DNA of 64,000 nucleotides from an uncultured Verrucomicrobiae bacterium (GTDB lineage Bacteria > Verrucomicrobiota > Verrucomicrobiia > Chthoniobacterales > JAATET01): the NCBI GenBank assembly GCA_963719495.1, contig CAVRCI010000009.1, positions 128,001 through 192,000 of the forward strand. Direction: 5' to 3'. The notes under the pieces were generated by a model that saw only the letters and a list, made by a program, of their open reading frames with translations, was not told where the DNA came from and made no database searches. Shown in pieces: positions 1 to 64,000 of this stretch. Numbering within the stretch: the stretch's first letter is position 1; the number at the start of each line of letters is the position of its first letter. Position numbers and translations under genes: made by a program.

Positions 1-78
1 TCCGGCGATGAAATCCCTCGCCACCGTCGCGTCCGCGAGCCGCTTCAGCGACTCCCGCGCTCCCGGGCTGATCCTCAC
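1..78 (-). CDS. 5' end of a gene running off the left edge (unknown product)
   Basis: GTG at 78 overlaps the TGA of the LuxR gene (GTGA); frame VRISPGARESLKRLADATVARDFIAG is open to the edge. Confidence 0.4.
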   Translation of the reverse strand, partial: MRISPGARESLKRLADATVARDFIAG

Positions 79-710
79 GATTCCCCCCCGTTCCGAACGT
101 CCAAGGCAGCGCCAAACTCCGCGACCAGTTGCGCCCGGTTCGCGACGCCCAGCTTGCGAAACGCCCCCGCCAGCTCCGCCTTCACCGTCGCCAACGAACG
201 CCCGACCGACTCCGCGACCGCTTGGTTCGTCCGTCCCCGGCACACCTCCCGGACGACCGCCAACTCCGCCGACCCCAACAACGCCAACCACCCCAATTTC
301 TCCTCCACCGACCGCCGACTCCGCGTCAGCAGCACCACCCGAAACGTCGGTCGCCCCAACTCGCGGTCGCCCGGCGGCTGCGTCGTCACCCGCACCGCCA
401 ACTCCGCCGTCAGTACCCGCCGAATCTCGAGAATTCTCCCCGGACGCTCCGCCTCCAGCAACACCGCGTGCCATTCGTCCCTCGCTTCGTCCGCAATCGC
501 CCGCACCTGCTCCCACCGCTCGTCCCCGCCGAGCCGCGCCAACAGCTCCTCCGCCGCCGCACTCGCGCCCACCACCCGCAGACCCCAATCCAGCACGATC
601 ACCGGCACCCGCTCCGACCACAACACCCCCTGAAGCGTCCGCAGAACCTGCCGAGCACCACCCCCTTCAAGCGAGTCTCGATGAACCCGATCTTGCTTCA
701 CGAGCAACAT
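75..710 (-). CDS. LuxR-family HTH transcriptional regulator
   Basis: C-terminal AELAVVREVCRGRTNQAVAESVGRSLATVKAELAGAFRKLGVANRAQL fits the LuxR/GerE HTH. Confidence 0.8.
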   Translation of the reverse strand: MLLVKQDRVHRDSLEGGGARQVLRTLQGVLWSERVPVIVLDWGLRVVGASAAAEELLARLGGDERWEQVRAIADEARDEWHAVLLEAERPGRILEIRRVLTAELAVRVTTQPPGDRELGRPTFRVVLLTRSRRSVEEKLGWLALLGSAELAVVREVCRGRTNQAVAESVGRSLATVKAELAGAFRKLGVANRAQLVAEFGAALDVRNGGES

Positions 711-824
711 GATCTTTTATCCCTAATCAGAATTTCACCAAACGCAAACCACCAACCCCCGAAACCGAATTGCCAATCCCGCCCCACCTGCAACAAATCC
801 ACGATCCAAAATCCGAAATCTCAA

Positions 825-1541
825 ATTCTCACCGCCGGCCTCGCCGCCGCTCGGTCGAACCTCGTGCCCGGCCTTGTTCTCCAGGCCGTCATGCTCGGCA
901 TCCTCGTCGCCTACTACGCCGTCCCGGCGACCCGTGGCACCTTCGACCAGCTCACCATCCTCAAATCCGAGGGCGGTTACGCCTTCTCGTTCATCGCGAC
1001 CGCTCTCGCCGGCGGGCTTTTCCCGGAGTCCCTCCGAATCGCCATCTTCCAACGCTTCCGGATCGTTCGGACGAACTTCACCAGCTTCCTCTTCGGCTCA
1101 ATCTTCTGGGGCGGCATGGGAGTCCTCATCGACGCCTTCTACCGTCTCCAGTCTCACCTCTTCGGAGCCGACCCGACCGCCGCCACCGTCGGCGCCAAAG
1201 TCCTCGCCGACATGCTCCTCTTCACGCCCTTCGTCGGCGTCCCACTCGCCGCCACCGCCTACCTCTGGAAGCAGCGCAATTTTGACACCGCCATCTTCGG
1301 CGATGTCCTCAATCTCCGCGGCTACCGCACCCACATCCTCCCGGTCCTCATTCCCAACTGGGCCGTCTGGGGACCCGTCGTTTGCGTTATCTACGCCCTC
1401 CCGGTCGGCCTCCAATTCCCCACCTACGTCCTAGCCCAAGCCTTTTGGACCCTCGTCCTCACCACCCTGACCGCCGCCCCCCCATCGCACACGACCAGCG
1501 ATCGGCAATTGCGCGACCGCCAACCCCACCCAAAAAGGTAG
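825..1541 (+). CDS. Mpv17/PMP22-like multi-pass membrane protein (start uncertain)
   Basis: Several TM helices; KVLADMLLFTPF and LIPNWAVWGPVVCVIYALPVGLQFP resemble Mpv17/PMP22; no in-frame ATG/GTG/TTG between 711 and 890. Confidence 0.6.
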   Translation: MLTAGLAAARSNLVPGLVLQAVMLGILVAYYAVPATRGTFDQLTILKSEGGYAFSFIATALAGGLFPESLRIAIFQRFRIVRTNFTSFLFGSIFWGGMGVLIDAFYRLQSHLFGADPTAATVGAKVLADMLLFTPFVGVPLAATAYLWKQRNFDTAIFGDVLNLRGYRTHILPVLIPNWAVWGPVVCVIYALPVGLQFPTYVLAQAFWTLVLTTLTAAPPSHTTSDRQLRDRQPHPKR

Positions 1542-1567
1542 GGAAGCCGCGCCGCCGGGTTCCCATT
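1537..1567. repeat. GTAG-type REP-like element; inverted copy at about 61217-61250
   Basis: GGTAGGGAAGCCGCGCCGCCGGGTTCCCATT versus the reverse complement of 61217-61250, GGTAGGGAGGCCGCGCCGTCGGGCTCCCATT. Confidence 0.65.
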
Positions 1568-2115
1568 CTTGGTCAGAAGTATCGGGGTTCAATCGAGTTC
1601 GGGATTGAACTTCCCCGGCAGACGGGTGATCCCAAAGTCGCTTGGTAATGAGAGGAATTCCGAACTCCGTGGCATCGTCTTCCGGCCGATGATCCAACCT
1701 CAATCGGCTGAAACCCGATTCTATCTGAAACGGGTAAGGTCTTTTTTGTAGGAAACGTCCAGTTCACGTCATCACCGCCAAACGCCTTCGTCCGCAACCC
1801 GACCCGACCCACGGAACGCGCGGCGCGCTCTCCCTACCCCGAACTGGGGCCGTCGGCCTCGTAGGCGGATCGACCCGGCAAGTCGATTCAGACCATACCC
1901 AGTTTGAATCCCACCCCCGCCGCGGGGATCGGACTGCAAGCGAGCCTTGACGTCGAGCCGGGACACCGGGCCAAAAGCTCAATCCCGGAAGGCTGCCCGC
2001 GGCCCATAGCGCACCGTCGGACCAAGCCGGCGTGAAGGCCCACCACGTCCAACCGAGCATCCCCCGGTCGTCGAAGCGCTCATCCCTCATCCGAATCCAG
2101 CACCAGATCACCAAC

Positions 2116-2163
2116 GCGCCGACCGATTAAACGTAACGGCCGTTACGTTTAATCGGTCGGCGC
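2116..2163. repeat. Perfect 48-bp palindrome
   Basis: GCGCCGACCGATTAAACGTAACGG|CCGTTACGTTTAATCGGTCGGCGC, no loop. Confidence 0.95.
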
Positions 2164-2213
2164 TTTTAGGCCTCCATGCTCCCAAGTTCATCCAAAACGC
2201 GGGGGATTCTCAG

Positions 2214-2267
2214 CCCTGGATTCCCTGTAAAATGTGACGACCGTCACATTTTACAGGGAATCCAGGG
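2214..2267. repeat. Inverted repeat with 26-bp perfect arms and a 2-nt centre
   Basis: CCCTGGATTCCCTGTAAAATGTGACG-AC-CGTCACATTTTACAGGGAATCCAGGG. Confidence 0.95.
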
Positions 2268-2722
2268 ATCGCCGCGCCGTTGGTGCGGGCTATCTGACGG
2301 GGCGGACAGCCGCCGAGGCGAAGAACTTTGGGTCGCCGGAGGCCAGGGGTGCTGACGCCCTGGTGACGGCTTCCACCACCGCTCTGATTCCACGCTCGAA
2401 TGGGCTGGACTCACTACCAATCACACCCATCGTCCCGCGAAAGTCGACCAGTCCTTGCCAGCGCCCGCGATGGCGCTCGCTCTCCCGGACAGAATCGCCA
2501 ACCCAACGAGTGCGCAAAGAGTGTCCCGTCCGCCGTTCGTTCTTCGGGTCCGTTCGATGTGGCAGTCGGGCAGGATTCAACTAGGAGTCTGTCGGACTTA
2601 GAAAAGCCGACGCTCCAGAATGGCGTATATGGCATTTTGATTTTCTCTGAGACATCCGGCGGTGGGCAAAAACGATCAATTTCGTTCGTTTTGGCCCGAA
2701 ATCGCCTAAGCCCGACAGGCTG

Positions 2723-4510
2723 CTAGCGGCGAATGATCCGGAGTTTGAAGATCTTGGAGCGATTGCCCGCGTTATCGAAAGCGCGGACCTTGACGACCGT
2801 CTGGCGCTTCCTGGTGTTTGGGCGAATCACTGCGCGCCAGCGGGTGCCGGGTCCCTTCGCTTCCTGGAAACCACCCCGCACGCCGCTGGCTTTGAACTCC
2901 ACCCGGTCGATACCGGAGGCGTCCGCCGCCGTCCCGCGAAAGACGACCCGGCGGCGGGTGGATTCGACGCGGCGACGGCCTTTGACGCGGACGGTGGGGC
3001 GGGTGAGGTCGGGTGGAGTCGGGGCGGCGACGGGCAGGATATTATAAGAATAGGCGGCACCCGCTTCGGCGGCGGCGTTGTCGTTGACGGCAAGGGGGTT
3101 GTCGACGCCGCTGGGGGCGCTGTCCTCCAGGCTCGCCCCGATGACCGCGGTGGTCGGGGACAGCGCGACCGCCCCGCCGAAGCGATCCTCGGGATCCGGG
3201 TTGAGCGCTTTGAGGTAGGCGTTGGGGGTCCAGATCGGGCCGGCTCGCTCGAAGAGAAAAGCCGCGCCCGCGCTCTCCGCCGAGTTGTCGGTCGGATCAC
3301 CCCCCACGCCGGTGGCCCCGCCGTCTTCGCGGAAAGCGCCGACGAGGGCGTGGTTTCCGGCGACGGCGACGGCTCGCCCGAACTGGTCGCCGGAGTCGGC
3401 ACTGAAGGCTTTGAGGTAAGCTTCGGGGAACCAGGTGGTGCCGCCGCGGACGAAGGTGTAAGCGGCTCCCGCGCTGGCGGCGGTGTTGCTGGCGGGGTCG
3501 CCATTCACGCCGGAGGCGGAACCCGCTTCGAAGGGCGCGCCGACGAGCACGGTGTTGCCCGAAACGGAGACGGATGAGCCGAACTGATCGCCGGAATCGG
3601 TGTTCGAGGCTTTGAGGTAGGCGGCTTGGGACCAGGTGGCCGCGGCCCGGGTGAAGACGTAGGCGGCACCGCTGCCCGATTCGGTGGCGTCGGCCTGATC
3701 GCCGCCGACGCCGGTCGCCGCGCTGTCTTCGAGCGGCGCGCCGACCACGGCGGTGTCGCCCGAGATGGCGACCGAGGAGCCGAAGCGGTCTCCGGCCTCC
3801 GTGTTGGATCCTTTCAAGTAGGACCGGAACGACCAGATGATGCCCGAGCGGGTAAAGACGTAAGCAGCTCCGGCGGAGCCGGCCGTGTTGTCGAGCGGGT
3901 TGCCGTCGACGCCGGTGTCGGCGCTGGCCTCGAAGCGCGCGCCGACGAGGATGGTGTCGCCCGAGATGGCGACGGCGGCTCCGAATTCGTCGCCGGCGTC
4001 GGAGTTGGGCGCTTTGAGGTAGGCTTGCTGAGACCAGGCAACCCCGGAGCGCACGAAAACGTAAGCCGCGCCGGCGCTCGGGGCGCTGCCATCCAACTCA
4101 CTGCCGTCGACCGCGTCGGCGTCGCTGTCCTCGAGGTTGGCTCCGACGACGAGGGTGTCGCCGGAGATCGCAACCGACGCGCCGAAGACGTCGCTGTCCT
4201 CGGTGTTGGAAGCCTTGAGGTAGGCTTGTTGAATCCAGGTCGCCCCGCTGCGGACGAAAACGTAGACGGCACCGGCGGAGGAGAGGCCGTTGTTAATTTG
4301 GTCGCCCCCGATTCCCACGGCGTTGCTCTGCTCGCCGGGTGCGGCGACGACGATGGTATCGCCGGAGACGGCGACGGCGGCTCCGAAGGTGTCGCTCGAA
4401 TCGGGATTGGACGCTTTGAAGAAGGCGTCCTAGGCGACGGAGCTATTGGCGTGGGCGGACGGAAGCCACCCGGAGGCGGCGATCAGCGCGAGAGGAAGGA
4501 GTCGGTTCAT
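2723..4510 (-). pseudogene. Secreted FG-GAP (integrin-like) beta-propeller protein with a basic Ig-like C-terminal domain; in-frame TAG at 4430-4432
   Basis: Signal peptide MNRLLPLALIAASGWLPSAHA, then SSVA*DAFFKASNPDSSDTFGAAVAVSGDT in frame with ORF 2723..4318; repeats YLKASN..D.FG..VA.SG..GAAYVF. Confidence 0.8.
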
Positions 4511-5058
4511 GAGTTTTGGGGGAGCAATCTCGGCCGAGGCCGACGTGCGGACCGCGATACGGATCGGAGATGGGTCTACGCGCCGAGCGACTCGAGGGAG
4601 TTTCCAATGGACAGCGGCGCGGCGCAATCGGAAATCTGGGAGCATATCGGTTTCCTGCTAACCTTTTTCTGGAAACCTCGCGACCGGTCCGTCCGGGGTG
4701 GGATCACCGCCGAAGAATCCGGCGAGAAGAATAAGAAGTTTCATAACATTGGCTTCGTTTGGGGGCGAAAGTTCATCGGTAAGGTCGCTTGCAACCCTAC
4801 GCGCAACGGCCTGCGCGCAAACTGATATTTGGCAGTCAATAATTTCTCAGCGCAATATTCGATCGTTCCGATGACCGACCGGCAGGGACGCGGGTCTGAC
4901 CCGAACGCCCTGCCGCCCCGGCGCCTCCTAATCGACAAACAGAAAGTAAAATGCGACCCCGATCCCCGTCCAAAACGCGAAACCGACCACGCAGACGGTT
5001 TCCATCCTGAGAACCCGCGGCTGATCCGATAGAGCCACGGGCTCAAATCGAACCCCGT

Positions 5059-5166
5059 GGTGGAACTTGCGCTCCGCGCGGGTTGGCGGGCGAAGTCGTG
5101 TGGAAGGCCAGCGTCGTTCTTGCACTCGGAGTCGCTCGCCAGCGTGCGCGGAGCGCCCTCTCCACC
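5059..5166. repeat. REP-doublet-like hairpin; inverted copy at 11789-11897
   Basis: GGTGGAACTTGCGCTCCGCGCGGGTTGGCGGGCG...GAGTCGCTCGCCAGCGTGCGCGGAGCG...TCCACC matches the reverse complement of 11789-11897. Confidence 0.75.
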
Positions 5167-5209
5167 TTCTCAACCCCACCCACTTCTCATCCCGAGGCAA
5201 CGCACTCGA

Positions 5210-5238
5210 TTGACAATTCAGACTAAGTCGACTAATCC
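5210..5238 (+). promoter_or_regulatory. Sigma70-like promoter of the TA operon with overlapping GACT repeats (possible operator)
   Basis: TTGACA-17 bp-TAATCC ending 9 nt before the ATG; GACTAAGTC palindrome in the spacer. Confidence 0.6.
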
Positions 5239-5247
5239 AGACTTTCC

Positions 5248-5484
5248 ATGAAGTCCGTTGCCACGCACGAAGCCAAGACGCACCTCTCCCGTCTCCTTAC
5301 CGAGATCGCCGCGGGCGAGGAATACGTGATCACCCGCGGTCGAACTCCCGTCGCGCGACTGATTCCCGTTCCCAATCCTCGGCCCCGCCCGAAAGTGGGT
5401 GAGACCCTGGACGAGCCGCGCCCCGTCCCGGACGAAAGTCTGCGCGCACTCACCGCCGGTGAACTCGCCGCCTGGGGCCTGTGA
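5248..5484 (+). CDS. Phd/YefM-family antitoxin
   Basis: MKSVATHEAKTHLSRLL...GEEYVITRGRTPVARL. Confidence 0.9.
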   Translation: MKSVATHEAKTHLSRLLTEIAAGEEYVITRGRTPVARLIPVPNPRPRPKVGETLDEPRPVPDESLRALTAGELAAWGL

Positions 5485-5867
5485 TCGCCCTCCTCGACAC
5501 GTGCACGTTTCTCTGGCTCGCGCTGGAACCCTCGCGCCTCTCGGAGCCGTGCCGGGCTGTGATCGACGACGAGTCGAATCAACTCGTATTCAGCCAGGTG
5601 AGCGTCTGGGAGATCACGCTCAAAAATTCCGTCGGCAAACTCCCGCTTCCGCTCCCACCCCGCGAGTGGATCCCCACCCGTCGGGCCTTCTTTCAGCTAG
5701 AGGCCGTCCAACCGACCGAAGCCGCCATCTTCCGCAGCGGCGAACTCCCCCGCGTTCACGCCGACCCATTCGACCGCCTGATCGCCGCCCACGCCATCGA
5801 AGCGAACTTCACCATCCTGTCCCCTGACACCCCCCTCTCCGACCTCGGAGCCGCCCGCATCTGGTGA
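5481..5867 (+). CDS. vapC: PIN-domain (VapC-family) toxin
   Basis: LLDTCTFLW, SVWEI, HADPFDRLIAA motifs; GTGA overlap with the antitoxin. Confidence 0.9.
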   Translation: MIALLDTCTFLWLALEPSRLSEPCRAVIDDESNQLVFSQVSVWEITLKNSVGKLPLPLPPREWIPTRRAFFQLEAVQPTEAAIFRSGELPRVHADPFDRLIAAHAIEANFTILSPDTPLSDLGAARIW

Positions 5868-5887
5868 ACCGCCAAAAGCGGTGCTCC

Positions 5888-5938
5888 ACCATTCACCATT
5901 CACCATTCACCATTCACCATTCACCAGTCACCAGTCAC
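5888..5938. repeat. Heptamer tandem repeat (CACCATT)n between convergent genes
   Basis: ACCATTC x5 followed by ACCAGTC x2. Confidence 0.9.
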
Positions 5939-7333
5939 TCACGCCTTCCCGTCCTTGAACATCTCCAGCGTCCGCTCCCGCTCCACCTTGTGGTCGACCA
6001 TCGGGGCCGGGTAGCCCTTCGCCAGCGGCTTTCCGTCTTCCGGCGGACCGAAGAACCGCTTCGCATCCACGTCTCGCAGCTCCGGCACCCATTCCTTCAC
6101 GTAGTCTCCCCGCTTGTCGAAGCGCTCACCCTGCGTCCACGGGTTCTGGATCCGAAAATACGGTGCCGCGTCCGCGCCCGTTCCCGCGCTCCACTGCCAG
6201 CCCCCGTTGTTACTCGCGATCTCGCCGTCCGTGAGCTGCTGCATGAAATACGACTCCCCCGTGCGCCAATGCACGTGCAGGTCCTTCGTCAGGAACATCG
6301 CCGTGATCATCCGGCACCGGTTGTGCATGAAACCCGTCGCCGCCAACTGCCGCATCGCCGCGTCGACGATCGGAAACCCCGTCTCGCCCGCCTTCCATTT
6401 CTTAAAATCGGAGTCCTTCCCCGGCCACGTCACCCCGCCGTAACGCGGGTTGAAATCCTCCTCCAACACCTTCGGCCAATGCCACAGCACCGCCTGATAA
6501 AACTCCCGCCAGATCAGCTCGTTCACGTAGGTATCCGCGCCCTTCCGTCCCGACGCCCCCAAGCTCTCCGCCTTCTCCGCGCACCGCTCGTAAACTTCCC
6601 GCACCGAAAGCAAACCCCACCGCAGATCCTGCGACAGCCGCGAAGTCGTGTCCCCGGACGGCGTGTTCCGAGTCTGATCGTATTCCCCGATCCCGCCATT
6701 CACCCAGGCCGTCAGCCGTCCCCGCGCCGCCTTTTCACCCGGCTCGATGATGCTCCCATTCCCCTTCAGCCCCCAATGCGCCAGATCCGGTAAGTCCAGG
6801 CTCTTCACGTTGTTCGGCGAATCCAGCTTCCGCAGCCGCCCCGCCGCCTTCCGTTTGTCCAGCTTCCGCCACGCCTTCGAATAAGGCGTAAAAACTTTAT
6901 ACGGCTCCTCGCTTCCAGTCAGCACCTCGTCACGCTCGTGATTGCAGTGATCCTGAAACAACTTCAACTCGATGCCCGCTTCGCTCAACGCCTTCCCGAG
7001 TCGTTCCTCGACGTCCCGCCCGAACGGATCCGGGTCCCGATTCGTGTAAATGGCCGCCGCCCCGACCTCCTTCGCCAGTCCCACCAATTCCCTCACCTGC
7101 TCGCCGCACCGCAGCGTCAGCGTGCTCCCGATCGATTGCAAATTCCCCGAGAGCGCCTCCAGTGACCCGCAGAGGAACTCCTGCCGATGAGGCCCCGTCC
7201 ACCCGTGCGACTTCGTCCAGTCGCTCAACACGTAGACCGCCACCACGGAATCCCCATCCCCCGAAGCCGCCGCCAGCGAGGTATTATCCGTAATCCGCAA
7301 ATCCCGCCGAAACCAATGAACGATCGTTTTCAT
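5939..7333 (-). CDS. phrB: Deoxyribodipyrimidine photolyase (class I)
   Basis: WFRRDLRITDN, TSRLS, ELIWREF, GETGFPIVDAAMRQL, MHNRCRM, NNGGWQW, APYFRIQNP. Confidence 0.93.
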   Translation of the reverse strand: MKTIVHWFRRDLRITDNTSLAAASGDGDSVVAVYVLSDWTKSHGWTGPHRQEFLCGSLEALSGNLQSIGSTLTLRCGEQVRELVGLAKEVGAAAIYTNRDPDPFGRDVEERLGKALSEAGIELKLFQDHCNHERDEVLTGSEEPYKVFTPYSKAWRKLDKRKAAGRLRKLDSPNNVKSLDLPDLAHWGLKGNGSIIEPGEKAARGRLTAWVNGGIGEYDQTRNTPSGDTTSRLSQDLRWGLLSVREVYERCAEKAESLGASGRKGADTYVNELIWREFYQAVLWHWPKVLEEDFNPRYGGVTWPGKDSDFKKWKAGETGFPIVDAAMRQLAATGFMHNRCRMITAMFLTKDLHVHWRTGESYFMQQLTDGEIASNNGGWQWSAGTGADAAPYFRIQNPWTQGERFDKRGDYVKEWVPELRDVDAKRFFGPPEDGKPLAKGYPAPMVDHKVERERTLEMFKDGKA

Positions 7334-7345
7334 GTCTCAAATACG

Positions 7346-7440
7346 AACCACCGATGGACACGGATAGACACGGATTAATTTTCTGAATCTTTTCAGCCAT
7401 CCGCGTTCATCCGCGTCCATCCGTGGTGAAAAGCATTTCC
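7346..7440. repeat. Tandem-unit hairpin element (ACACGGAT family); second copy at 17499-17594
   Basis: AACCACCGATGGACACGGATAGACACGGAT...ATCCGCGTTCATCCGCGTCCATCCGTGGTGAAAAGCATTTCC is nearly identical to 17499-17594. Confidence 0.8.
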
Positions 7441-9245
7441 GAATCAAACGAAACGGCGAACACCTCCCCACCGGCACCCTCGCGCCGCCCCGCCGCTTCG
7501 AAAGCAGCCCCGCAGTCCCGTCCCGCCAGCGCAACGAATTCCCAGCCCGCCAGAGTTGTTCCGATCCCCCGGGCCGCCCGCGCAAGCTGGGCCGCCTGAC
7601 GGAATAGATGCGCCCGCCCTTCCCCAGACCGCACGCCCGCGGTCAGCCCGATTCCAACCTTCACCATCAGCCTCCGCAACTCCCCCGCGCACCGCACCGC
7701 CCCCGCACACTCGTCGAAAGTCGCCCTCAACTCGCCCTCCAACTCGATCACCTCCCGCGCACCTTTCAGTGCCGCGTCCAAACCCGCCACCGGCTCGACG
7801 CCCGAGGCATGAACGCAGAACCGGGCCGATCCCTCGACCCCGACCCACTCGAATCCATCCGCCAATCGCGCTGGCTCGTCGGTCAGCGGATCCACCACCC
7901 AAACGGGCACGCCAAGACTCGTCGACCGGGCGACCAGATCCGCCGTTCCGCCCGCTCCATCGCCAAGCGCCCCGTCCCAGACGGCCAGCACAACGAGATC
8001 CCCACCCCACTCCCGCGCCCGTCGCGCCGCCGTCCCCAGAATCATCTCGTTCCCAAATCCCCACAGCGTCCCGTCCTCCGGATCCCCACCCTGCGGCGTC
8101 ACCCAGACCGTCACCGCCCCGGCGCAAGCTTCCTCGAATCGAGTCCGCCAAGCCTCGCCGACACTCACCGCGGCGTAACTCTCCCGCTCCAGCGGCAGCA
8201 CCACCGCGGCGTCCACGCCCCGCTCGCGCAGCACCTCCAAACCGATGAGATCCCCACCGGAAGCCGCGCCCGCGACGCCGATCCACGGCCCCACCCGCTC
8301 GATCACACTCGCCATCCGCGCCCGCACCGACGCCTCGCGCCCCGCCGGGAATCTCGGTCGCTCCCGTCCCGCCGCGTCCACCCGGTGCCCCGTGACCACC
8401 AGCACCACCGGCCGCCCCAGCACGTCGTCGAGCGCCTTCGCGGGCATCCCCAATTTCTCCAACAACAACACCGCCTGCTCGCGCGACGTGAGAATTTGAT
8501 CCCGATCGACCCCCTCCCGCACCGCCTCGGCATACATCGCCCGCGCTCCGTCCAGATCCCCCGAAGCCAACCGCGCCTCCGCCAGCGACACCCGCTCCCA
8601 ATAATTCGACGCCCCGCCCCGCCGCTCCAAATCCTCCCGCACCAACGCCGCCATCCGCCCCGCCGCCTCGTCGTCGTCGAGCAGCGCCGACAACGTCGCC
8701 GCGTTCACCGCCGGATAATACACGTCGTCCCGCTCCTCGCCCGCCGCCGCCGCGTATTCGTCCCGCGACCGCTCGAGATCCGCCCGCTCACCCCGAGCCT
8801 TCCACGCGTCCTTGAACAAACGCCCCACCAGCGGTCGCGCGTCACTCAACCCCGAGATCGGTTCCCAATTTTTCTCCAAAATCACCCGAGCCCGTTCCCG
8901 CCCCCCCGTCCGCGCCAGCGCCAGCGCCCGCTGGTAGGCCGGCAATCCCCTTCCCGGAAAAACGGCCATCGCTTCCGCCGCAACCTCCGCCGCCAGAAAA
9001 TTCTCACCCCGCTTCAGCAGCAACGCCGCCAGGCCCTCGTAAATCCCCGGAAACAAACCCCAAAATGGCGCCACCCGCCCCTGCCACCGGGCCGTCAATT
9101 CGCCCGTGCTTGCCCCCCGGCCCTCGGCACCCAGCCATCGTTCGAACTCAGCCACCCGCTCCCTCGCCGCCGCCAGTCTACTCCCGCCCGGCGTTTCCCG
9201 GTTGTCCCCCCGTATCGATCCTGTCATTTGTTTTGGGCGCGGCAT
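7407..9245 (-). CDS. TPR (MAP3K TRAF-binding-like) + SLOG-like domain protein with a degenerate cyclase-like C-terminus
   Basis: GRLFKDAW...YYPAVNAATL...NYWERVSLAEA (TPR); VTGHRVD..RFP, GAASGGDL, VWDG..GDGAGGT (SLOG-like). Confidence 0.65.
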   Translation of the reverse strand: MPRPKQMTGSIRGDNRETPGGSRLAAARERVAEFERWLGAEGRGASTGELTARWQGRVAPFWGLFPGIYEGLAALLLKRGENFLAAEVAAEAMAVFPGRGLPAYQRALALARTGGRERARVILEKNWEPISGLSDARPLVGRLFKDAWKARGERADLERSRDEYAAAAGEERDDVYYPAVNAATLSALLDDDEAAGRMAALVREDLERRGGASNYWERVSLAEARLASGDLDGARAMYAEAVREGVDRDQILTSREQAVLLLEKLGMPAKALDDVLGRPVVLVVTGHRVDAAGRERPRFPAGREASVRARMASVIERVGPWIGVAGAASGGDLIGLEVLRERGVDAAVVLPLERESYAAVSVGEAWRTRFEEACAGAVTVWVTPQGGDPEDGTLWGFGNEMILGTAARRAREWGGDLVVLAVWDGALGDGAGGTADLVARSTSLGVPVWVVDPLTDEPARLADGFEWVGVEGSARFCVHASGVEPVAGLDAALKGAREVIELEGELRATFDECAGAVRCAGELRRLMVKVGIGLTAGVRSGEGRAHLFRQAAQLARAARGIGTTLAGWEFVALAGRDCGAAFEAAGRREGAGGEVFAVSFDSEMLFTTDGRG

Positions 9246-9261
9246 TTTCCGCGCTGATCAC

Positions 9262-10038
9262 ATGGCGGGCGGCTACTACACACCTCGATACTGGATCCAC
9301 GACCTCGCCGCCAGCATCGTTTACCGAGGCGTCGCCTCCGCCGCCCGGCTCCTCACCGCCCGACCGTCACTCGCCGAGAACGAAGTCCTCCGTCACTTCC
9401 GCTGGATGGTGAAGCGAGGCTTCGTCCCCACGCTCCTCATGGCCTTCCTCTACGGCATGCTGGCCGCGTATTTTCCCGCCTCCTACCTCGGCAACCCAGA
9501 CCTCTTTCGCGAATGGATCATGCCGCACTTCGGCGGATTCTTCGTCTCCTTCCTCGTCCCCTTCGCCGTCGCGAATCTCTTCTGCGTCCGCGGCGTCGTC
9601 GCCATCGCCGCCGACCTCACCGGCATGCGCCTTTCCCAGGAGATCGACATCCTCGACACCCTCGGCGTCGACGTCGCCCGCCAGCTTTTCGCCCCCCGCG
9701 CGCTCGCCCTCGTCCTCCTCGCCCCCGTCCTCGCCATCCTCGGCGTCGGCTTCGGCGCGCTCGGATGCTACCTCGGGACCTCGATATTCCTCCCCATCGG
9801 CATCGCAGAATTCTGGCGCGAATTCATGGCCAGCGTCACACCCACCCTCTACCTCGTGACCGTCATCAAAGCCGCCGCCATCGCCTTCGTTCTCGCGATC
9901 ATCGCCGGGTCCCACGCCTTCGCCCCGATCGCACCCGGCTCCCGCGACATCGTTGGCCGACTCACCACGAAAGCCGTCGCCGTCGCCTCGCTCGGCGTCA
10001 CCGTCCTCAACCTCCTTTTCCGGATGGCCACCTCGTGA
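9262..10038 (+). CDS. MlaE-like ABC permease (divergent; start uncertain)
   Basis: AIAADLTGMRLSQEIDILDTLGVD..LFAPR and VGRLTTKAVAVA are MlaE hallmarks. Confidence 0.75.
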   Translation: MAGGYYTPRYWIHDLAASIVYRGVASAARLLTARPSLAENEVLRHFRWMVKRGFVPTLLMAFLYGMLAAYFPASYLGNPDLFREWIMPHFGGFFVSFLVPFAVANLFCVRGVVAIAADLTGMRLSQEIDILDTLGVDVARQLFAPRALALVLLAPVLAILGVGFGALGCYLGTSIFLPIGIAEFWREFMASVTPTLYLVTVIKAAAIAFVLAIIAGSHAFAPIAPGSRDIVGRLTTKAVAVASLGVTVLNLLFRMATS

Positions 10039-10736
10039 CCGATCCCGCCCTCGCCCTCCGCGGCATCGTTCTCCACCCCGCCGCCCCCGCCATCGACCTC
10101 ACCGTCGATTCCGGAGAAAGCTTCGCCGTCCTCGGTGGCAACGGCTCCGGGAAAAGCCGGTTCCTCGCCGCGATCCTCGGCCAGTTCGACAGCGACGGCG
10201 AATCCCTCATCTTCGGCGTCGCCGCCCACCGCCCCTCCACCCGCCGCCGCGCGCTCGCCGAAGTCGGCGTCCTCTTCCAGGAAAATGGCCTCCTCCGCGA
10301 CCTCACCGTCCGCGAGAACGTCGCCCTCCCCGGACTCGTCCGCGCCCGGCTCCGACCCGCCGCCAACGAGGCCGACACCGCCACCCTCCTCGCCCTCCTC
10401 GACTGCGCCCACCTTGCCGCCGCCTACCCGTCGGAACTCAGCGCCGGCGAAGCCCGCCGCGTCGCGCTCGCCCGCGCCATCGCCGGCGACAGCCGCCTCC
10501 TCCTCGTCGACGAACCCACCGCCGGCCTCTCCGAAGACGGCCGCGAACGCGTCATCTCCCTCCTCCGCGCCCTCCTCGCCGAGCGGGTCGTCGAGACCCT
10601 CGTCACCTTCACCGAAGACCGCCGCCTCGCCGCCGCCCTCGCCCCCCGCCACCTCCACCTCGAGCGCCGGGGCGAGACTTTCGGAATCAGCCGCTCGGGA
10701 GCGGTTCCGCTCAGCGACGAAGTTGAGAGTCACTAG
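10035..10736 (+). CDS. MlaF-like ABC ATPase
   Basis: GGNGSGKS, VLFQ..LL.DLTVRENVALP, LSAGEARRVALARA, LLVDEPT; GTG overlaps the permease stop. Confidence 0.8.
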   Translation: MTDPALALRGIVLHPAAPAIDLTVDSGESFAVLGGNGSGKSRFLAAILGQFDSDGESLIFGVAAHRPSTRRRALAEVGVLFQENGLLRDLTVRENVALPGLVRARLRPAANEADTATLLALLDCAHLAAAYPSELSAGEARRVALARAIAGDSRLLLVDEPTAGLSEDGRERVISLLRALLAERVVETLVTFTEDRRLAAALAPRHLHLERRGETFGISRSGAVPLSDEVESH

Positions 10737-10812
10737 TTGAGGGTCGAATCCCAACAACGCCGCGCGCAAATCCGAAACTCCCAACTACCAACTCTCAACT
10801 CCTAACAACCTC

Positions 10813-11781
10813 ATGTCCGACCAACGCCGATTCTGGAGGGAAGTCTTCCCCAAATTCCTCGAAGCCACCGCCATCTGGACCATCGTCGCCGGAGCCATCG
10901 GCTGGCTCACCTGGAAGGAAATCAACCGCACCCCCGATCAGGTCGATCTCGGACGCCCGCTCACCTTCACCGCCGACAACGCCTACGGCGTCGCCGACGG
11001 CAGCCCGCTCATCTGCCAGGGCATCCGCGTCGGCGAGATCCTCGCCGTCGAGCCCGTCACCACCGACGACGGCCGCCTCGAGATCCGCCTCGACGGGACC
11101 ATCGACCCCCGCTTCTCCGAGTGGGCCTTCGCGCCCGAAGCCGCCACCAAGGCCGGAGCCCTCTCCGGCATCACCGGCACCACCATCATTCTCACCTACG
11201 CTGGCGAGCGCACCGACACCGCCGACGAAGCCCCGCAGCAACTCGCCCTCACCGCACCCGAAGAGACCGGCCAGCAGATCACGCGCGTCCTCGCCGAAGT
11301 CACCAAAATCACCACCGCCTTCACCCATCCGATCGATCCCACCCTCCTTCCCGCCGACTGGCCCGCCGACGCCGACCCCATGCGCATCGGCGTCATCGTC
11401 CACAACCTCGAGCGCGCCACCAACACCCTCAAGACCGCCGCCGCAACTCTGGAACAAGAACTCGACGCCACCGACGAAGCCAGCCTCATGGCCAGCCTCC
11501 AAGGCATCCGCGCCAACGTCGACACGCTCACCGCCGAGGCCACCACCGTCCTCCGGACCCTCGACCGAAGCGTCGCCGGCATCGACGACAAGATTTCCGA
11601 CCTCGTCGGAAACTCGGCCAGCGACCGCGCCCAACCCCGCGAGGAAATCACCCGCGCCATCGCCCGCGCCGACGAACTCCTCACCCGCCTCAACGCCCTC
11701 ATTCCCCGCATCGGCGACACCTTCCTGGGCCGCCGCCTCATCGGCAAACCCGACGAACAAAGAGCCGAACCAGCCCGCTGA
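10813..11781 (+). CDS. MCE/MlaD-family protein
   Basis: N-terminal TM, A.GVADGSPL...GIRVGEI MCE motif, helical C-terminal region. Confidence 0.75.
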   Translation: MSDQRRFWREVFPKFLEATAIWTIVAGAIGWLTWKEINRTPDQVDLGRPLTFTADNAYGVADGSPLICQGIRVGEILAVEPVTTDDGRLEIRLDGTIDPRFSEWAFAPEAATKAGALSGITGTTIILTYAGERTDTADEAPQQLALTAPEETGQQITRVLAEVTKITTAFTHPIDPTLLPADWPADADPMRIGVIVHNLERATNTLKTAAATLEQELDATDEASLMASLQGIRANVDTLTAEATTVLRTLDRSVAGIDDKISDLVGNSASDRAQPREEITRAIARADELLTRLNALIPRIGDTFLGRRLIGKPDEQRAEPAR

Positions 11782-11920
11782 CCAACGAGGTGGAGCGGGC
11801 ACTCCGTGCACGCTGGCGAGCGACTCCGCCTGCAAGCCCAGGAGCCGAGCTTCCAATCGGCACCGCCCGCCAACCCGCGCGGAGCGCGAGTTCCACCTTC
11901 GTCAGCTCAGCCGCTGCCCG

Positions 11921-12706
11921 CTACCGAAACGTCGCCATCTCATCCGCGTTCAAATAAGCGACCACGCTGAACCGCTCCCCATCCGACTCCGACAGCGCCA
12001 GCGTCACGTAATACGTCCCGGGCGGGGGTCGCACCAGCGTCGCGGTATTCCGCACGTCGTTGAAGACGAACCCCTTCTTTAATTGCCCCTTGCGCACCGA
12101 ACCCAGCTCGTGTCCCCGCAGGCCCTGGCCATTGTAGGGTTGCTCCGTCAACCACACCGAAAGCTCGAGGTCCCCGGTGTGGCCCGACCTCGTGTGGGAG
12201 ATCTTCGCCACCGACATCTCCACCGTTCCGCCTTCTTCGCTCCACCGCCAACTCCACGGCCCACGCATCGTGAATAGGGGAAGCGGCGGACCCAACTCCC
12301 GCCGCGAACCCATCGTCCGGTGATCCACGATCACGTATCCGCCCGAGCGATACTCCGTGAGGCACAGCGTGATGTAATAGCTTCGCCGCGTCCCGGGCCG
12401 GTTCACCTCCTCGGTCCGGATCACGTCCTCGTAATACTGCCCCGGCCCAAGCCCGTCGAGTTGACCGGAACTCGCCAGCAGCGTCCCGCGAATGCTCCCA
12501 CCCGAGTAGCGCGAATCCGTCGCCCAAAGCTGCAGCTTCAACGATCCGGTCGCGTTCTCCCGGCTCGAATTCCGAATCTCCCCGCCTTTGAGCACAACCG
12601 ACTTGTCCCCGTTGAAAAACTCCACGCCCGTCGAGGGTCCAAACTCCGGTCCGGCCCAACTCACGGAAGCCGCGGCCAGCAAAATGCGGATGATCAAATT
12701 TTTCAT
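11921..12706 (-). CDS. Secreted hypothetical protein with two tandem homologous beta-domains
   Basis: Signal peptide MKNLIIRILLAAASVSWA; internal repeat TG.L.L..W.T...Y.G....G..L...YY.TL.L.E. Confidence 0.7.
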   Translation of the reverse strand: MKNLIIRILLAAASVSWAGPEFGPSTGVEFFNGDKSVVLKGGEIRNSSRENATGSLKLQLWATDSRYSGGSIRGTLLASSGQLDGLGPGQYYEDVIRTEEVNRPGTRRSYYITLCLTEYRSGGYVIVDHRTMGSRRELGPPLPLFTMRGPWSWRWSEEGGTVEMSVAKISHTRSGHTGDLELSVWLTEQPYNGQGLRGHELGSVRKGQLKKGFVFNDVRNTATLVRPPPGTYYVTLALSESDGERFSVVAYLNADEMATFR

Positions 12707-12710
12707 ATCT

Positions 12711-13928
12711 TTATTGGGTCGATTCCGCCTGTTCGTCGTAGCCGTCGATCTTGTTGTAGATGTCCATCGCGCTGTCCTGCGCCTCCATCTGAATAGTGTG
12801 CGCGGTCTCGGCGGCGACTGATTCGTCGAGTTCGATTTCCTCCCCGTTCTTCTCCACACCGACCAGCCGGTCGTATTCGAAATTGTAGATCGTCGTCGTC
12901 CGCCCACCGCTGTCGGCCTCCGCGTCGCTCCCCTTCTTCACCTCGAAGGCCGAGGCAACCAGACCATCCTTCCAGTAGTAGATGACGTAGGTTTCGTTGT
13001 CGTCGTCCGCGCTGTTGACCCACACGAGCTGCCTCAGGAATTCGTTCTCCGTGTCGAGATACCCCAGGTAGCTGATCCGGCGACCCGACTCGGCGTCCCA
13101 GTGGAGTTTCACCTTTTCCACGGCCCCCGACTCCACGTCGGCATCGATCTTTTCGTCCATCCGCGTTCGAAATTCCCGAAAGTCCCCCGCGGTCGACATC
13201 CGGGCCACGCCTTCCGAAGCGACGGGAGTCTGCTCCACTCCGTCGATCGATTTCACCACGGGTCCGTCGGGTCCGCGCGCCAGACTCACTGCGAAAATCC
13301 CCTCCCGGGACGTGTCTTCGTCACCGTCGTCTCCGAAGCGAATGTCGCCCGGACTCTGCCCGAGGTAATCGATCTTCACGTCGACCGGGTCCGCGAGGAC
13401 GAGATCGCCTTTCGGCAGATCGAGTCCACCCGGCGAGAAGCTGTAGAGAAGCTCATCGCCCGCCGCCGCGATCGCCGCTTTTTGCAGCATCGGCCCGATG
13501 GAAGCCTGGCTGCCAAATCCTCCGTCGACCTCGACCAGCACGACACCCGCCGACTCCCACTTCGTCTCGTAAAACAGCAGCGCCAGGCGACTCCCCTCCT
13601 GATCCGGCCCCCACTGGACCCGCAGCGAAGCGTGGTTGAGGTCGGGAAAATACGGGAAAGACCGCTCGTCGATCCCAGCGCCCGAGATGTCGAGCACTTG
13701 CCGCTTCTCCGGGAGGAATACGACCACGTTCTTTTCGAGATCCGCCGTCACCACGACGGCAAACTCGCCATCCGGCGAAGTCGTGCCCTCGATGATCCGC
13801 CCCGATCCCTGGTCGAACGCGATTTCCCGCGCCCCGAGCCACGGAACCAAAGTGCAAAAACCGAGAACGGTCAGAAAATTTCGGAGCGGCGGGCTGGTTT
13901 TTGGTGTTTTCGTCATTTCGCGGTTCAT
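12711..13928 (-). CDS. Secreted acidic hypothetical protein, paralog of 16275..17429
   Basis: Signal-like N-terminus; shares SPDGEFAVV, FPY, GRRISYLGY, YVIYYWKDGL, IYNFE..LVG with the paralog. Confidence 0.75.
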   Translation of the reverse strand: MNREMTKTPKTSPPLRNFLTVLGFCTLVPWLGAREIAFDQGSGRIIEGTTSPDGEFAVVVTADLEKNVVVFLPEKRQVLDISGAGIDERSFPYFPDLNHASLRVQWGPDQEGSRLALLFYETKWESAGVVLVEVDGGFGSQASIGPMLQKAAIAAAGDELLYSFSPGGLDLPKGDLVLADPVDVKIDYLGQSPGDIRFGDDGDEDTSREGIFAVSLARGPDGPVVKSIDGVEQTPVASEGVARMSTAGDFREFRTRMDEKIDADVESGAVEKVKLHWDAESGRRISYLGYLDTENEFLRQLVWVNSADDDNETYVIYYWKDGLVASAFEVKKGSDAEADSGGRTTTIYNFEYDRLVGVEKNGEEIELDESVAAETAHTIQMEAQDSAMDIYNKIDGYDEQAESTQ

Positions 13929-16207
13929 CGGGACGGGGACGGCTCGAGCCGATTCATCATGTCGTCGGCCGATTCGAGATAATTTCGGTCGTCCGCGGGC
14001 AGGTCAGCCGACATCGCCACGACCCGCCGGGCCAGCTCGAGCGCTTCCCCGTTTTCGCCGAGTTCCTCCAAGGCCAACGCCAACGTGAAGAGCGCTTCGA
14101 CGTGACGCGAGGGATCGAGTTCGTCGTTGGTTTCATAGGCGACGAGCGCCCTTCGCGACCAGAGCTCGACCGCCGGCCAATCGTCGGCCTTGAACGCGGT
14201 CGCGGTCCGAAAATCCGCCGACTGCGCCATGTCGGCGTGATTCTCTCCCAGCAATCGCACCCGCAGATCATAGCTCGCCTCCAGTGCCTCGTTGGCCGCG
14301 TCCAACTGCTCCGCACCCAGGAGCTTGACGCCAAGGAGGAGATTCTCGTCCGCAATCCGCGGGTCGTCCGGACCAAACGCCTCGGTGCGCGCGGCGATCA
14401 TTTCCCGCATGACGACCGCGAATTCATCGATCTTCCCCTGCCCCTCGAGCGCCCACGTGAGCGTCTTCATCGCACTGATCGTGGCCGCCTGACCCACCCC
14501 GATTTCGCGGATCCGGGCCGCGACCACCCGACGCGCCAGGGGCTCAGCCGCCTCGTATTCATCGTTCCCGACCAGCGCGTTCGCGAGCATTCCGGACAAA
14601 TAAACCGCCCGCTCGCTCTCCGGTCGCGATCCCCGCTCGACCGCGCTCAACGCCTCCCGATAAGTCGCGATCTCCGCCTCCGCGTCACCCGCCTCGTCGT
14701 GGAGTAAAGCGAGCCGCAGGTAAAAACCATCCGACGTCCGGTTGCCCACGCCGAACTCCTCGTCCGCCAAACGAATGATGTCCCGCAGCATTTCCGCGGC
14801 TTCGGCCGACACACCCTGCTTCTGCAGCGAGACGGCCTGGCTGCCCCGAGCCTGCAGAGTGAGCGCGCCTCCCGGCCCCTCCGTCCGCTCCCAGGCCGCG
14901 ATCACATTCTCGAGCAAAGCGTCCGCCTCCTCGAAGCTCTCCGCCTCCACCAGACTCTGCGCCAGACTCAGCCTGGCCTGCACCGCCCGCAGATCGTCGG
15001 CACCAAATGTCTTCTCCCGCGCCGCCGCGACGCGCTCCCGCAGACCAACCGCCTCGTCCGGCGGCACCATCCCGGCCAGGACCGTCATCAACTCCAGCGT
15101 CGCGGGATGCTCCGCGCCCAACCGCGGCTCGCCCGTCGCCCACTCCACCGCCTCGAACAACGCTTCGGGTGCCTCGGCCAAAGGTCGCCGCCGCTTCTCC
15201 GCCGCGCTCGTCAGCGCCGTCACTTCGGCCCAGGCCACCGGCTCGCTCTCGCGATCCACGAGCGCCAGATAGTCGACGTAAGCCGCGACCTCCTCCGTCG
15301 TTCGGCCCATTGCCTGCTCCGCCGCCGCCACCCGGAGCAACGCCGACAATTCTCCCGCGCGGTCACCCGATTCCCGCGCCGCCGCCAATGCTTGCGCCGC
15401 CGCCTCGATCTCCGCCGCCACCGCGTCGCGCACCTCGGCCACCGTCTGACCCCTCGCCTCCGCGACGTTCGCCTCGGCCAGCGCCACGACATCGGCCTCG
15501 CCTCCCGTGATCGACAGCCGCAGCCGTTCCTGCTCCGCCAGCAACTGCGCGATCAACGCACCCTGCGCGTCCAGCTTGCTCGCCGCCTCCGCGATCACCG
15601 CCTCCTGCGACTGCGATTTGGCGTAAAGAAAAACCCCACCCGCCACCGCGACCAGCAACGCCGCCGCCGCCACGACCAGCGTCAGCCGCCGCCGCGCCCG
15701 CTCCTTCGCCAGTTCGTCCCGCAACGACTCCACGCTGAGCTGCAGCTCCCGCGTCCGCGAGTTGAGGTCCTCCCGCGAATCGAATTCGTAATACAGCTCG
15801 TCCCGCTCGAGCAGCCGCCCCCGGTGCGCCACCTGCAGCTCCCGCTTGTCCTCCGGCTCCGGAGCGTGCTCGTCGAACGGAAATCTCTCCCCACACAAAA
15901 ACACGTAACACGGCAACCCCAGCTCCACCGCGATCTCATACTCCATCTGCGTGAAACTCCGCCGCTCCGGCCCGTCCAGCACCGGCTGCGGCTCCGCCCC
16001 GTAGTAGAATCCCGCCAGGTGCACCACCGCATTGCACGTCTCCAGCTTCGTCCGCAGCATCTCGCGAACGCTCTTGTAATCCGGCGGAAAATCGTCCTGC
16101 ACGATCGGCAGGCACTCCATCCGCCGCAGCCCCTCGCTCACCAACCCCCGCGCCGTCCGCAGATCCCGACTCGTGGCGCTGACAAAAATCCTCGGGACCG
16201 GTTGCAT
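13925..16207 (-). CDS. DUF4062 (TIR-like) - TM helix - TPR repeat protein
   Basis: RIFVSATSRDL..AR, VVHLAGFYYG, SFTQMEYEIA (DUF4062); TM LTLVVAAAALLVAVAGGVFLY; kinesin-light-chain-type TPRs (LGAEHPATL, FGPDDP, LGENHAD). Confidence 0.8.
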   Translation of the reverse strand: MQPVPRIFVSATSRDLRTARGLVSEGLRRMECLPIVQDDFPPDYKSVREMLRTKLETCNAVVHLAGFYYGAEPQPVLDGPERRSFTQMEYEIAVELGLPCYVFLCGERFPFDEHAPEPEDKRELQVAHRGRLLERDELYYEFDSREDLNSRTRELQLSVESLRDELAKERARRRLTLVVAAAALLVAVAGGVFLYAKSQSQEAVIAEAASKLDAQGALIAQLLAEQERLRLSITGGEADVVALAEANVAEARGQTVAEVRDAVAAEIEAAAQALAAARESGDRAGELSALLRVAAAEQAMGRTTEEVAAYVDYLALVDRESEPVAWAEVTALTSAAEKRRRPLAEAPEALFEAVEWATGEPRLGAEHPATLELMTVLAGMVPPDEAVGLRERVAAAREKTFGADDLRAVQARLSLAQSLVEAESFEEADALLENVIAAWERTEGPGGALTLQARGSQAVSLQKQGVSAEAAEMLRDIIRLADEEFGVGNRTSDGFYLRLALLHDEAGDAEAEIATYREALSAVERGSRPESERAVYLSGMLANALVGNDEYEAAEPLARRVVAARIREIGVGQAATISAMKTLTWALEGQGKIDEFAVVMREMIAARTEAFGPDDPRIADENLLLGVKLLGAEQLDAANEALEASYDLRVRLLGENHADMAQSADFRTATAFKADDWPAVELWSRRALVAYETNDELDPSRHVEALFTLALALEELGENGEALELARRVVAMSADLPADDRNYLESADDMMNRLEPSPSR

Positions 16208-16274
16208 CGCCCCACCCAAGGGGAAACCCGGTTGGCGGGCAACAATTTTACCCCTTGCAATCTGCTTGCGCTGC

Positions 16275-17429
16275 TCAGTCCGCCCCGATTTCCAGATAAA
16301 TCGGGCCCGCCCGTGCGATCGAATCATCCAGCACCCGTTCGCCCACTTCCGCAAAACCCGGCTCGTCCGGCGGCACCTCGGCCCCGTCCCGAATCCAGCC
16401 GACCAACTTCTGGTCCTCGAAATTATAGATCTCGTTCGTCCGCCCGACCTCGCTCATCTCCGTGTCGCGGCCCATTCGGACTTCGTAGGCCGACACCAGC
16501 AATCCCTCCCGCCAATAGTAAATGACGTAGCTCTTGTTCTCGTCGTCCTCCCGGTCGCTGTAGACGAGCTGCTCCAGCACGTAAGCTTTGACGTATCCCA
16601 GATAACTCAACCGCCGCCCCGGACGGTCGCTATCCGCGTGGACCTTCACCTTGCGAACGTCCTCGCCCTCCACCTCCACGTCGATCGCGTCCCGCAACGC
16701 CACGAATTCCTCCGCCGTCGACCCCGCTTCAACCGTTGGCTCCTCCTCCGGCTCGGGGTCGTCGCCCATGCTCGGCTCGACTTCGACCGCAAACACGTTC
16801 ACCTCCGGGTCATCGCCCGTCCGGGTGGCACGAACGAGCATTTCGCCCGTCATCTCCGACCGATCCGCCGCGGCGTATTTGACCCGGAACTCGATCGGCA
16901 CCGAGGGTCGCGGCTGCGGCTCATGGTGCTCGATCCATTTGGGCGTGTAGCGAAACACGGTGTCGGAATCCACGTCCACTCCCCTGGCCCGCTCGGCGGC
17001 CACGGCCGCGGCGTCCAGCTTCGGGAGAATGTCGTGCTGCGTCGCCGACTCCTGCGCCGCATCGATCAGATACGCCTTTACCGTCTCCGACTCCGTTCCG
17101 TAGAGCAGCAGCCCGAAATAATACCCCTCCATGTCTGGGCTCCACTTCACGAGCAGCGACTCGTCGTCCGACTCCGCCAGATACGGAAACAGCCGGTCGT
17201 CCTCCGCCGTGAGAGTCAGCACCGGCTTCTGGGTGCGCAGATTCACGATGAGATTTTCGTCATCCCCCGTCATCACAACGCCAAACTCCCCGTCCGCCGA
17301 AGCCGAATCATCCACCAACAAGCCCCGCTTCCCATCGTAAGTCGCGACCTCGAATTGAGCCGCGGCAAACGGAAGACCGAACCCGGCAAAAGCCAGGGAG
17401 AAAGAAAACACTGCGTCGAAAATCTTCAT
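16275..17429 (-). CDS. Secreted acidic hypothetical protein, paralog of 12711..13928
   Basis: Signal peptide MKIFDAVFSFSLAFAGFGLPFAAA; SADGEFGVV, GRRLSYLGY, YVIYYWREGL, IYNFEDQKLVG. Confidence 0.75.
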   Translation of the reverse strand: MKIFDAVFSFSLAFAGFGLPFAAAQFEVATYDGKRGLLVDDSASADGEFGVVMTGDDENLIVNLRTQKPVLTLTAEDDRLFPYLAESDDESLLVKWSPDMEGYYFGLLLYGTESETVKAYLIDAAQESATQHDILPKLDAAAVAAERARGVDVDSDTVFRYTPKWIEHHEPQPRPSVPIEFRVKYAAADRSEMTGEMLVRATRTGDDPEVNVFAVEVEPSMGDDPEPEEEPTVEAGSTAEEFVALRDAIDVEVEGEDVRKVKVHADSDRPGRRLSYLGYVKAYVLEQLVYSDREDDENKSYVIYYWREGLLVSAYEVRMGRDTEMSEVGRTNEIYNFEDQKLVGWIRDGAEVPPDEPGFAEVGERVLDDSIARAGPIYLEIGAD

Positions 17430-17633
17430 ACTTCGTTAGACTGCATATTACGAACCGCCCCGCGGTTCGAACCAATTCCGAAATCCCCCTGAGATGCGAA
17501 CCACGGAAGGACACGGATAAACACGGATGTTTATCCATGAATCGTATCCCCCATCCGCGTTCATCCGTGTCCATCCGTGGTTAAAAGCATTTCCGCATCG
17601 CATCCCGCACCCCCCCTCCTCTAAAAATCCAGG

Positions 17634-18413
17634 GTGCCCACCAAGCCCCGAGCCAGTCGAAAGCCCGCCGCCAAGCGGTCGACCCGCCGGACCAAACTCC
17701 GCACCAGCCTCGCGCCCACTCTCCCCGACACCGTCCCCACCCGCTGGGTCAAGTTCCTCGTCGGCCTCTTCCTGCTCCCCCCGGCCCTCATTCTCACCCA
17801 GACCTTCTTCACGGCCTTCGCCCGCGCCACGGTCCACGAGGCCTTCTGGGCCACCGAGGAATTCTGGTTCTTCAGCCTCGGACTCGTCCTCTGGATCGTC
17901 ACCTTCGTCGCGCTCCCCCGCCCCACCCTCGTCTACGTCTTCGGCCACGAACTCACCCACGCCATCTGGGTCTGGTGCATGGGCGGCCGCGTCAGCGCCT
18001 TCCAGGTGACCGAACGCGGCGGCCACATCCTCTCCGACCGCATCAACACCTGGATCGCCCTCGCCCCCTACTTCTTCCCCATCTACAGCCTCCTCGTCAT
18101 CGCCATCTACGGCGCCCTCGGCCTCGCCTTCGACCTCACCCCCTTCCGCCCCGTCCTCTTCATGCTCATCGGCGCGACCTGGGGCTTCCACCTCAGTTTC
18201 ACCCTCTGGATGATCCCCAAAGGCCAAAGCGACCTCCACTACGGCGGCACCTTCTTCTCGCTCACGATCATCTACACCCTCAACCTCGCCATCCTCGCCG
18301 TCTTCCTCGTCGTCGCCTCCCCGAACCTCACCCTCGCCACCTTCGGCCGCGACCTCCTCGACAACGCCATCACCGCCGCCGTCGCCGCCACCGACCTCGT
18401 CCAAAACCGCTGA
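17634..18413 (+). CDS. M50B-like membrane metallopeptidase
   Basis: YVFGHELTH (HExxH), IALAPYFFP, GQSDL, several TMs. Confidence 0.75.
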   Translation: MPTKPRASRKPAAKRSTRRTKLRTSLAPTLPDTVPTRWVKFLVGLFLLPPALILTQTFFTAFARATVHEAFWATEEFWFFSLGLVLWIVTFVALPRPTLVYVFGHELTHAIWVWCMGGRVSAFQVTERGGHILSDRINTWIALAPYFFPIYSLLVIAIYGALGLAFDLTPFRPVLFMLIGATWGFHLSFTLWMIPKGQSDLHYGGTFFSLTIIYTLNLAILAVFLVVASPNLTLATFGRDLLDNAITAAVAATDLVQNR

Positions 18414-19555
18414 AACCCGACCGCTCCAATCTGCTCGCCCACTTGGCCGAACTCCAAACCGCACACGGCGGTGCGATCCCGGTCGAAACCTACGTCCGTG
18501 AGGCCCTCTACCACCCCACCTTCGGCTACTACTCGCAAAACATCCGCACCGTCGGCCGCCGCGGCGATTTCTCGACCACCGTCACCCTCGGTGACGCCCT
18601 CGCCCGAGCCCTCGCCCGCTGGCTCGCCATCAACCGTCCCGCCGACAAAGCCCCCTGGCACGTCATCGAAGCCGGACCCGGCACCGGCGAACTCGCCGCC
18701 GCCATCCGCAAGCACCTCGGTTTCTGGACCCGCCGCGCCCTCACCTACCACCTCGTCGAGAGCTCCCCCGTCCTCCGCGCCGAGCAGCAGCACCGCCTCC
18801 GCCGCCACCGCAACGTCCGCTGGCATGCCTCCATGACCGCCGCCCTCACCGCGTGCGGAGGCCACGCCACCATCGCCTCCAACGAACTCATCGACGCCTT
18901 CCCACCCCGAGTCTACGAGTTCCGCGCCGGCCACTGGCACGAAGTCGCCGTCCAGATCCACGAAGGCCGGATCGCGGAAATCCTCCTCCCCGACCGCCCC
19001 ATCCCCGCCACCTCCATCTTCGACCAACCCCACCCCGAAGGCCAACGCGTCGAAGTCCACGTCACCGCCGCCGAGTGGCTCGCCACCTGGGTCCCCGCCC
19101 TCCGCGCCGGCCAGGTCCTCACCATCGACTACGGCGACACCGCCGACCGCCTCTATCACCGCCGCCCCCACGGCACCCTCCGAGGCTACTACCACCACCA
19201 GCGAGCCGAAGGCCTGAGCATCTACCACCGCTTCGGCAAACAGGACATCACCGGCGACGTCAACTTCACCGACCTCGAGACCTGGGGCCACCATCTCGGA
19301 CTCGAAACCGTCGCCCTCACCGATCAGACAACCTTCCTCGCCACCCACGGCTCCAAAAAGCCCGCCACCCCCCACGACGCCGCCCTGGCCGACCACACCG
19401 GAGCCGGCACCGCCTTCAAAGTCCTCATCCAAAAGAAAACGGCTGCCCCACCAATCGGCCTCCAACTCTGGCCGACAGGCCCGCAGGGCTGCATCGGGGG
19501 AGCACAGGGTTGCCTTCGGCGGTCTCCGCTTCGCTCCGGCTCCAGCCTGTCGTGA
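18410..19555 (+). CDS. MidA/NDUFAF7-family SAM-dependent methyltransferase (start uncertain)
   Basis: ALYHPTFGYY, GRRGDFST, IEAGPGTGELA, SNELIDAFP, IDYG, GKQDITGDVNF, FKVLIQ. Confidence 0.85.
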   Translation: MKPDRSNLLAHLAELQTAHGGAIPVETYVREALYHPTFGYYSQNIRTVGRRGDFSTTVTLGDALARALARWLAINRPADKAPWHVIEAGPGTGELAAAIRKHLGFWTRRALTYHLVESSPVLRAEQQHRLRRHRNVRWHASMTAALTACGGHATIASNELIDAFPPRVYEFRAGHWHEVAVQIHEGRIAEILLPDRPIPATSIFDQPHPEGQRVEVHVTAAEWLATWVPALRAGQVLTIDYGDTADRLYHRRPHGTLRGYYHHQRAEGLSIYHRFGKQDITGDVNFTDLETWGHHLGLETVALTDQTTFLATHGSKKPATPHDAALADHTGAGTAFKVLIQKKTAAPPIGLQLWPTGPQGCIGGAQGCLRRSPLRSGSSLS

Positions 19556-19583
19556 CGGGTCCGGCAGCTGCCGGACCCGTCAC
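19552..19583. repeat. Perfect 32-bp palindrome
   Basis: GTGACGGGTCCGGCAG|CTGCCGGACCCGTCAC. Confidence 0.9.
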
Positions 19584-19960
19584 AACTGCACGCAAGTGCA
19601 CCGCGAAGCGGCCTCAGCGGCCCTTGCCCGGAAAAGTCACCGGTAGTGGCCCGAAAGCAAATCTGAAGGAAAAAGCGGTGAGATTGGTGGGTCGCCAAGT
19701 ATTCAACGGCGGCGGGGAGTCGAGATAGGATCGATTCCGGGGGATTGGACGGGAAAGGGGTGGATTTTGCGCCGCGGCAGGCACGATTTGGCAGACCGAG
19801 TGCAGAGCAGGTTTGAGGCAATCAAGCAGCGATGAGTTGGGGCTGCGGACCTGGACTGAGGCGGGCGGACCGCAACCGGCAAGACGCTGTTGGGCCTGAG
19901 CAAAGACACTCTTGAGCGCCCCGAACTCCACGATCCGCCGAAGTCATCGAGCTTTAGGAA

Positions 19961-20062
19961 TTTGAACAGAAGCACGCAAAGATCGCAAAGGGATGAAAGA
20001 ATCCTGGAATTCTTCTTCCTGTATTCTTTGCGACCTTCGCGACCTTCTGTTCAAAAGCATTT
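19961..20062. repeat. Tandem-unit hairpin element ending in AAAAGCATTT
   Basis: TTTGAACAGAAGCACGCAAAGATCGCAAAG...CTTTGCGACCTTCGCGACCTTCTGTTCAAAAGCATTT. Confidence 0.75.
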
Positions 20063-20117
20063 CTATTTCACGGGCGTCCAGTTGACTCGCTCGCTCCCGC
20101 TCGTCTCGCCCTCCGGG

Positions 20118-20702
20118 CTAGGAGCTGGCCGGATCCTTGGCCGGAGCGAGGTAAGAGTCCACCCAGGCACCCGTCTTCAGGTTCATTGCCGTGTCGACGG
20201 CTTTCTCGAAAGCCGGAACCGTGCTTTTCACCCACACGATCTCGCCATTGTCGTTCGTAATGACCAGGAGCCAGCCATGGTAGCTTTCGCCAAACACCGC
20301 GTCAGTCCGATCGTAACGTAGTTCGATCTCCTTGGTCTCGTGCTCCAGCACCCGCCCGTCACGCGCGTTCGAGAGTGCAATGGGAAACTCTTCGCGCTGC
20401 ACGATCTTGTAGCACTTGCGATCCACCGCGGACCGGGCCACCACCCAGAAATATGCCGTCAACCCCTCGACACTCGCGTTGAGCTCTTTGTTCGTGACCT
20501 TGATACCCATCTTCACGCGCTCGGACCGGTCGTCCCAATCCCCACCCTCCACCTTCGTCGAGCGCTCGCGAATCACGCTCACGTCCAGCCGCGGAGGATT
20601 CTTCGCCATTGGCATTTCCGCCATCGCGCTCATTGGCAAACAAGCCGCCATCAGGCTTGGTAAAATGCGCCCCGAGAATTTGCGACTAATTTGACGGTTC
20701 AT
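20118..20702 (-). CDS. Secreted hypothetical protein
   Basis: Signal-like N-terminus ending SAMA; globular beta-rich mature region. Confidence 0.65.
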   Translation of the reverse strand: MNRQISRKFSGRILPSLMAACLPMSAMAEMPMAKNPPRLDVSVIRERSTKVEGGDWDDRSERVKMGIKVTNKELNASVEGLTAYFWVVARSAVDRKCYKIVQREEFPIALSNARDGRVLEHETKEIELRYDRTDAVFGESYHGWLLVITNDNGEIVWVKSTVPAFEKAVDTAMNLKTGAWVDSYLAPAKDPASS

Positions 20703-20855
20703 TACCTCCTCCCCTACCGAAGCGATTCTCGAATTCCAAGCCTATCCGAAAATCTCGGGGAATCCCCTAGACCCTCGATCGCAGTGTATCTATCCGCTCA
20801 ATCTCGCCCACCTCCAATCTCGACTTTCCAAGTCGGAATTCCCAACCTCCCGCCC

Positions 20856-22253
20856 ATGAGCACCCACCTGTTCCGCGAGAAAATGGAAACCGCCGGCGTC
20901 AGCGAATCCGCCATCCGGGCCTTCGAAAACGGCTACGAACGCTTCGCCCGTAACGAGAACGCCCTCATCCCCGAGACCGACATCACCCCCGTCGAATCCC
21001 TCCCCAGCCTCGACGAAATCCGGGACTCCTTCGCCACCGCCGACTCCGCCACCCTCCTCTCGCAGACCGCCGTCCTTAAACTCAACGGCGGCCTCGGCAC
21101 CAGCATGGGCCTCGAACGCGCCAAATCCCTCCTCCCCGTCCGTGGCGACGACACCTTTCTCGACCTCATCGTCCGCCAGATCCTCAGCTGGCGCGAGTCC
21201 ACTTCCAACGTCCGATTCCTGCTGATGAACAGCTTCAGCACCAGCGCCGACACCCGCGCCGCCCTGGCAAATTATCCCGCCCTCGGCGACCCCGCCGACC
21301 TCGAACTCCTCCAGAACAAAGTCCCCAAGATCGACGCCGCCACCCTCGAGCCCGCCACGCACCCGGCCGCCCCCGAGCTCGAATGGTGCCCCCCCGGCCA
21401 CGGCGACCTCTACGCCGTCCTCGCCGGCTCCGGAGCCATCGACGAACTCCTCGCCAGCGGCATCACCTACCTCTTCGTATCGAACTCCGACAACCTCGGT
21501 GCCACCCTCGACCCCGCCCTCCTCGCTTGGTTCGCCGAATCCGGCAAACCCTTCGCCATGGAAGTCACCGCCCGCACCCACTCCGACCGCAAAGGTGGCC
21601 ACCTCGCCCTCCGCGACGGCCACCTCATCCTCCGCGAATCCGCCCAGTGCCCCGACACCGATCTCGAATCGTTCCAGGACATCGACCGCCACCGCTACTT
21701 CAACACCAACAACCTCTGGCTCCGCCTCGACCGCCTCCGCGACGCCATCCACGAAGCCGGCGGCTTTCTCCCCCTTCCCGTCATCCGAAACCAAAAAACC
21801 GTCGACCCCCGCGACAAGAAATCCACCCCCGTCGTCCAGCTCGAGACCGCCATGGGAGCCGCCATCGAGTGCTTCCCCGACGCCGGAGCCATCGCCGTCC
21901 CCCGCTCCCGCTTCGCCCCCGTCAAAACGACCGGCGACCTCCTCACCCTCCGCTCCGACGCCTACGAAATCGCCCACGACGGCCGCACCCAGCTCGCCCC
22001 ATCCCGCGACGGCATCCCGCCCCGCATCGAACTCGACGGCCACTACAAACTCGTCGACCAGCTCGACGCCGCCACACCCGACGGCCCCCCATCCCTCGTC
22101 AACTGCGACTCCCTCACGGTCAAAGGCCCCATCATCTTCGGCCCCAACGTCGTCATCACCGGCCAGGTCATCCTCACCAACAAAGCCGACACCCCAGCCA
22201 TCCTCCCCCCCGGCACCTACGCCAACACCCAGCGCGCAGCGCCCTTCCTGTAG
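20856..22253 (+). CDS. UTP--glucose-1-phosphate uridylyltransferase, eukaryote-type (UDPGP family)
   Basis: LKLNGGLGTSMGL..AKS, LMNSFST, WCPPGHGD, SNSDNLGA, FNTNNLW, QLETAMG, RFAPVKTT. Confidence 0.92.
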   Translation: MSTHLFREKMETAGVSESAIRAFENGYERFARNENALIPETDITPVESLPSLDEIRDSFATADSATLLSQTAVLKLNGGLGTSMGLERAKSLLPVRGDDTFLDLIVRQILSWRESTSNVRFLLMNSFSTSADTRAALANYPALGDPADLELLQNKVPKIDAATLEPATHPAAPELEWCPPGHGDLYAVLAGSGAIDELLASGITYLFVSNSDNLGATLDPALLAWFAESGKPFAMEVTARTHSDRKGGHLALRDGHLILRESAQCPDTDLESFQDIDRHRYFNTNNLWLRLDRLRDAIHEAGGFLPLPVIRNQKTVDPRDKKSTPVVQLETAMGAAIECFPDAGAIAVPRSRFAPVKTTGDLLTLRSDAYEIAHDGRTQLAPSRDGIPPRIELDGHYKLVDQLDAATPDGPPSLVNCDSLTVKGPIIFGPNVVITGQVILTNKADTPAILPPGTYANTQRAAPFL

Positions 22254-22655
22254 AGGGTTGGGAGGGTCGCGCCCTCCGTCACCATCTCCCGGAACGCCCG
22301 ACCCAGGAACCCCGCCCGCCTCACACGATCAACCGCACACCCTGCCGATCCGCCGTGCTGTCGGGCAACTTCTCTTCGGCAATTCGCGTAAGGTTCGTCG
22401 GAATCCGCCACTTTTCCGAAAGCTCACGAATCCGTCGGATCTTCCCGCGATTCGTCCGCGCCACCGCAGTCGTTGGCCGTCCGTCACCCGTGATGCTCCG
22501 AGCCGTCCACCAACACCAACTCCGAACACCAGCCTCCGCCCGTGACGCTCACCACCCACCTCCCGGCCAACCACGGAGCCGGAACTCAACTCGTCGGAAA
22601 GCAATTCCGGTTGCGAAAACAGCGCTTTGCCGTCACGCTTGCAAGACGCCAGCCG

Positions 22656-22871
22656 ATGAAAACGCCAATCCTTTCCACCCTCGTCCTCCTCGCCCTTCCG
22701 GTCTTCGCCCACGCCCACGGCGGTCACGCGGAAGCGGTCGGAGCCACGCACATCGCCTTTCACCTGGCACCCGCGGCAGCGCTCATCGTTCTCACCCTCG
22801 GCGCAGTCGGCCTCATCAAAAACCGCCGCCGCCAGCCATCGAAAGTCGCCGTCCAGCGGGACTCCGACTAG
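22656..22871 (+). CDS. Small His-rich membrane protein
   Basis: MKTPILSTLVLLALPVFAHAHGGHAE..THIAFH, then a TM helix and a basic tail. Confidence 0.6.
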   Translation: MKTPILSTLVLLALPVFAHAHGGHAEAVGATHIAFHLAPAAALIVLTLGAVGLIKNRRRQPSKVAVQRDSD

Positions 22872-22995
22872 ACGTCTAATCGCCCAGGCGAGATCTTCGC
22901 CCACCAGGGATCAGAAACGAAGCAGGGCTTCGATACCACGCCTGAAAGCCCTCCCAAAGAATCGGCGGATCTATTCACCCCGCTCGGGGCAATCC

Positions 22996-23142
22996 TAGAG
23001 CACTTTCAAATTGATTGGACGATTCGATCCGGCAAGCGGGGGGAGGGCGTCCCGCCCTCCTGATCCAAACTCGAGGACAAGACGTCCTCGCCCCGTTTCG
23101 TCGTCCCTTGCCTAGGTCGCCAGTTACTTTGAAAATGCTCTA
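22996..23142. mobile_element. MITE-like element with 15-bp terminal inverted repeats
   Basis: TAGAGCACTTTCAAA...TTTGAAAATGCTCTA (14/15 match), TA at both ends, internal REP-like hairpins. Confidence 0.6.
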
Positions 23143-23247
23143 AATGAAGGGTAGCGCGAGACTTCCACCTGCCCAGGACATCCTCGGAGAATCATTGCCC
23201 GCAGGTCCGAAGGCGTCGAGGGGCGTCTTCCGCGTCCCTAAACCCCA

Positions 23248-23288
23248 CAAAAAAGGCGCCCACCAATACAACCGGTGAGCGCCTCTTC
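23248..23288 (-). terminator. Intrinsic terminator after rpsD
   Basis: Minus strand AAGAGGCGCTCACCGG...GGTGGGCGCC-TTTTTT. Confidence 0.65.
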
Positions 23289-23336
23289 GTCGCGCTGGAG
23301 TCGTAAAGACCTCCCTCGCGTGAATGTGCGGAGGAA

Positions 23337-23948
23337 CTAACGCGAGTAGAGCTCGACGACCAACTGCTCGTTTGCAATCGGATTGATCTCGTCGCGGGTC
23401 GGGATGCGCACGACCTCTCCCGAAAAGTTGTCTTTATCGACCATCACCCAATCGGGGACTGGCACGACGGCCGTCTGATCCATGCTGCGCTGCGCGAGGC
23501 GACGAGATCCCTGGACGTCCTTGATGAGAACCTTGTCGCCCGGCTTCAAATTCGCCGATGAGACGTCAAGCTTGCGTCCGTTAATCTGAACGTGTCCGTG
23601 GGACACCATCTGACGAGCCGCGGCGCGGGTCTTCGCGAAGCCCATGCGGAACACAACGTTGTCGACGCGGGTCTCCAGGAGCTGAAGCAGAGTTTCACCG
23701 GTCACACCACGCTTGTTCAGCGCAATGTGGAAATAACGGCGAAACTGCTTCTCGAGCACACCGTATTGGAAACGAAGTTTCTGCTTCTCCGCCAACGCCA
23801 AAGCGTAGTCGGACACCTTCCGGCGCGACCCTTTCGGTCCGTGCATGCCGGGGCGGTAGTTCTTGCGTTCAAAAGCCTTCGCCGAACCGCCCAACATGAC
23901 GTTGAAGCGGCGACTGACTTTGGTTTTGGGTCCTGTGTAACGAGCCAT
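23337..23948 (-). CDS. rpsD: 30S ribosomal protein S4
   Basis: MARYTGPK, EKQKLR..YG..EKQF, LETRVDNVVFR, VVELYSR. Confidence 0.97.
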   Translation of the reverse strand: MARYTGPKTKVSRRFNVMLGGSAKAFERKNYRPGMHGPKGSRRKVSDYALALAEKQKLRFQYGVLEKQFRRYFHIALNKRGVTGETLLQLLETRVDNVVFRMGFAKTRAAARQMVSHGHVQINGRKLDVSSANLKPGDKVLIKDVQGSRRLAQRSMDQTAVVPVPDWVMVDKDNFSGEVVRIPTRDEINPIANEQLVVELYSR

Positions 23949-23986
23949 TTAAATTGCGGATTTGGGATTGCGGATTGCGGATTGGA

Positions 23987-24847
23987 TTAGACCCGGCGTT
24001 GTTTGGGTGGGCGGCAACCGTTGTGGGGCACCGGGGTCACGTCTTTGATCGTGCTGATGTCGAGGCCGATGGCCTGCATGGCGCGAACGGAGGATTCACG
24101 GCCGGAGCCCGGCCCCTTGACGCGCACTTCAACTTCCTTGACGCCGTGGCCCATGGCCTGGCGGCAGGCATCCTGCGCCACCATCTGCGCCGCGTAAGCG
24201 GTGCTTTTTCGAGAGCCCTTGAACCCACACTTACCGGCGGTCGACCAGCCGAGGACCGCTCCGGTCAGGTCGGTGATGGTCACGATCGTGTTGTTGAAAC
24301 TGGCCTGGACGTGGGCGATGCCGACGCTGACGTTCTTACTGCCCTTGGCTTTGACGACCTTGATTGGCTCGATGTTGTCGTCGAGCGATATGCTGACCGC
24401 GGACGGCTGGGCGGAAGTGGGAGCCTCGGCTTCCTTCTTCTTGGATTTCTTCGCGCCCTTGACCTTCGGAGCGGCGGCCTCATCGGCTTTCGGCGCGTCG
24501 GCAGCACCTTCTGCCTTCGGAGCCTCGGCGACCGCGTCAGCCTTCGGCTCATCAGCGGCAGCTTCTTCAGCCTTCGGAACTTCAGCAGTTTCGGCCTCAG
24601 CCTTTGGGGCTTTGGCAGCCGCCTTTTTGGCTTTCGGCTCTTCCGCGGCCGTCTCTTCCGCCTTCACTTCTTCGTCCTTCGTTTCGGCAACGGGTTCTTC
24701 GGCCTTTGGCTCCTCCTTTGGCGCTTCGGCTGCTGGTTCAGCAGTCTCTTCCTTGGCAGCAGCGGGAGTCTCCTCGGGTGCGGCGGTTTCCGCCTTCACC
24801 TCGGTCTCGGGCGTCTCTTCGTTCGGTGTGTTCTCTTCGTCGGCCAT
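23987..24847 (-). CDS. rpsK: 30S ribosomal protein S11 with a long acidic N-terminal extension
   Basis: [51 protein letters not shown]. Confidence 0.95.
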
Positions 24848-24872
24848 GGTCGTATTCTTCGAAATCTAAGGA

Positions 24873-25268
24873 TTAAACTTTGCCCGTCTTCGCGTTCGGG
24901 TTGCGCTGGATACCGACGGTGCGGCGTGGCCCCTTTCGGCTCCGGGCGTTGGTGGAGGTGCGCTGTCCGCGCACTGGCAGGCCGCGGCGGTGACGGATGC
25001 CTCGGTAGCAGTTGATCGCTTGGAGACGCTTGAGGTTGCCCTGGATCTCACGGCGAAGGTCGCCTTCGATCACGACGCGGCTCTCGCTGATCGAGTGAAT
25101 GAGCGTGCCGATCTGCTCGGGAGTCAGGTCCTTGGCGCGAACGTTCGGATCAATGTCCGACTGCTCGAGCAGCTTCTTGGCGGTCTTGGGTCCGATCCCG
25201 TAAATGTAGGGAAGGGAGGCTTCGATGCGTTTGTTTCCGGGGATGTCGACTCCGAGTAGGCGAGGCAT
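24873..25268 (-). CDS. rpsM: 30S ribosomal protein S13
   Basis: [35 protein letters not shown]. Confidence 0.97.
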
Positions 25269-25385
25269 ATGAATTTTTGATTGAGGATTGCGGATTGCGG
25301 ATTTGGACGAGCGGATTGCGGGTTGGGCGGGGTGGTCGGGCGGCAGCGCCAATCCGAAATCCGCGTTCCGCGATCCGAAATGGAA

Positions 25386-25499
25386 TCAGCCCTGCTTCTG
25401 CTTGTGGCGGGGGTTTTTGCAGATGACGCGGACGACGTTCTCACGCTTGACGATCTTGCAACTTTCGCAGAGGCGCTTGACTGAGGCTCGGACTTTCAT
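25386..25499 (-). CDS. rpmJ: 50S ribosomal protein L36 (Zn-ribbon type; absent from the ORF track)
   Basis: Translated by hand: [37 protein letters not shown]. Confidence 0.97.
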
Positions 25500-25503
25500 G
25501 ATT

Positions 25504-25722
25504 TCAGGATGAATAAATTAATTGCGGTGGCCGGAGCCTTGTCATGCGGCGTCGCTGCGGCCCGGACGAGTGGTCTGGGAGGATGCGGATGATGGGCATC
25601 CTCTCCTGGCTCCGGCAGCTTGGTCGGGCGTCCCTCCGGCCCACGTCCGGAGACGCGGAACCATCGTCTAGGGACACCTCGACGACCGTATTCGCTACTT
25701 CAATAGCGATCTCCGGTTGGAT
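25504..25722 (-). pseudogene. infA: Degraded translation initiation factor IF-1 relic
   Basis: AIEVANTVVEV...RMPIIRILP in IF-1 register; shifted frames give T-M-/F-R-V and T-P-H-D; lies at the canonical map-infA-rpmJ position. Confidence 0.7.
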
Positions 25723-26462
25723 GTCAACACTTCCGGTGCTCCGTCGGTGATTAAAATCGTGTGCTCGAAGTGGGCCGATGGCGATCCGTCCCGGGTGACG
25801 ACCGTCCACTTGTCGTCGAGCACGTCGACTTCGCTCCGCCCCAGGTTGATCATTGGCTCGACGGCAATCGTCATTCCCGACTTCAGTTTCGGCCCCGTGC
25901 CCCGCTTGCCGTAATTGGGAACCTGGGGGTCCTCGTGCAACTTCCGACCCACCCCGTGGCCGACGAATTCGCGCACCACGGTGTAGCCGTTGCGGATCGT
26001 CTCGGCTTCGATGAAGGAACACATGTCGCCCAAACGTCGCCCACCCCGCGCCAATTGGATCGCATCGTTGAGAATCTGCTCGGTCACCCGGAGCAGGCGT
26101 TCGGTCGTCGGATCGATGATCCCGACCGGAATCGTCGACGCGGTGTCGCCAATGTAGCCGTTGAAAATCACACCGCAGTCGAGCTTCACGATATCGCCGT
26201 AGGCAATTTTGCGCGGCCCGCCGTAGCCATGGACCACCTCCTCGTTCACGGAGATGCAAAGCTGGCCGGGAAACGTGCCCCGGTAGTTTTTGAAAGCGCT
26301 CTTGGCACCAGCCTCGGCGATCCATTCGCCCGCCATCTCATCGAGTTCCTTCGTCGTGATGCCGGGGACGATTTTATCGGCGACCCGATTCAAAATGCTG
26401 GCGGCCAAGTCGCCGGAGCGGCGCATTTTCTCGATTTCCGAAGTCGATTTCCGCGGGATCAT
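25695..26462 (-). CDS. map: Methionine aminopeptidase type I
   Basis: CISVNEEVVHG, GDIVKLD, GHGVG..LHEDP, AVEPM, SAHFEHT. Confidence 0.96.
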   Translation of the reverse strand: MIPRKSTSEIEKMRRSGDLAASILNRVADKIVPGITTKELDEMAGEWIAEAGAKSAFKNYRGTFPGQLCISVNEEVVHGYGGPRKIAYGDIVKLDCGVIFNGYIGDTASTIPVGIIDPTTERLLRVTEQILNDAIQLARGGRRLGDMCSFIEAETIRNGYTVVREFVGHGVGRKLHEDPQVPNYGKRGTGPKLKSGMTIAVEPMINLGRSEVDVLDDKWTVVTRDGSPSAHFEHTILITDGAPEVLTSNRRSLLK

Positions 26463-27118
26463 CGGGCGACCTCCCCGTTCAAAGCGGCGACGATTGCGTC
26501 CGAGACCCTAGCCCGATCGACGGAGGCATCGATGTCGGTGAGAACGCCAGTCGTGCGATAGTAATCGATCACCGGATCCGTCAACCGCCGATGTTCCTCG
26601 AGTCGGCGGGCAAGCGCCGTAGGCGTGTCGTCCGAACGCCGCTCGAGCTTGGCACCACAATCCTCACACGCGTCGCCCGGCGACAAATTGTGAAACGTCA
26701 TTCCATACGTTGCGCCGCATCGCACGCAGGTAACCCGGTTGAGAATCCGGTCCTCGATCACCGCATCCGGGAGGGTGAGATTGATCGCCAGATCGATCTT
26801 CGCGTCCCGCTCGCTCAAGGCCGCGTCGAACTCCCGCGCCTGTCCAATCGTCCGCGGAAACCCATCGAGCACGAATTTTTCCCAATGCCCCTCGTTCAGC
26901 CAGTTGATCAGAATGCGCAGCGCGACTTCGTCCGGAAAAAGCCGACCTTCCCGGGTCCAGACCTCCATTTCCTTACCCAGATCGGTGCCGCGAGCCCGCT
27001 CTTCGCGCATCATGGCGCCCGTCGATGCGGACGGAATGCCGTGAGCGTCCTCGATCAGTTCCGCCTGCGTTCCTTTGCCGGACGCGGGCGGACCTAACAG
27101 GACGATTCGCCGATTCAC
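26459..27118 (-). CDS. adk: Adenylate kinase with a Zn-binding LID
   Basis: GPPASGKGTQA, LDGFPRT..QA, CVRC...CEDC, RSDD. Confidence 0.93.
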   Translation of the reverse strand: MNRRIVLLGPPASGKGTQAELIEDAHGIPSASTGAMMREERARGTDLGKEMEVWTREGRLFPDEVALRILINWLNEGHWEKFVLDGFPRTIGQAREFDAALSERDAKIDLAINLTLPDAVIEDRILNRVTCVRCGATYGMTFHNLSPGDACEDCGAKLERRSDDTPTALARRLEEHRRLTDPVIDYYRTTGVLTDIDASVDRARVSDAIVAALNGEVAR

Positions 27119-27128
27119 GAATGCGCCC

Positions 27129-28628
27129 CTATTGCCCGGAAGCCAGCCAAACGGTCATTCCAGCGATCACCACAATGGCGATCACCAGATAGATCCAAAC
27201 CAGCGAGCTGTCCGAAATGACGGCATTCGATCCCATCCGACGGCTTTCCCGCGACCCGCGGATTTTGCCCTTTCGAAGGAAGCCATCGTAATGACGTTGG
27301 AGAAGGTGAGTTTCGACCTGTCGCATCGTGTCGAGCACGACGCCCACGATGATGAGTAGTCCCGTTCCGCCGAAGAACTGCGCGGTCATGTAGGGAACCT
27401 GCAGCCAGCGGCTGAGAAGCTGCGGCAGCACAGCGATAATCGTGAGGAAGATGGCACCCGCGAAGGTCAGCCGGGTCATCGTGTAATCGAGGAATTCAGC
27501 CGTCGGCTTGCCGGGCCGCACTCCGGGAATAAACCCGCCGTATTTCTTGAGATCGTCGGCAATCTGCGAGGGCTGGAACTGCGTGGCGACCCAGAAGTAA
27601 CTGAAGAAGAAGATCATCAGCCCGAAGAAAACGTAGTGCGGCCAACCGACCGTCAACGCGTCGGCAATCGACCGAGCCACCTCAGACTGCGGGAACGCCA
27701 TCTGCGCGATGGTCGAAGGAAAGAGCAGAATCGCCTGCGCAAAAATGATCGGCATCACGCCAGCGTAGTTCACTTTGAGCGGCATGTATTGCGTCTGGCC
27801 GCCGTAGACCTTCCGTCCGACCACGCGCTTGGCGTATTGGATCGCGATCTTGCGCTGGGCCTGGGTCACGGCAATGACCGCCGCGATCACGATCAGGAGG
27901 AAGGCCACCATCAGAACGAGCACGACCGGACTGACCTGCGCCGCTCCGTCACCAGTCGGAACGAACGTGTTCCAAGCCTGAATGAGACCCGCTGGCAACT
28001 GAGCCAGGATGCCGACGGTAATGATCAACGACACGCCATTGCCGATGCCGCGATCGGTGATCTGGTCGCCCAGCCACATCAGGAACATCGTGCCCGCGCT
28101 CATCGTGAGCACGGTGATAGCCCGGAACGCGAAACCGGGATCCGAGACCAACGGAATTCCGAGACGCGTAATCGTATCCATGATTCCCGGCAGAAACGGG
28201 TTCGCCTGCGGATTCTCGAGCGACAGCGCGAGGAGGTAACCTTGAAACACGCAGAGCGCCAAAGTGGCGTAACGCGTGTATTGCATGATCTTCTGCCGGC
28301 CACCGTCTTCCCGCGAAAGTTTACCCAACCGCGGGATCACCGCTGTGAGCAACTGCATCATGATCGACGCCGAGATGTAGGGCATGATGCCCAGCGAGAA
28401 AATTGCCGCCGCCTGAAGCGCGCCGCCGCTGAACAGATTGAAGAGCGCCGCGACACCGCCGCCGGTGTTTTCACCGGCGCTCTGGAACCACACGCGCAGG
28501 ACTTCCGCGTTCACGCCCGGCGTCGTGATCGCCGCACCGACGCGCATGATGACGATCATCGCCAACGTGAAGAGCACGCGCTGGCGCAGCTCCGGAATTC
28601 GAAAAATGTTGGTGAAAGCAGAAATCAT
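27129..28628 (-). CDS. secY: Preprotein translocase SecY
   Basis: SLGIMPYISASI, GIGNGVSLII, PLKVNYAGVMPIIFA, GGFIPGVRPG, GGTGLLIIVGV. Confidence 0.97.
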   Translation of the reverse strand: MISAFTNIFRIPELRQRVLFTLAMIVIMRVGAAITTPGVNAEVLRVWFQSAGENTGGGVAALFNLFSGGALQAAAIFSLGIMPYISASIMMQLLTAVIPRLGKLSREDGGRQKIMQYTRYATLALCVFQGYLLALSLENPQANPFLPGIMDTITRLGIPLVSDPGFAFRAITVLTMSAGTMFLMWLGDQITDRGIGNGVSLIITVGILAQLPAGLIQAWNTFVPTGDGAAQVSPVVLVLMVAFLLIVIAAVIAVTQAQRKIAIQYAKRVVGRKVYGGQTQYMPLKVNYAGVMPIIFAQAILLFPSTIAQMAFPQSEVARSIADALTVGWPHYVFFGLMIFFFSYFWVATQFQPSQIADDLKKYGGFIPGVRPGKPTAEFLDYTMTRLTFAGAIFLTIIAVLPQLLSRWLQVPYMTAQFFGGTGLLIIVGVVLDTMRQVETHLLQRHYDGFLRKGKIRGSRESRRMGSNAVISDSSLVWIYLVIAIVVIAGMTVWLASGQ

Positions 28629-28695
28629 AAAATCAGCACAAAAGAGGGAAGGTGATCAAAGGCGGGAAGGCTGGAACGGGCAATCGAAAACAAAG

Positions 28696-28786
28696 TGTAG
28701 CGGCTGGTCTGTGACCGCCGCAGACTCCAAGACCGATCGGTGCCGCCATTGACACAAGCAAGCGGCGGTCACAGACCGCCGCTACA
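28696..28786. repeat. GTAG-type REP doublet (REPIN-like); second copy at 50164-50252
   Basis: TGTAGCGGC(T)GGTCTGTGACCGCCG...CGGCGGTCACAGACCGCCGCTACA. Confidence 0.85.
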
Positions 28787-28809
28787 AGGACATCGAACAC
28801 TCAAAAGTC

Positions 28810-29286
28810 TTATGCTTTCGGGCGAAGAGCAGCCGTCTTCTCGCGGAGCGAGATCGTGCCGCCAACCGCTTCGATTTTCTCGCGGGCCGTCGCCGTCAGA
28901 TGATCGATTTCCAGCGTGAGTTTCTTGGTGATCTCACCACGCCCGAGCACCTTGACGCCGTCGAGTTTGCCTCGAACGAGCCCGTGCTGACGGAGAGCCG
29001 CCTCATCGACGGAAGCTCCTTCGTCGAACAAGCGCTCGAGGTCATCGAGATTTACCGTCCCAAAGACCGTCTTGAATTGCTTGTTGTTGAAGCCGCGCTT
29101 GGGAAGACGACGAATCAGGGGCATCTGGCCGCCCTCGAAGCCGGGACGGATCGATCCGCCGGAGCGAGCCTTCTGTCCCTTGTGGCCCTTGCCGGACGTC
29201 TTACCCTGGCCGGAGCTTTCACCGATGCCGAGGCGTTTCTTCCGGTGCTTGGCACCGGGATTTGGTTTCAGATCGTGGAGTCTCAT
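28810..29286 (-). CDS. rplO: 50S ribosomal protein L15
   Basis: [33 protein letters not shown]. Confidence 0.97.
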
Positions 29287-29292
29287 CGGGAA

Positions 29293-29883
29293 TTAGGCGG
29301 TAATGACGGTTTCGTCGGCGACCGCTTCCGTGTCGACGGCGGCGGTCTTGGGTGGCGAAATCCGCTTGCCACGAATGGCCATGATTTCGTCGCGCTGACG
29401 GAGAAGCCCGAGCGCGGTGAAGGTCGCCTTGACGACGTTGGCGTGATTGTTCGAGCCCTGCGACTTCGCGAGGATGTCGCGGATGCCGACCGCTTCCAAG
29501 ACGGCGCGGACGCCGCCGCCGGCGATGACGCCGGTTCCCGCCGAGGCGGGGCGGAGCATCACGCGACCGCCGCCGAACTCACCTTCGACCAGGTGCGGGA
29601 TGGTCGTTTCGCGCATTGGGTAATCCTTGAGGTTCTTGCGAGCAGCCTCGGATCCCTTGCGGATCGCTTCGGCAACTTCGTTCGCTTTGCCGAAGCCGAA
29701 TCCGGCTTTGCCCTTGCGGTTGCCGGTGACGATCAGTGCGCTGAAGCTGAAACGACGACCGCCCTTGACGACCTTCGCACAACGATTGATGAAAACGACT
29801 TTCTCGGTGAATTCCGAAGGCTCCTCCTGGGGGCCGGGTCCGCGACCTTTGCGGTCCCGGCTATTTCTGCGATCCATTGCCAT
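29293..29883 (-). CDS. rpsE: 30S ribosomal protein S5
   Basis: [28 protein letters not shown]. Confidence 0.97.
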
Positions 29884-29907
29884 AATGCTAATTCCTTCGA
29901 ACGGGGG

Positions 29908-30264
29908 TTAAAAGTCGAAGCCCGCTTCGCGAGCCGCGTCGGCGAGGGCCTTGACCTTACCGTGATATTGGAAGCCGCCGCGGTCGAAAACCACGCGCTT
30001 GATGTTTTTGCCGGAGGCGCGCTCGACGAGGAGTTTGCCAACTTTCTGAGCGGTCACGACGTTGGCGTGGGCTCCGCCCTCGGCCTTGAGATCCTTTTCG
30101 GTCGTGTGAGCCGAGGCGAGGGTTTTGCCGATCGTGTCGTCGATGACCTGCGCCGTGATGTGGCGGCCGGAGAAGTGCACCGCGAGACGCGGGCGCTCGG
30201 CCGTGCCCTGAACTTTTTTGCGAACGCGCTGGTGGCGAACTTTGCGAATATTGAGATGTGCCAT
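29908..30264 (-). CDS. rplR: 50S ribosomal protein L18
   Basis: [31 protein letters not shown]. Confidence 0.97.
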
Positions 30265-30282
30265 GGGATGTTTCCTGGAAAA

Positions 30283-30822
30283 TTACTGGACCTTCTTGCC
30301 TTCCTTGCGGCGGACGACTTCGTCGGTGTAGCGGACACCCTTGCCCTTGTAGGGCTCCGGTGGGTAGTAGGACCGGATGTTCGCGGCGCATTGGCCGACA
30401 GACTGCTTGTCGATCCCCTCGACGGAGATTTTCGTGTTGTCGGTCACGGTGACCGTGAGGCCCGACGGGATTTCGTGATGGATGGGGTGCGAGAACCCAA
30501 GGCTTAGGTTCAACTTCGAACCCTGGACGGCGGCCTTGAAGCCGACACCCTGAATCTCGAGGTCGCGTTTGAACCCGGTGCTGACGCCGGTGATCATGTT
30601 ATTGACCAAAGCGCGGGACAGACCGTGGAGCGCGCGGACGCTGCGGGCGTCGCTTTCGCGTTCGAAGGCGGCTTTCCCGTCGGCGACGGTGAGCTTGATG
30701 GCCTTCGGCAAGGTCCACTCGAGCTTACCCTTCGGTCCTTCGACCGTGACGAGGCGATTGCTGCCTTCGGACACTTGGACCTTTTCTGGCAGGACGATTT
30801 CTTTTTTTCCGATACGTGACAT
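30283..30822 (-). CDS. rplF: 50S ribosomal protein L6
   Basis: MSRIGK, GPKGKL, PPEPYKGKGVRY. Confidence 0.97.
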   Translation of the reverse strand: MSRIGKKEIVLPEKVQVSEGSNRLVTVEGPKGKLEWTLPKAIKLTVADGKAAFERESDARSVRALHGLSRALVNNMITGVSTGFKRDLEIQGVGFKAAVQGSKLNLSLGFSHPIHHEIPSGLTVTVTDNTKISVEGIDKQSVGQCAANIRSYYPPEPYKGKGVRYTDEVVRRKEGKKVQ

Positions 30823-30856
30823 GGCTGGAATTCGTTGAGGATTCGTTTCTTCGGAA

Positions 30857-31252
30857 TTACCAGACGTAGGCGAGGAGCTCGCCGCCGACCTTCTTACGCC
30901 GCGCTTCGTGGCCGGTCATGATGCCGCTCGAAGTCGAGAGGATTGCGATACCCATGCCACCGAGAACGCGGGGAATCTCGGTCGATCCAACGTATTTGCG
31001 GAGACCGGGCTTGCTGACGCGCTTGAGGCCAACGACCGCGGACACCTTTTTGACGAACTTCGTCTGGATCTTGATGATGGGAAACTTACCGGTGGTGTCC
31101 ACCTCGTAGTCTTTGATGTAGCCCTCATCCTTGAGGATGCGGGAGAGTTCGCCCTTCATCTTGGAGAAAGGGACTTCGAAAACCGGCTTGCTGACGGCGG
31201 CTGCGTTGCGCAGGCGGGTCAGGAAGTCGGCGATTGGGTCGGATACGGTCAT
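30857..31252 (-). CDS. rpsH: 30S ribosomal protein S8
   Basis: DPIADFLTRLRN, SKPGLRKY, STSSG, GGELLAYVW. Confidence 0.97.
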   Translation of the reverse strand: MTVSDPIADFLTRLRNAAAVSKPVFEVPFSKMKGELSRILKDEGYIKDYEVDTTGKFPIIKIQTKFVKKVSAVVGLKRVSKPGLRKYVGSTEIPRVLGGMGIAILSTSSGIMTGHEARRKKVGGELLAYVW

Positions 31253-31311
31253 GATATGTGCGGCGATTCGAGCTGTGGCTCCCGGGACGAAATGCCGGGA
31301 AACCTTTCAGA

Positions 31312-31935
31312 TCAGCTTTGGGTCGCGGCCTCCTCTTCGTCTTTGGCGTCGTCGGTCTTGGCGACGGGCTCTGGTTTGGGTTTGTCCGAAAACGGCACGC
31401 CGAGTTCGATGAGTAGATCCTTCGCTTCCGCGTTGGTGGTGGCCGTCGTGACGATCGTCACGTCGAAGCCGATGTTTCGTTTGATTTTATCCAGTTCGAT
31501 CTCAGGGAAGATCGATTGATCCGAGACGCCGAGGGTGTAGTTCCCGTTGCCATCGAAGGCTTTCGGAGACACCCCGCGGAAATCGCGGATGCGCGGGAGC
31601 GACGTCTTGATGAGGCGCTCGAGGAACTCATACATCGTGCGTCCGCGGAGGGTCACCTTGGCACCGATGGCCTGGTTCTCGCGGAGCTTGAAGTTCGCGA
31701 CACTCTTCTTGGCGACGGTCTCGACCGGGCGCTGACCCGTGATCGCGGCGATTTCGTTCTTCGCGATTTCGAGGGACTCCTTCACGTCCTGAGCGGAACC
31801 CACGCAGCTGTTGATCACGACTTTCGTGACCTTCGGGATCTGGTGCGGGTTCGTGTAACCGTGCTTCTCGCGAAGCGCCGGGATGACGCGTTTGCGGTAG
31901 TCGGTGAGAATTTCTGGTTCGGCTAGAGCGGACAT
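31312..31935 (-). CDS. rplE: 50S ribosomal protein L5
   Basis: ITGQRP, AKVTLRG, LPRIRDFRG, FDGNGNY, IFPEI. Confidence 0.97.
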   Translation of the reverse strand: MSALAEPEILTDYRKRVIPALREKHGYTNPHQIPKVTKVVINSCVGSAQDVKESLEIAKNEIAAITGQRPVETVAKKSVANFKLRENQAIGAKVTLRGRTMYEFLERLIKTSLPRIRDFRGVSPKAFDGNGNYTLGVSDQSIFPEIELDKIKRNIGFDVTIVTTATTNAEAKDLLIELGVPFSDKPKPEPVAKTDDAKDEEEAATQS

Positions 31936-31941
31936 GGTCGG

Positions 31942-32214
31942 TTAAGCGGCCTTTTTTTTGTTGGTCTCGCCTTTCTCGGTGAGTTTGACGTTCGAAATGT
32001 GGATCGGACCCTCCTGCTCGAGGATCGCGCCGTTCGGCTGATCCTGAGATTTCTTGTGGGTCTTCTTGATCATACGCACGCCCTCGACGAGGACCTGCGA
32101 CTTGGTGCGAATCACCTCGAGGACTTTGCCGGTGGAGCCCTTGTGGTTCCCGGCGGTGACTTCGACGACGTCGCCGCGCTTCACGTGAAAAGTGGTTTGT
32201 GGCTTCTTGATCAT
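31942..32214 (-). CDS. rplX: 50S ribosomal protein L24
   Basis: [26 protein letters not shown]. Confidence 0.95.
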
Positions 32215-32576
32215 AGGACCTCCGGAGCGAGCGAGACGATCTTCATGAAGTTCTTCTCGCGAAGTTCGCGGGCGACGGGTCCGAAGACGCGGGTGCCGCG
32301 GGGGTTGGAATCTTTGTCGATGATGACGACGGCGTTCTTGTCGAAACGCAGGACGGAACCGTCACGCCGCTTGATCGGATGGGCGGTGCGGACGACAACG
32401 GCGCGAACGACGTCACCTTTTTTGACGGCACCACCGGTCGAGGCTTCCTTGACGTTGCAGGTGATGATGTCGCCGACGCCGGCGAACTTCGTCGCCTTGC
32501 CGATGACGCCGATCATGTGAGCCCGACGAGCGCCGGTGTTGTCGGCGACTTCGATATTGGAGAGGAGCTGGATCAT
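32211..32576 (-). CDS. rplN: 50S ribosomal protein L14
   Basis: [33 protein letters not shown]. Confidence 0.97.
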
Positions 32577-32583
32577 TGGATAA

Positions 32584-32859
32584 TCAGTGCTGAATGACCT
32601 CGACCAAGCGCCAGCGCTTCAAGCGACTGAGCGGGCGGGTTTCGGCGATCACGACGCGGTCACCTTCCTTGGCCTCGTTTTTCTCGTCGTGAGCGTGGAA
32701 CTTGGCGGTGCGTTTGATGATCTTACCGAACCGGGGATGCGGAACGCGGCTGGTCGTCATGACGACGATCGTCTTGTCCATTTTGTCGGAGGTGACGATA
32801 CCGATCTGCGTCTTGCGCAGCGGGCGGGTCGGGGATTCGAGGGTGGCTTCTTCGCTCAT
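32584..32859 (-). CDS. rpsQ: 30S ribosomal protein S17
   Basis: [27 protein letters not shown]. Confidence 0.97.
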
Positions 32860-32862
32860 GGC

Positions 32863-33066
32863 TTAGTTGGCGGTGGCGGCTTTCGACTTCTCCACGATCA
32901 CGGCTTCGACCCGCGCGACGTTGCGGCGGATTTCCTTGATCAGGTGGGGTTTCTCGAGCTGTCCGCCCTGTTGCTGAATGCGCAGATTGAACGCTTCCTG
33001 CTGGAACTCGCGTTTGCGAGTGGCCAGCTCCTGGAGAGTCATCTCGCGGGCTTCTTGAATTTTCAT
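32863..33066 (-). CDS. rpmC: 50S ribosomal protein L29
   Basis: MKIQEAREMT..EL, FNLRIQ..GQLEKPH.IKEIRRNVAR. Confidence 0.93.
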   Translation of the reverse strand: MKIQEAREMTLQELATRKREFQQEAFNLRIQQQGGQLEKPHLIKEIRRNVARVEAVIVEKSKAATAN

Positions 33067-33079
33067 CGTATCGTTAAAA

Positions 33080-33496
33080 TTAGGCGTGGTGCCGGGAGAG
33101 GAACCGCGTGCGGACCGGCAGCTTGTTGGCGGCGAGGCGCAGGCACTCCTTGGCGAGCGACTCGGGCACGCCAGCAAGCTCGAAGAGGACGTTGCCCGGG
33201 CGGACCGTGGCGACCCAGTATTCCGGCTGGCCCTTACCCTTACCCATGCGGGTCTCCGGTGGGCGCTTGGTGACGGACTTGTCAGGAAAGATCCGGATCC
33301 AGAGTTTGCCTTTACGCTTCATGTGGCGGTTCATCGCAACACGGGCGGCTTCAATCTGGGTATTCGTGATCCAGGCGCGCTCCAGAGTTTGGAGTCCGTA
33401 TTCGCCGAAATCAATCGAGAGACAGCGGGACGCGTTTCCTTTTCGGCTGCCGCGCTGCGACTTCCGATACTTCACGCGTTTGGGCATCATTGGCAT
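33080..33496 (-). CDS. rplP: 50S ribosomal protein L16
   Basis: [26 protein letters not shown]. Confidence 0.97.
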
Positions 33497-33547
33497 CTCA
33501 GTATCCTCCTAAAAATTCTATGGTTTCGATGGGTTCGCCGGTCGCGA

Positions 33548-34231
33548 TCAGACAGCGGCGACGGGTTCAGGAGCTGGCGGCGGAACCGCTGGCTTCTCTT
33601 CTTCCTTCTCAGCGGGCTTCACGACCCAGCACTTCACACCGATCTTCCCGGCGGTCGTGTCGGCTTCGCAGAAACCGTAGTCGATCGGCTGGCGGAGCGT
33701 GTGAAGTGGGATGGTTCCCTCGCGATACCACTCGGTGCGGGCGATTTCCGATCCGCCGAGGCGGCCGGAGATGCGGACCTTGATGCCCTCGGCACCCATG
33801 TCCATGCCGGTCTGAACCGAGCGTTTCATGGCGCGGCGGAACGAGATGCGGCGGGCGAGCTGGCTCGCGACGTTCTCGGCAACGAGCTGCGCGTCGATCT
33901 CGGGTTTCTTGATTTCGATGATGTCGATCTTGACCTGTTTGCCGCCAGCGATGTTGGCGATCTCCTGGGTCATGATTTCGATCTCGGAACCCTTTCGGCC
34001 AATGACGACCCCCGGGCGGGCGGTGAAGATCGTGATGCGGACCGTATTCCAAGCGCGCTCGATGAGAATCTTCGACATCGCGGCCGTCTTGAGACGGTTC
34101 TCGAGGAATTTGCGGATCTTCGCGTCGATGAAAATGAATTCGCTGAGCTCCTTCTTGGAAGCATACCACTTCGACTTCCAGTCACGAGTGACCGGGAGGC
34201 GGAATCCGATTGGGTTGACTTTCTGTCCCAT
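33548..34231 (-). CDS. rpsC: 30S ribosomal protein S3
   Basis: MGQKVNPIGFR, RPGVVIGRKG, GRLGGSEIAR, PLHTLR. Confidence 0.97.
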   Translation of the reverse strand: MGQKVNPIGFRLPVTRDWKSKWYASKKELSEFIFIDAKIRKFLENRLKTAAMSKILIERAWNTVRITIFTARPGVVIGRKGSEIEIMTQEIANIAGGKQVKIDIIEIKKPEIDAQLVAENVASQLARRISFRRAMKRSVQTGMDMGAEGIKVRISGRLGGSEIARTEWYREGTIPLHTLRQPIDYGFCEADTTAGKIGVKCWVVKPAEKEEEKPAVPPPAPEPVAAV

Positions 34232-34234
34232 AAC

Positions 34235-34717
34235 TTAGCTTTTGGTCTCCTCGGCGACGACTTCCGTCTCCGTGGTCGGCTCGGCGGCTGGAGGCTGCTC
34301 GTCCTTCGTTTCTTTCTTCGATTTTGGCGTCTTGGCGGTCGACGTCTTCTTCTTGGCACCCTTGGGCTCACGGCGGACGATTTCGATCTCGTCGGTGAGG
34401 GTGATCTTGATGTGGGCGGTCCGCTTGCGGATCGGGCCGGCACTACCGCGGGCCTTCGGACGAAAACGCTTGAGGGTCGGGCCTTCGCCGACGACGGCTT
34501 CCTTCACCACGAGGCTTTCGGTGCGCAGGTTGTTGTTGTTTTCGGCGTTCGCGATGGCACTCTTGAGCGTCTTGACGATGAGCACCGCGGCCTTCTTCGG
34601 CGTGAATTGGAGAAGACTGAGCGCGTCCACGGCGGGAAGACCCTGGATCTCCTTGGTCACCTCGCGGGCCTTGAAGGCCGAGATCTTCGCGTAGCGATAT
34701 GTCGATTGAACCTGCAT
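34235..34717 (-). CDS. rplV: 50S ribosomal protein L22 with a C-terminal extension
   Basis: KSAIANAENN, GPTLKRFRPKARG, KRTAHI. Confidence 0.96.
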   Translation of the reverse strand: MQVQSTYRYAKISAFKAREVTKEIQGLPAVDALSLLQFTPKKAAVLIVKTLKSAIANAENNNNLRTESLVVKEAVVGEGPTLKRFRPKARGSAGPIRKRTAHIKITLTDEIEIVRREPKGAKKKTSTAKTPKSKKETKDEQPPAAEPTTETEVVAEETKS

Positions 34718-34750
34718 GAATGTTTTCGTTTGAGTGTCTAAAAAATTGGT

Positions 34751-35539
34751 CTAATTCCGGGCGTCGACCCGGAGTTGGTCCCCGATTCGGATCGGGTTCT
34801 TGTCGTTCTCTAAATTCTGAATCACCGCTCCGCTGATCGCTTCCCGCACGTCGACCACTTTGACCTGGCCGACTCGGTTGCCGTCCCGCCACACCTCGAA
34901 AGGCATGCCGATTTTGACTCCCTGCTTGTCCCCGACGTTGGCGACCACGAGGGAGAATTCGTCCTTGAGTTCGACGACCATCCCATCGGAGAGGCTAGCG
35001 GCGAAGGGAGTCGCGGGGACCGCTTCGGGAGCGGATCCAAGCAATTCCTTCGCCTTCCGAAGTTGCGTTTCCGCTGCCATTCGGGCATCAGCCGGAATTT
35101 CGCGGGCAGATTGGATAAGGGTTAGGACGGTCTCTGTCAACTCGATCAATTGAGTTTGCAGCTCGGCGTTCTCTTTTTTCGCAAGTCGCAGGTCCCGGAC
35201 TGCGGCGATGAGCCGTTGCTCGATCTTCGACGTGTTGCCATCGAGTCCGTCGATCCCGAGCGCCTGCAGCTTGAGCGAGAGTTCCTCGGATTGCCGCTTG
35301 AACATCTCGGCCTCGCTGTTCGCGCTGGCGAGACTGCTCGTGAGAACCTTCACACTGTTTTGCAACAACAGAAGGCGCTCGTAAATCGGTGCGTCGCCCG
35401 TGAACGTGTCGGTCCGGCCGCCCGCAATCACTTGCGGGACGCCTGATTCAGAATTTCTCAAAGATCGATTGTCTTGTCCGTTGACGGGATACGTCAGCGA
35501 AAAGACGCAGAGGCCTGCCACGGTTGCGGCAAGTTTCAT
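34751..35539 (-). CDS. Secreted coiled-coil protein with a C-terminal small beta-barrel (FlgT-C-like), inside the S10 operon
   Basis: Signal-like N-terminus, heptad-rich middle, VVANVGDKQGVKIGMPFEVWR...VKVVDV...IRIGD; 6 bp after the rpsS stop. Confidence 0.8.
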   Translation of the reverse strand: MKLAATVAGLCVFSLTYPVNGQDNRSLRNSESGVPQVIAGGRTDTFTGDAPIYERLLLLQNSVKVLTSSLASANSEAEMFKRQSEELSLKLQALGIDGLDGNTSKIEQRLIAAVRDLRLAKKENAELQTQLIELTETVLTLIQSAREIPADARMAAETQLRKAKELLGSAPEAVPATPFAASLSDGMVVELKDEFSLVVANVGDKQGVKIGMPFEVWRDGNRVGQVKVVDVREAISGAVIQNLENDKNPIRIGDQLRVDARN

Positions 35540-35545
35540 CCTCCG

Positions 35546-35824
35546 TTATTTGCTCACCTTGGCGGTGTGAGATCCGTGCCGTTTGAAGATTCGCGTCGGC
35601 GAAAATTCTCCCAGCTTGTGGCCAACCATGTTCTCGGTGACGAACACCGGGATGAAGGTTTTGCCGTTGTGGGTGTTGAAAGTGTGGCCGACGAAATCGG
35701 GAGTGATCGTCGAGCGCCGGGCCCAGGTCTTGATGGGCTTTTTGGTGTTCGCGTCGTTGAGCTTGTCGATTTTCTCGAGCAGCTTGAGGTCGACGTAGGG
35801 GCCTTTTTTGAGTGAACGGGACAT
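35546..35824 (-). CDS. rpsS: 30S ribosomal protein S19
   Basis: [28 protein letters not shown]. Confidence 0.98.
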
Positions 35825-35833
35825 GATGCGGGA

Positions 35834-36685
35834 TTACTTGGACTTCGACTTGTTCTTGCGACGTTCGACGATGAAACGATCCGACGGCTTGTTCTTCGTG
35901 CGGGTCTTGAAGCCCTTGGCGAGCTGACCCCACGGGCTGACCGGATGCTGGCGACCGCCACCACCCTTGGACTTACCGTTACCGCCACCGTTGGGGTGAT
36001 CGATCGGGTTCATGACCATACCACGAACGTGCGGGCGCTTGCCGAGCCAACGGGAGCGTCCGGCCTTACCGCTGGAAACGTTCTCGTGGTCGGTGTTGCC
36101 GACCTGGCCGATCGTGGCGTAGCACTCGACGTGAATGCGGCGGAGTTCGCCGGATCCCAGTTTTACGTTGGCGTAATCGCCTTCGCGACTCGCGATGACA
36201 GCTCCAGTGCCGGCGCTGCGCATCAACTGAGCGCCGCGGCCCGGGATGAGCTCGAGATTGTGAATGGTGACGCCGAGCGGGACGAGGCGCAGTGGCATCG
36301 CGTTGCCGGGCTTCGGCGGAGCTTTCTCACCCGCGGTCACCTTGTCGCCGGCGGTCACGCCGACGGGTGCCAGAATGTAGGTCTTCTCGCCGCTAGGATA
36401 TTGGAGCAGAGCGATGCGGGCCGAGCGATTGGGATCGTATTCGATGCCGATCACGTCGGCGACGACGTCGCGGATCTTGCGCTTGAAATCGATCTCCCGG
36501 TAACGGCGCTTGTGCCCGCCGCCACGGTGGCGCGAAGTCATCCGACCGTTGTTGTTGCGGCCGCCCGATTTCTTGAGTTTGCGGAGAAGGCTCTTCTCCG
36601 GCTCGGATTTGGTGATCTCCGCGAAGTCCGGCAGCGCCTTGAAGCGGCTGGCTGGAGTGAGCGGTCGAAATGTTTTGAGTCCCAT
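35834..36685 (-). CDS. rplB: 50S ribosomal protein L2
   Basis: [33 protein letters not shown]. Confidence 0.98.
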
Positions 36686-36702
36686 GGCTAGTATCCCGTC
36701 GC

Positions 36703-36987
36703 TTAGACGAGGTCGAGTTTGTCGCCTTCTTTCAAGGTGACGATGGCTTTTTTCCAGTGAGCACGGCGACCGAAGTCGGCGCGACGCTCGCGCTTCTTTT
36801 TGCCGTCGTAGTTCATGGTATTGACGGACGTCACCGACTTCTTGAAGAGCACCTCGACGGCGCGCTTGATCTCGAGCTTGTTGGCGGTCTTGCTGACGCG
36901 GAAGACGTATTTGTTCTGCGTCTCGGAGAGAAGCGTCGCCTTCTCCGTGAGCAGGATGGTTTGGATGGTGTCGTGGATCGTGCTCAT
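36703..36987 (-). CDS. rplW: 50S ribosomal protein L23
   Basis: [24 protein letters not shown]. Confidence 0.96.
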
Positions 36988-37601
36988 GCTGCGAGTCGTT
37001 CGGAGATTTTCTGGATACCGTCGCGGGTGACGATGATTTTGTCGAAAGCGAGGAGCTGCTCGGTGTTTACATCGGAGGCAACCACGAGCTGGGTCGACTT
37101 GACGTTGCGACCGGCCTTGTAGGTCGTCTCGTCGAAGCTGGCTCCGATCACGAGCGTCTTCTTCGCGCCGGTGAAAGCGTCATTCACGAGGGAAACGAAT
37201 CCCTTGGTCTTGAGCTCGGCGACCGCGAAGTTCTCGACGATGAGAACGTCGCCGTCCTTGATCCGCTCGCTGAACGCCTTGCGAAAGGCGAGCTTCTTGA
37301 CAGCTTTCGGCACGTTCTTCGTGTAATCACGAGGACGCGGACCGTGAGCGGTGCCACCACCGGTCCAAATCGGCGAGGACTTGTAGCCGGCGCGGGCGCG
37401 ACCGGTTCCCTTTTGGCGCCAAGGCTTGGCACCGGATCCAGCGACTTCGCCCTTGGTCTTCGTCTTGGCGGTGCCGCTACGGCGGGCCGCCTGGATGGCG
37501 ACGACGACGTCGTGGACGGCCTGATTGCCTTTTTTCGCGTCCGTGATGAGGACGATATTGGCTTGTTCCGCGTCGGCGGAGGTAAACGTAGGTGCGCTCA
37601 T
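36984..37601 (-). CDS. rplD: 50S ribosomal protein L4
   Basis: [24 protein letters not shown]. Confidence 0.97.
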
Positions 37602-37602
37602 C

Positions 37603-38253
37603 TTAGTCCTTCTTCACTTTGGCTTTTTTGATCGACGGGCGGACCACCACGTAGGAGCCCTTCGCGCCGGGAACGGCTCCGCTCACGAGGAGCAGATTGT
37701 CTTCCTCGCGGACCTGAACGATCTTGAGATTCTGAGTCGTGATGCGGTCGTCGCCCATGTGGCCGGGCATCTTGGTGTTCTTCCAGACGAGGCCTGGCGT
37801 CGAACCCGCGCCGACCGAACCGGTGCGGCGATGCATGGTGTGACCGTGCGAGGCGGGCTGACCCGCAAAGTTGTGGCGCTTGATGGGGCCTTGAAAACCC
37901 TTGCCCTTGGACTGGCCGACGACGTCGACCCACTGTCCGACCTCGAAGGTGGTCACGGGAAGGTCGACACTCTCCGGGGCGGCTTCACCGTCCTTCAAGC
38001 GGAATTCCTTGATGAAGCGCTTGGGCGTCGAATCGGTTTTGCCGAAGTGACCGAGCTGCGCTTTCGTCACGCGCTGGGGCTTCTGGTCGTCGAAACCAAC
38101 CTGAATGGCGGTGTAACCATCCTTGTCGGCGTCGCGGACCGCGAGCACGCGGTTGCCGCCCGCCGCGATGACGGTCACGGTAATGGCGTTCCCGGCATCG
38201 TCGTAGATGCGGGTCATGCCGAGTTTTTTTCCTAGGAGTCCGATGCTGCTCAT
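37603..38253 (-). CDS. rplC: 50S ribosomal protein L3
   Basis: GKKLGMT, DGYTAIQ, SKGKGFQG, MPGHMG, GAVPG. Confidence 0.97.
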   Translation of the reverse strand: MSSIGLLGKKLGMTRIYDDAGNAITVTVIAAGGNRVLAVRDADKDGYTAIQVGFDDQKPQRVTKAQLGHFGKTDSTPKRFIKEFRLKDGEAAPESVDLPVTTFEVGQWVDVVGQSKGKGFQGPIKRHNFAGQPASHGHTMHRRTGSVGAGSTPGLVWKNTKMPGHMGDDRITTQNLKIVQVREEDNLLLVSGAVPGAKGSYVVVRPSIKKAKVKKD

Positions 38254-38270
38254 GGTTCGCGTTCTCTGGG

Positions 38271-38582
38271 TCAGATCTTGATGGTGATGTCCACGCCGGC
38301 TGGGAGGTTGAGCTTACGCAGCTCGTCGACGGTCTTGGCGGTCGGCTCGACGATGTCGAGAAGGCGCTTGTGGGTGCGGATTTCGAACTGGTCCATCGAC
38401 TTTTTATCGACGTGGGGCGAGCGGTTCACGGTGAACTTCTCGATGCGAGTGGGCAGCGGGATGGGTCCGGTGACCTTACTGCCGGTGCGTTTGGCCGTCT
38501 CCACGATCTCGAGCGCCGAGGCGTCGATGATCCGGTGATCGAAGCCCTTGAGGCGAATACGAATTTTTTGACCGTTCTGCAT
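38271..38582 (-). CDS. rpsJ: 30S ribosomal protein S10
   Basis: [31 protein letters not shown]. Confidence 0.98.
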
Positions 38583-38594
38583 GTGAATTAGAGC

Positions 38595-40769
38595 TTAGTA
38601 ATTTTGATCGAGAATCGAAGTGAGGACCTGGGGCGGGACGGGCTCGAAGTGGGATGGCTGCATCGAGTAGGACGAGCGGCCCTTCGAAAGGGAGCGGATC
38701 GCAGTAGCGTAGCCAAACATCTCGGCGAGGGGGACCTGAGCCTCGACCGTGGTGAGAATCCCCTTGGTCTCCATCCCTTGGATGTGCGCGCGGCGGCGGT
38801 TGAGGTCGCCGATGATGTCACCCTGAAATTCGTCGGGCGTAATGTTTTCGACTTTCATCACGGGCTCGAGGACAACCGGGCTGGCGTTTTTGATCGCATC
38901 CTTCATCGCGAAGATCGCGGCGAGCTGGAAGGCCATGTCGTTCGAGTCGACTTCGTGGAAGCTGCCGTCGACCAGTTCGACGTGGAGGTCGACGACCGGG
39001 TAGCTGGCGATGACGCCATTGGTCATCCCTTCCCCGAGGCCCTTGAGAACCGCGGGGATGAACTCCTTGGGAATCGTGCCTCCGGTGATCTGGTTGTCGA
39101 CCGTGTAGCCCTTGCCGCGCTCGTTCGGACGGACCTTGATGACGACGTGGCCGTATTGGCCCTTGCCGCCGGACTGGCGAATGAGTTTGCCCTCGCCGTC
39201 GGCGTTGGCGGTGATGGTCTCGCGGTAGGCGATCTGCGGCTTGCCGGCGTTCGCCTGGACCTTGAACTCACGGAGGAGCCGGTCGCGAATGATCTCGAGG
39301 TGAAGCTCACCCATCCCGGCGATGATCGTTTGACCGGTCTCTTCGGCGGTCGAAACGCGGAAGGTGGGATCTTCTTCGGCAAGGCGCGCGAGGCCGACGC
39401 TCATCTTGTCGGAGTCGGCCTTCGTCTTCGGCTCGATGGCCATCGAAATGACCGGGTCGGGGAAGGACGGTGGGATCAGGAAAACGGAACGCTTTTCGGC
39501 GCAGAGGGTGTCGCCGGTCTGGACGTTCTTCAGCCCGACGATCGCGGCGATGTCCCCGGCGTAGCAGACGTCGACGTCCTCGCGCTTGTCGGCTTGGATC
39601 TGGATCAGACGGCTCACGCGCTCGCGCTTGCCGGTGCGGGGGTTGTAAACATTGTCGCCCTTGGCGAGCTTCCCGGCGTAAACGCGGAAGAAAACGAGTT
39701 TACCAACGAACGGATCGCTCCAAAGTTTGAAAGCGAGCGAGCAGAAAGGGGCATTGTCGTCGGTCGCGATGAGGACCTGCTCGTCGGTCGCGGGGTCCTG
39801 GGCCTCGGCGGCGGGGACGTCGAGCGGGCTCGGGAGGTAATCGACGACGGCGTCGAGGAGAAATTGGATTCCCTTGTTCTTGAAGGCCGAGCCTCCGGCG
39901 ACGGGGACGAAGCGATTGAGAATCGTCTGACGACGGATGGCGGCTTTGAGGTCCTGCTTGGTGATTTCCTCTTCGGCGAGGAACTTGGCACCAATCTCCT
40001 CGTCGAGATCGCACATCCGCTCGAGGAGCGCCTCGTAAGCGAGAGCGGCCATGCCCTTGAGATCGGACGGGATGTCCTGAATCTCGTAGGTCGATCCGAG
40101 CAGGTCGTTGTCGGAGTAGACGACGGCTTTCTGGTTGAGCACGTCGATCTGGCCGCGGAGAGTTTCCTCCTTGCCGAGCGGGATGAGCACCGGGAGGCAA
40201 TTCGCGCCGAGCTTCGAGCGCATGCTCTCCATCGCGGCGTCGAAATCGGCACCGGTGCGGTCCATCTTGTTGACGAAAGCAATGCGCGGAACGAGGTATT
40301 TGTCGGCTTGACGCCAGACGGTCTCCGACTGTGGTTGGACGCCGGCGACACCGCAGAAAACGGCAATCGCGCCGTCGAGCACGCGGAGCGAGCGCTCGAC
40401 CTCGGCCGTGAAGTCCACGTGGCCAGGGGTGTCGATAATGTTGATCCGTTGATCCTCGTCTTCGAATGCCTTGTAGATCCCGCCCTGCTCGGCGCGCTGG
40501 AGCCAGTGGCAGGTCGTCGCGGCGGACGTGATCGTGATGCCGCGTTCGCGCTCCTGCTCCATCCAATCGGTGACCGTCGTGCCCTCGTGGACCTCGCCGA
40601 TCTTGTGGATCATTCCCGTGTAGAAAAGGATGCGCTCGGTGAGAGTCGTCTTGCCGGCGTCGATGTGCGCGGCGATGCCGATGTTGCGCGTGCGCTGCAA
40701 CGGATAAGCGCGATCGGGCGAATTGGGATTCGCAATCTCGATCGGTTCGTCCTGGAGCATGGCTGGCAT
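38595..40769 (-). CDS. fusA: Elongation factor G
   Basis: AHIDAGKTT, ERGITI, DTPGHVDF, NKMD, GMGELHL, RQSGGKGQYG. Confidence 0.98.
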   Translation of the reverse strand: MPAMLQDEPIEIANPNSPDRAYPLQRTRNIGIAAHIDAGKTTLTERILFYTGMIHKIGEVHEGTTVTDWMEQERERGITITSAATTCHWLQRAEQGGIYKAFEDEDQRINIIDTPGHVDFTAEVERSLRVLDGAIAVFCGVAGVQPQSETVWRQADKYLVPRIAFVNKMDRTGADFDAAMESMRSKLGANCLPVLIPLGKEETLRGQIDVLNQKAVVYSDNDLLGSTYEIQDIPSDLKGMAALAYEALLERMCDLDEEIGAKFLAEEEITKQDLKAAIRRQTILNRFVPVAGGSAFKNKGIQFLLDAVVDYLPSPLDVPAAEAQDPATDEQVLIATDDNAPFCSLAFKLWSDPFVGKLVFFRVYAGKLAKGDNVYNPRTGKRERVSRLIQIQADKREDVDVCYAGDIAAIVGLKNVQTGDTLCAEKRSVFLIPPSFPDPVISMAIEPKTKADSDKMSVGLARLAEEDPTFRVSTAEETGQTIIAGMGELHLEIIRDRLLREFKVQANAGKPQIAYRETITANADGEGKLIRQSGGKGQYGHVVIKVRPNERGKGYTVDNQITGGTIPKEFIPAVLKGLGEGMTNGVIASYPVVDLHVELVDGSFHEVDSNDMAFQLAAIFAMKDAIKNASPVVLEPVMKVENITPDEFQGDIIGDLNRRRAHIQGMETKGILTTVEAQVPLAEMFGYATAIRSLSKGRSSYSMQPSHFEPVPPQVLTSILDQNY

Positions 40770-40813
40770 CGGGATGGGTTGAAAATTCGGGGTTCGAGTA
40801 GCGGCGCGGGGGG

Positions 40814-41287
40814 TTACCAGCGGAAGTGGGCGAAAGCGCGGTTGGCCTGCGCCATCTTGTGCATGTCGTCGCGCTTTTTGATGGCGTTGCCCTGGCCGGC
40901 GGCGGCGTCGCGCAGCTCGTTGGCGAGGGCGTCCTTCATCGGGATGCCGCGGCGGTTGTTGGCGAAATTGACGAGCCAGCGCATGGCAAGAGCGACCTGG
41001 CGCTCCTGCGGGACCTCCATCGGAACCTGGTAGGTCGCGCCACCGACTCGGCGGCTCTTGACCTCGAGGCGGGGCCGGACGTTGTCGATCGCCTTGTTGA
41101 GCGTCTCGAGGGGGTCGACCGTGTCGCTGCCCTCGTGGGATTTGTCGATGGCACCGTAAACGATCTTTTCGGCGGTGGCCTTCTTGCCCCGGCTCATGAC
41201 GGCGCTGATGAGACGCGCAACGAGCGGACTCGCGTAGCGGCTATCGCGTTTGACTTCTTTGTGAATGACTCGACGACGACGGGACAT
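40814..41287 (-). CDS. rpsG: 30S ribosomal protein S7
   Basis: EVKSRRVGGATYQVP, HKMAQANRAFAHFRW. Confidence 0.98.
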   Translation of the reverse strand: MSRRRRVIHKEVKRDSRYASPLVARLISAVMSRGKKATAEKIVYGAIDKSHEGSDTVDPLETLNKAIDNVRPRLEVKSRRVGGATYQVPMEVPQERQVALAMRWLVNFANNRRGIPMKDALANELRDAAAGQGNAIKKRDDMHKMAQANRAFAHFRW

Positions 41288-41331
41288 GGCTTCTTGAAAT
41301 TAGAAATGCGGAATGCTGAATTAGAAATCTG

Positions 41332-41748
41332 TTAGCGTTTTTTGCCGCCCTTGCCCTTTGCGGGCGCTTCCTGACCGGGTTTCGGGCGCTTGGCACCGTA
41401 TTTCGAGCGGCCGCGACGCCGACCGTCGACTCCGAGGGCGTCGAGCGCGCCGCGAACGATGTGGTAACGCGTGCCCGGCAGATCCTTCACGCGTCCACCG
41501 CGAACGAGGACGATGGAGTGCTCCTGGAGATTGTGCCCCTCGCCGCCGATGTAGGCGATGACCTCCTGGCCATTCGTGAGGCGGACTTTGGCGACCTTAC
41601 GCAGCGCGGAGTTCGGCTTCTTGGGGGTTCGCGTCATGACCTGAACGCAGACCCCGCGGCGTTGCGGGCAATTGTTCAGCGCGGGCGACTTCGATTTCGT
41701 CGTCACTTTCTTCCGTCCGTGGCGGACGAGTTGGTTGATCGTAGGCAT
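41332..41748 (-). CDS. rpsL: 30S ribosomal protein S12
   Basis: [27 protein letters not shown]. Confidence 0.98.
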
Positions 41749-41856
41749 GAGCGTTTTTTGGAAAAGCGGTTCTGTAAATCCGAGACGTCCTGGGGACAAA
41801 AAAGCCACACTAGGAATGTGGCTATCCTCGAACCCCGTCGGAGTGCGGGAGAGAGG

Positions 41857-41884
41857 AAACTAGCGGTTGGCGTGGGCAGCGCAA
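41857..41884 (-). promoter_or_regulatory. Putative sigma70 promoter of the rpsL cluster
   Basis: Minus strand TTGCGC-16 bp-TAGTTT, with an A/T tract just upstream. Confidence 0.4.
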
Positions 41885-42076
41885 TCCTTTTTTGGAAAAT
41901 TTCATGCCGTTTTTACCGGAAGGCGGTTGGCAATGTTCGACGAAGCCGCGGAGGCGGTGCCGAGACCGGGCGGAGCATTTCAACGAGATGGCCCTCCCGA
42001 GAGCTGGCCGAACCCGATTCGTTTGCGGCGGAATTGACGACACACCCCGGCTCGTGAGACTTTGCGCGGCTCGCGC

Positions 42077-44593
42077 ATGGGAGGCAAAAAGAACAAGTCC
42101 AAACAGCGGCAGCAGCAGCGACGGAAGGAAATCCTCGCCGCGTCGCCCGACGACCTTGCGCTCAAAGCGGAGGACGAGATGGAGGTGGGGCGGTATCGTC
42201 AGGCCCGCGACCTGCTCAAGCCGCTCGCCAAGGCCGACCCGGGCCGCTTCCTCGCCCTGCTCGTCCAGGCCAACCTCGCGCTGGCGCGGCAAATGATCGA
42301 CCGCGGTCAGGCCAGCGAGGCCGAGCAGGTCCTCGCTTACGTCCGGACGCTCGCGCCCAAGAGCGGCGTCTCGCCCACCATCGACCTGGAACTCGCCCTC
42401 TCTAAAAAAGACTGGCCCGCCGTTGCCAGCAGCGCCGCCGCGATCCTCGCCAGCGCCGCGCCCGACGGGAGCACCCGCGCCGCCGACGCGCTCGTCGCCG
42501 CCGGTGAGCGGCTGCCCGACGAAGCCGCCACGCCCGCCCTCCGCGCCGCGCTGCACGGCATCCTCGAGGCGTTCGACGCGGTGGCCGACTCGCGGTTCGA
42601 CGACGCGCGGGACGCGATCCGCCCCATCGAGCGGGCGAGCGTCTTCGCGCCGTGGAAGGTGCTTCTCCGCGGGATGATTGCCCTGCACACCGGCGACGCG
42701 GCGGCCGCCCGGCGGTTCTTCGAGACGTCCCTCGACGGTGCGCCCGCTCGCGCGGCCCGCGCGTTCCTGCCGTTCTGCGGCGGCACACTCCCGCCCGGCG
42801 ACGCGCTGCCCTCGGCCCTTGGGACCGCCGTGGCCCGCGTCGCGAATCTTGGCCCGGCCACGCCCGCCCTCGTCCTCGCGGAGACCGCCTGGCGCTCCGG
42901 CCAACCCGCCGCCGCCTACCGGGCGCTCTGCGACGGCATTGCCAACTTCCCTTCCGCCGCGCCGGGCGTGAACGGGGAACTGACCCAATTCTTCCTCGCC
43001 GTCCCGCGGATGCTCGACTGGAAGGCCGCCAACGCGTTCGTCGATGTCTTCGACCGGATTCTCGTCTCGAACCGTGCCAGGAACCGCGCCGAGGAGCGCC
43101 TCGCCTGCCGCATCGTCGTCGCCCCCATCGCCCAAGACGGTCGCGACGACGCGCTCCTCCGCAGCCTTTGGGAGCGATTTGTCCGGCTGCACGCCCTCGA
43201 CTTCGGCCCGGACCCGCGGCTCGCCTCCGCCGTGGATACGCACCTCGGCAGAAAATTTGCGGCCCCCAATCCCTGGGGCTTCAACTCGGGACAACCCCAC
43301 CACCCCCGCTGGGCCGACGAACTCCTCACCCGCGCCGTCGAACGCGATCCCGACAATCTCGACGCCTGCCTCGCCCTCCTCGACCTCCGCGAACTCGAGG
43401 GCAACGCGAGTGCCCGCAATCATCTCCTCGACGACATGGCGGACCGATTCCCCGACGACAAGCGGGTGCTGCGCCGAGCCGGCCTCCTCGCTCTCGAGCG
43501 CAAAGCCTACACCAAAGGCACCGGCTACCTCGAGCGCCTCCGCGCCATCGACCCGAACGACGCGACGACCTTGCGACCGCTGATTGTCGGCTATTTCATG
43601 ATGGCCCTCGACCACTTCGGAAAAAACAAGCCCGCGCGCGCTCGTGAGCTTTTCGCTGTCGTCCGCCGCCTCGCCCTGCCGCCCAACAGCGGCGACGTCC
43701 TTTGCTCGCTCGAGTTCGTCGTCGCCAAACAGGCCAACGTCGAATCCATCGAAGGCGATCCCGCCATCGCACTCGCCAACCGGGAAGAAGCGCTCGCTCT
43801 CGCCCGGTTTGAGTCGCCCCTCGCACTCTACTTTGCGCTCTGCGGCGGAGAGGAAAAAACCGTGCAGCTCTGGCGCGACCGTTTCACCGCCGCCACACGA
43901 CAAGCCGTCTCCGGCGCGGAACTCCTCGAGGTCGTGCGCGCCCTCATCCACGTCGATGGTCTCCGCTCCAACGTGGACATCGATTGGGCCATCGAAGCGG
44001 TCACCCGACTTGCCTCCCACACCCGGAAACATCCGATCTCCCGCGAGTCCGCGGTCGCCATCGTCGAACTCCTCCACGCCGCGGACGACTTCGACGACAT
44101 CCTCGATGCCATCACGGATGGACGGCTCGCCGCGGATCCTGGTGACCCGTATTTCGGGTTCGAGCGGTTCGTCGCGGCGGGTCGCTTCGAAGACAGCCCG
44201 ACGGAAGCACCTTTTGACCAGCTCGAGAGCTTGGCCGACGAAGCCCGCCGCCGCAACGACCGCGCCGCCCTCGACGCCATCGGTCCCATCCTCGCCCAAG
44301 CGCGGTCTCGCTCCCCGCGCACCCGCTCCAGCGGCCCGACTTTCACACCGCTGGACATCGACGAGATGGACGATGACGACGATGACGATGAAGAATCGGA
44401 CCCCAAGATGGATCACTTCCGCCAGGAGATCGCCGCCATGTCCGACGCCGAGTTTCGCCGTTTCCGCAAGCGCATCGGGCGGAAAATCGACCCCCTCATT
44501 CTCGACGAACTCCGCGCCGCCTCCCGCGAACCCGATCCACCGAAGCCCGGGCACCTGAACCTCTCGGCCCAACTCGACCTTTTCCCAGAATGA
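42077..44593 (+). CDS. Large helical/TPR-like protein with a basic N-terminus, acidic tract and C-terminal QLDLF
   Basis: Ala/Leu-rich helical repeats (RAVERDPDN, RAIDPND), DDDDDDDEE tract, ends AQLDLFPE. Confidence 0.75.
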   Translation: MGGKKNKSKQRQQQRRKEILAASPDDLALKAEDEMEVGRYRQARDLLKPLAKADPGRFLALLVQANLALARQMIDRGQASEAEQVLAYVRTLAPKSGVSPTIDLELALSKKDWPAVASSAAAILASAAPDGSTRAADALVAAGERLPDEAATPALRAALHGILEAFDAVADSRFDDARDAIRPIERASVFAPWKVLLRGMIALHTGDAAAARRFFETSLDGAPARAARAFLPFCGGTLPPGDALPSALGTAVARVANLGPATPALVLAETAWRSGQPAAAYRALCDGIANFPSAAPGVNGELTQFFLAVPRMLDWKAANAFVDVFDRILVSNRARNRAEERLACRIVVAPIAQDGRDDALLRSLWERFVRLHALDFGPDPRLASAVDTHLGRKFAAPNPWGFNSGQPHHPRWADELLTRAVERDPDNLDACLALLDLRELEGNASARNHLLDDMADRFPDDKRVLRRAGLLALERKAYTKGTGYLERLRAIDPNDATTLRPLIVGYFMMALDHFGKNKPARARELFAVVRRLALPPNSGDVLCSLEFVVAKQANVESIEGDPAIALANREEALALARFESPLALYFALCGGEEKTVQLWRDRFTAATRQAVSGAELLEVVRALIHVDGLRSNVDIDWAIEAVTRLASHTRKHPISRESAVAIVELLHAADDFDDILDAITDGRLAADPGDPYFGFERFVAAGRFEDSPTEAPFDQLESLADEARRRNDRAALDAIGPILAQARSRSPRTRSSGPTFTPLDIDEMDDDDDDDEESDPKMDHFRQEIAAMSDAEFRRFRKRIGRKIDPLILDELRAASREPDPPKPGHLNLSAQLDLFPE

Positions 44594-44895
44594 ACCCCTT
44601 TACCACCCTCGGAGTCGCCCCCACCGCCGACGACCGCGCCATCCGCGACGCCTACCTCGTCGGCATCCGCGCCTCGCCGCCCGACACCGACCCCACCCGG
44701 TTCCGCGCCATCTCCGACGCCTACGAACTCGTCAAAACCGCGCCAGCCCGCATCCGCTACCAGCTCTTCGACGAGACGTCCCCCGGCGACAGTCCGCTCG
44801 ACGTCGTCGTCCGCCACGCCGTCGGGCGCGGCGCACCCAAGCCCATGAACCGCGACACCCAGCGCGCCTTCCTGCGCGATTGTCTCGAATCATGA
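44590..44895 (+). CDS. Small J-domain protein (HPD replaced by PPD)
   Basis: MNPFTTLGVAPTADDRAIRDAYL...SPPDTDPTRFRAISDAYE; ATGA overlap with the upstream gene. Confidence 0.8.
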   Translation: MNPFTTLGVAPTADDRAIRDAYLVGIRASPPDTDPTRFRAISDAYELVKTAPARIRYQLFDETSPGDSPLDVVVRHAVGRGAPKPMNRDTQRAFLRDCLES

Positions 44896-45602
44896 ATCCC
44901 GACCCGGCCGACTGGAAGGAACGCGCCTTCGACGACTTCGCCCGCTGGCTGCACGCCGCCGACGCGACGCCGCCGACCGCGGCCCCCGACGCCGAAGCCG
45001 ACGCCCCCGACCTCCACTCCCTCCTCGCCGAGCTCACCGCCCTCCGCCACGAAGCCCGCACCGGCAACCGCCGCGCCGCGGAATCCGCCGGTCAGACCAC
45101 CGCCGCCCTCCAGCGTTGCGAAGCAACCCTCACCGGGCTCCTCGCCTTCCACGCATCCACCACCACCGATCGCCCACCCTCGCGCGCTCACTGCCTCGCT
45201 CTCGTCGAACTCCACGACCGGCTCGCCCGCGTCGCCGCCGCCCTCGACCGCCCGCCCTCACCCCCCGCCTCACCCCCCGCCTCACCCCCCCGCCGCGGCT
45301 GGCTCGGTACCCCCACCCCACCCCCGCCCACCGACGCCTGGGCCGCCGCGTGGGAAAGCGTCCGGCAGGGCCTCGGCATCGTCCAGCGCCACACCGAAGC
45401 CGTGCTCACCAGCGCCGGAGTCCTGCCGATTCCCACCCGCAGCCTCCCCTTCGACCCCCTGCGAATGGTCGCCATCGCCACCGAGCCGCACCCTCACCTC
45501 CCGACCCACCACGTCACCGACGAACTCGCCCCCGGCTACGAATTCCAGGGCGAAATCCTCCGCGCCGCCGAAGTCAAAGTCTGCGCCCCGCCCGCGCCAT
45601 AA
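44892..45602 (+). CDS. GrpE-like nucleotide exchange factor
   Basis: LVELHDRL, GV.PI....PFDP..M.AI, VTDELAPGY...GEILRAAEVKV. Confidence 0.8.
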   Translation: MNPDPADWKERAFDDFARWLHAADATPPTAAPDAEADAPDLHSLLAELTALRHEARTGNRRAAESAGQTTAALQRCEATLTGLLAFHASTTTDRPPSRAHCLALVELHDRLARVAAALDRPPSPPASPPASPPRRGWLGTPTPPPPTDAWAAAWESVRQGLGIVQRHTEAVLTSAGVLPIPTRSLPFDPLRMVAIATEPHPHLPTHHVTDELAPGYEFQGEILRAAEVKVCAPPAP

Positions 45603-45642
45603 CTCCCAACTCCCAACTCGCAACTCGCAACTCGCAACTCGC
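45601..45642. repeat. Heptamer tandem repeat (AACTCSC)x6 directly before the Hsp70 ATG
   Basis: AACTCCC x2 + AACTCGC x4. Confidence 0.9.
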
Positions 45643-47370
45643 ATGAAAGACCCCATCGTCGGCATCGACCTCGGCACCACGAACTCCGCCATCGCCTCGC
45701 TCCAGGACGGCGTCCCCCGCGTTATCGACATCGACGGCGCCCCCTCCCTCCCCTCCTGCGTCGGCATCGATCCCACCGGCCAGCTCCTCGTCGGTCGCCC
45801 CGCTCGCAATCAACTCGTCGCCGCCCCCGACTCCACCGTCACCTCCATCAAGCGCCTCATGGGCCGCGACACCACCGTCACGCTCGGCGACCGCACGTTC
45901 ACGCCCGAGGAAATCTCCGCCCTCATCCTCCGCGAGCTCAAGCTCCGGGCCGAAGCCGCCCTCGGCCACCCCGTCACCCGCGCCGTCATCACCGTCCCCG
46001 CCTTCTTCGACGAGAATCAGCGCAAGGCCACGCAAAACGCCGGCACCCTCGCCGGCCTCGAAGTCGTCCGCATCATCAACGAACCCACCGCCGCCGCCCT
46101 CGCCTACGAAGCCGGTGAGCGCGGCGACGAACGCATCCTCGTCTACGACCTCGGCGGCGGCACCTTCGACGTCTCCGCCGTCGTCGTCGAAGGCGGCGTC
46201 GTCGAGGTCAAAGCCAGCCACGGCGACACGCAGCTCGGCGGCGACGACTTCGACGCCCTCCTCGTCGGCCACGTCGCCGCGCGCTTCGAGGCGGAGCACG
46301 GCATCGATCTCACCGCCGATCCCGCCACCGCCCGCCGCCTCCAGGTCGCCCTCGAGCGCGCCAAATGCCGACTCTCCGACGAACCCTTCACCACCGTCCG
46401 CGAAGAATTCGTCCACGGCGACCTCCACCTCGAACTCGAAATCGACCGCACCACCTACGAAGAACTCATCACCCCGCTCTTGGAAAAAACCCTCGCCTGC
46501 GTCCAGCGCGCGCTCGAAGACGCCGCGATCCCCGCGTCCAAACTCGACAAAGTCATGCTCGTCGGCGGCTCCACCCGCACGCCCCTCGTCCACCAGATCC
46601 TCCGCCAGCGCCTCCGCATCGAACCCCGCCACGAGATCGACCCCGACCTCATCGTCGCCCTCGGAGCCGCCATTCAGGGCGGAGCCAGTGCCGGAGAAAA
46701 ATCCCGCGCCATCCTCGTCGACATCACGCCCCACAGTTTCGGCACCGACGCCGTGGACACCGGCGGCTGGTCCGCCGACACCTACTACGTCCCCGTCATC
46801 CACCGCAACACCCCCCTGCCCGCCAGCAAGTCCGAGGTCTTCAACACCATCCACGACAACCAGGACACCGTCCGCGTCAAAGCCTTCCAAGGCGAAAGCG
46901 ACGTCCCCGACAACAACCTATTTCTCGGCGAATTCCTCATCGAAGGCCTCAGTCCCGTCCCGCGAGGGAATCCCATCGTCACGCAATTCGACCTCGACCT
47001 CGACGGCCTGCTCCGCGTCACCGCCACCGAGAAAGCCACCGGCCTGCGCGCCAGCGTCACGCTCGACACCCGCGGCACCTGCGACACCCTCGACCTCGAC
47101 GCCGCCGCCGCCAACCTCCGCGCCACCACCGGCGACGCCCCACCCGCCCCCGCCGACGCCACCACCCTCGACCCCACCCTCCTTGCCACCACCCGCGATC
47201 TCGAGAAACGCGCCCGCGCCCTCCTCGCCAGCGGCATCGACCCCGAAGACGCCACCGAGATCGGCCTGCTCCTCGACCAATGCGCCACCGCCGAGCGGGA
47301 CGCCGACGCCCCCACGCTGATCGAAAAATCCGAAATCCTCGCCGACCTCGTCTATTACCTTGAAGACTGA
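45643..47370 (+). CDS. Hsp70/DnaK-family chaperone (specialised paralog)
   Basis: GIDLGTTNS, TVPAFF, IINEPTAAALAY, YDLGGGTFDVS, LVGGSTRTP, linker ILVDITPHSFG; 575 aa. Confidence 0.93.
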   Translation: MKDPIVGIDLGTTNSAIASLQDGVPRVIDIDGAPSLPSCVGIDPTGQLLVGRPARNQLVAAPDSTVTSIKRLMGRDTTVTLGDRTFTPEEISALILRELKLRAEAALGHPVTRAVITVPAFFDENQRKATQNAGTLAGLEVVRIINEPTAAALAYEAGERGDERILVYDLGGGTFDVSAVVVEGGVVEVKASHGDTQLGGDDFDALLVGHVAARFEAEHGIDLTADPATARRLQVALERAKCRLSDEPFTTVREEFVHGDLHLELEIDRTTYEELITPLLEKTLACVQRALEDAAIPASKLDKVMLVGGSTRTPLVHQILRQRLRIEPRHEIDPDLIVALGAAIQGGASAGEKSRAILVDITPHSFGTDAVDTGGWSADTYYVPVIHRNTPLPASKSEVFNTIHDNQDTVRVKAFQGESDVPDNNLFLGEFLIEGLSPVPRGNPIVTQFDLDLDGLLRVTATEKATGLRASVTLDTRGTCDTLDLDAAAANLRATTGDAPPAPADATTLDPTLLATTRDLEKRARALLASGIDPEDATEIGLLLDQCATAERDADAPTLIEKSEILADLVYYLED

Positions 47371-47854
47371 GCCACCCGGCCCGCCGGCCGCCCCGTCGGC
47401 GCTCACCTGCCCCGCCTGCGGCAAGTCGAACGCCCCCGCCGCCCCCGCCTGCCGACGCTGCGGCTGCGATTTCACACTCCTCAACCGCGCCACCACCGCC
47501 GCCACCGCGCACCTCCTCCGGGCAGAAAACCACCTCCGCGCCGGCCGCCCCCGCCCCGGCCTCGCCGCCGCCACGACCGCCTGGACGATCCGGCACACCC
47601 CCAAAGCCGCCCGCCTCGCCTTCGTCGCCAGCGTCCTCCTCCGCGAGCACCCCACCGCCCTCCGCTGGCACGCCCGAGCCACCAGCAACGAACCCGCCCA
47701 ACCACCCACCGGCCAATTCGCAAAACGCCCCACCCCGGGCCGGGCACCCCACCCCCACGGACGCCGAATCCTCGTCGCCGCCACCCTCACCGCCGCCGCC
47801 CTCGCCACCCTCGCCCACTACCGCCGCCACGCAGCCGCGCTCGAGGATGCGTGA
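47360..47854 (+). CDS. Zn-ribbon + TPR-like small protein with a C-terminal hydrophobic segment
   Basis: CPACG...CRRCGCD, then helices and ILVAATLTAAALATLA; overlaps the Hsp70 stop. Confidence 0.6.
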   Translation: MKTEPPGPPAAPSALTCPACGKSNAPAAPACRRCGCDFTLLNRATTAATAHLLRAENHLRAGRPRPGLAAATTAWTIRHTPKAARLAFVASVLLREHPTALRWHARATSNEPAQPPTGQFAKRPTPGRAPHPHGRRILVAATLTAAALATLAHYRRHAAALEDA

Positions 47855-48435
47855 AATCGGCTCTGGAGCCACGCGGGTCTCCGGGCGTCCCGGTGCCAGC
47901 CGCCCCTCCCGATGGTGGGGAAGCCGCGCCGCCGGGTTCCCACTTCCGGTCACCCGTTGCGACCGAGCCTCGGCGGACGACCGATACTCCGCGAGCGACC
48001 GTCCCCACAATAGAAATAGCGTTTTTCCAACCTGACCCACATGGCGCCGCTATAAGCGGATTGTCGGTCGCTCTCGTCCTGAAAAATCAGAGATCCTTCC
48101 TTGCATGCGGGATGACAGGTTTGGACGAAGACGTTGCTTCGCAACGATCATGGCCCGCCCCCCAAGCTGTCATTCCGTGGTAATCCGATGAGCCATCGAC
48201 CGACTTTCACTTCTTTGTGTTCATCAAAAGGCAATCTCTGACTTTTCCCACCCCGCGCGCCGCCGCCCTGCGAGGTTTCAGGTGCCAGCTGACCCCTTCG
48301 ATCCGGTCACAAATCCGGCTCCGGGTGGGTGAAAATGCGAACACTTAGCCGCCTTGTCTCGGGCGATTCCCGAGGCCTCCCGTTGAAACGGGCTAAGCCC
48401 CATTCCTCCCCGGGAACGATGGCCGGCTAGGACGC

Positions 48436-49329
48436 TCATCCCTTCGTTCCGTAAAAACACGGGCAGCAGCCAAATTCCTTCGCGAAGGCTTTGCTGAAGT
48501 GACTCAGGCTCGAGTAGCCGACCGCCATCGCCGCTTCCGTCACATTTCCTCTGCCGCCGCGCAGGAGTTCGGCGGCGCGTTCGAGCCGCGCTCCCCGGAG
48601 GAATTGCGAAATGGTCAGCCCGGTCTCGTCACGAAAGATCCGGCTGAGATGGAACGGGCTGCAACCAACCAGCTTGCCAAGTTCCGCGAGTGTCGGCGGG
48701 TGCTCGAGATCGGCGGTCAGCAATCCACGCGTCCGGACGACGCGCGCGCTCGCGATCCGCTGCGTCCGTCGGCAGAAGAACTCCTCTTCCGGCTCGAAAA
48801 GACCGAGCGCCGCGACCTCGAGAATTTTTCCGTGGTGCCAGCAGGACCACGCACCCGGGATACCCGGAGGATCGAGGAGATCACGCGCCACACCGACGAG
48901 CGCTTCGGACATCGCGGAGACGCACGCATCGTCTCCCCCCGGGCTTCCCGGCTCGAGAAACTCCAGCACCGGTCGCCGCACCGCCAGAGTGCCCGAGGGC
49001 AGCCACCGCGCAACCCAACTCTTCCGGAACTCGACCGCGACAAACTGGTGCCGCCCGTCTCCGTTTCGGTCGAGCATCGGATGGCCCGACCGCGCGAAGG
49101 CCAGGCTCACGTGCCCGGGCTCGATCTTTGGTGCCTCCGACTCGATCCCGGTCGCCGCCCGCCCCGCCAGGTTCAAGCAGACCAGGAGGGACAGCTCGTC
49201 GAAGAGGTGGCGCCCTTCCCCTTGATCCGCCCGGTCCCACCGCGTGATCCGGAAACCGTCCGCGTCCAGATCACCGAAACCTCCCGCTCGATCACCAATC
49301 GCCTTCGTTGATTCGCTCCCGGCCACCAT
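48436..49329 (-). CDS. AraC-family (PchR-like) regulator
   Basis: PPTLAELGKLVGCSPFHLSRIF, NVTEAAMAVGYSSLSHFSKAF; ATG at 49329 preceded by AAGGGAG. Confidence 0.9.
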   Translation of the reverse strand: MVAGSESTKAIGDRAGGFGDLDADGFRITRWDRADQGEGRHLFDELSLLVCLNLAGRAATGIESEAPKIEPGHVSLAFARSGHPMLDRNGDGRHQFVAVEFRKSWVARWLPSGTLAVRRPVLEFLEPGSPGGDDACVSAMSEALVGVARDLLDPPGIPGAWSCWHHGKILEVAALGLFEPEEEFFCRRTQRIASARVVRTRGLLTADLEHPPTLAELGKLVGCSPFHLSRIFRDETGLTISQFLRGARLERAAELLRGGRGNVTEAAMAVGYSSLSHFSKAFAKEFGCCPCFYGTKG

Positions 49330-49342
49330 CACTCCCTTAATA

Positions 49343-49363
49343 TGCGATTGAGTCTCATTTGCA
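49343..49363. promoter_or_regulatory. Fur-box-like palindrome upstream of the AraC gene
   Basis: TGCGATTGAGTCTCATTTGCA, an AT-rich imperfect palindrome in a GC-rich background. Confidence 0.6.
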
Positions 49364-49364
49364 A

Positions 49365-50150
49365 TCACTTAGCGGTGGTCGGCGTGGATTGGACCTCGAA
49401 AAAGTTCGAATCGCCGCCGACGCGGGCGACGGGAATCCCGTAGGCCGCGCTCAACCATTCGCCGACGAGCACCGCGCCCGCGTCCCCGCTGGCCAGCACC
49501 CGGCCCCACGACATGAGGCAGACCTTCGTCGCGTAGGTCGCGCAGAGGTGCAGATCGTGCAGCACGACGACGACGCACCCGCCGTCGCGCGCGAAATCCC
49601 GCGCGAGTCGGAGCACGGAGTGCTGGTGCTTCAGATCCAAGCTCGAAGTCGGTTCGTCGAGCAACAGGTAGCGGCCCTCGGTCTCCCCATCGAGCTGCGT
49701 GAGCGCGCGGGCGACGTGGACGCGCTGACGCTCCCCGCCGGACAGCGTCAGGTAATCCCGGTCCGCAAATCCAACCAATCCCACGGATTCCAAAGCCCGG
49801 ATCGCCGCCCGCGCGTCGGCGCTCGTCTCGCGCCCCGTCCACCGCGGAGCGCGGCCCTGCAGGACGACGTCGATGACCGCGAACGGAAAGTTCAGCGCGC
49901 TCGATTGCGTGACCACAGCCCGCCGCCGGGCGAGGTCCCGCCCGTCCCAATCCGGCAGCGGCCGCCCGCCGACCTCGACCGATCCCGAGTCCGGCGCGAT
50001 CTCGCCCGCCAGCACCCGCAGCAAGGTTGATTTACCCGCCCCGTTTGCGCCGAGGATGGCGGTCACCTCGCCCGGTCGCGCGCGGAAGTCGACGTCGCCA
50101 AGGATCAGTCGTCCTTTCCGCTCCAAATTCAAACCACGCGCCCGGATCAT
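49365..50150 (-). CDS. hmuV: Heme ABC transporter ATPase
   Basis: GANGAGKSTLL, LSGGERQRVHVARAL.QL, YLLLDEPTSSLD, VVLHDL. Confidence 0.9.
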   Translation of the reverse strand: MIRARGLNLERKGRLILGDVDFRARPGEVTAILGANGAGKSTLLRVLAGEIAPDSGSVEVGGRPLPDWDGRDLARRRAVVTQSSALNFPFAVIDVVLQGRAPRWTGRETSADARAAIRALESVGLVGFADRDYLTLSGGERQRVHVARALTQLDGETEGRYLLLDEPTSSLDLKHQHSVLRLARDFARDGGCVVVVLHDLHLCATYATKVCLMSWGRVLASGDAGAVLVGEWLSAAYGIPVARVGGDSNFFEVQSTPTTAK

Positions 50151-50271
50151 CTTCCGACCAATCTGTAGCGGCGGTCTGTGACCGCCGGTGCCTTCGCGAT
50201 CAAGGCGCGCCCCATTTTCGTGGAAATCCGGCGGTCACAGACCGCCGCTACATTGGGTTGGGTGCGACCGT

Positions 50272-51372
50272 TCACGACTGCCAGGCTCCCTTGTTGCGCA
50301 GGAGCAGCCAGAGGAAAAACGGCGCGCCGATGATCGCCGTCAGGATGCCGATGGGGAGTTCCGCCGGGGCCGCGACCGTTCGCGCCACGATGTCGGCTCC
50401 GACGAGCAGACTCGCGCCGAGCAACGCCGCGCCCGGCAGCAGAAACCGGTGATCCGGGCCCGCGACCAACCGGACGACGTGCGGCACGACCAACCCGACG
50501 AACCCGATCGCCCCCGACATCGCCACCGCCGCCCCGACCCCGACCGCGGTCAGCACGATCACCGCCCACTTGGCCCGCTTCACGTCGAAGCCGACGTGAC
50601 GGGCTTCCGCCTCGCCGAGCAGCAGCGCGTTGAGCGCCCGCGACCAGATCGGCAGCAGCCCGAGCGTGAGCGCCACGCACGGCAGCGCGAGTCCAACCTT
50701 CCCCCAAGTCGCACCGCCGAGGCTACCAAGACTCCAGAAGGTCACGTCGCGCAACTGATCGTCGGTCGCGAGAAAAACGAGAAAACCCGTGAGCGCCATC
50801 GCCAAAGCCGCAACCGCCACGCCCGCCAACAACATCGTTGCCACGATCACCCGGCCATCGTGCATCGAGAGCAGATAAATCGTCGTCATCGTAACCAGCG
50901 CCCCGACGAACGCCGCCAGCGGCAGCAGCAATGGTCCGAGGATCGCCGGCAAAAGAGCGCGCACCGGATCGCCGAGTACGATCACCGCGACCGCCGCCAA
51001 GGCCGCGCCCGCCGAGACGCCGATGATCCCCGGATCGGCCAAAGGATTGCGGAAAAGTCCCTGCATCGCCGCGCCCGACATCCCAAGCACCGCACCGATC
51101 AAGGCCCCCAGCAAGATACGCGGCAGCCGAATCTGCTCCACCACCGCGCGCACCGTCGGCGAGATCTCCGTCGCGCCCGTCACCCGGCCGGCAACGACCT
51201 CGGCCAGATCGCTCAGCGTCACCGCCATCGGACCCGTCACCAGAGCCGTCGCGATCACGGCGACGAGCAGGCCGACGAGCGCGCCCCATTGCCAGGTCCG
51301 CCGCCGGGTGCGCCGCCGCCAATTCTCGAAAGCCCGATCGGCGGCGTCGACCTCGAGCGCTACCGTCGTCAC
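50272..51372 (-). CDS. hmuU: Heme ABC transporter permease (FecCD family)
   Basis: IRLPR, MQGLFRNPLADPGIIGVS.GA, FWSLGSLG, GEAEARHVG, ELPIGILT. Confidence 0.92.
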   Translation of the reverse strand: MTTVALEVDAADRAFENWRRRTRRRTWQWGALVGLLVAVIATALVTGPMAVTLSDLAEVVAGRVTGATEISPTVRAVVEQIRLPRILLGALIGAVLGMSGAAMQGLFRNPLADPGIIGVSAGAALAAVAVIVLGDPVRALLPAILGPLLLPLAAFVGALVTMTTIYLLSMHDGRVIVATMLLAGVAVAALAMALTGFLVFLATDDQLRDVTFWSLGSLGGATWGKVGLALPCVALTLGLLPIWSRALNALLLGEAEARHVGFDVKRAKWAVIVLTAVGVGAAVAMSGAIGFVGLVVPHVVRLVAGPDHRFLLPGAALLGASLLVGADIVARTVAAPAELPIGILTAIIGAPFFLWLLLRNKGAWQS

Positions 51373-52190
51373 TTCCGAGCCGCCTGCGCCAATTCCAAGG
51401 CGGCTTGGGCCGCGCGCGGTCCCATTCCCAGCAGATACAGATCGTCCATGACGACCACGTTGCCGTCCACGACCGCCGGCGTGCCCGCGAGCGCCGGCAG
51501 GGCTTTCAATTTCTCGAGCCCTCCCAGACCGCCGACCGTGCGCTCGCCGGTGACGACCACGCGAGGCCCGAGCGCGAGGAGCGATTCCGGCGAGACGGGT
51601 TTGTAGCCCTCGTAACTCGAGATGACATTTTCCAAGCCCGCCGCCTCCAGCATCACGTCGGCCGCCGTGTCGGTCCCAGCGGCGAGCAGGACTCCGTCGC
51701 CGCGGCCCATGAGATAGACCGCCTTCAGATTCTCGCCGCCCTTGGTGACGGATCGAGTCCGCTCGACTTCGAATTCGAAGTTTTTCGCCAATTCAGCACC
51801 GGCTTCGGCCAAACCAAGAGCGCCCGCGACGCCGCGGATTTTCTCGGTGATTCCGGCAAGACTCGACTCGTCTGGAGCGACGTAAATTTCCACCCCGGTC
51901 GCGCGCAGTTGCTCCATCACGTTCGGAGGCCCCGCGGCATCCGACGCCAGGATGAGATCCGGCTCGAGCGCCAGCACGCCCTCCGCCGAGAGCGCCCGCA
52001 CGTAGCCGACGTTCGGCAGCTCGCCCGCCGCTTCCGGATACGAGCTCGTCGAGTCCACCGCAACCAGCTTCCCGCCCTCTCCAAGAGCATAGACGATCTC
52101 GGTGATTTCTCCGCCGAGGCTCACGATCCGCTCGGCGGCCTGCGCCGAAGCAGCGCCGACGATCAAAGTTGCCAGAACAATGGTTCTCAC
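51369..52190 (-). CDS. hmuT: Heme ABC transporter periplasmic binding protein
   Basis: RIVSLGGEITEIVYALG, VDSTS.YP, VGYVRALSAEGVLAL; GTG overlaps the hemS stop. Confidence 0.9.
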   Translation of the reverse strand: MRTIVLATLIVGAASAQAAERIVSLGGEITEIVYALGEGGKLVAVDSTSSYPEAAGELPNVGYVRALSAEGVLALEPDLILASDAAGPPNVMEQLRATGVEIYVAPDESSLAGITEKIRGVAGALGLAEAGAELAKNFEFEVERTRSVTKGGENLKAVYLMGRGDGVLLAAGTDTAADVMLEAAGLENVISSYEGYKPVSPESLLALGPRVVVTGERTVGGLGGLEKLKALPALAGTPAVVDGNVVVMDDLYLLGMGPRAAQAALELAQAARK

Positions 52191-53230
52191 GAGAGACCCT
52201 CCGCGAGTTCGCGCCAGCCACCGTCCTCGACCTCGCCCGGCTTCCGTTTGCCAAAGATCAGCGCGATATTCCCGCCGTCGGCATCGTAAAGCTCCACCGC
52301 CGTCACGACGCCGTCGCGCGTCGGCTTCCGCACGCGCCACGCCGAGGCCACTCCGGAATCCCGGAGGTGGAGATTGAACTCCGGATCCAGCACGTTGGTC
52401 CAATCCTTGAAGGGCTGGATGTTCGACACCGTCCCGGTGTGAATCTGGAGACAGCCCCGGTTGCCGACGAAGACCATGATTGGAAGCTCGCTTGCCGCCG
52501 CGGCGCGCAGGATCGTGCCGGTCACGTCCGTCGGGAGCGGCTCGGCAAATTCCTCGCCCACGAGGCGCAACGCCTGCACCCGACCGACACTGAATTTTTT
52601 CAGTAAGCTGAAAAATTCGTGCGTGTCCTGCAATCCGCGCCAAGCCTCGCGCAACCCTTCGAGGTCGATCTCGCCGTCCGGCCGGTCGACCTCCGCTTCC
52701 GGCGACGGCTCGGCGTCGAACGTCGGCGACTGGTCATCGGCCTTGCGATCGGCGATCAACGCGTCGAACGCCGCGCGGTCGCTGTCATCCTCGAGGAAGA
52801 CCTTGTGCATCGCGGAGCCATCCGAGCCGAAAATCTGAATGCTGTCGTTCGCACCGGTCGCGTCGTCTTTGCGGACCGCGAAGGCCGTCGTCCACTGACG
52901 CGGAAAGAGCCGCAGGTCGATGTCCGGACCCACAACCTGCCCCATCGCCCCACCGGCGAAGAAACCAATCTCGCGAAAATGCCCGTTGCGCTCGTGCACG
53001 GCGTGCTCGTTCCGCGTGAGACACATGACGTAACCAAGCGTTTTGCAGGCGTCGAGCAGCTCATCCCACTCGGGCTCGAGCCGCGTGACGTGTTCGCCGC
53101 ATCCGGTCGCGAGGAGGGCGGCTTCGCTGGTGCCCAGGCGGGCGGCGACGTCGCGGATGCGGAGCCGGGGTTCGGCGGCACGGAGCGCCGACCATTTTTC
53201 GGAGAGTTCGTTTTCGATGGTTGGGTTCAT
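52187..53230 (-). CDS. hemS: Hemin degradation/storage protein (HemS/HmuS/ChuS family)
   Basis: RIRDVA..LG.SEA.L, LTRNEHAVHE, IDLRLF, DTHEFF, IMVFVGNRGCLQIHTG, FNLHLR. Confidence 0.93.
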   Translation of the reverse strand: MNPTIENELSEKWSALRAAEPRLRIRDVAARLGTSEAALLATGCGEHVTRLEPEWDELLDACKTLGYVMCLTRNEHAVHERNGHFREIGFFAGGAMGQVVGPDIDLRLFPRQWTTAFAVRKDDATGANDSIQIFGSDGSAMHKVFLEDDSDRAAFDALIADRKADDQSPTFDAEPSPEAEVDRPDGEIDLEGLREAWRGLQDTHEFFSLLKKFSVGRVQALRLVGEEFAEPLPTDVTGTILRAAAASELPIMVFVGNRGCLQIHTGTVSNIQPFKDWTNVLDPEFNLHLRDSGVASAWRVRKPTRDGVVTAVELYDADGGNIALIFGKRKPGEVEDGGWRELAEGLS

Positions 53231-53235
53231 GAGAT

Positions 53236-54045
53236 CTATTGAGCGGTGATGGTGAAGTTTGGGTTGTCCGCGTCGGCGGCCTGGATCGACCAGCGGCGCA
53301 TGTCCTGGAGCTGATCTTCGTCGAGGAGTTCGGTGTGACCGTCGAGCATCACGGTGACGGCGCGCTTTCCGTAGCGAAGGTCGATGAACCCGAACGCGGC
53401 GGCGGATTGCTCCTCCTCCCAGGTATTCGCCCAGCGGCGGCTGCTGAAAAACGGCGACTGGACCCGGTAATTCCCGATCTTCCCCGGCTCGCTCCGGGCC
53501 GAGGCGAAGACGATCAGCTTGGACGGATTGGAGACCTGCACCATCCGGGTCGCGCAGAAATTACCGACAACATCGAGAGCCCTCGGGATCGGCTTGAGGT
53601 CGCTGCCGTTGCCGAAGTCTCCGCCGACGAACGTGACGTTCATCCCGAGATTCGGCGAGATGCTGGCCGCGTAGTAGGAGTCGGTCGTTTCGCTCCGCAC
53701 GTCGTTTCCGGTCAGGATGAGCGCGCTCTCGTCGTATTCCACGTAGGGAGCGAGGCGCCACGGGTAGCGGGCACTGGCCGGCCAGTGAATGAGATTGCCC
53801 GCGGCATCCCGCGCGTCGGTGCCCGCGGGTGCGTAGCCTGCCATGAGGTGGCCGTCGTTCTCAGCCGCGTGGAGTTGATACCCAACGATCAGTTTGCGCC
53901 CCGCGGAAATCTCCTGCGCCTTGAGCCCTTCGTTCTGCAGCCGCCCGACGACCGGCACGGTCACCACGGCCAGCACGGCGAGGATCGCGGTCACAGCAAG
54001 GACCTCGATCAGCGTGAAGGCTCGGTCTCGATCAAATCCGCGCAC
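53236..54045 (-). CDS. Prepilin-type N-methylation protein of the PVC H-X9-DG (DUF1559-like) class
   Basis: RAFTLIEVLAVTAILAVLAVV; C-terminal DLRYGKRAVTVMLDGH. Confidence 0.85.
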   Translation of the reverse strand: MRGFDRDRAFTLIEVLAVTAILAVLAVVTVPVVGRLQNEGLKAQEISAGRKLIVGYQLHAAENDGHLMAGYAPAGTDARDAAGNLIHWPASARYPWRLAPYVEYDESALILTGNDVRSETTDSYYAASISPNLGMNVTFVGGDFGNGSDLKPIPRALDVVGNFCATRMVQVSNPSKLIVFASARSEPGKIGNYRVQSPFFSSRRWANTWEEEQSAAAFGFIDLRYGKRAVTVMLDGHTELLDEDQLQDMRRWSIQAADADNPNFTITAQ

Positions 54046-54952
54046 GTCGCCACCTCCCCAAGAGAAACAGCCCCGCCAGGCCAACCAGAGCGATCACCGA
54101 GGGCTCCGGCACGGCCGTGAGGTCGCCCGAAAGACGTCCCGCCAATCCGAGCGAGCGATCGTTCTGATGAAAGAAATCGTCCTTCGTGTAGAACGACGGA
54201 AATCCCGACCCCGCCATCTGGCTCGTCGCCGAGATCCCGGTCACCATCAGGTCCAGCGAACCCGCGTTCAACGCGTCCTGGACGTAGGCCAGGATGAACG
54301 GATCGCTCAGCTCGAGATCGAACGTCATCACCGAGTCGATCGGCACCAAGCTCCCCGGCGTCACCATCGAGATCTGACCGATCGCCCAAGGGCTGACCTC
54401 GAACCCATCGCGGACGTTGTTGGAAACATCCCCGAGCGTCCCGGCTCCGTCGAATCCGGCCGCGAACGCGTCCCGCGTCCGCTCGGCCCCCGTCCCCGAG
54501 CCGGTGGTGAACGGAGACGATTCGTTGAAGGTCGCCGCCGTCGTGCCATTTCGATACCCGGTGCCGAAGAGCTCGATCGGCCGACCCGAGTCGGCGTCCG
54601 TCATCGGATCGAGGTAAGTCCCCAACGCGTCCCGCGTCGGGTCGTAGACGAATTGGTTGTCGACGTTCACCGTGATCGCCAGCCGCAGCGAAGAGACGCC
54701 GTAATTGGACGCGCCCAACCCGGCGGCCGCGATGCCCGTGGTATCGAACCGCAGGAAATACTGCGCGTCCCGGTCGTCGAAGCCGGACTCGCCAGCGGCT
54801 CCGAAGACCGACGCCCCGGAGCGAGTGCCGGGCGTTTGGTTGAACGGATACATCCACCGGTCGCCGGCGGGTTCGTCGATTTGAAAAGGCGCCGCCCACG
54901 CCGCGCCACCGCAGAGGGTGAGGGTCAGGATCGCCGGAAGACGGAATTTCAT
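54032..54952 (-). CDS. PEP-CTERM surface protein
   Basis: Signal peptide; C-terminal VPEPSVIALVGLAGLFLLGRWRR. Confidence 0.9.
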   Translation of the reverse strand: MKFRLPAILTLTLCGGAAWAAPFQIDEPAGDRWMYPFNQTPGTRSGASVFGAAGESGFDDRDAQYFLRFDTTGIAAAGLGASNYGVSSLRLAITVNVDNQFVYDPTRDALGTYLDPMTDADSGRPIELFGTGYRNGTTAATFNESSPFTTGSGTGAERTRDAFAAGFDGAGTLGDVSNNVRDGFEVSPWAIGQISMVTPGSLVPIDSVMTFDLELSDPFILAYVQDALNAGSLDLMVTGISATSQMAGSGFPSFYTKDDFFHQNDRSLGLAGRLSGDLTAVPEPSVIALVGLAGLFLLGRWRRARI

Positions 54953-54982
54953 GGCGGCGAAGGTAGCTGCCTCTCCGCCGCG

Positions 54983-55082
54983 CCGCTAACGGTGGCTTGC
55001 GAAGCTTTGACGCTTCCTTGCGGTCCGAGATCGACCCGCCAGCGCAAGGCGACGCTAACCTTCCGCAAGCGTCCGTTAGCGG
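54983..55082. repeat. About 100-bp imperfect inverted repeat between the divergent PEP-CTERM genes
   Basis: CCGCTAACGG..GCTTGCGAAG...CCTTGCG...CGCAAGG...CTTCCGCAAGC..CCGTTAGCGG. Confidence 0.75.
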
Positions 55083-55115
55083 GATTCCCGGGACTTCGGC
55101 AGACTCCGCCGCATC

Positions 55116-55856
55116 ATGTTCAAAAGCCGACCCGTCGCCATCGCCATCAGTCTTCTCGCCGTGACCACCGCCGCCCACGCAACACCGCTCGGGCTCAGTT
55201 CCGACCCGATGGGCGATGCCTGGGACCGCGGCGACGCCAACACCGCATTCGGCACTTGGGATCATTTCGCGAGCTACACGTTCTCCAACCTCGCCGCTGA
55301 CTCAGCCAGCGGATTCGCCAGCCTCGGGCTCGACCAGTCGACCACCCTCACCGGGAACCCGGGCAGCGACCAGGGAGCAGGCACCTACGATTCGTTCGCC
55401 GGTTTTAGCGGCTCCCCGGGCACCGACCTCCTCTACAACGGCAACCGCAACACCAACTTCTCCGTCGACGGCACCACCGCGTTCGCCATCAAAGGCTTTA
55501 CGCTCCAGGTCAAACAAACGCTCAGCCAAGCGTCGCTCGGTGGATCGGTGACTCCGACGCTGAACGGGATCGCCGCTGATGGCTTCACGACGACGTCCGG
55601 CACCGGCGACACCACCAGTCCCGGCGGGGACTACAGCGTGACGACCTGGAATTGGGGTGATTCGCTCGCCGCGACCTCGAGCACAACGTTCACTTTGGCA
55701 ATCACGCCAACCAGCACCCGGACCGCCTTCGACAGCATCGTCGTCGACGCCGGCCCGGTCGCCGCCGTCCCCGAGCCCGGTGTCGTCGCGCTTCTGGCGC
55801 TGGGCGCTCTCGCTCTGCTGGTGAGCCGGCGGTTTCGACGCCAGACAACGGTCTGA
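55116..55856 (+). CDS. PEP-CTERM surface protein
   Basis: Signal peptide ending AHA; C-terminal VPEPGVVALLALGALALLVSRRFRR. Confidence 0.9.
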   Translation: MFKSRPVAIAISLLAVTTAAHATPLGLSSDPMGDAWDRGDANTAFGTWDHFASYTFSNLAADSASGFASLGLDQSTTLTGNPGSDQGAGTYDSFAGFSGSPGTDLLYNGNRNTNFSVDGTTAFAIKGFTLQVKQTLSQASLGGSVTPTLNGIAADGFTTTSGTGDTTSPGGDYSVTTWNWGDSLAATSSTTFTLAITPTSTRTAFDSIVVDAGPVAAVPEPGVVALLALGALALLVSRRFRRQTTV

Positions 55857-55858
55857 GT

Positions 55859-55970
55859 TCAGCCGACCCGATTCCCGACGTAGATCCCGGCCCCGTCCCG
55901 ATTCTCGGCGCGGGCCGGCGCGCCGCCGACAACCCCGTCATTCTCCACGTCCGACGCCACGACGGAATGC
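55859..55970 (-). pseudogene. 3' fragment of a serine-acetyltransferase-like gene (homolog of 59547..60137)
   Basis: AHSVVASDVENDGVVGGAPARAENRDGAGIYVGNRVG* versus AHAVVTADVENDAVVGGAPARVLNRDGAGVYVGNRVG*. Confidence 0.8.
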
Positions 55971-56105
55971 GCTGGGGTCGGCGCTGGGGTCGCGCTGGGG
56001 TCGTCGCGCTGGGGTCGGCGCTGGGGTCGGTCCATACCTTTGTCACGTGGCATTAGTATGGACAGACCCTTTTTCATACCTGTGAGGGGTCGGTGAGGGG
56101 TCAGG
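55969..56105. repeat. GGGGTC repeat cluster and hairpin at the IS110 left junction
   Basis: GCGCTGGGGTC x5; GGGTC-GGTCCATAC...GTATGGAC-AGACCC hairpin; TGTGAGGGGTCGGT, also present at 57725. Confidence 0.8.
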
Positions 56106-56185
56106 CGGCATGAAAGGCTGATGAATAGAGCGTTGCTGGGAAGTGGGGCCCGGAGAGCCTGATAAAATGAATGGTGTAGGTTGGG

Positions 56186-57397
56186 GTGATGAAAACCCAA
56201 CCAAAAAGCCTACCGACGGAATCGAGCTTCATTGGCATCGATTATCACAAGCGATACAGCGTCTATTGCGTGGTTGATGGCCACGGCGAGGTGCTCGGCC
56301 AAGGGCGCATCGAGCACGCGATCAGCGGAGATTTTGGGCGGCTCGTCGAGCGGTGGCCGGGGTGCCGGATCGTCTTCGAAGCGAGCATGAACTGGCACTG
56401 GCTCTACGAGATTCTCGAGCAGGTGATGCCCGCCGAGAACATCGTGTTGGCCAACCCGTTTAAGACGCGGATCATCGCCGAGGCCCAAATCAAGACCGAT
56501 AAGATCGACGCCCGAGCGTTGGCCAATCTGTTGCGGGCCAATTTGATTTCGAGCGTCCACATCCCCAGTCGCGAGACCCGCGACATCAAGAACGTGCTGC
56601 GCCAGCGCTGTTTCTTCGTGCGCCAACGCACGATGCTGCGCAACCGCATCCACCGGTTACTTGGTGGGCAGCACGAACTTAAACTTCCTGTCTGCAGCGA
56701 CCTCTTCGGCAAGAAGGGACTGAGTTTTCTGGAGAAGCTCGAGTTGCCCGAACCAGCAGGCATGCTCCTGACCCAGCAACTCGCCCTCCACAACGAGTTG
56801 GTCGCTCGCATCCGCCAAGACGAGGCAGCGCTCAAAGATCTCATGAGCCAAAGCCCCGAGCTCACCCACGTCTGCAGTCTCCCCGGGATGGGACCCATCC
56901 TCGCCGCGGTTGTCGTCGCCGAGATCGACGACATCTCGCGCTTTGCCTCCGCGCAGAAGCTCTGCGGCTACGCGGGACTCTGCCCGGCGACGAGCAGCAG
57001 CGGCGGTAAGACCTACCACGGACGCCTGCTGCCCCAGTGCAACAAGTGGCTGCGTTGGGCCTTCGTCGAGGCCGCCTGGGTAGCCGTTGGCTGCTCGCCC
57101 TACTTCGGCGACTACTACAAAAACAAACGCGCTCACGGCAAGAAAGCCAACACCGCCATTCTGGCCACCGCCCGCCGGATGGCCCGAATCACCTGGAGCC
57201 TCTTGACCCAGGGGCGTTCCTACACGAACTTTCCTGAATCCCAAAAGCTCCGAAGCCAGCGCCGTGACGCGGACGGGCAAACGCCTTCCCGATCCGGCCT
57301 GGCCAAGGAAAAAATTGAAGACATGAAAACCCCGAAAACACGCCAGGGACGCAAACGTCGATCTTCTCGAAAACAATTTCCCCAGCCGCTCCAATGA
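56186..57397 (+). CDS. IS110-family DEDD recombinase/transposase
   Basis: GIDYHK (D), VFEAS (E), KTDKIDA (DD), SLPGMG, YAGLCP..SSSGG (catalytic Ser region), LRWAFVEAA. Confidence 0.95.
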   Translation: MMKTQPKSLPTESSFIGIDYHKRYSVYCVVDGHGEVLGQGRIEHAISGDFGRLVERWPGCRIVFEASMNWHWLYEILEQVMPAENIVLANPFKTRIIAEAQIKTDKIDARALANLLRANLISSVHIPSRETRDIKNVLRQRCFFVRQRTMLRNRIHRLLGGQHELKLPVCSDLFGKKGLSFLEKLELPEPAGMLLTQQLALHNELVARIRQDEAALKDLMSQSPELTHVCSLPGMGPILAAVVVAEIDDISRFASAQKLCGYAGLCPATSSSGGKTYHGRLLPQCNKWLRWAFVEAAWVAVGCSPYFGDYYKNKRAHGKKANTAILATARRMARITWSLLTQGRSYTNFPESQKLRSQRRDADGQTPSRSGLAKEKIEDMKTPKTRQGRKRRSSRKQFPQPLQ

Positions 57398-57399
57398 AC

Positions 57400-57690
57400 G
57401 ACTGGTTGGTCGCTAAGTCTTAGCACTTAGTCGGCGCACCTTGGGTCAGGATGGAGGGCTGGGGATCTGATCGCCACAATGGATGGGGGCCAGAAGTGCC
57501 CGCCCCGCAGAGAAGTGTGATTCCAGCATCGCTATCGTCCCAAGTTTACAGGCTCCTTCCCTTAATGTAAGAGCCCGCGCTTTTCCCTGCCCTGATGGTC
57601 ACCCATTGGGCGCTTTCTTCTGCGTCCCATGCCCCACTCGGTCCAAGAACCCTCTAAATTAGACCCTTGACAGCCCTTCGACCCTTTTTT
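57400..57690 (+). ncRNA. Candidate IS110 bridge/seek RNA in the long right non-coding end
   Basis: About 300-bp non-coding end containing GGGTCAGG (57443-57450, identical to left target + core) and CAGAGAAG (57508-57515, 7/8 to the right-end donor CAGAGAGG). Confidence 0.5.
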
Positions 57691-57696
57691 CAGAGA

Positions 57697-57764
57697 GGTC
57701 ATTCATATGGACACATTTCGGGCGTGTGAGGGGTCGGTCATTCATATGGACACATTTCGGGCGT
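57697..57764. repeat. 29-bp direct repeat pair at the IS110 right junction
   Basis: GGTCATTCATATGGACACATTTCGGGCGT at 57697-57725 and 57736-57764. Confidence 0.9.
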
Positions 57765-57940
57765 TCAGCGAACACCTGCCGCTCCAGAACACGCCCTCTG
57801 ATGAAACAAAATGAACGACCGACGCCGTTGCTTCCGGATGACGGAAGCAGGCGTGATCATCGAATCCCGACCGGACGGACGGGAGGCACCGCCGCGAGGC
57901 GCGGCCGACCAATGCATCCACGCGAAACCCAACCGCAGAC

Positions 57941-59436
57941 CTACCGCCGGAGGATCCGAATTTTCGCCCGCTTCGATTTCAACCCGATGCCGTCGACGGC
58001 GCGGACCTTCACGACCACGCGACCCTGATCTTTCGTGATCCGTAGGACGACCTTGAAAGTGCCGTTGCCCTTCACCTTCGCTTTGGCGACCTTGCCGCCG
58101 CGAGCCTTCACGTCCAGATCGGCGACCCCGGAGGCGTCGCGGGCGGTCCCGCGGATCACGACCCGCTTGCGCAGCGTCTCGATGGTCTTTCGACCGCGAA
58201 CCTTGAGTTCCGGGCGAGTGACGTCGACGGGCGGCACGGCGACCGGATCGGCGGGTCGGGTGAATCGGAGGACACGTCGATTGCTGAGATCCGCCACCCA
58301 CAAGTTCCCGGCCGGACTCAGGAAAAGACCGTAGGGAAAATCCAACCGATCCGCGGCGACATGCGCATCAACGGCAAAGAATGACGACTGCCCGACGACC
58401 CCGTCCGCGAGTGGTTGATTATCCGCCGAAGCCACGTTGTCGTAGCGCAGGACGCGGTTGTTCCCGCTGTCCGACACCCACAATGACCCGAAGGAATCCT
58501 TGGCGACATCGCGGGGTCCACTCAATCCGACGCTGCCACCACCGGTGCTCGAAGTATCGAAGTCCGGCTGGCCGATGACCAGATCAGCGTCAGGACCATT
58601 TCCACGACTGGCAGCATTGTCGTAGGCCGTCACGCGGTTGTTGGCACTGTCCGCCCCACCCACAACCGACTGGAGGTATCGAGCATGACGCCAACCGGCT
58701 GCGCCAATCGGTCGATTCCCAACGGAAGAAATGTGCTTCCGCTACTGATGAAGTCGTCCTGCCCGATCACTTGCGTCGCCGCGGCTCCGTCCGCCAAGGC
58801 TGCCGCATTGGCGAAACGGAGAACGCGGTTGTTGATCCGGTCGGAAACCCAGAGATCCCCGCCCCCGTCGATCCAGAGGCCCGACGGGGCGGTAAACTCG
58901 CTCGCCGAGAGACCCGATGCCCCGGAAGTGAAGTTAATTTGACCGAGCACGAGATTCGCCGCGGCGTCGCTGCCCAACGCCGACGCGTTGGTCCACATGA
59001 GAATTCGGTTGTTACCAGAATCCGCTACCCACAGCCGACCCGCTGAGTCGACCTGGACGCTGATGGGGAAACTCAGTCCGCGAGAGGTCGGATTGGACTC
59101 TCCACCGTTCACGGAGACGTCGGAAAAGTCATCCTGCCCAAACACGACCTCTGCGGCGGCACCGTTGCCGAGTGCGTCCTCGGGAGGATACCGCAGCACG
59201 CGATTCCCGGAGGAGTCCACCACAAAAACCTTCCCGGTGGTTGGATCGATCGCGATGCCGTTTGGTTGGACAAAATTTGAGTCGGAGGTCGTCGCGGCGG
59301 CGTTGGTGTTGAAATCCGATTGCCCCAACACCAAATCCGCGCTCGCGGAAGTCGAGATCTGGGCGGTTAGGCTAGCAGCGAAAATCAGCAGGACGCTCGC
59401 GCCTAAGGCAGAAATTTTACGGAAAGACAATTGCAT
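57941..59436 (-). pseudogene. Secreted NHL-repeat beta-propeller protein with a basic Ig-like C-terminal domain; frameshift near 58654-58657
   Basis: Repeats LWV.D..NNRVL...A..V.GQ.DF run across ORFs 58630..59526 and 57941..58663; TGG GTG GG GCG GAC carries 2 extra G relative to W-V-A-D. Confidence 0.8.
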
Positions 59437-59546
59437 ATCCGAACCATTACACGCATTGGTCAGGGTGTCCCCCGCCAATTTGTCGGCGTCACCAGTTGCC
59501 GATCTTTCAGGGCGCACTGCGAACAATCCGAAGGGCCCGCCGCAAT

Positions 59547-60137
59547 TCAGCCCACGCGATTCCCGACGTAGACCCCGGCCCCGTCCCGATTCAGGACGCG
59601 GGCCGGCGCGCCGCCGACGACCGCGTCATTTTCGACGTCCGCCGTCACCACCGCGTGCGCCGCGACCAGCACGTTTCGTCCGACGACGACGCGCCCGAAG
59701 ACACAAGCATAGGACCCGAGGTAGACGTGGTCGCCGATCGTGGGCGCGCCCATTCGATCGCCGCGGAAGACGCCGCCGATCGTCGCGTGATTCACCACCG
59801 TGCAATTCCGCCCGATCGTCGCGCCCTTATTCACGGTCAAGCTCCCGGCGTGCAGGATGATGAACCCCGGCCCGATGCGCACCGACTGCGGGATCTCGAT
59901 CGCCCGGCGCGAGCTCGCCCACGCGAAGACCAGGTCGCTGACCGCCCCGATCACCCGCCAGCCGTTGAAAAAATCGCGACACCGCATCAGCACAATCACG
60001 TGAAAGCACGCCGACGTGAACGTGATCCGCAGAAATTCCTCCCAGTCCGTCCGACCCCGGTGCCGATACAAGTCGGCGCGGATGATCTCGGTCAGCGGTT
60101 CAAAATTCGGGACGTCGATTTTCATGAGGATCGGCAT
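59547..60137 (-). CDS. Serine acetyltransferase-like hexapeptide-repeat (LbH) protein
   Basis: IGPGFIILH, TIGRNCTV...TIGG, PTIGDHVYLG, VVGGAPAR. Confidence 0.85.
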   Translation of the reverse strand: MPILMKIDVPNFEPLTEIIRADLYRHRGRTDWEEFLRITFTSACFHVIVLMRCRDFFNGWRVIGAVSDLVFAWASSRRAIEIPQSVRIGPGFIILHAGSLTVNKGATIGRNCTVVNHATIGGVFRGDRMGAPTIGDHVYLGSYACVFGRVVVGRNVLVAAHAVVTADVENDAVVGGAPARVLNRDGAGVYVGNRVG

Positions 60138-60172
60138 TCGGTCCCAGGCGATGGGACTTCAAATGCGTTTCA

Positions 60173-60311
60173 GACAGGATTAACAGGATAACAGGATTAA
60201 CAGGATGATTCCAAAGGGTGAATGGGACCCTGATCTGTTACCCTTCGAGCGCAACGAGGGCTCAGTCCGAAGAGACTAAAATCCAATCCTGTGAATCTTG
60301 TTAATCCTGTC
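60173..60311. repeat. Tandem-unit hairpin element (ACAGGATT family)
   Basis: GACAGGATTAACAGGATAACAGGATTAACAGGAT...ATCCTGTGAATCTTGTTAATCCTGTC. Confidence 0.75.
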
Positions 60312-60373
60312 CCTTTCCGGATCCCGATCGAAAAGGAAGCATCCCGCCGGCCCGTTCGTCACGAAGAGTCGGT

Positions 60374-61048
60374 ATGAGTTACCGAGTCAAGATCCGCGAA
60401 GCCGAAATGCTGAACCACAACGTCCGTCGCTTCCGCACGGAGAAGCCGCCCGGCTTCGAATTCGAGCCCGGTCAGGCCACCGAGCTCGCCCTACCGAACG
60501 AGGCTGACCTCGCCGACGAGAAGCGCCCCTTCACCTTCACGTCCCTGCCCGCCGACCCCGACCTCGAGTTCACCATCAAAATCTACCCCGGGCACGACGG
60601 CGTGACCGACCGGCTCGCGGCCTACGGCGAAGGCGACGTCTTCGAGATCGGCGACGCCTGGGGCGCGATCACGTATCAGGGGCCCGGCATCTTCCTGGCC
60701 GGCGGCGCGGGCATCACCCCGTTCCTCTCGATCCTACGGGATCTCGACGATTCCGGCGATATCGACCGCTGCGGCCTTTGGTTCAGCAACCAGACCGCGG
60801 CCGACATTTTCCTCGAGCGGGAACTCACCGACCGCCTCGGCGACAAGCTCCAACTTTTCCTCACCGACGGAGAATCGGGAACGGCCACGTCGGGCCGAAT
60901 CGACCGCGACCGCCTCAAATCCGACCTCACCAGTTTCGACCAAAAATTCTACATTTGCGGCCCCGAAGACATGGTCACCGACCTCACCCACGCCCTTGAG
61001 ACCCTCGGCGTCGACGAAGACCACATCATCACCGAAGACTTGGGCTGA
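60374..61048 (+). CDS. FAD/NAD(P)-binding oxidoreductase (FNR-like)
   Basis: FEPGQA, RPFTFTS, AGGAGITPF, FYICGP. Confidence 0.9.
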   Translation: MSYRVKIREAEMLNHNVRRFRTEKPPGFEFEPGQATELALPNEADLADEKRPFTFTSLPADPDLEFTIKIYPGHDGVTDRLAAYGEGDVFEIGDAWGAITYQGPGIFLAGGAGITPFLSILRDLDDSGDIDRCGLWFSNQTAADIFLERELTDRLGDKLQLFLTDGESGTATSGRIDRDRLKSDLTSFDQKFYICGPEDMVTDLTHALETLGVDEDHIITEDLG

Positions 61049-61357
61049 AAGAAAAGGCGGCGCCAGCCGCCCCCTCGACCAGAGCGGGTAGGGCAGCCGG
61101 ACCCCGGGTGCCGTGACCTTCTCCCAGCGCGCCCAAACAACGAGGCAGCTCCGCCCAGCCACGTGAGCCAAGAAGCATCGCGGGTCCCCAAGACCTCCAC
61201 CCTCAACCGGTAATCAAAAATGGGAGCCCGACGGCGCGGCCTCCCTACCTTGGGGAACAGAATCCGCAAAAACCGCGTCGCCGAGCCGCGCGGAAAGCGT
61301 TTTGATTCAAATCGGAAGTCAACGCCAAGCCCGCCGCCCGACCCGCCAAGCCAAACC

Positions 61358-62668
61358 ATGCTCACCGAAGCCACCGCCATCGTCCGCCGCCTCCGCGAAG
61401 CCGGGCACACCGCCTACTTCGCCGGCGGCTGCGTGCGCGACCGACTCCGCGGGGTTGCCGCCCACGACATCGACATCGCGACCAGTGCGCGCCCCGAGGA
61501 GGTGGCCGCGCTCTTCCGGCGCACGATTCCGGTCGGCGCGCAGTTCGGCGTGATGATCGTCGTCGAACACGGTTTGCAATTCGAAGTCGCCACCTTCCGC
61601 ACCGAAGGCACCTACCTCGACGGGCGACGCCCCGATTCCGTCACTTACAGCGACGCCAAGCACGACGCCCAACGCCGCGATTTCACGGTTAACGGTCTCT
61701 TCTTCGACCCCATCGACGAGCGCGTGATCGACCACGTCGGCGGCATCGCCGACCTCGAAGCCCGCACCCTGCGCGCCATCGGCGACGCCGCCGCCCGGAT
61801 CCGCGAGGACAAACTCCGCATCCTGCGCGCCGTCCGGTTCGCCGCCACGCTCGACTACGAGATCGATCCCGCGACGTGGGACGCCGTCCTCGCCGCCGCG
61901 CCGGACATCGCGGTCGTGAGCCCGGAACGGATTCGCGACGAATTGGTGAAAATTTTCACCTCGCCCCAGCGCGTCCGCGGCTTCGACCTCCTCGACGCCA
62001 GCGGCCTGCTTCGACTCCTCCTCCCGGAAGTCGCCGACACCGCGGGCTGCGAGCAACCGCCGGAATTTCACCCCGAGGGCGACGTCTTCGTGCACACGCG
62101 CATCATGCTCGAAATGCTCCCGCCGGACGCGTCGGCGACGCTCGTCCTCGGCGTCCTCTTCCACGATATCGGGAAGCCACCGACGTCGTTCACCGACGAG
62201 ACGGGGCGCATCCGGTTCAACGGCCACGAGCACGTCGGGGCCGACATGACGGTCGGCATCATGAAACGACTCCGGTTTTCCAACGACCAGATCGACGACG
62301 TCGTCGCGCTCGTGAAGAATCACATGGCCTTCAAGGACGTCCAATCCATGCGCGTCGCCAAGCTCAAGCGCTTCCTCGACCGCGAGACGATCGACGACGA
62401 ACTCGAACTCCACCGCGTCGATTGCGCGTCGAGCCACGGCATGCTCGACAACCACGTTTTCCTCGAGGCGAAACGCGAGGAATTCGCCAACGAGCCGCTC
62501 GTCCCGCCGCCGCTCGTCACCGGTCACGACCTCATCGCGCTTGGGCTGAAACCCAGCCCGGCCTTCAAGCAAATCCTCGACACCGCGCACACCGCCCAGC
62601 TCGAGGGAGCGTTCCCCGACCGAGCCGCTGCGCTGGAATGGTTGCGCGACGTGGCGCTCGTCCGCTAA
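61358..62668 (+). CDS. CCA tRNA nucleotidyltransferase / poly(A) polymerase family with an HD-like domain
   Basis: AGGCVRD, DIDIAT, EVATFR, RRDFTVN, EDKLRILRAVRF, FHPEGDVFVHT, FHDIGKP. Confidence 0.92.
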   Translation: MLTEATAIVRRLREAGHTAYFAGGCVRDRLRGVAAHDIDIATSARPEEVAALFRRTIPVGAQFGVMIVVEHGLQFEVATFRTEGTYLDGRRPDSVTYSDAKHDAQRRDFTVNGLFFDPIDERVIDHVGGIADLEARTLRAIGDAAARIREDKLRILRAVRFAATLDYEIDPATWDAVLAAAPDIAVVSPERIRDELVKIFTSPQRVRGFDLLDASGLLRLLLPEVADTAGCEQPPEFHPEGDVFVHTRIMLEMLPPDASATLVLGVLFHDIGKPPTSFTDETGRIRFNGHEHVGADMTVGIMKRLRFSNDQIDDVVALVKNHMAFKDVQSMRVAKLKRFLDRETIDDELELHRVDCASSHGMLDNHVFLEAKREEFANEPLVPPPLVTGHDLIALGLKPSPAFKQILDTAHTAQLEGAFPDRAAALEWLRDVALVR

Positions 62669-62724
62669 CCGCACTGGCAAGAACGTCGTTGCGATTCCCC
62701 GCAGCGTGATGTCTAATTTAAGCC

Positions 62725-63036
62725 ATGGCCGCGACAATCGTCTTCATTCTACTCGCCATCGCGATCGCCTACCTGATTTTTCGAACCAGACAAAAGCACG
62801 GCGTGGACCGGACCGAGTTCATTGTGATCATTCAGCGCACCGCCGACGACACGGGCAAGCTCGCGGATTTTCGGGCCCTCGTCCACAACCCGATTCTCAA
62901 CGACCCGGAGCTGGAAGCCGCCCGCGGTCGCCTCGTCCACCTCGACGACAAATACGGGCGCGGCAAGGGCGAATCACTCACCGAGCCTCACCGCAAGGAG
63001 CTCGGTGAGATCGCCGACGAACTCCGCCGCGCGTAA
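62725..63036 (+). CDS. Small membrane-anchored hypothetical protein
   Basis: N-terminal TM IVFILLAIAIAYLIF, helical remainder. Confidence 0.6.
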   Translation: MAATIVFILLAIAIAYLIFRTRQKHGVDRTEFIVIIQRTADDTGKLADFRALVHNPILNDPELEAARGRLVHLDDKYGRGKGESLTEPHRKELGEIADELRRA

Positions 63037-63097
63037 CCGCGGGAGCGTCCGCGATATTTCTTTCCCACGCGGGACCCGGATCGGCTAGAAAGTCCCC

Positions 63098-64000
63098 GTG
63101 CATCAGTTCCGCTACCACGACGGTCGTCTCCACTGCGAAGACACCTCCCTCGACGCCATCGCCGACGCCGTCGGCACCCCGGCCTACGTTTATTCCGCCA
63201 ACACGATTCGGGAGAATTACCGCCGTCTCGACCGCGCGCTCCACGAGCTCGACCACCGCATCTGCTACGCGCTCAAAGCGAATTCCAACCTCGCGATCCT
63301 GAATCTCCTCGCCTCCGAGGGCGCGGACTTCGACCTCGTCTCCGGCGGCGAACTCTTCCGCGTGCTCCAGGCCGGCGGCCGCTCCGACCGCTGCACCTTC
63401 GCCGGCGTCGGCAAGACGCGGGCGGAAATCGAATACGCCCTCGAGCACGGCATCCACTCCTTCAACGTCGAAGGCGAAGAGGAACTCGCCCAGATCAACG
63501 CCATCGCCGCCGAGCGCAACGTCCGCGCCCCCATCGCAATCCGCGTCAATCCGAACGTCGACGCCGGCACGCACAAATACATCTCCACCGGCAAGAGCCA
63601 GAACAAGTTCGGCATCGGCCTCGACCGCGCCGCCGAAGTCTACCGCGCCGCCGCGAAGCTCGACCACCTCCGCATCGTCGGCGTCCAGACCCACATCGGC
63701 TCGCAAATCCTCGACACCGCCCCGTTCGCCGAGGCCATCACCAAACTCATCCCGCTCGTCGAAGAAATCCGCGACGCGCACGACATCGAATTCTTCAGCA
63801 TCGGTGGCGGCGTCGGCATCGTCTACGACGACGCCCTCGCCAGCGGCACACCCGATTGGTGGCGGGCCCACCCGTCCCGCATCACCCCCGAGGCCTACGC
63901 CGCCGCCGTCGTTCCGCTCCTCAAACCGCTGGGCCTCCGCATCCTGCTCGAGCCCGGCCGCTTCCTCGTCGGCAACGCGGGTGCCCTCGTCACCTCGGTC
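63098..64000 (+). CDS. lysA: Diaminopimelate decarboxylase (runs off the right edge)
   Basis: GTG start; GTPAYVYS, CYALKANSNLA, DLVSGGEL, FAGVGK, STG...NKFG, HIGSQI, EPGRFLVG. Confidence 0.93.
   Translation, partial: MHQFRYHDGRLHCEDTSLDAIADAVGTPAYVYSANTIRENYRRLDRALHELDHRICYALKANSNLAILNLLASEGADFDLVSGGELFRVLQAGGRSDRCTFAGVGKTRAEIEYALEHGIHSFNVEGEEELAQINAIAAERNVRAPIAIRVNPNVDAGTHKYISTGKSQNKFGIGLDRAAEVYRAAAKLDHLRIVGVQTHIGSQILDTAPFAEAITKLIPLVEEIRDAHDIEFFSIGGGVGIVYDDALASGTPDWWRAHPSRITPEAYAAAVVPLLKPLGLRILLEPGRFLVGNAGALVTSV

Follow-up and report, generated by a model that had tools for sequence, protein, structure and literature searches.

The heme-uptake operon of an uncultured Chthoniobacterales bacterium, whose genome is 98.6% complete, carries genes for a pilin and a PEP-CTERM protein in the slot of the TonB-dependent receptor (TBDR), and this pair probably captures heme at the cell surface, from where a retractile type IV pilus would deliver it through its secretin to the periplasmic protein HmuT. 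In the prevailing view, passage of heme and other large cofactors across the Gram-negative outer membrane depends on TonB-dependent receptors, and no description of a system of this kind was found in the literature searched, mostly openly accessible papers. The proposal draws on gene content, on the either/or distribution of pilin and receptor, on a shared operator, on gene fusions and on the secretins, PilB/GspE, PilT and exosortases of the genome, together with a modelled fold and a modelled contact between the pilin and its partner, and from these the individual steps are deduced.

The operon lies in a window of 64,000 nucleotides, the whole stretch of DNA that was analysed. The eight genes that a preliminary description had placed between positions 48436 and 55856, namely those for a PEP-CTERM protein, a prepilin, HemS, HmuTUV and AraC plus a divergent second PEP-CTERM protein, were recovered over this same span, with the following features.

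48436..49368, minus strand: araC, AraC-family regulator, last gene of the operon (PF12833/PF00165)
49365..50150, minus strand: hmuV, heme ABC transporter ATPase (NF010068, 283 bits, cut-off 261)
50164..50253, no strand: REP-like palindrome with inverted arms, between hmuU and hmuV
50272..51372, minus strand: hmuU, FecCD permease (PF01032, 300.8 bits)
51369..52190, minus strand: hmuT, periplasmic heme-binding protein, signal peptide without Cys
52187..53230, minus strand: hemS, HemS/ChuS heme-handling protein (PF05171, two domains, 259.8 bits)
53236..54045, minus strand: heme-locus pilin, type III signal (A/FTLIE, the slash marking cleavage), predicted type IV pilin fold, GTG start
54032..54952, minus strand: PEPa, PEP-CTERM protein, first gene of the operon (TIGR02595 above cut-off)
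54052..54057, minus strand: Shine-Dalgarno GGAGGT for the pilin, within the tail of PEPa (read from the sequence)
54985..55022, minus strand: 38-bp direct-repeat operator, copy 1 (GCAA-n6-CGnnAA, 21-bp period), facing PEPa-pilin-hemSTUV-araC
55043..55080, plus strand: 38-bp operator, copy 2 (score 39.1), facing PEPb
55116..55856, plus strand: PEPb, divergent PEP-CTERM protein, predicted jelly-roll beta-sandwich (TIGR02595 above cut-off)

Nothing is unusual about the inner-membrane half of the operon, which has the heme-type binding protein, the FecCD permease with its heme ABC ATPase and the HemS/ChuS protein of an Hmu/Hem heme ABC locus. The Tyr of the HmuT motif VGYVR aligns with that of VGYMR in Yersinia HmuT, and the seven best PDB sequence matches are all heme-binding (E 1e-55 to 1e-36), while a B12-binding protein follows at 9e-22. 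A B12 system is ruled out by the heme type of HmuT and HmuV and by the lack of any Rfam match at gathering score in nine pilin loci; an Rfam scan of the window also returned no relevant match. The palindrome between hmuU and hmuV, one arm of which holds a 16-mer present 32 times in the genome, is by its sequence a genome-wide repeat with no specificity for the heme/pilin system. As for the origin of the cell's own heme, HemH and HemE were not found in the genome (among family genomes, HemH in 0/16 and HemE in 1/16), CbiX and AhbAB-like genes are present, and AhbD does not rise above cut-off. Heme is probably made by the siroheme route, and auxotrophy is unsupported, given the CbiX and AhbAB-like genes, despite the missing HemH and HemE. 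Since the cell seems capable of heme synthesis in this way, imported heme would most likely be used for iron.

No receptor accompanies this ordinary set. The absence of a TBDR, reported earlier for the window, extends to the whole genome: PF00593, PF07715 and PF14905 each gave 0 matches and a custom HMM built from 61 TBDRs reached a best E of 0.48, so that the four profile searches found no TBDR hidden elsewhere in this genome and leave the locus without the TonB-dependent heme receptor of its class. This absence counts for the pilus model, and it holds although HmuT is periplasmic and is the sole PF01497 protein found in the genome. The accompanying remark that tonB and exbBD are missing concerned the window; the rest of the genome has 15 ExbD/TolR matches and two TonB_C/TolA-like genes; the TonB_C gene that was inspected sits behind tolQ/tolR-like genes and, by inspection, looks TolA-like.

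Across the phylum, pilin and receptor occur in a nearly either/or fashion. In 57 verrucomicrobial genomes, 60 hemS loci were compared: the pilin stands without a TBDR in 44 and a TBDR without the pilin in 7, while 1 locus has both and 8 have neither. Of 55 hemS loci from outside Verrucomicrobiota, none carries the pilin and 44 carry a TBDR. The suggested survey of hemS neighbourhoods thus found the pilin kept beside hemS across Verrucomicrobiota and nearly mutually exclusive with the TBDR (44/60 vs 7/60), counts that are not independent because the genomes are related; on a quick HemS tree the TBDR label needs five changes, only two of them forced by strong branches. Six TBDRs checked from TBDR-type loci all have a heme/hemoglobin model as their best match, three of them above cut-off, and one genome (G098) has, besides the pilin, a TBDR that is heme-like (below cut-off) and lies 6.1 kb away from hemS. 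In the sample of the order, a strong pilin match is present in 39 of 44 HemS genomes and three of the remaining five are TBDR-type genomes, while the 17 of the 44 without any PF00593 match (lists compared by hand) comprise 16 with a full pilin and one with fragments. The pilin also stays with hmuTUV where heme oxygenase replaces HemS (13/13 such loci inspected) and where HugZ does (G099), its link to the heme genes survives gene rearrangement, and no other conserved gene was found in 60 pilin-type loci.

The pilin itself forms a distinct single-copy family, separate from the genome's other pilins, and since it also travels with the heme genes, the placement of a generic pilin here by chance is ruled out. 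Its GTG start overlaps the PEPa stop, an arrangement that suggests translational coupling from PEPa to the pilin; a programmed frameshift joining the two in the window is ruled out by the pilin's own Shine-Dalgarno and GTG, and is also countered by the stop-to-cleavage distances in relatives, which occur in all three frames. The leader (MRGFDRDRA/FTLIE) matches PF07963 and lies above the cut-off of TIGR02532, and the Glu at +5 (E6, in a numbering that starts at the Ala before the cleavage site) is invariant in 42 sequences; further invariant residues are R85, Y117, G126, N128, V132-G134, D240-M241-R242 and W244. The predicted model (pLDDT 92.8) has a helix at 4-54 and a globular beta head, and a fold search returned pilins or pseudopilins in all of its top 22 rows, the best being Thermus PilA4 with a modest Z of 5.4 (rmsd 3.2, 117 aligned) and ComP reaching 3.9, while Foldseek gave no match at E 0.001. 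The type III signal with Glu at +5 and the predicted long N-terminal helix with its globular beta head are those of a type IV pilin or pseudopilin. The earlier assignment to the DUF1559/H-X9-DG proteins had to be dropped, as neither PF07596 nor TIGR04294 matched at E 0.05, whereas other pilins of the same genome do match PF07596. Its C-terminal motif is R-Y-x9-D-G-H (Y217-x9-D227-G228), with Tyr replacing His, and at this position Tyr is commonest (23/42) across 42 pilins, with His in 7/42.

Until they are processed, pilin and PEP-CTERM proteins both have an anchor in the inner membrane, and the pilin could thus remain there by its N-terminal helix, forming no filament, while it and the PEP proteins bind heme leaked over the outer membrane and pass it to HmuT. 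This course of events is quite improbable, given that the invariant cleavage motif with E at +5 and the pilin-like fold point to filament assembly, that HmuT already has the periplasmic role, and that the either/or pattern with an outer-membrane receptor would be left unexplained.

Both PEP-CTERM proteins have the signal peptide, C-terminal PEP, transmembrane helix and basic tail of exosortase substrates, and against Pfam and NCBIfam they matched no models other than the PEP-CTERM ones. The label of hemophore proposed for them finds no support in their sequences: PEPa sequences have no conserved His, and the PEPb family has a conserved Tyr (60/62) and His (54/62), with the copy in the window carrying Arg in the His column. 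The predicted PEPb fold matches jelly rolls like carbohydrate-binding modules, a common fold, and no known hemophore is among the matches listed. PEPa has no homology to PEPb or PEPc, and its Atlas neighbours include CBM96 clusters (a lead only).

All 25 PEPa homologues reside in pilin-bearing loci, and PEPa is predicted to be a binding partner of the pilin. The modelled complex scored 0.87 in three runs (best control 0.00), with contacts agreeing by at least 84% and partner pLDDT of at least 87; the benchmark mark is reached by 116 of 157 solved pairs and 2 of 215 mismatched pairs, and the score covers the two proteins, with heme outside the scoring. Positions at the predicted interface are mostly variable across families, the strongly conserved ones being only Y117 of the pilin and R22 of PEPa. 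Moreover, G402 and 5 of the 150 best representatives carry in-frame PEP-CTERM-pilin fusions, whose PEP domains are of three different kinds, PEPa-pilin fusions being those of G402, P0002, P0004 and P0028. The PEP partner is swappable, with at least three families.

The predicted binding and the fusions would fit equally well a role in export alone, with a substrate-specific pseudopilin taking its PEP-CTERM partner through a type II secretion channel to the cell surface; there the partner would concentrate heme or strip it from hemoproteins, and heme would cross the outer membrane by diffusion or a general pore. A general association of the two classes is in line with this, as 12 of the genome's 46 pilin-like genes have a PEP-CTERM gene within 1.5 kb vs 2.1 at random, and PMC1569441 proposes that PEP-CTERM proteins reach or cross the outer membrane. 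On the other hand, such an escort requires a second, inward route, for which the loci and the regulon offer no conserved channel gene, and a single pilin family is kept across three unrelated partners, a pattern suggesting a pilin tied to the substrate and not to the cargo; this explanation is therefore considered unlikely.

Heme might also not be carried at all, the pair being an iron-regulated adhesin or sensor, or a binder of some other iron chelate, that is merely co-regulated with the heme genes. The pilin has no heme gene nearby in 13 inspected genomes, 12 of them without HmuV above cut-off, and three of these loci adjoin an esterase and a Kelch/PQQ propeller, neighbours that hint at another ligand; the jelly roll predicted for PEPb and the CBM96 lead for PEPa lean the same way. 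Nevertheless, the ties of the pilin to three unrelated heme-degrading enzymes (HemS, heme oxygenase and HugZ), its near exclusion with heme TBDRs and the 17 HemS genomes without any TBDR make this very improbable.

The operator suggests that the pilin and its partners are under the same control as the receptor of a relative. With a matrix trained on relatives only, operator copy 1 is the best site in the genome (39.8) and, after both copies, the next best scores 18.3; this conserved operator has just two sites in the genome, one ahead of each PEP-CTERM gene, and the same operator precedes the heme TBDR of a relative (G594). The co-regulated heme TBDR that might have existed elsewhere did not appear in a whole-genome check, nor did any other co-regulated gene. 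AraC homologues adjoin most pilin-type and most TBDR-type heme loci, and AraC likely binds the operator; no Fur box (checked by eye) or sigma-70 promoter was seen.

Surface capture and import by pilus retraction, the preferred reading, would proceed as follows. AraC, acting on the two operators, would switch on PEPa-pilin-hemSTUV and PEPb; prepilin peptidase would mature the pilin, and an exosortase (two PF09721 matches in the genome) would cut the PEP-CTERM proteins. The pilin would then act as a minor subunit, bearing the docked PEP partner on its globular head, and exit through a secretin, several of which are encoded in the genome together with PilB/GspE and three PilT proteins above cut-off. 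Heme would bind the pilin/PEP pair, with the invariant pilin Y117 at the predicted interface as a candidate ligand, and PilT retraction would pull the loaded head into the periplasm, from where HmuT and HmuUV would move heme across the inner membrane and HemS would handle or degrade it.

If true, a dedicated pilin replacing a receptor would be a second natural route for heme over the outer membrane, would assign a function to two large orphan classes of PVC bacteria, the prepilin-like and the PEP-CTERM proteins, and would account for nutrient uptake in genomes that have few TBDRs or none. It is conceivable, if slightly short of probable, that TonB-free import in Verrucomicrobiota relies on a library of substrate-specific minor pilins and exosortase-sorted binders on a shared retractile pilus, a PVC counterpart of SusC/SusD. 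The heme operon would then be the clearest case, and the other pilin/PEP-CTERM cassettes of the genome, which adjoin peptide ABC, sugar MFS/SSF, glycoside hydrolase and SCO1 genes, would handle other substrates with the same machinery. Heme is the easiest substrate for a test, with a Soret shift, and growth when heme is the only source of iron, as direct read-outs, and the operator and the predicted pilin-partner interface offer specific mutations.

In competence pili, DNA-binding minor pilins such as ComP give specificity, and retraction pulls the substrate through the secretin. The system proposed here would likewise have a minor pilin that sets the substrate and a retraction that imports it, but its cargo would be a small cofactor instead of DNA, and a sorted partner protein is added. 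The DUF1559/H-X9-DG proteins (PF07596, TIGR04294) share with the heme-locus pilin the short leader, FTLIE and the C-terminal R-x-x9-D-G, from which the latter departs by its lack of a model match, by Tyr as the commonest residue at the His position and by being a distinct single-copy family. The type IV-like pilus locus MUL2 of Akkermansia, as outlined in PMC13174399, also ties verrucomicrobial pilus genes to nutrient uptake, but it is a core pilus locus read there as serving glycan attachment, with no substrate-specific pilin and PEP-CTERM cassette in a cofactor operon. HmuR/HemR-HmuSTUV loci, as presented in PMC6449446, have the same HemS, HmuT, HmuUV and gene order, and a TBDR adjoins hemS in seven verrucomicrobial loci, whereas here the receptor is missing from locus and genome and the pilin and PEP-CTERM protein fill its slot under the same operator. 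The closest precedent for the passage itself, given in the same paper (PMC6449446, citing Chen et al. 2004), is a pilQ point mutant of Neisseria gonorrhoeae, in which heme passes the outer membrane through the type IV pilus secretin with the help of PilT; this mutant has gained a leak and involves no dedicated subunit, whereas here the pilin is wild-type, dedicated, regulated and conserved across a phylum.

The genome holding the window (G000, with the window at C9:128001-192000; 4.54 Mb in 16 contigs, completeness 98.6%, contamination 2.8%) carries the whole gene run named in the preliminary description, from PEP-CTERM, prepilin and hemS through hmuT, hmuU, hmuV and araC, with a divergent PEP-CTERM gene beside it. 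The operon genes are mostly separated by overlaps or gaps of a few bases:

54952-54032, minus strand: PEPa, PEP-CTERM gene, first in the operon
54045-53236, minus strand: prepilin gene, after PEPa and before hemS
minus strand, in order behind the prepilin gene: hemS, hmuT, hmuU, hmuV, araC
55116-55856, plus strand: PEPb, PEP-CTERM gene divergent from the operon

The inner-membrane half of the operon is a standard Hmu locus. The best seven PDB matches of HmuT are heme-type binding proteins, HmuT is the sole PF01497 protein found in G000, HmuV scores above the heme ABC cut-off, and the nearest relatives of HemS bear Chthoniobacterales or Spartobacteria labels. Within the PEPa tail lie an SD and a GTG start belonging to the pilin gene; the earlier assignment of the pilin to the H-X9-DG/DUF1559 proteins does not hold, as neither model matched and Tyr occupies the His position. 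A REP-like palindrome, whose arm is present 32 times in the genome, lies between hmuU and hmuV (50164-50253).

The pilin represents a dedicated family alternating with the heme receptor, and the pilin/PEP-CTERM module is a real, phylum-wide and regulated replacement of that receptor, the mechanism itself being a proposal. Homologues found with the window pilin as BLAST query adjoin hemS in most verrucomicrobial loci, including inverted or relocated ones, and a profile of 42 homologues retrieves a single G000 gene at 3e-97, the alignment of the remaining G000 pilins being mostly limited to the N-terminal helix. The neighbourhoods of every strong HemS match in samples of the phylum (401 genomes) and of the order (301 genomes) were surveyed, with weak HemS-like matches excluded from the locus count. 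Within 6 kb, the 60 loci (57 genomes) held the pilin only in 44 cases, a TonB-dependent receptor (TBDR) only in 7, both in 1 and neither in 8, counts that cover genomes that are kin; on a quick HemS tree the TBDR label requires five changes, only two of them forced. The adjacency of pilin and hemS described for the window is phylum-wide. Four of the eight loci with neither stop at a contig edge, and the other four genomes carry the pilin elsewhere. All six TBDRs tested from the seven TBDR-only loci matched a heme/hemoglobin model best; the three checked in pilin-type relatives of the same family matched a siderophore model best. Non-verrucomicrobial hemS loci had a TBDR in 44 of 55 cases and the pilin in none. 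Of the 44 HemS genomes in the order sample, 39 show a strong pilin match, the other five being TBDR-type (3), fragmented with partial matches (1) or 82% complete (1); by hand comparison, 17 of the 44 lack a PF00593 match.

The receptor-independent route proposed for the operon agrees with searches of the whole of G000, where no TBDR was found by profile searches with PF00593, PF07715 and PF14905 (zero matches each), by tblastn, or by a custom HMM built from 61 TBDRs of the fetched loci and run unfiltered against all six-frame ORFs (best E only 0.48). Secretins and PilB/GspE ATPases are present in the genome, as are three PilT above cut-off, two exosortases, 15 ExbD/TolR matches and two TonB_C/TolA-like matches. 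Heme would, on the reading held to be rather probable, be captured by the pilus and then brought in by retraction through a secretin; that the pilin serves export only is unlikely, and a periplasmic relay is more doubtful still. The heme pathway of the family is apparently siroheme-dependent, and this route probably supplies the cell with heme, so that imported heme would chiefly be a source of iron. Across G000 and its family (16 genomes), ferrochelatase occurs in none, URO-D in 1, CbiX in 15 and AhbAB-like genes in 13.

PEPa and PEPb are separated by a 163-bp gap, which contains two direct repeats in opposite orientation with a 21-bp period, one before each gene. A matrix of this operator trained on relatives only (88 sites from 42 of 99 loci) gave exactly two strong sites in all of G000, both in this gap (39.8 and 39.1; third-best 18.3), and only two weak matches in 55 non-verrucomicrobial control loci, which makes it likely that PEPb shares regulation with the operon; the regulon seems to include no further gene. 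A co-regulated heme TBDR elsewhere, which would have spoken against the proposed route, is not found in G000, where the searches gave neither a TBDR nor a third strong site. In another genome, G594, the motif heads a heme TBDR gene. The layout is reminiscent of XylS-type AraC sites, and we infer that the AraC of the operon binds the operator. Several genomes of family f7 have, upstream of the PEP-pilin genes, an additional HemS-like gene that is divergent and carries an operator copy of its own (L146:4875, L160:4829, L170:12055).

The PEPa homologues (n=25) are restricted, among fetched loci, to pilin-bearing ones, and in loci lacking PEPa the partner is a protein of about 780 residues or of the PEPb/PEPc family, PEPc being grouped with PEPb; this family also borders TBDR-type loci (G386, G104). 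Its Tyr (60/62) and His (54/62) are conserved, with Arg at the His column in the window PEPb, and no conserved His was found in PEPa. Five of the 150 best among 921 representatives of the pilin family are in-frame PEP-CTERM-pilin fusions (PEP domain of PEPa type in 3, PEPc in 1, another in 1), in which the PEP-CTERM basic tail leads into the prepilin cleavage site; G402 has the same kind of fusion. The predicted pilin-PEPa complex scored 0.87 in three runs (best control 0.00), against a mark met by 116 of 157 solved pairs and 2 of 215 mismatched pairs, a calibration that holds only roughly here because the alignments were our own and a ligand was included. With contact agreement of at least 84% and partner pLDDT of at least 87, the model supports binding of PEPa by the pilin. 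The predicted interface contains the invariant pilin Y117, most of its positions being variable. The pilin model (pLDDT 92.8) matches type IV pilins with modest Z, and PEPb (pLDDT 82) is modelled as a jelly roll.

The association of the pilin tracks substrate. In 22 order genomes with the pilin and without HemS, the arrangement is PEP-pilin-heme oxygenase-hmuTUV in 13, six have no nearby heme genes and three were left uninspected; the G099 locus reads hugZ-hmuTUV-araC-pilin-PEP. All-against-all clustering of 60 pilin-type loci revealed nothing conserved besides the pilin, PEP families, hemS/heme oxygenase, hmuTUV and araC. Two observations speak against a strictly specific association: in 13 inspected genomes no heme genes lie near the pilin, 12 of these genomes having no HmuV above cut-off, and G098 has the pilin together with a heme-like TBDR 6.1 kb from hemS. 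That the module binds a different ligand altogether is very improbable. Some heme-gene-free copies (L191, L192, L193, L195, L212, L213) have a Kelch/PQQ beta-propeller protein next to them, at times joined by an esterase (PF00756), and may form a module that handles another iron chelate. Second pilin loci L205 and L207 have very long PEP-CTERM ORFs (about 1550 aa) that include a PEPc domain, behind the pilin and a 780-aa-type protein.

G000 has 46 pilin-like genes, 12 of which have a PEP-CTERM gene at most 1.5 kb away (random mean 2.1, maximum 8). The nine pilin loci inspected (L229-L237), some with PEP-CTERM, mostly contain inner-membrane transporters, hydrolases or regulators for peptides and glycans (peptide ABC, GH43/MFS, SSF/heparinase, GH115/UxaE, GH39/sulfatase, gamma-glutamyltransferase), and one has SCO1 and cytochrome c.

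Directly behind PEPb lies an IS110-family transposase (56186-57397, plus strand; NF033542 above cut-off). Just downstream of PEPb, 55856-55965 copies the 3' end of an acetyltransferase-like gene (59547-60137) and is identical to 59544-59653 at 95 of 110 bases; these segments flank the IS110 and NHL-repeat ORFs, which suggests an insertion or duplication event. The overlapping NHL-repeat ORFs (57941-59526, minus strand; 298 and 240 aa, the second with a terminal Ig-like domain) look like one frameshift-split gene. Upstream of the operon (42062-47854, plus strand) is a cluster labelled by eye, zinc ribbon excepted, as TPR-like (843 aa), J-domain-like, GrpE-like, Hsp70-like and zinc-ribbon proteins.

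No description of a pilin/PEP-CTERM heme system was found in literature of limited coverage, taken without supplements, and the consulted portion of PMC12748263 contains nothing specific to one. PEP-CTERM is defined, in the portion consulted, as nearly always C-terminal (PMC1569441). In the consulted sections of a review (PMC6449446), TBDRs carry the outer-membrane step of heme uptake, the single exception there being heme leak through mutant PilQ via PilT. The operon shares the inner-membrane half of described Hmu systems, whereas their outer-membrane TBDR was not found in G000. The available parts of two further articles link glycan use in Akkermansiaceae to a type IV-like pilus (PMC13174399) and show that Akkermansia has PEP-CTERM proteins and an abundant PilQ (PMC4960237).
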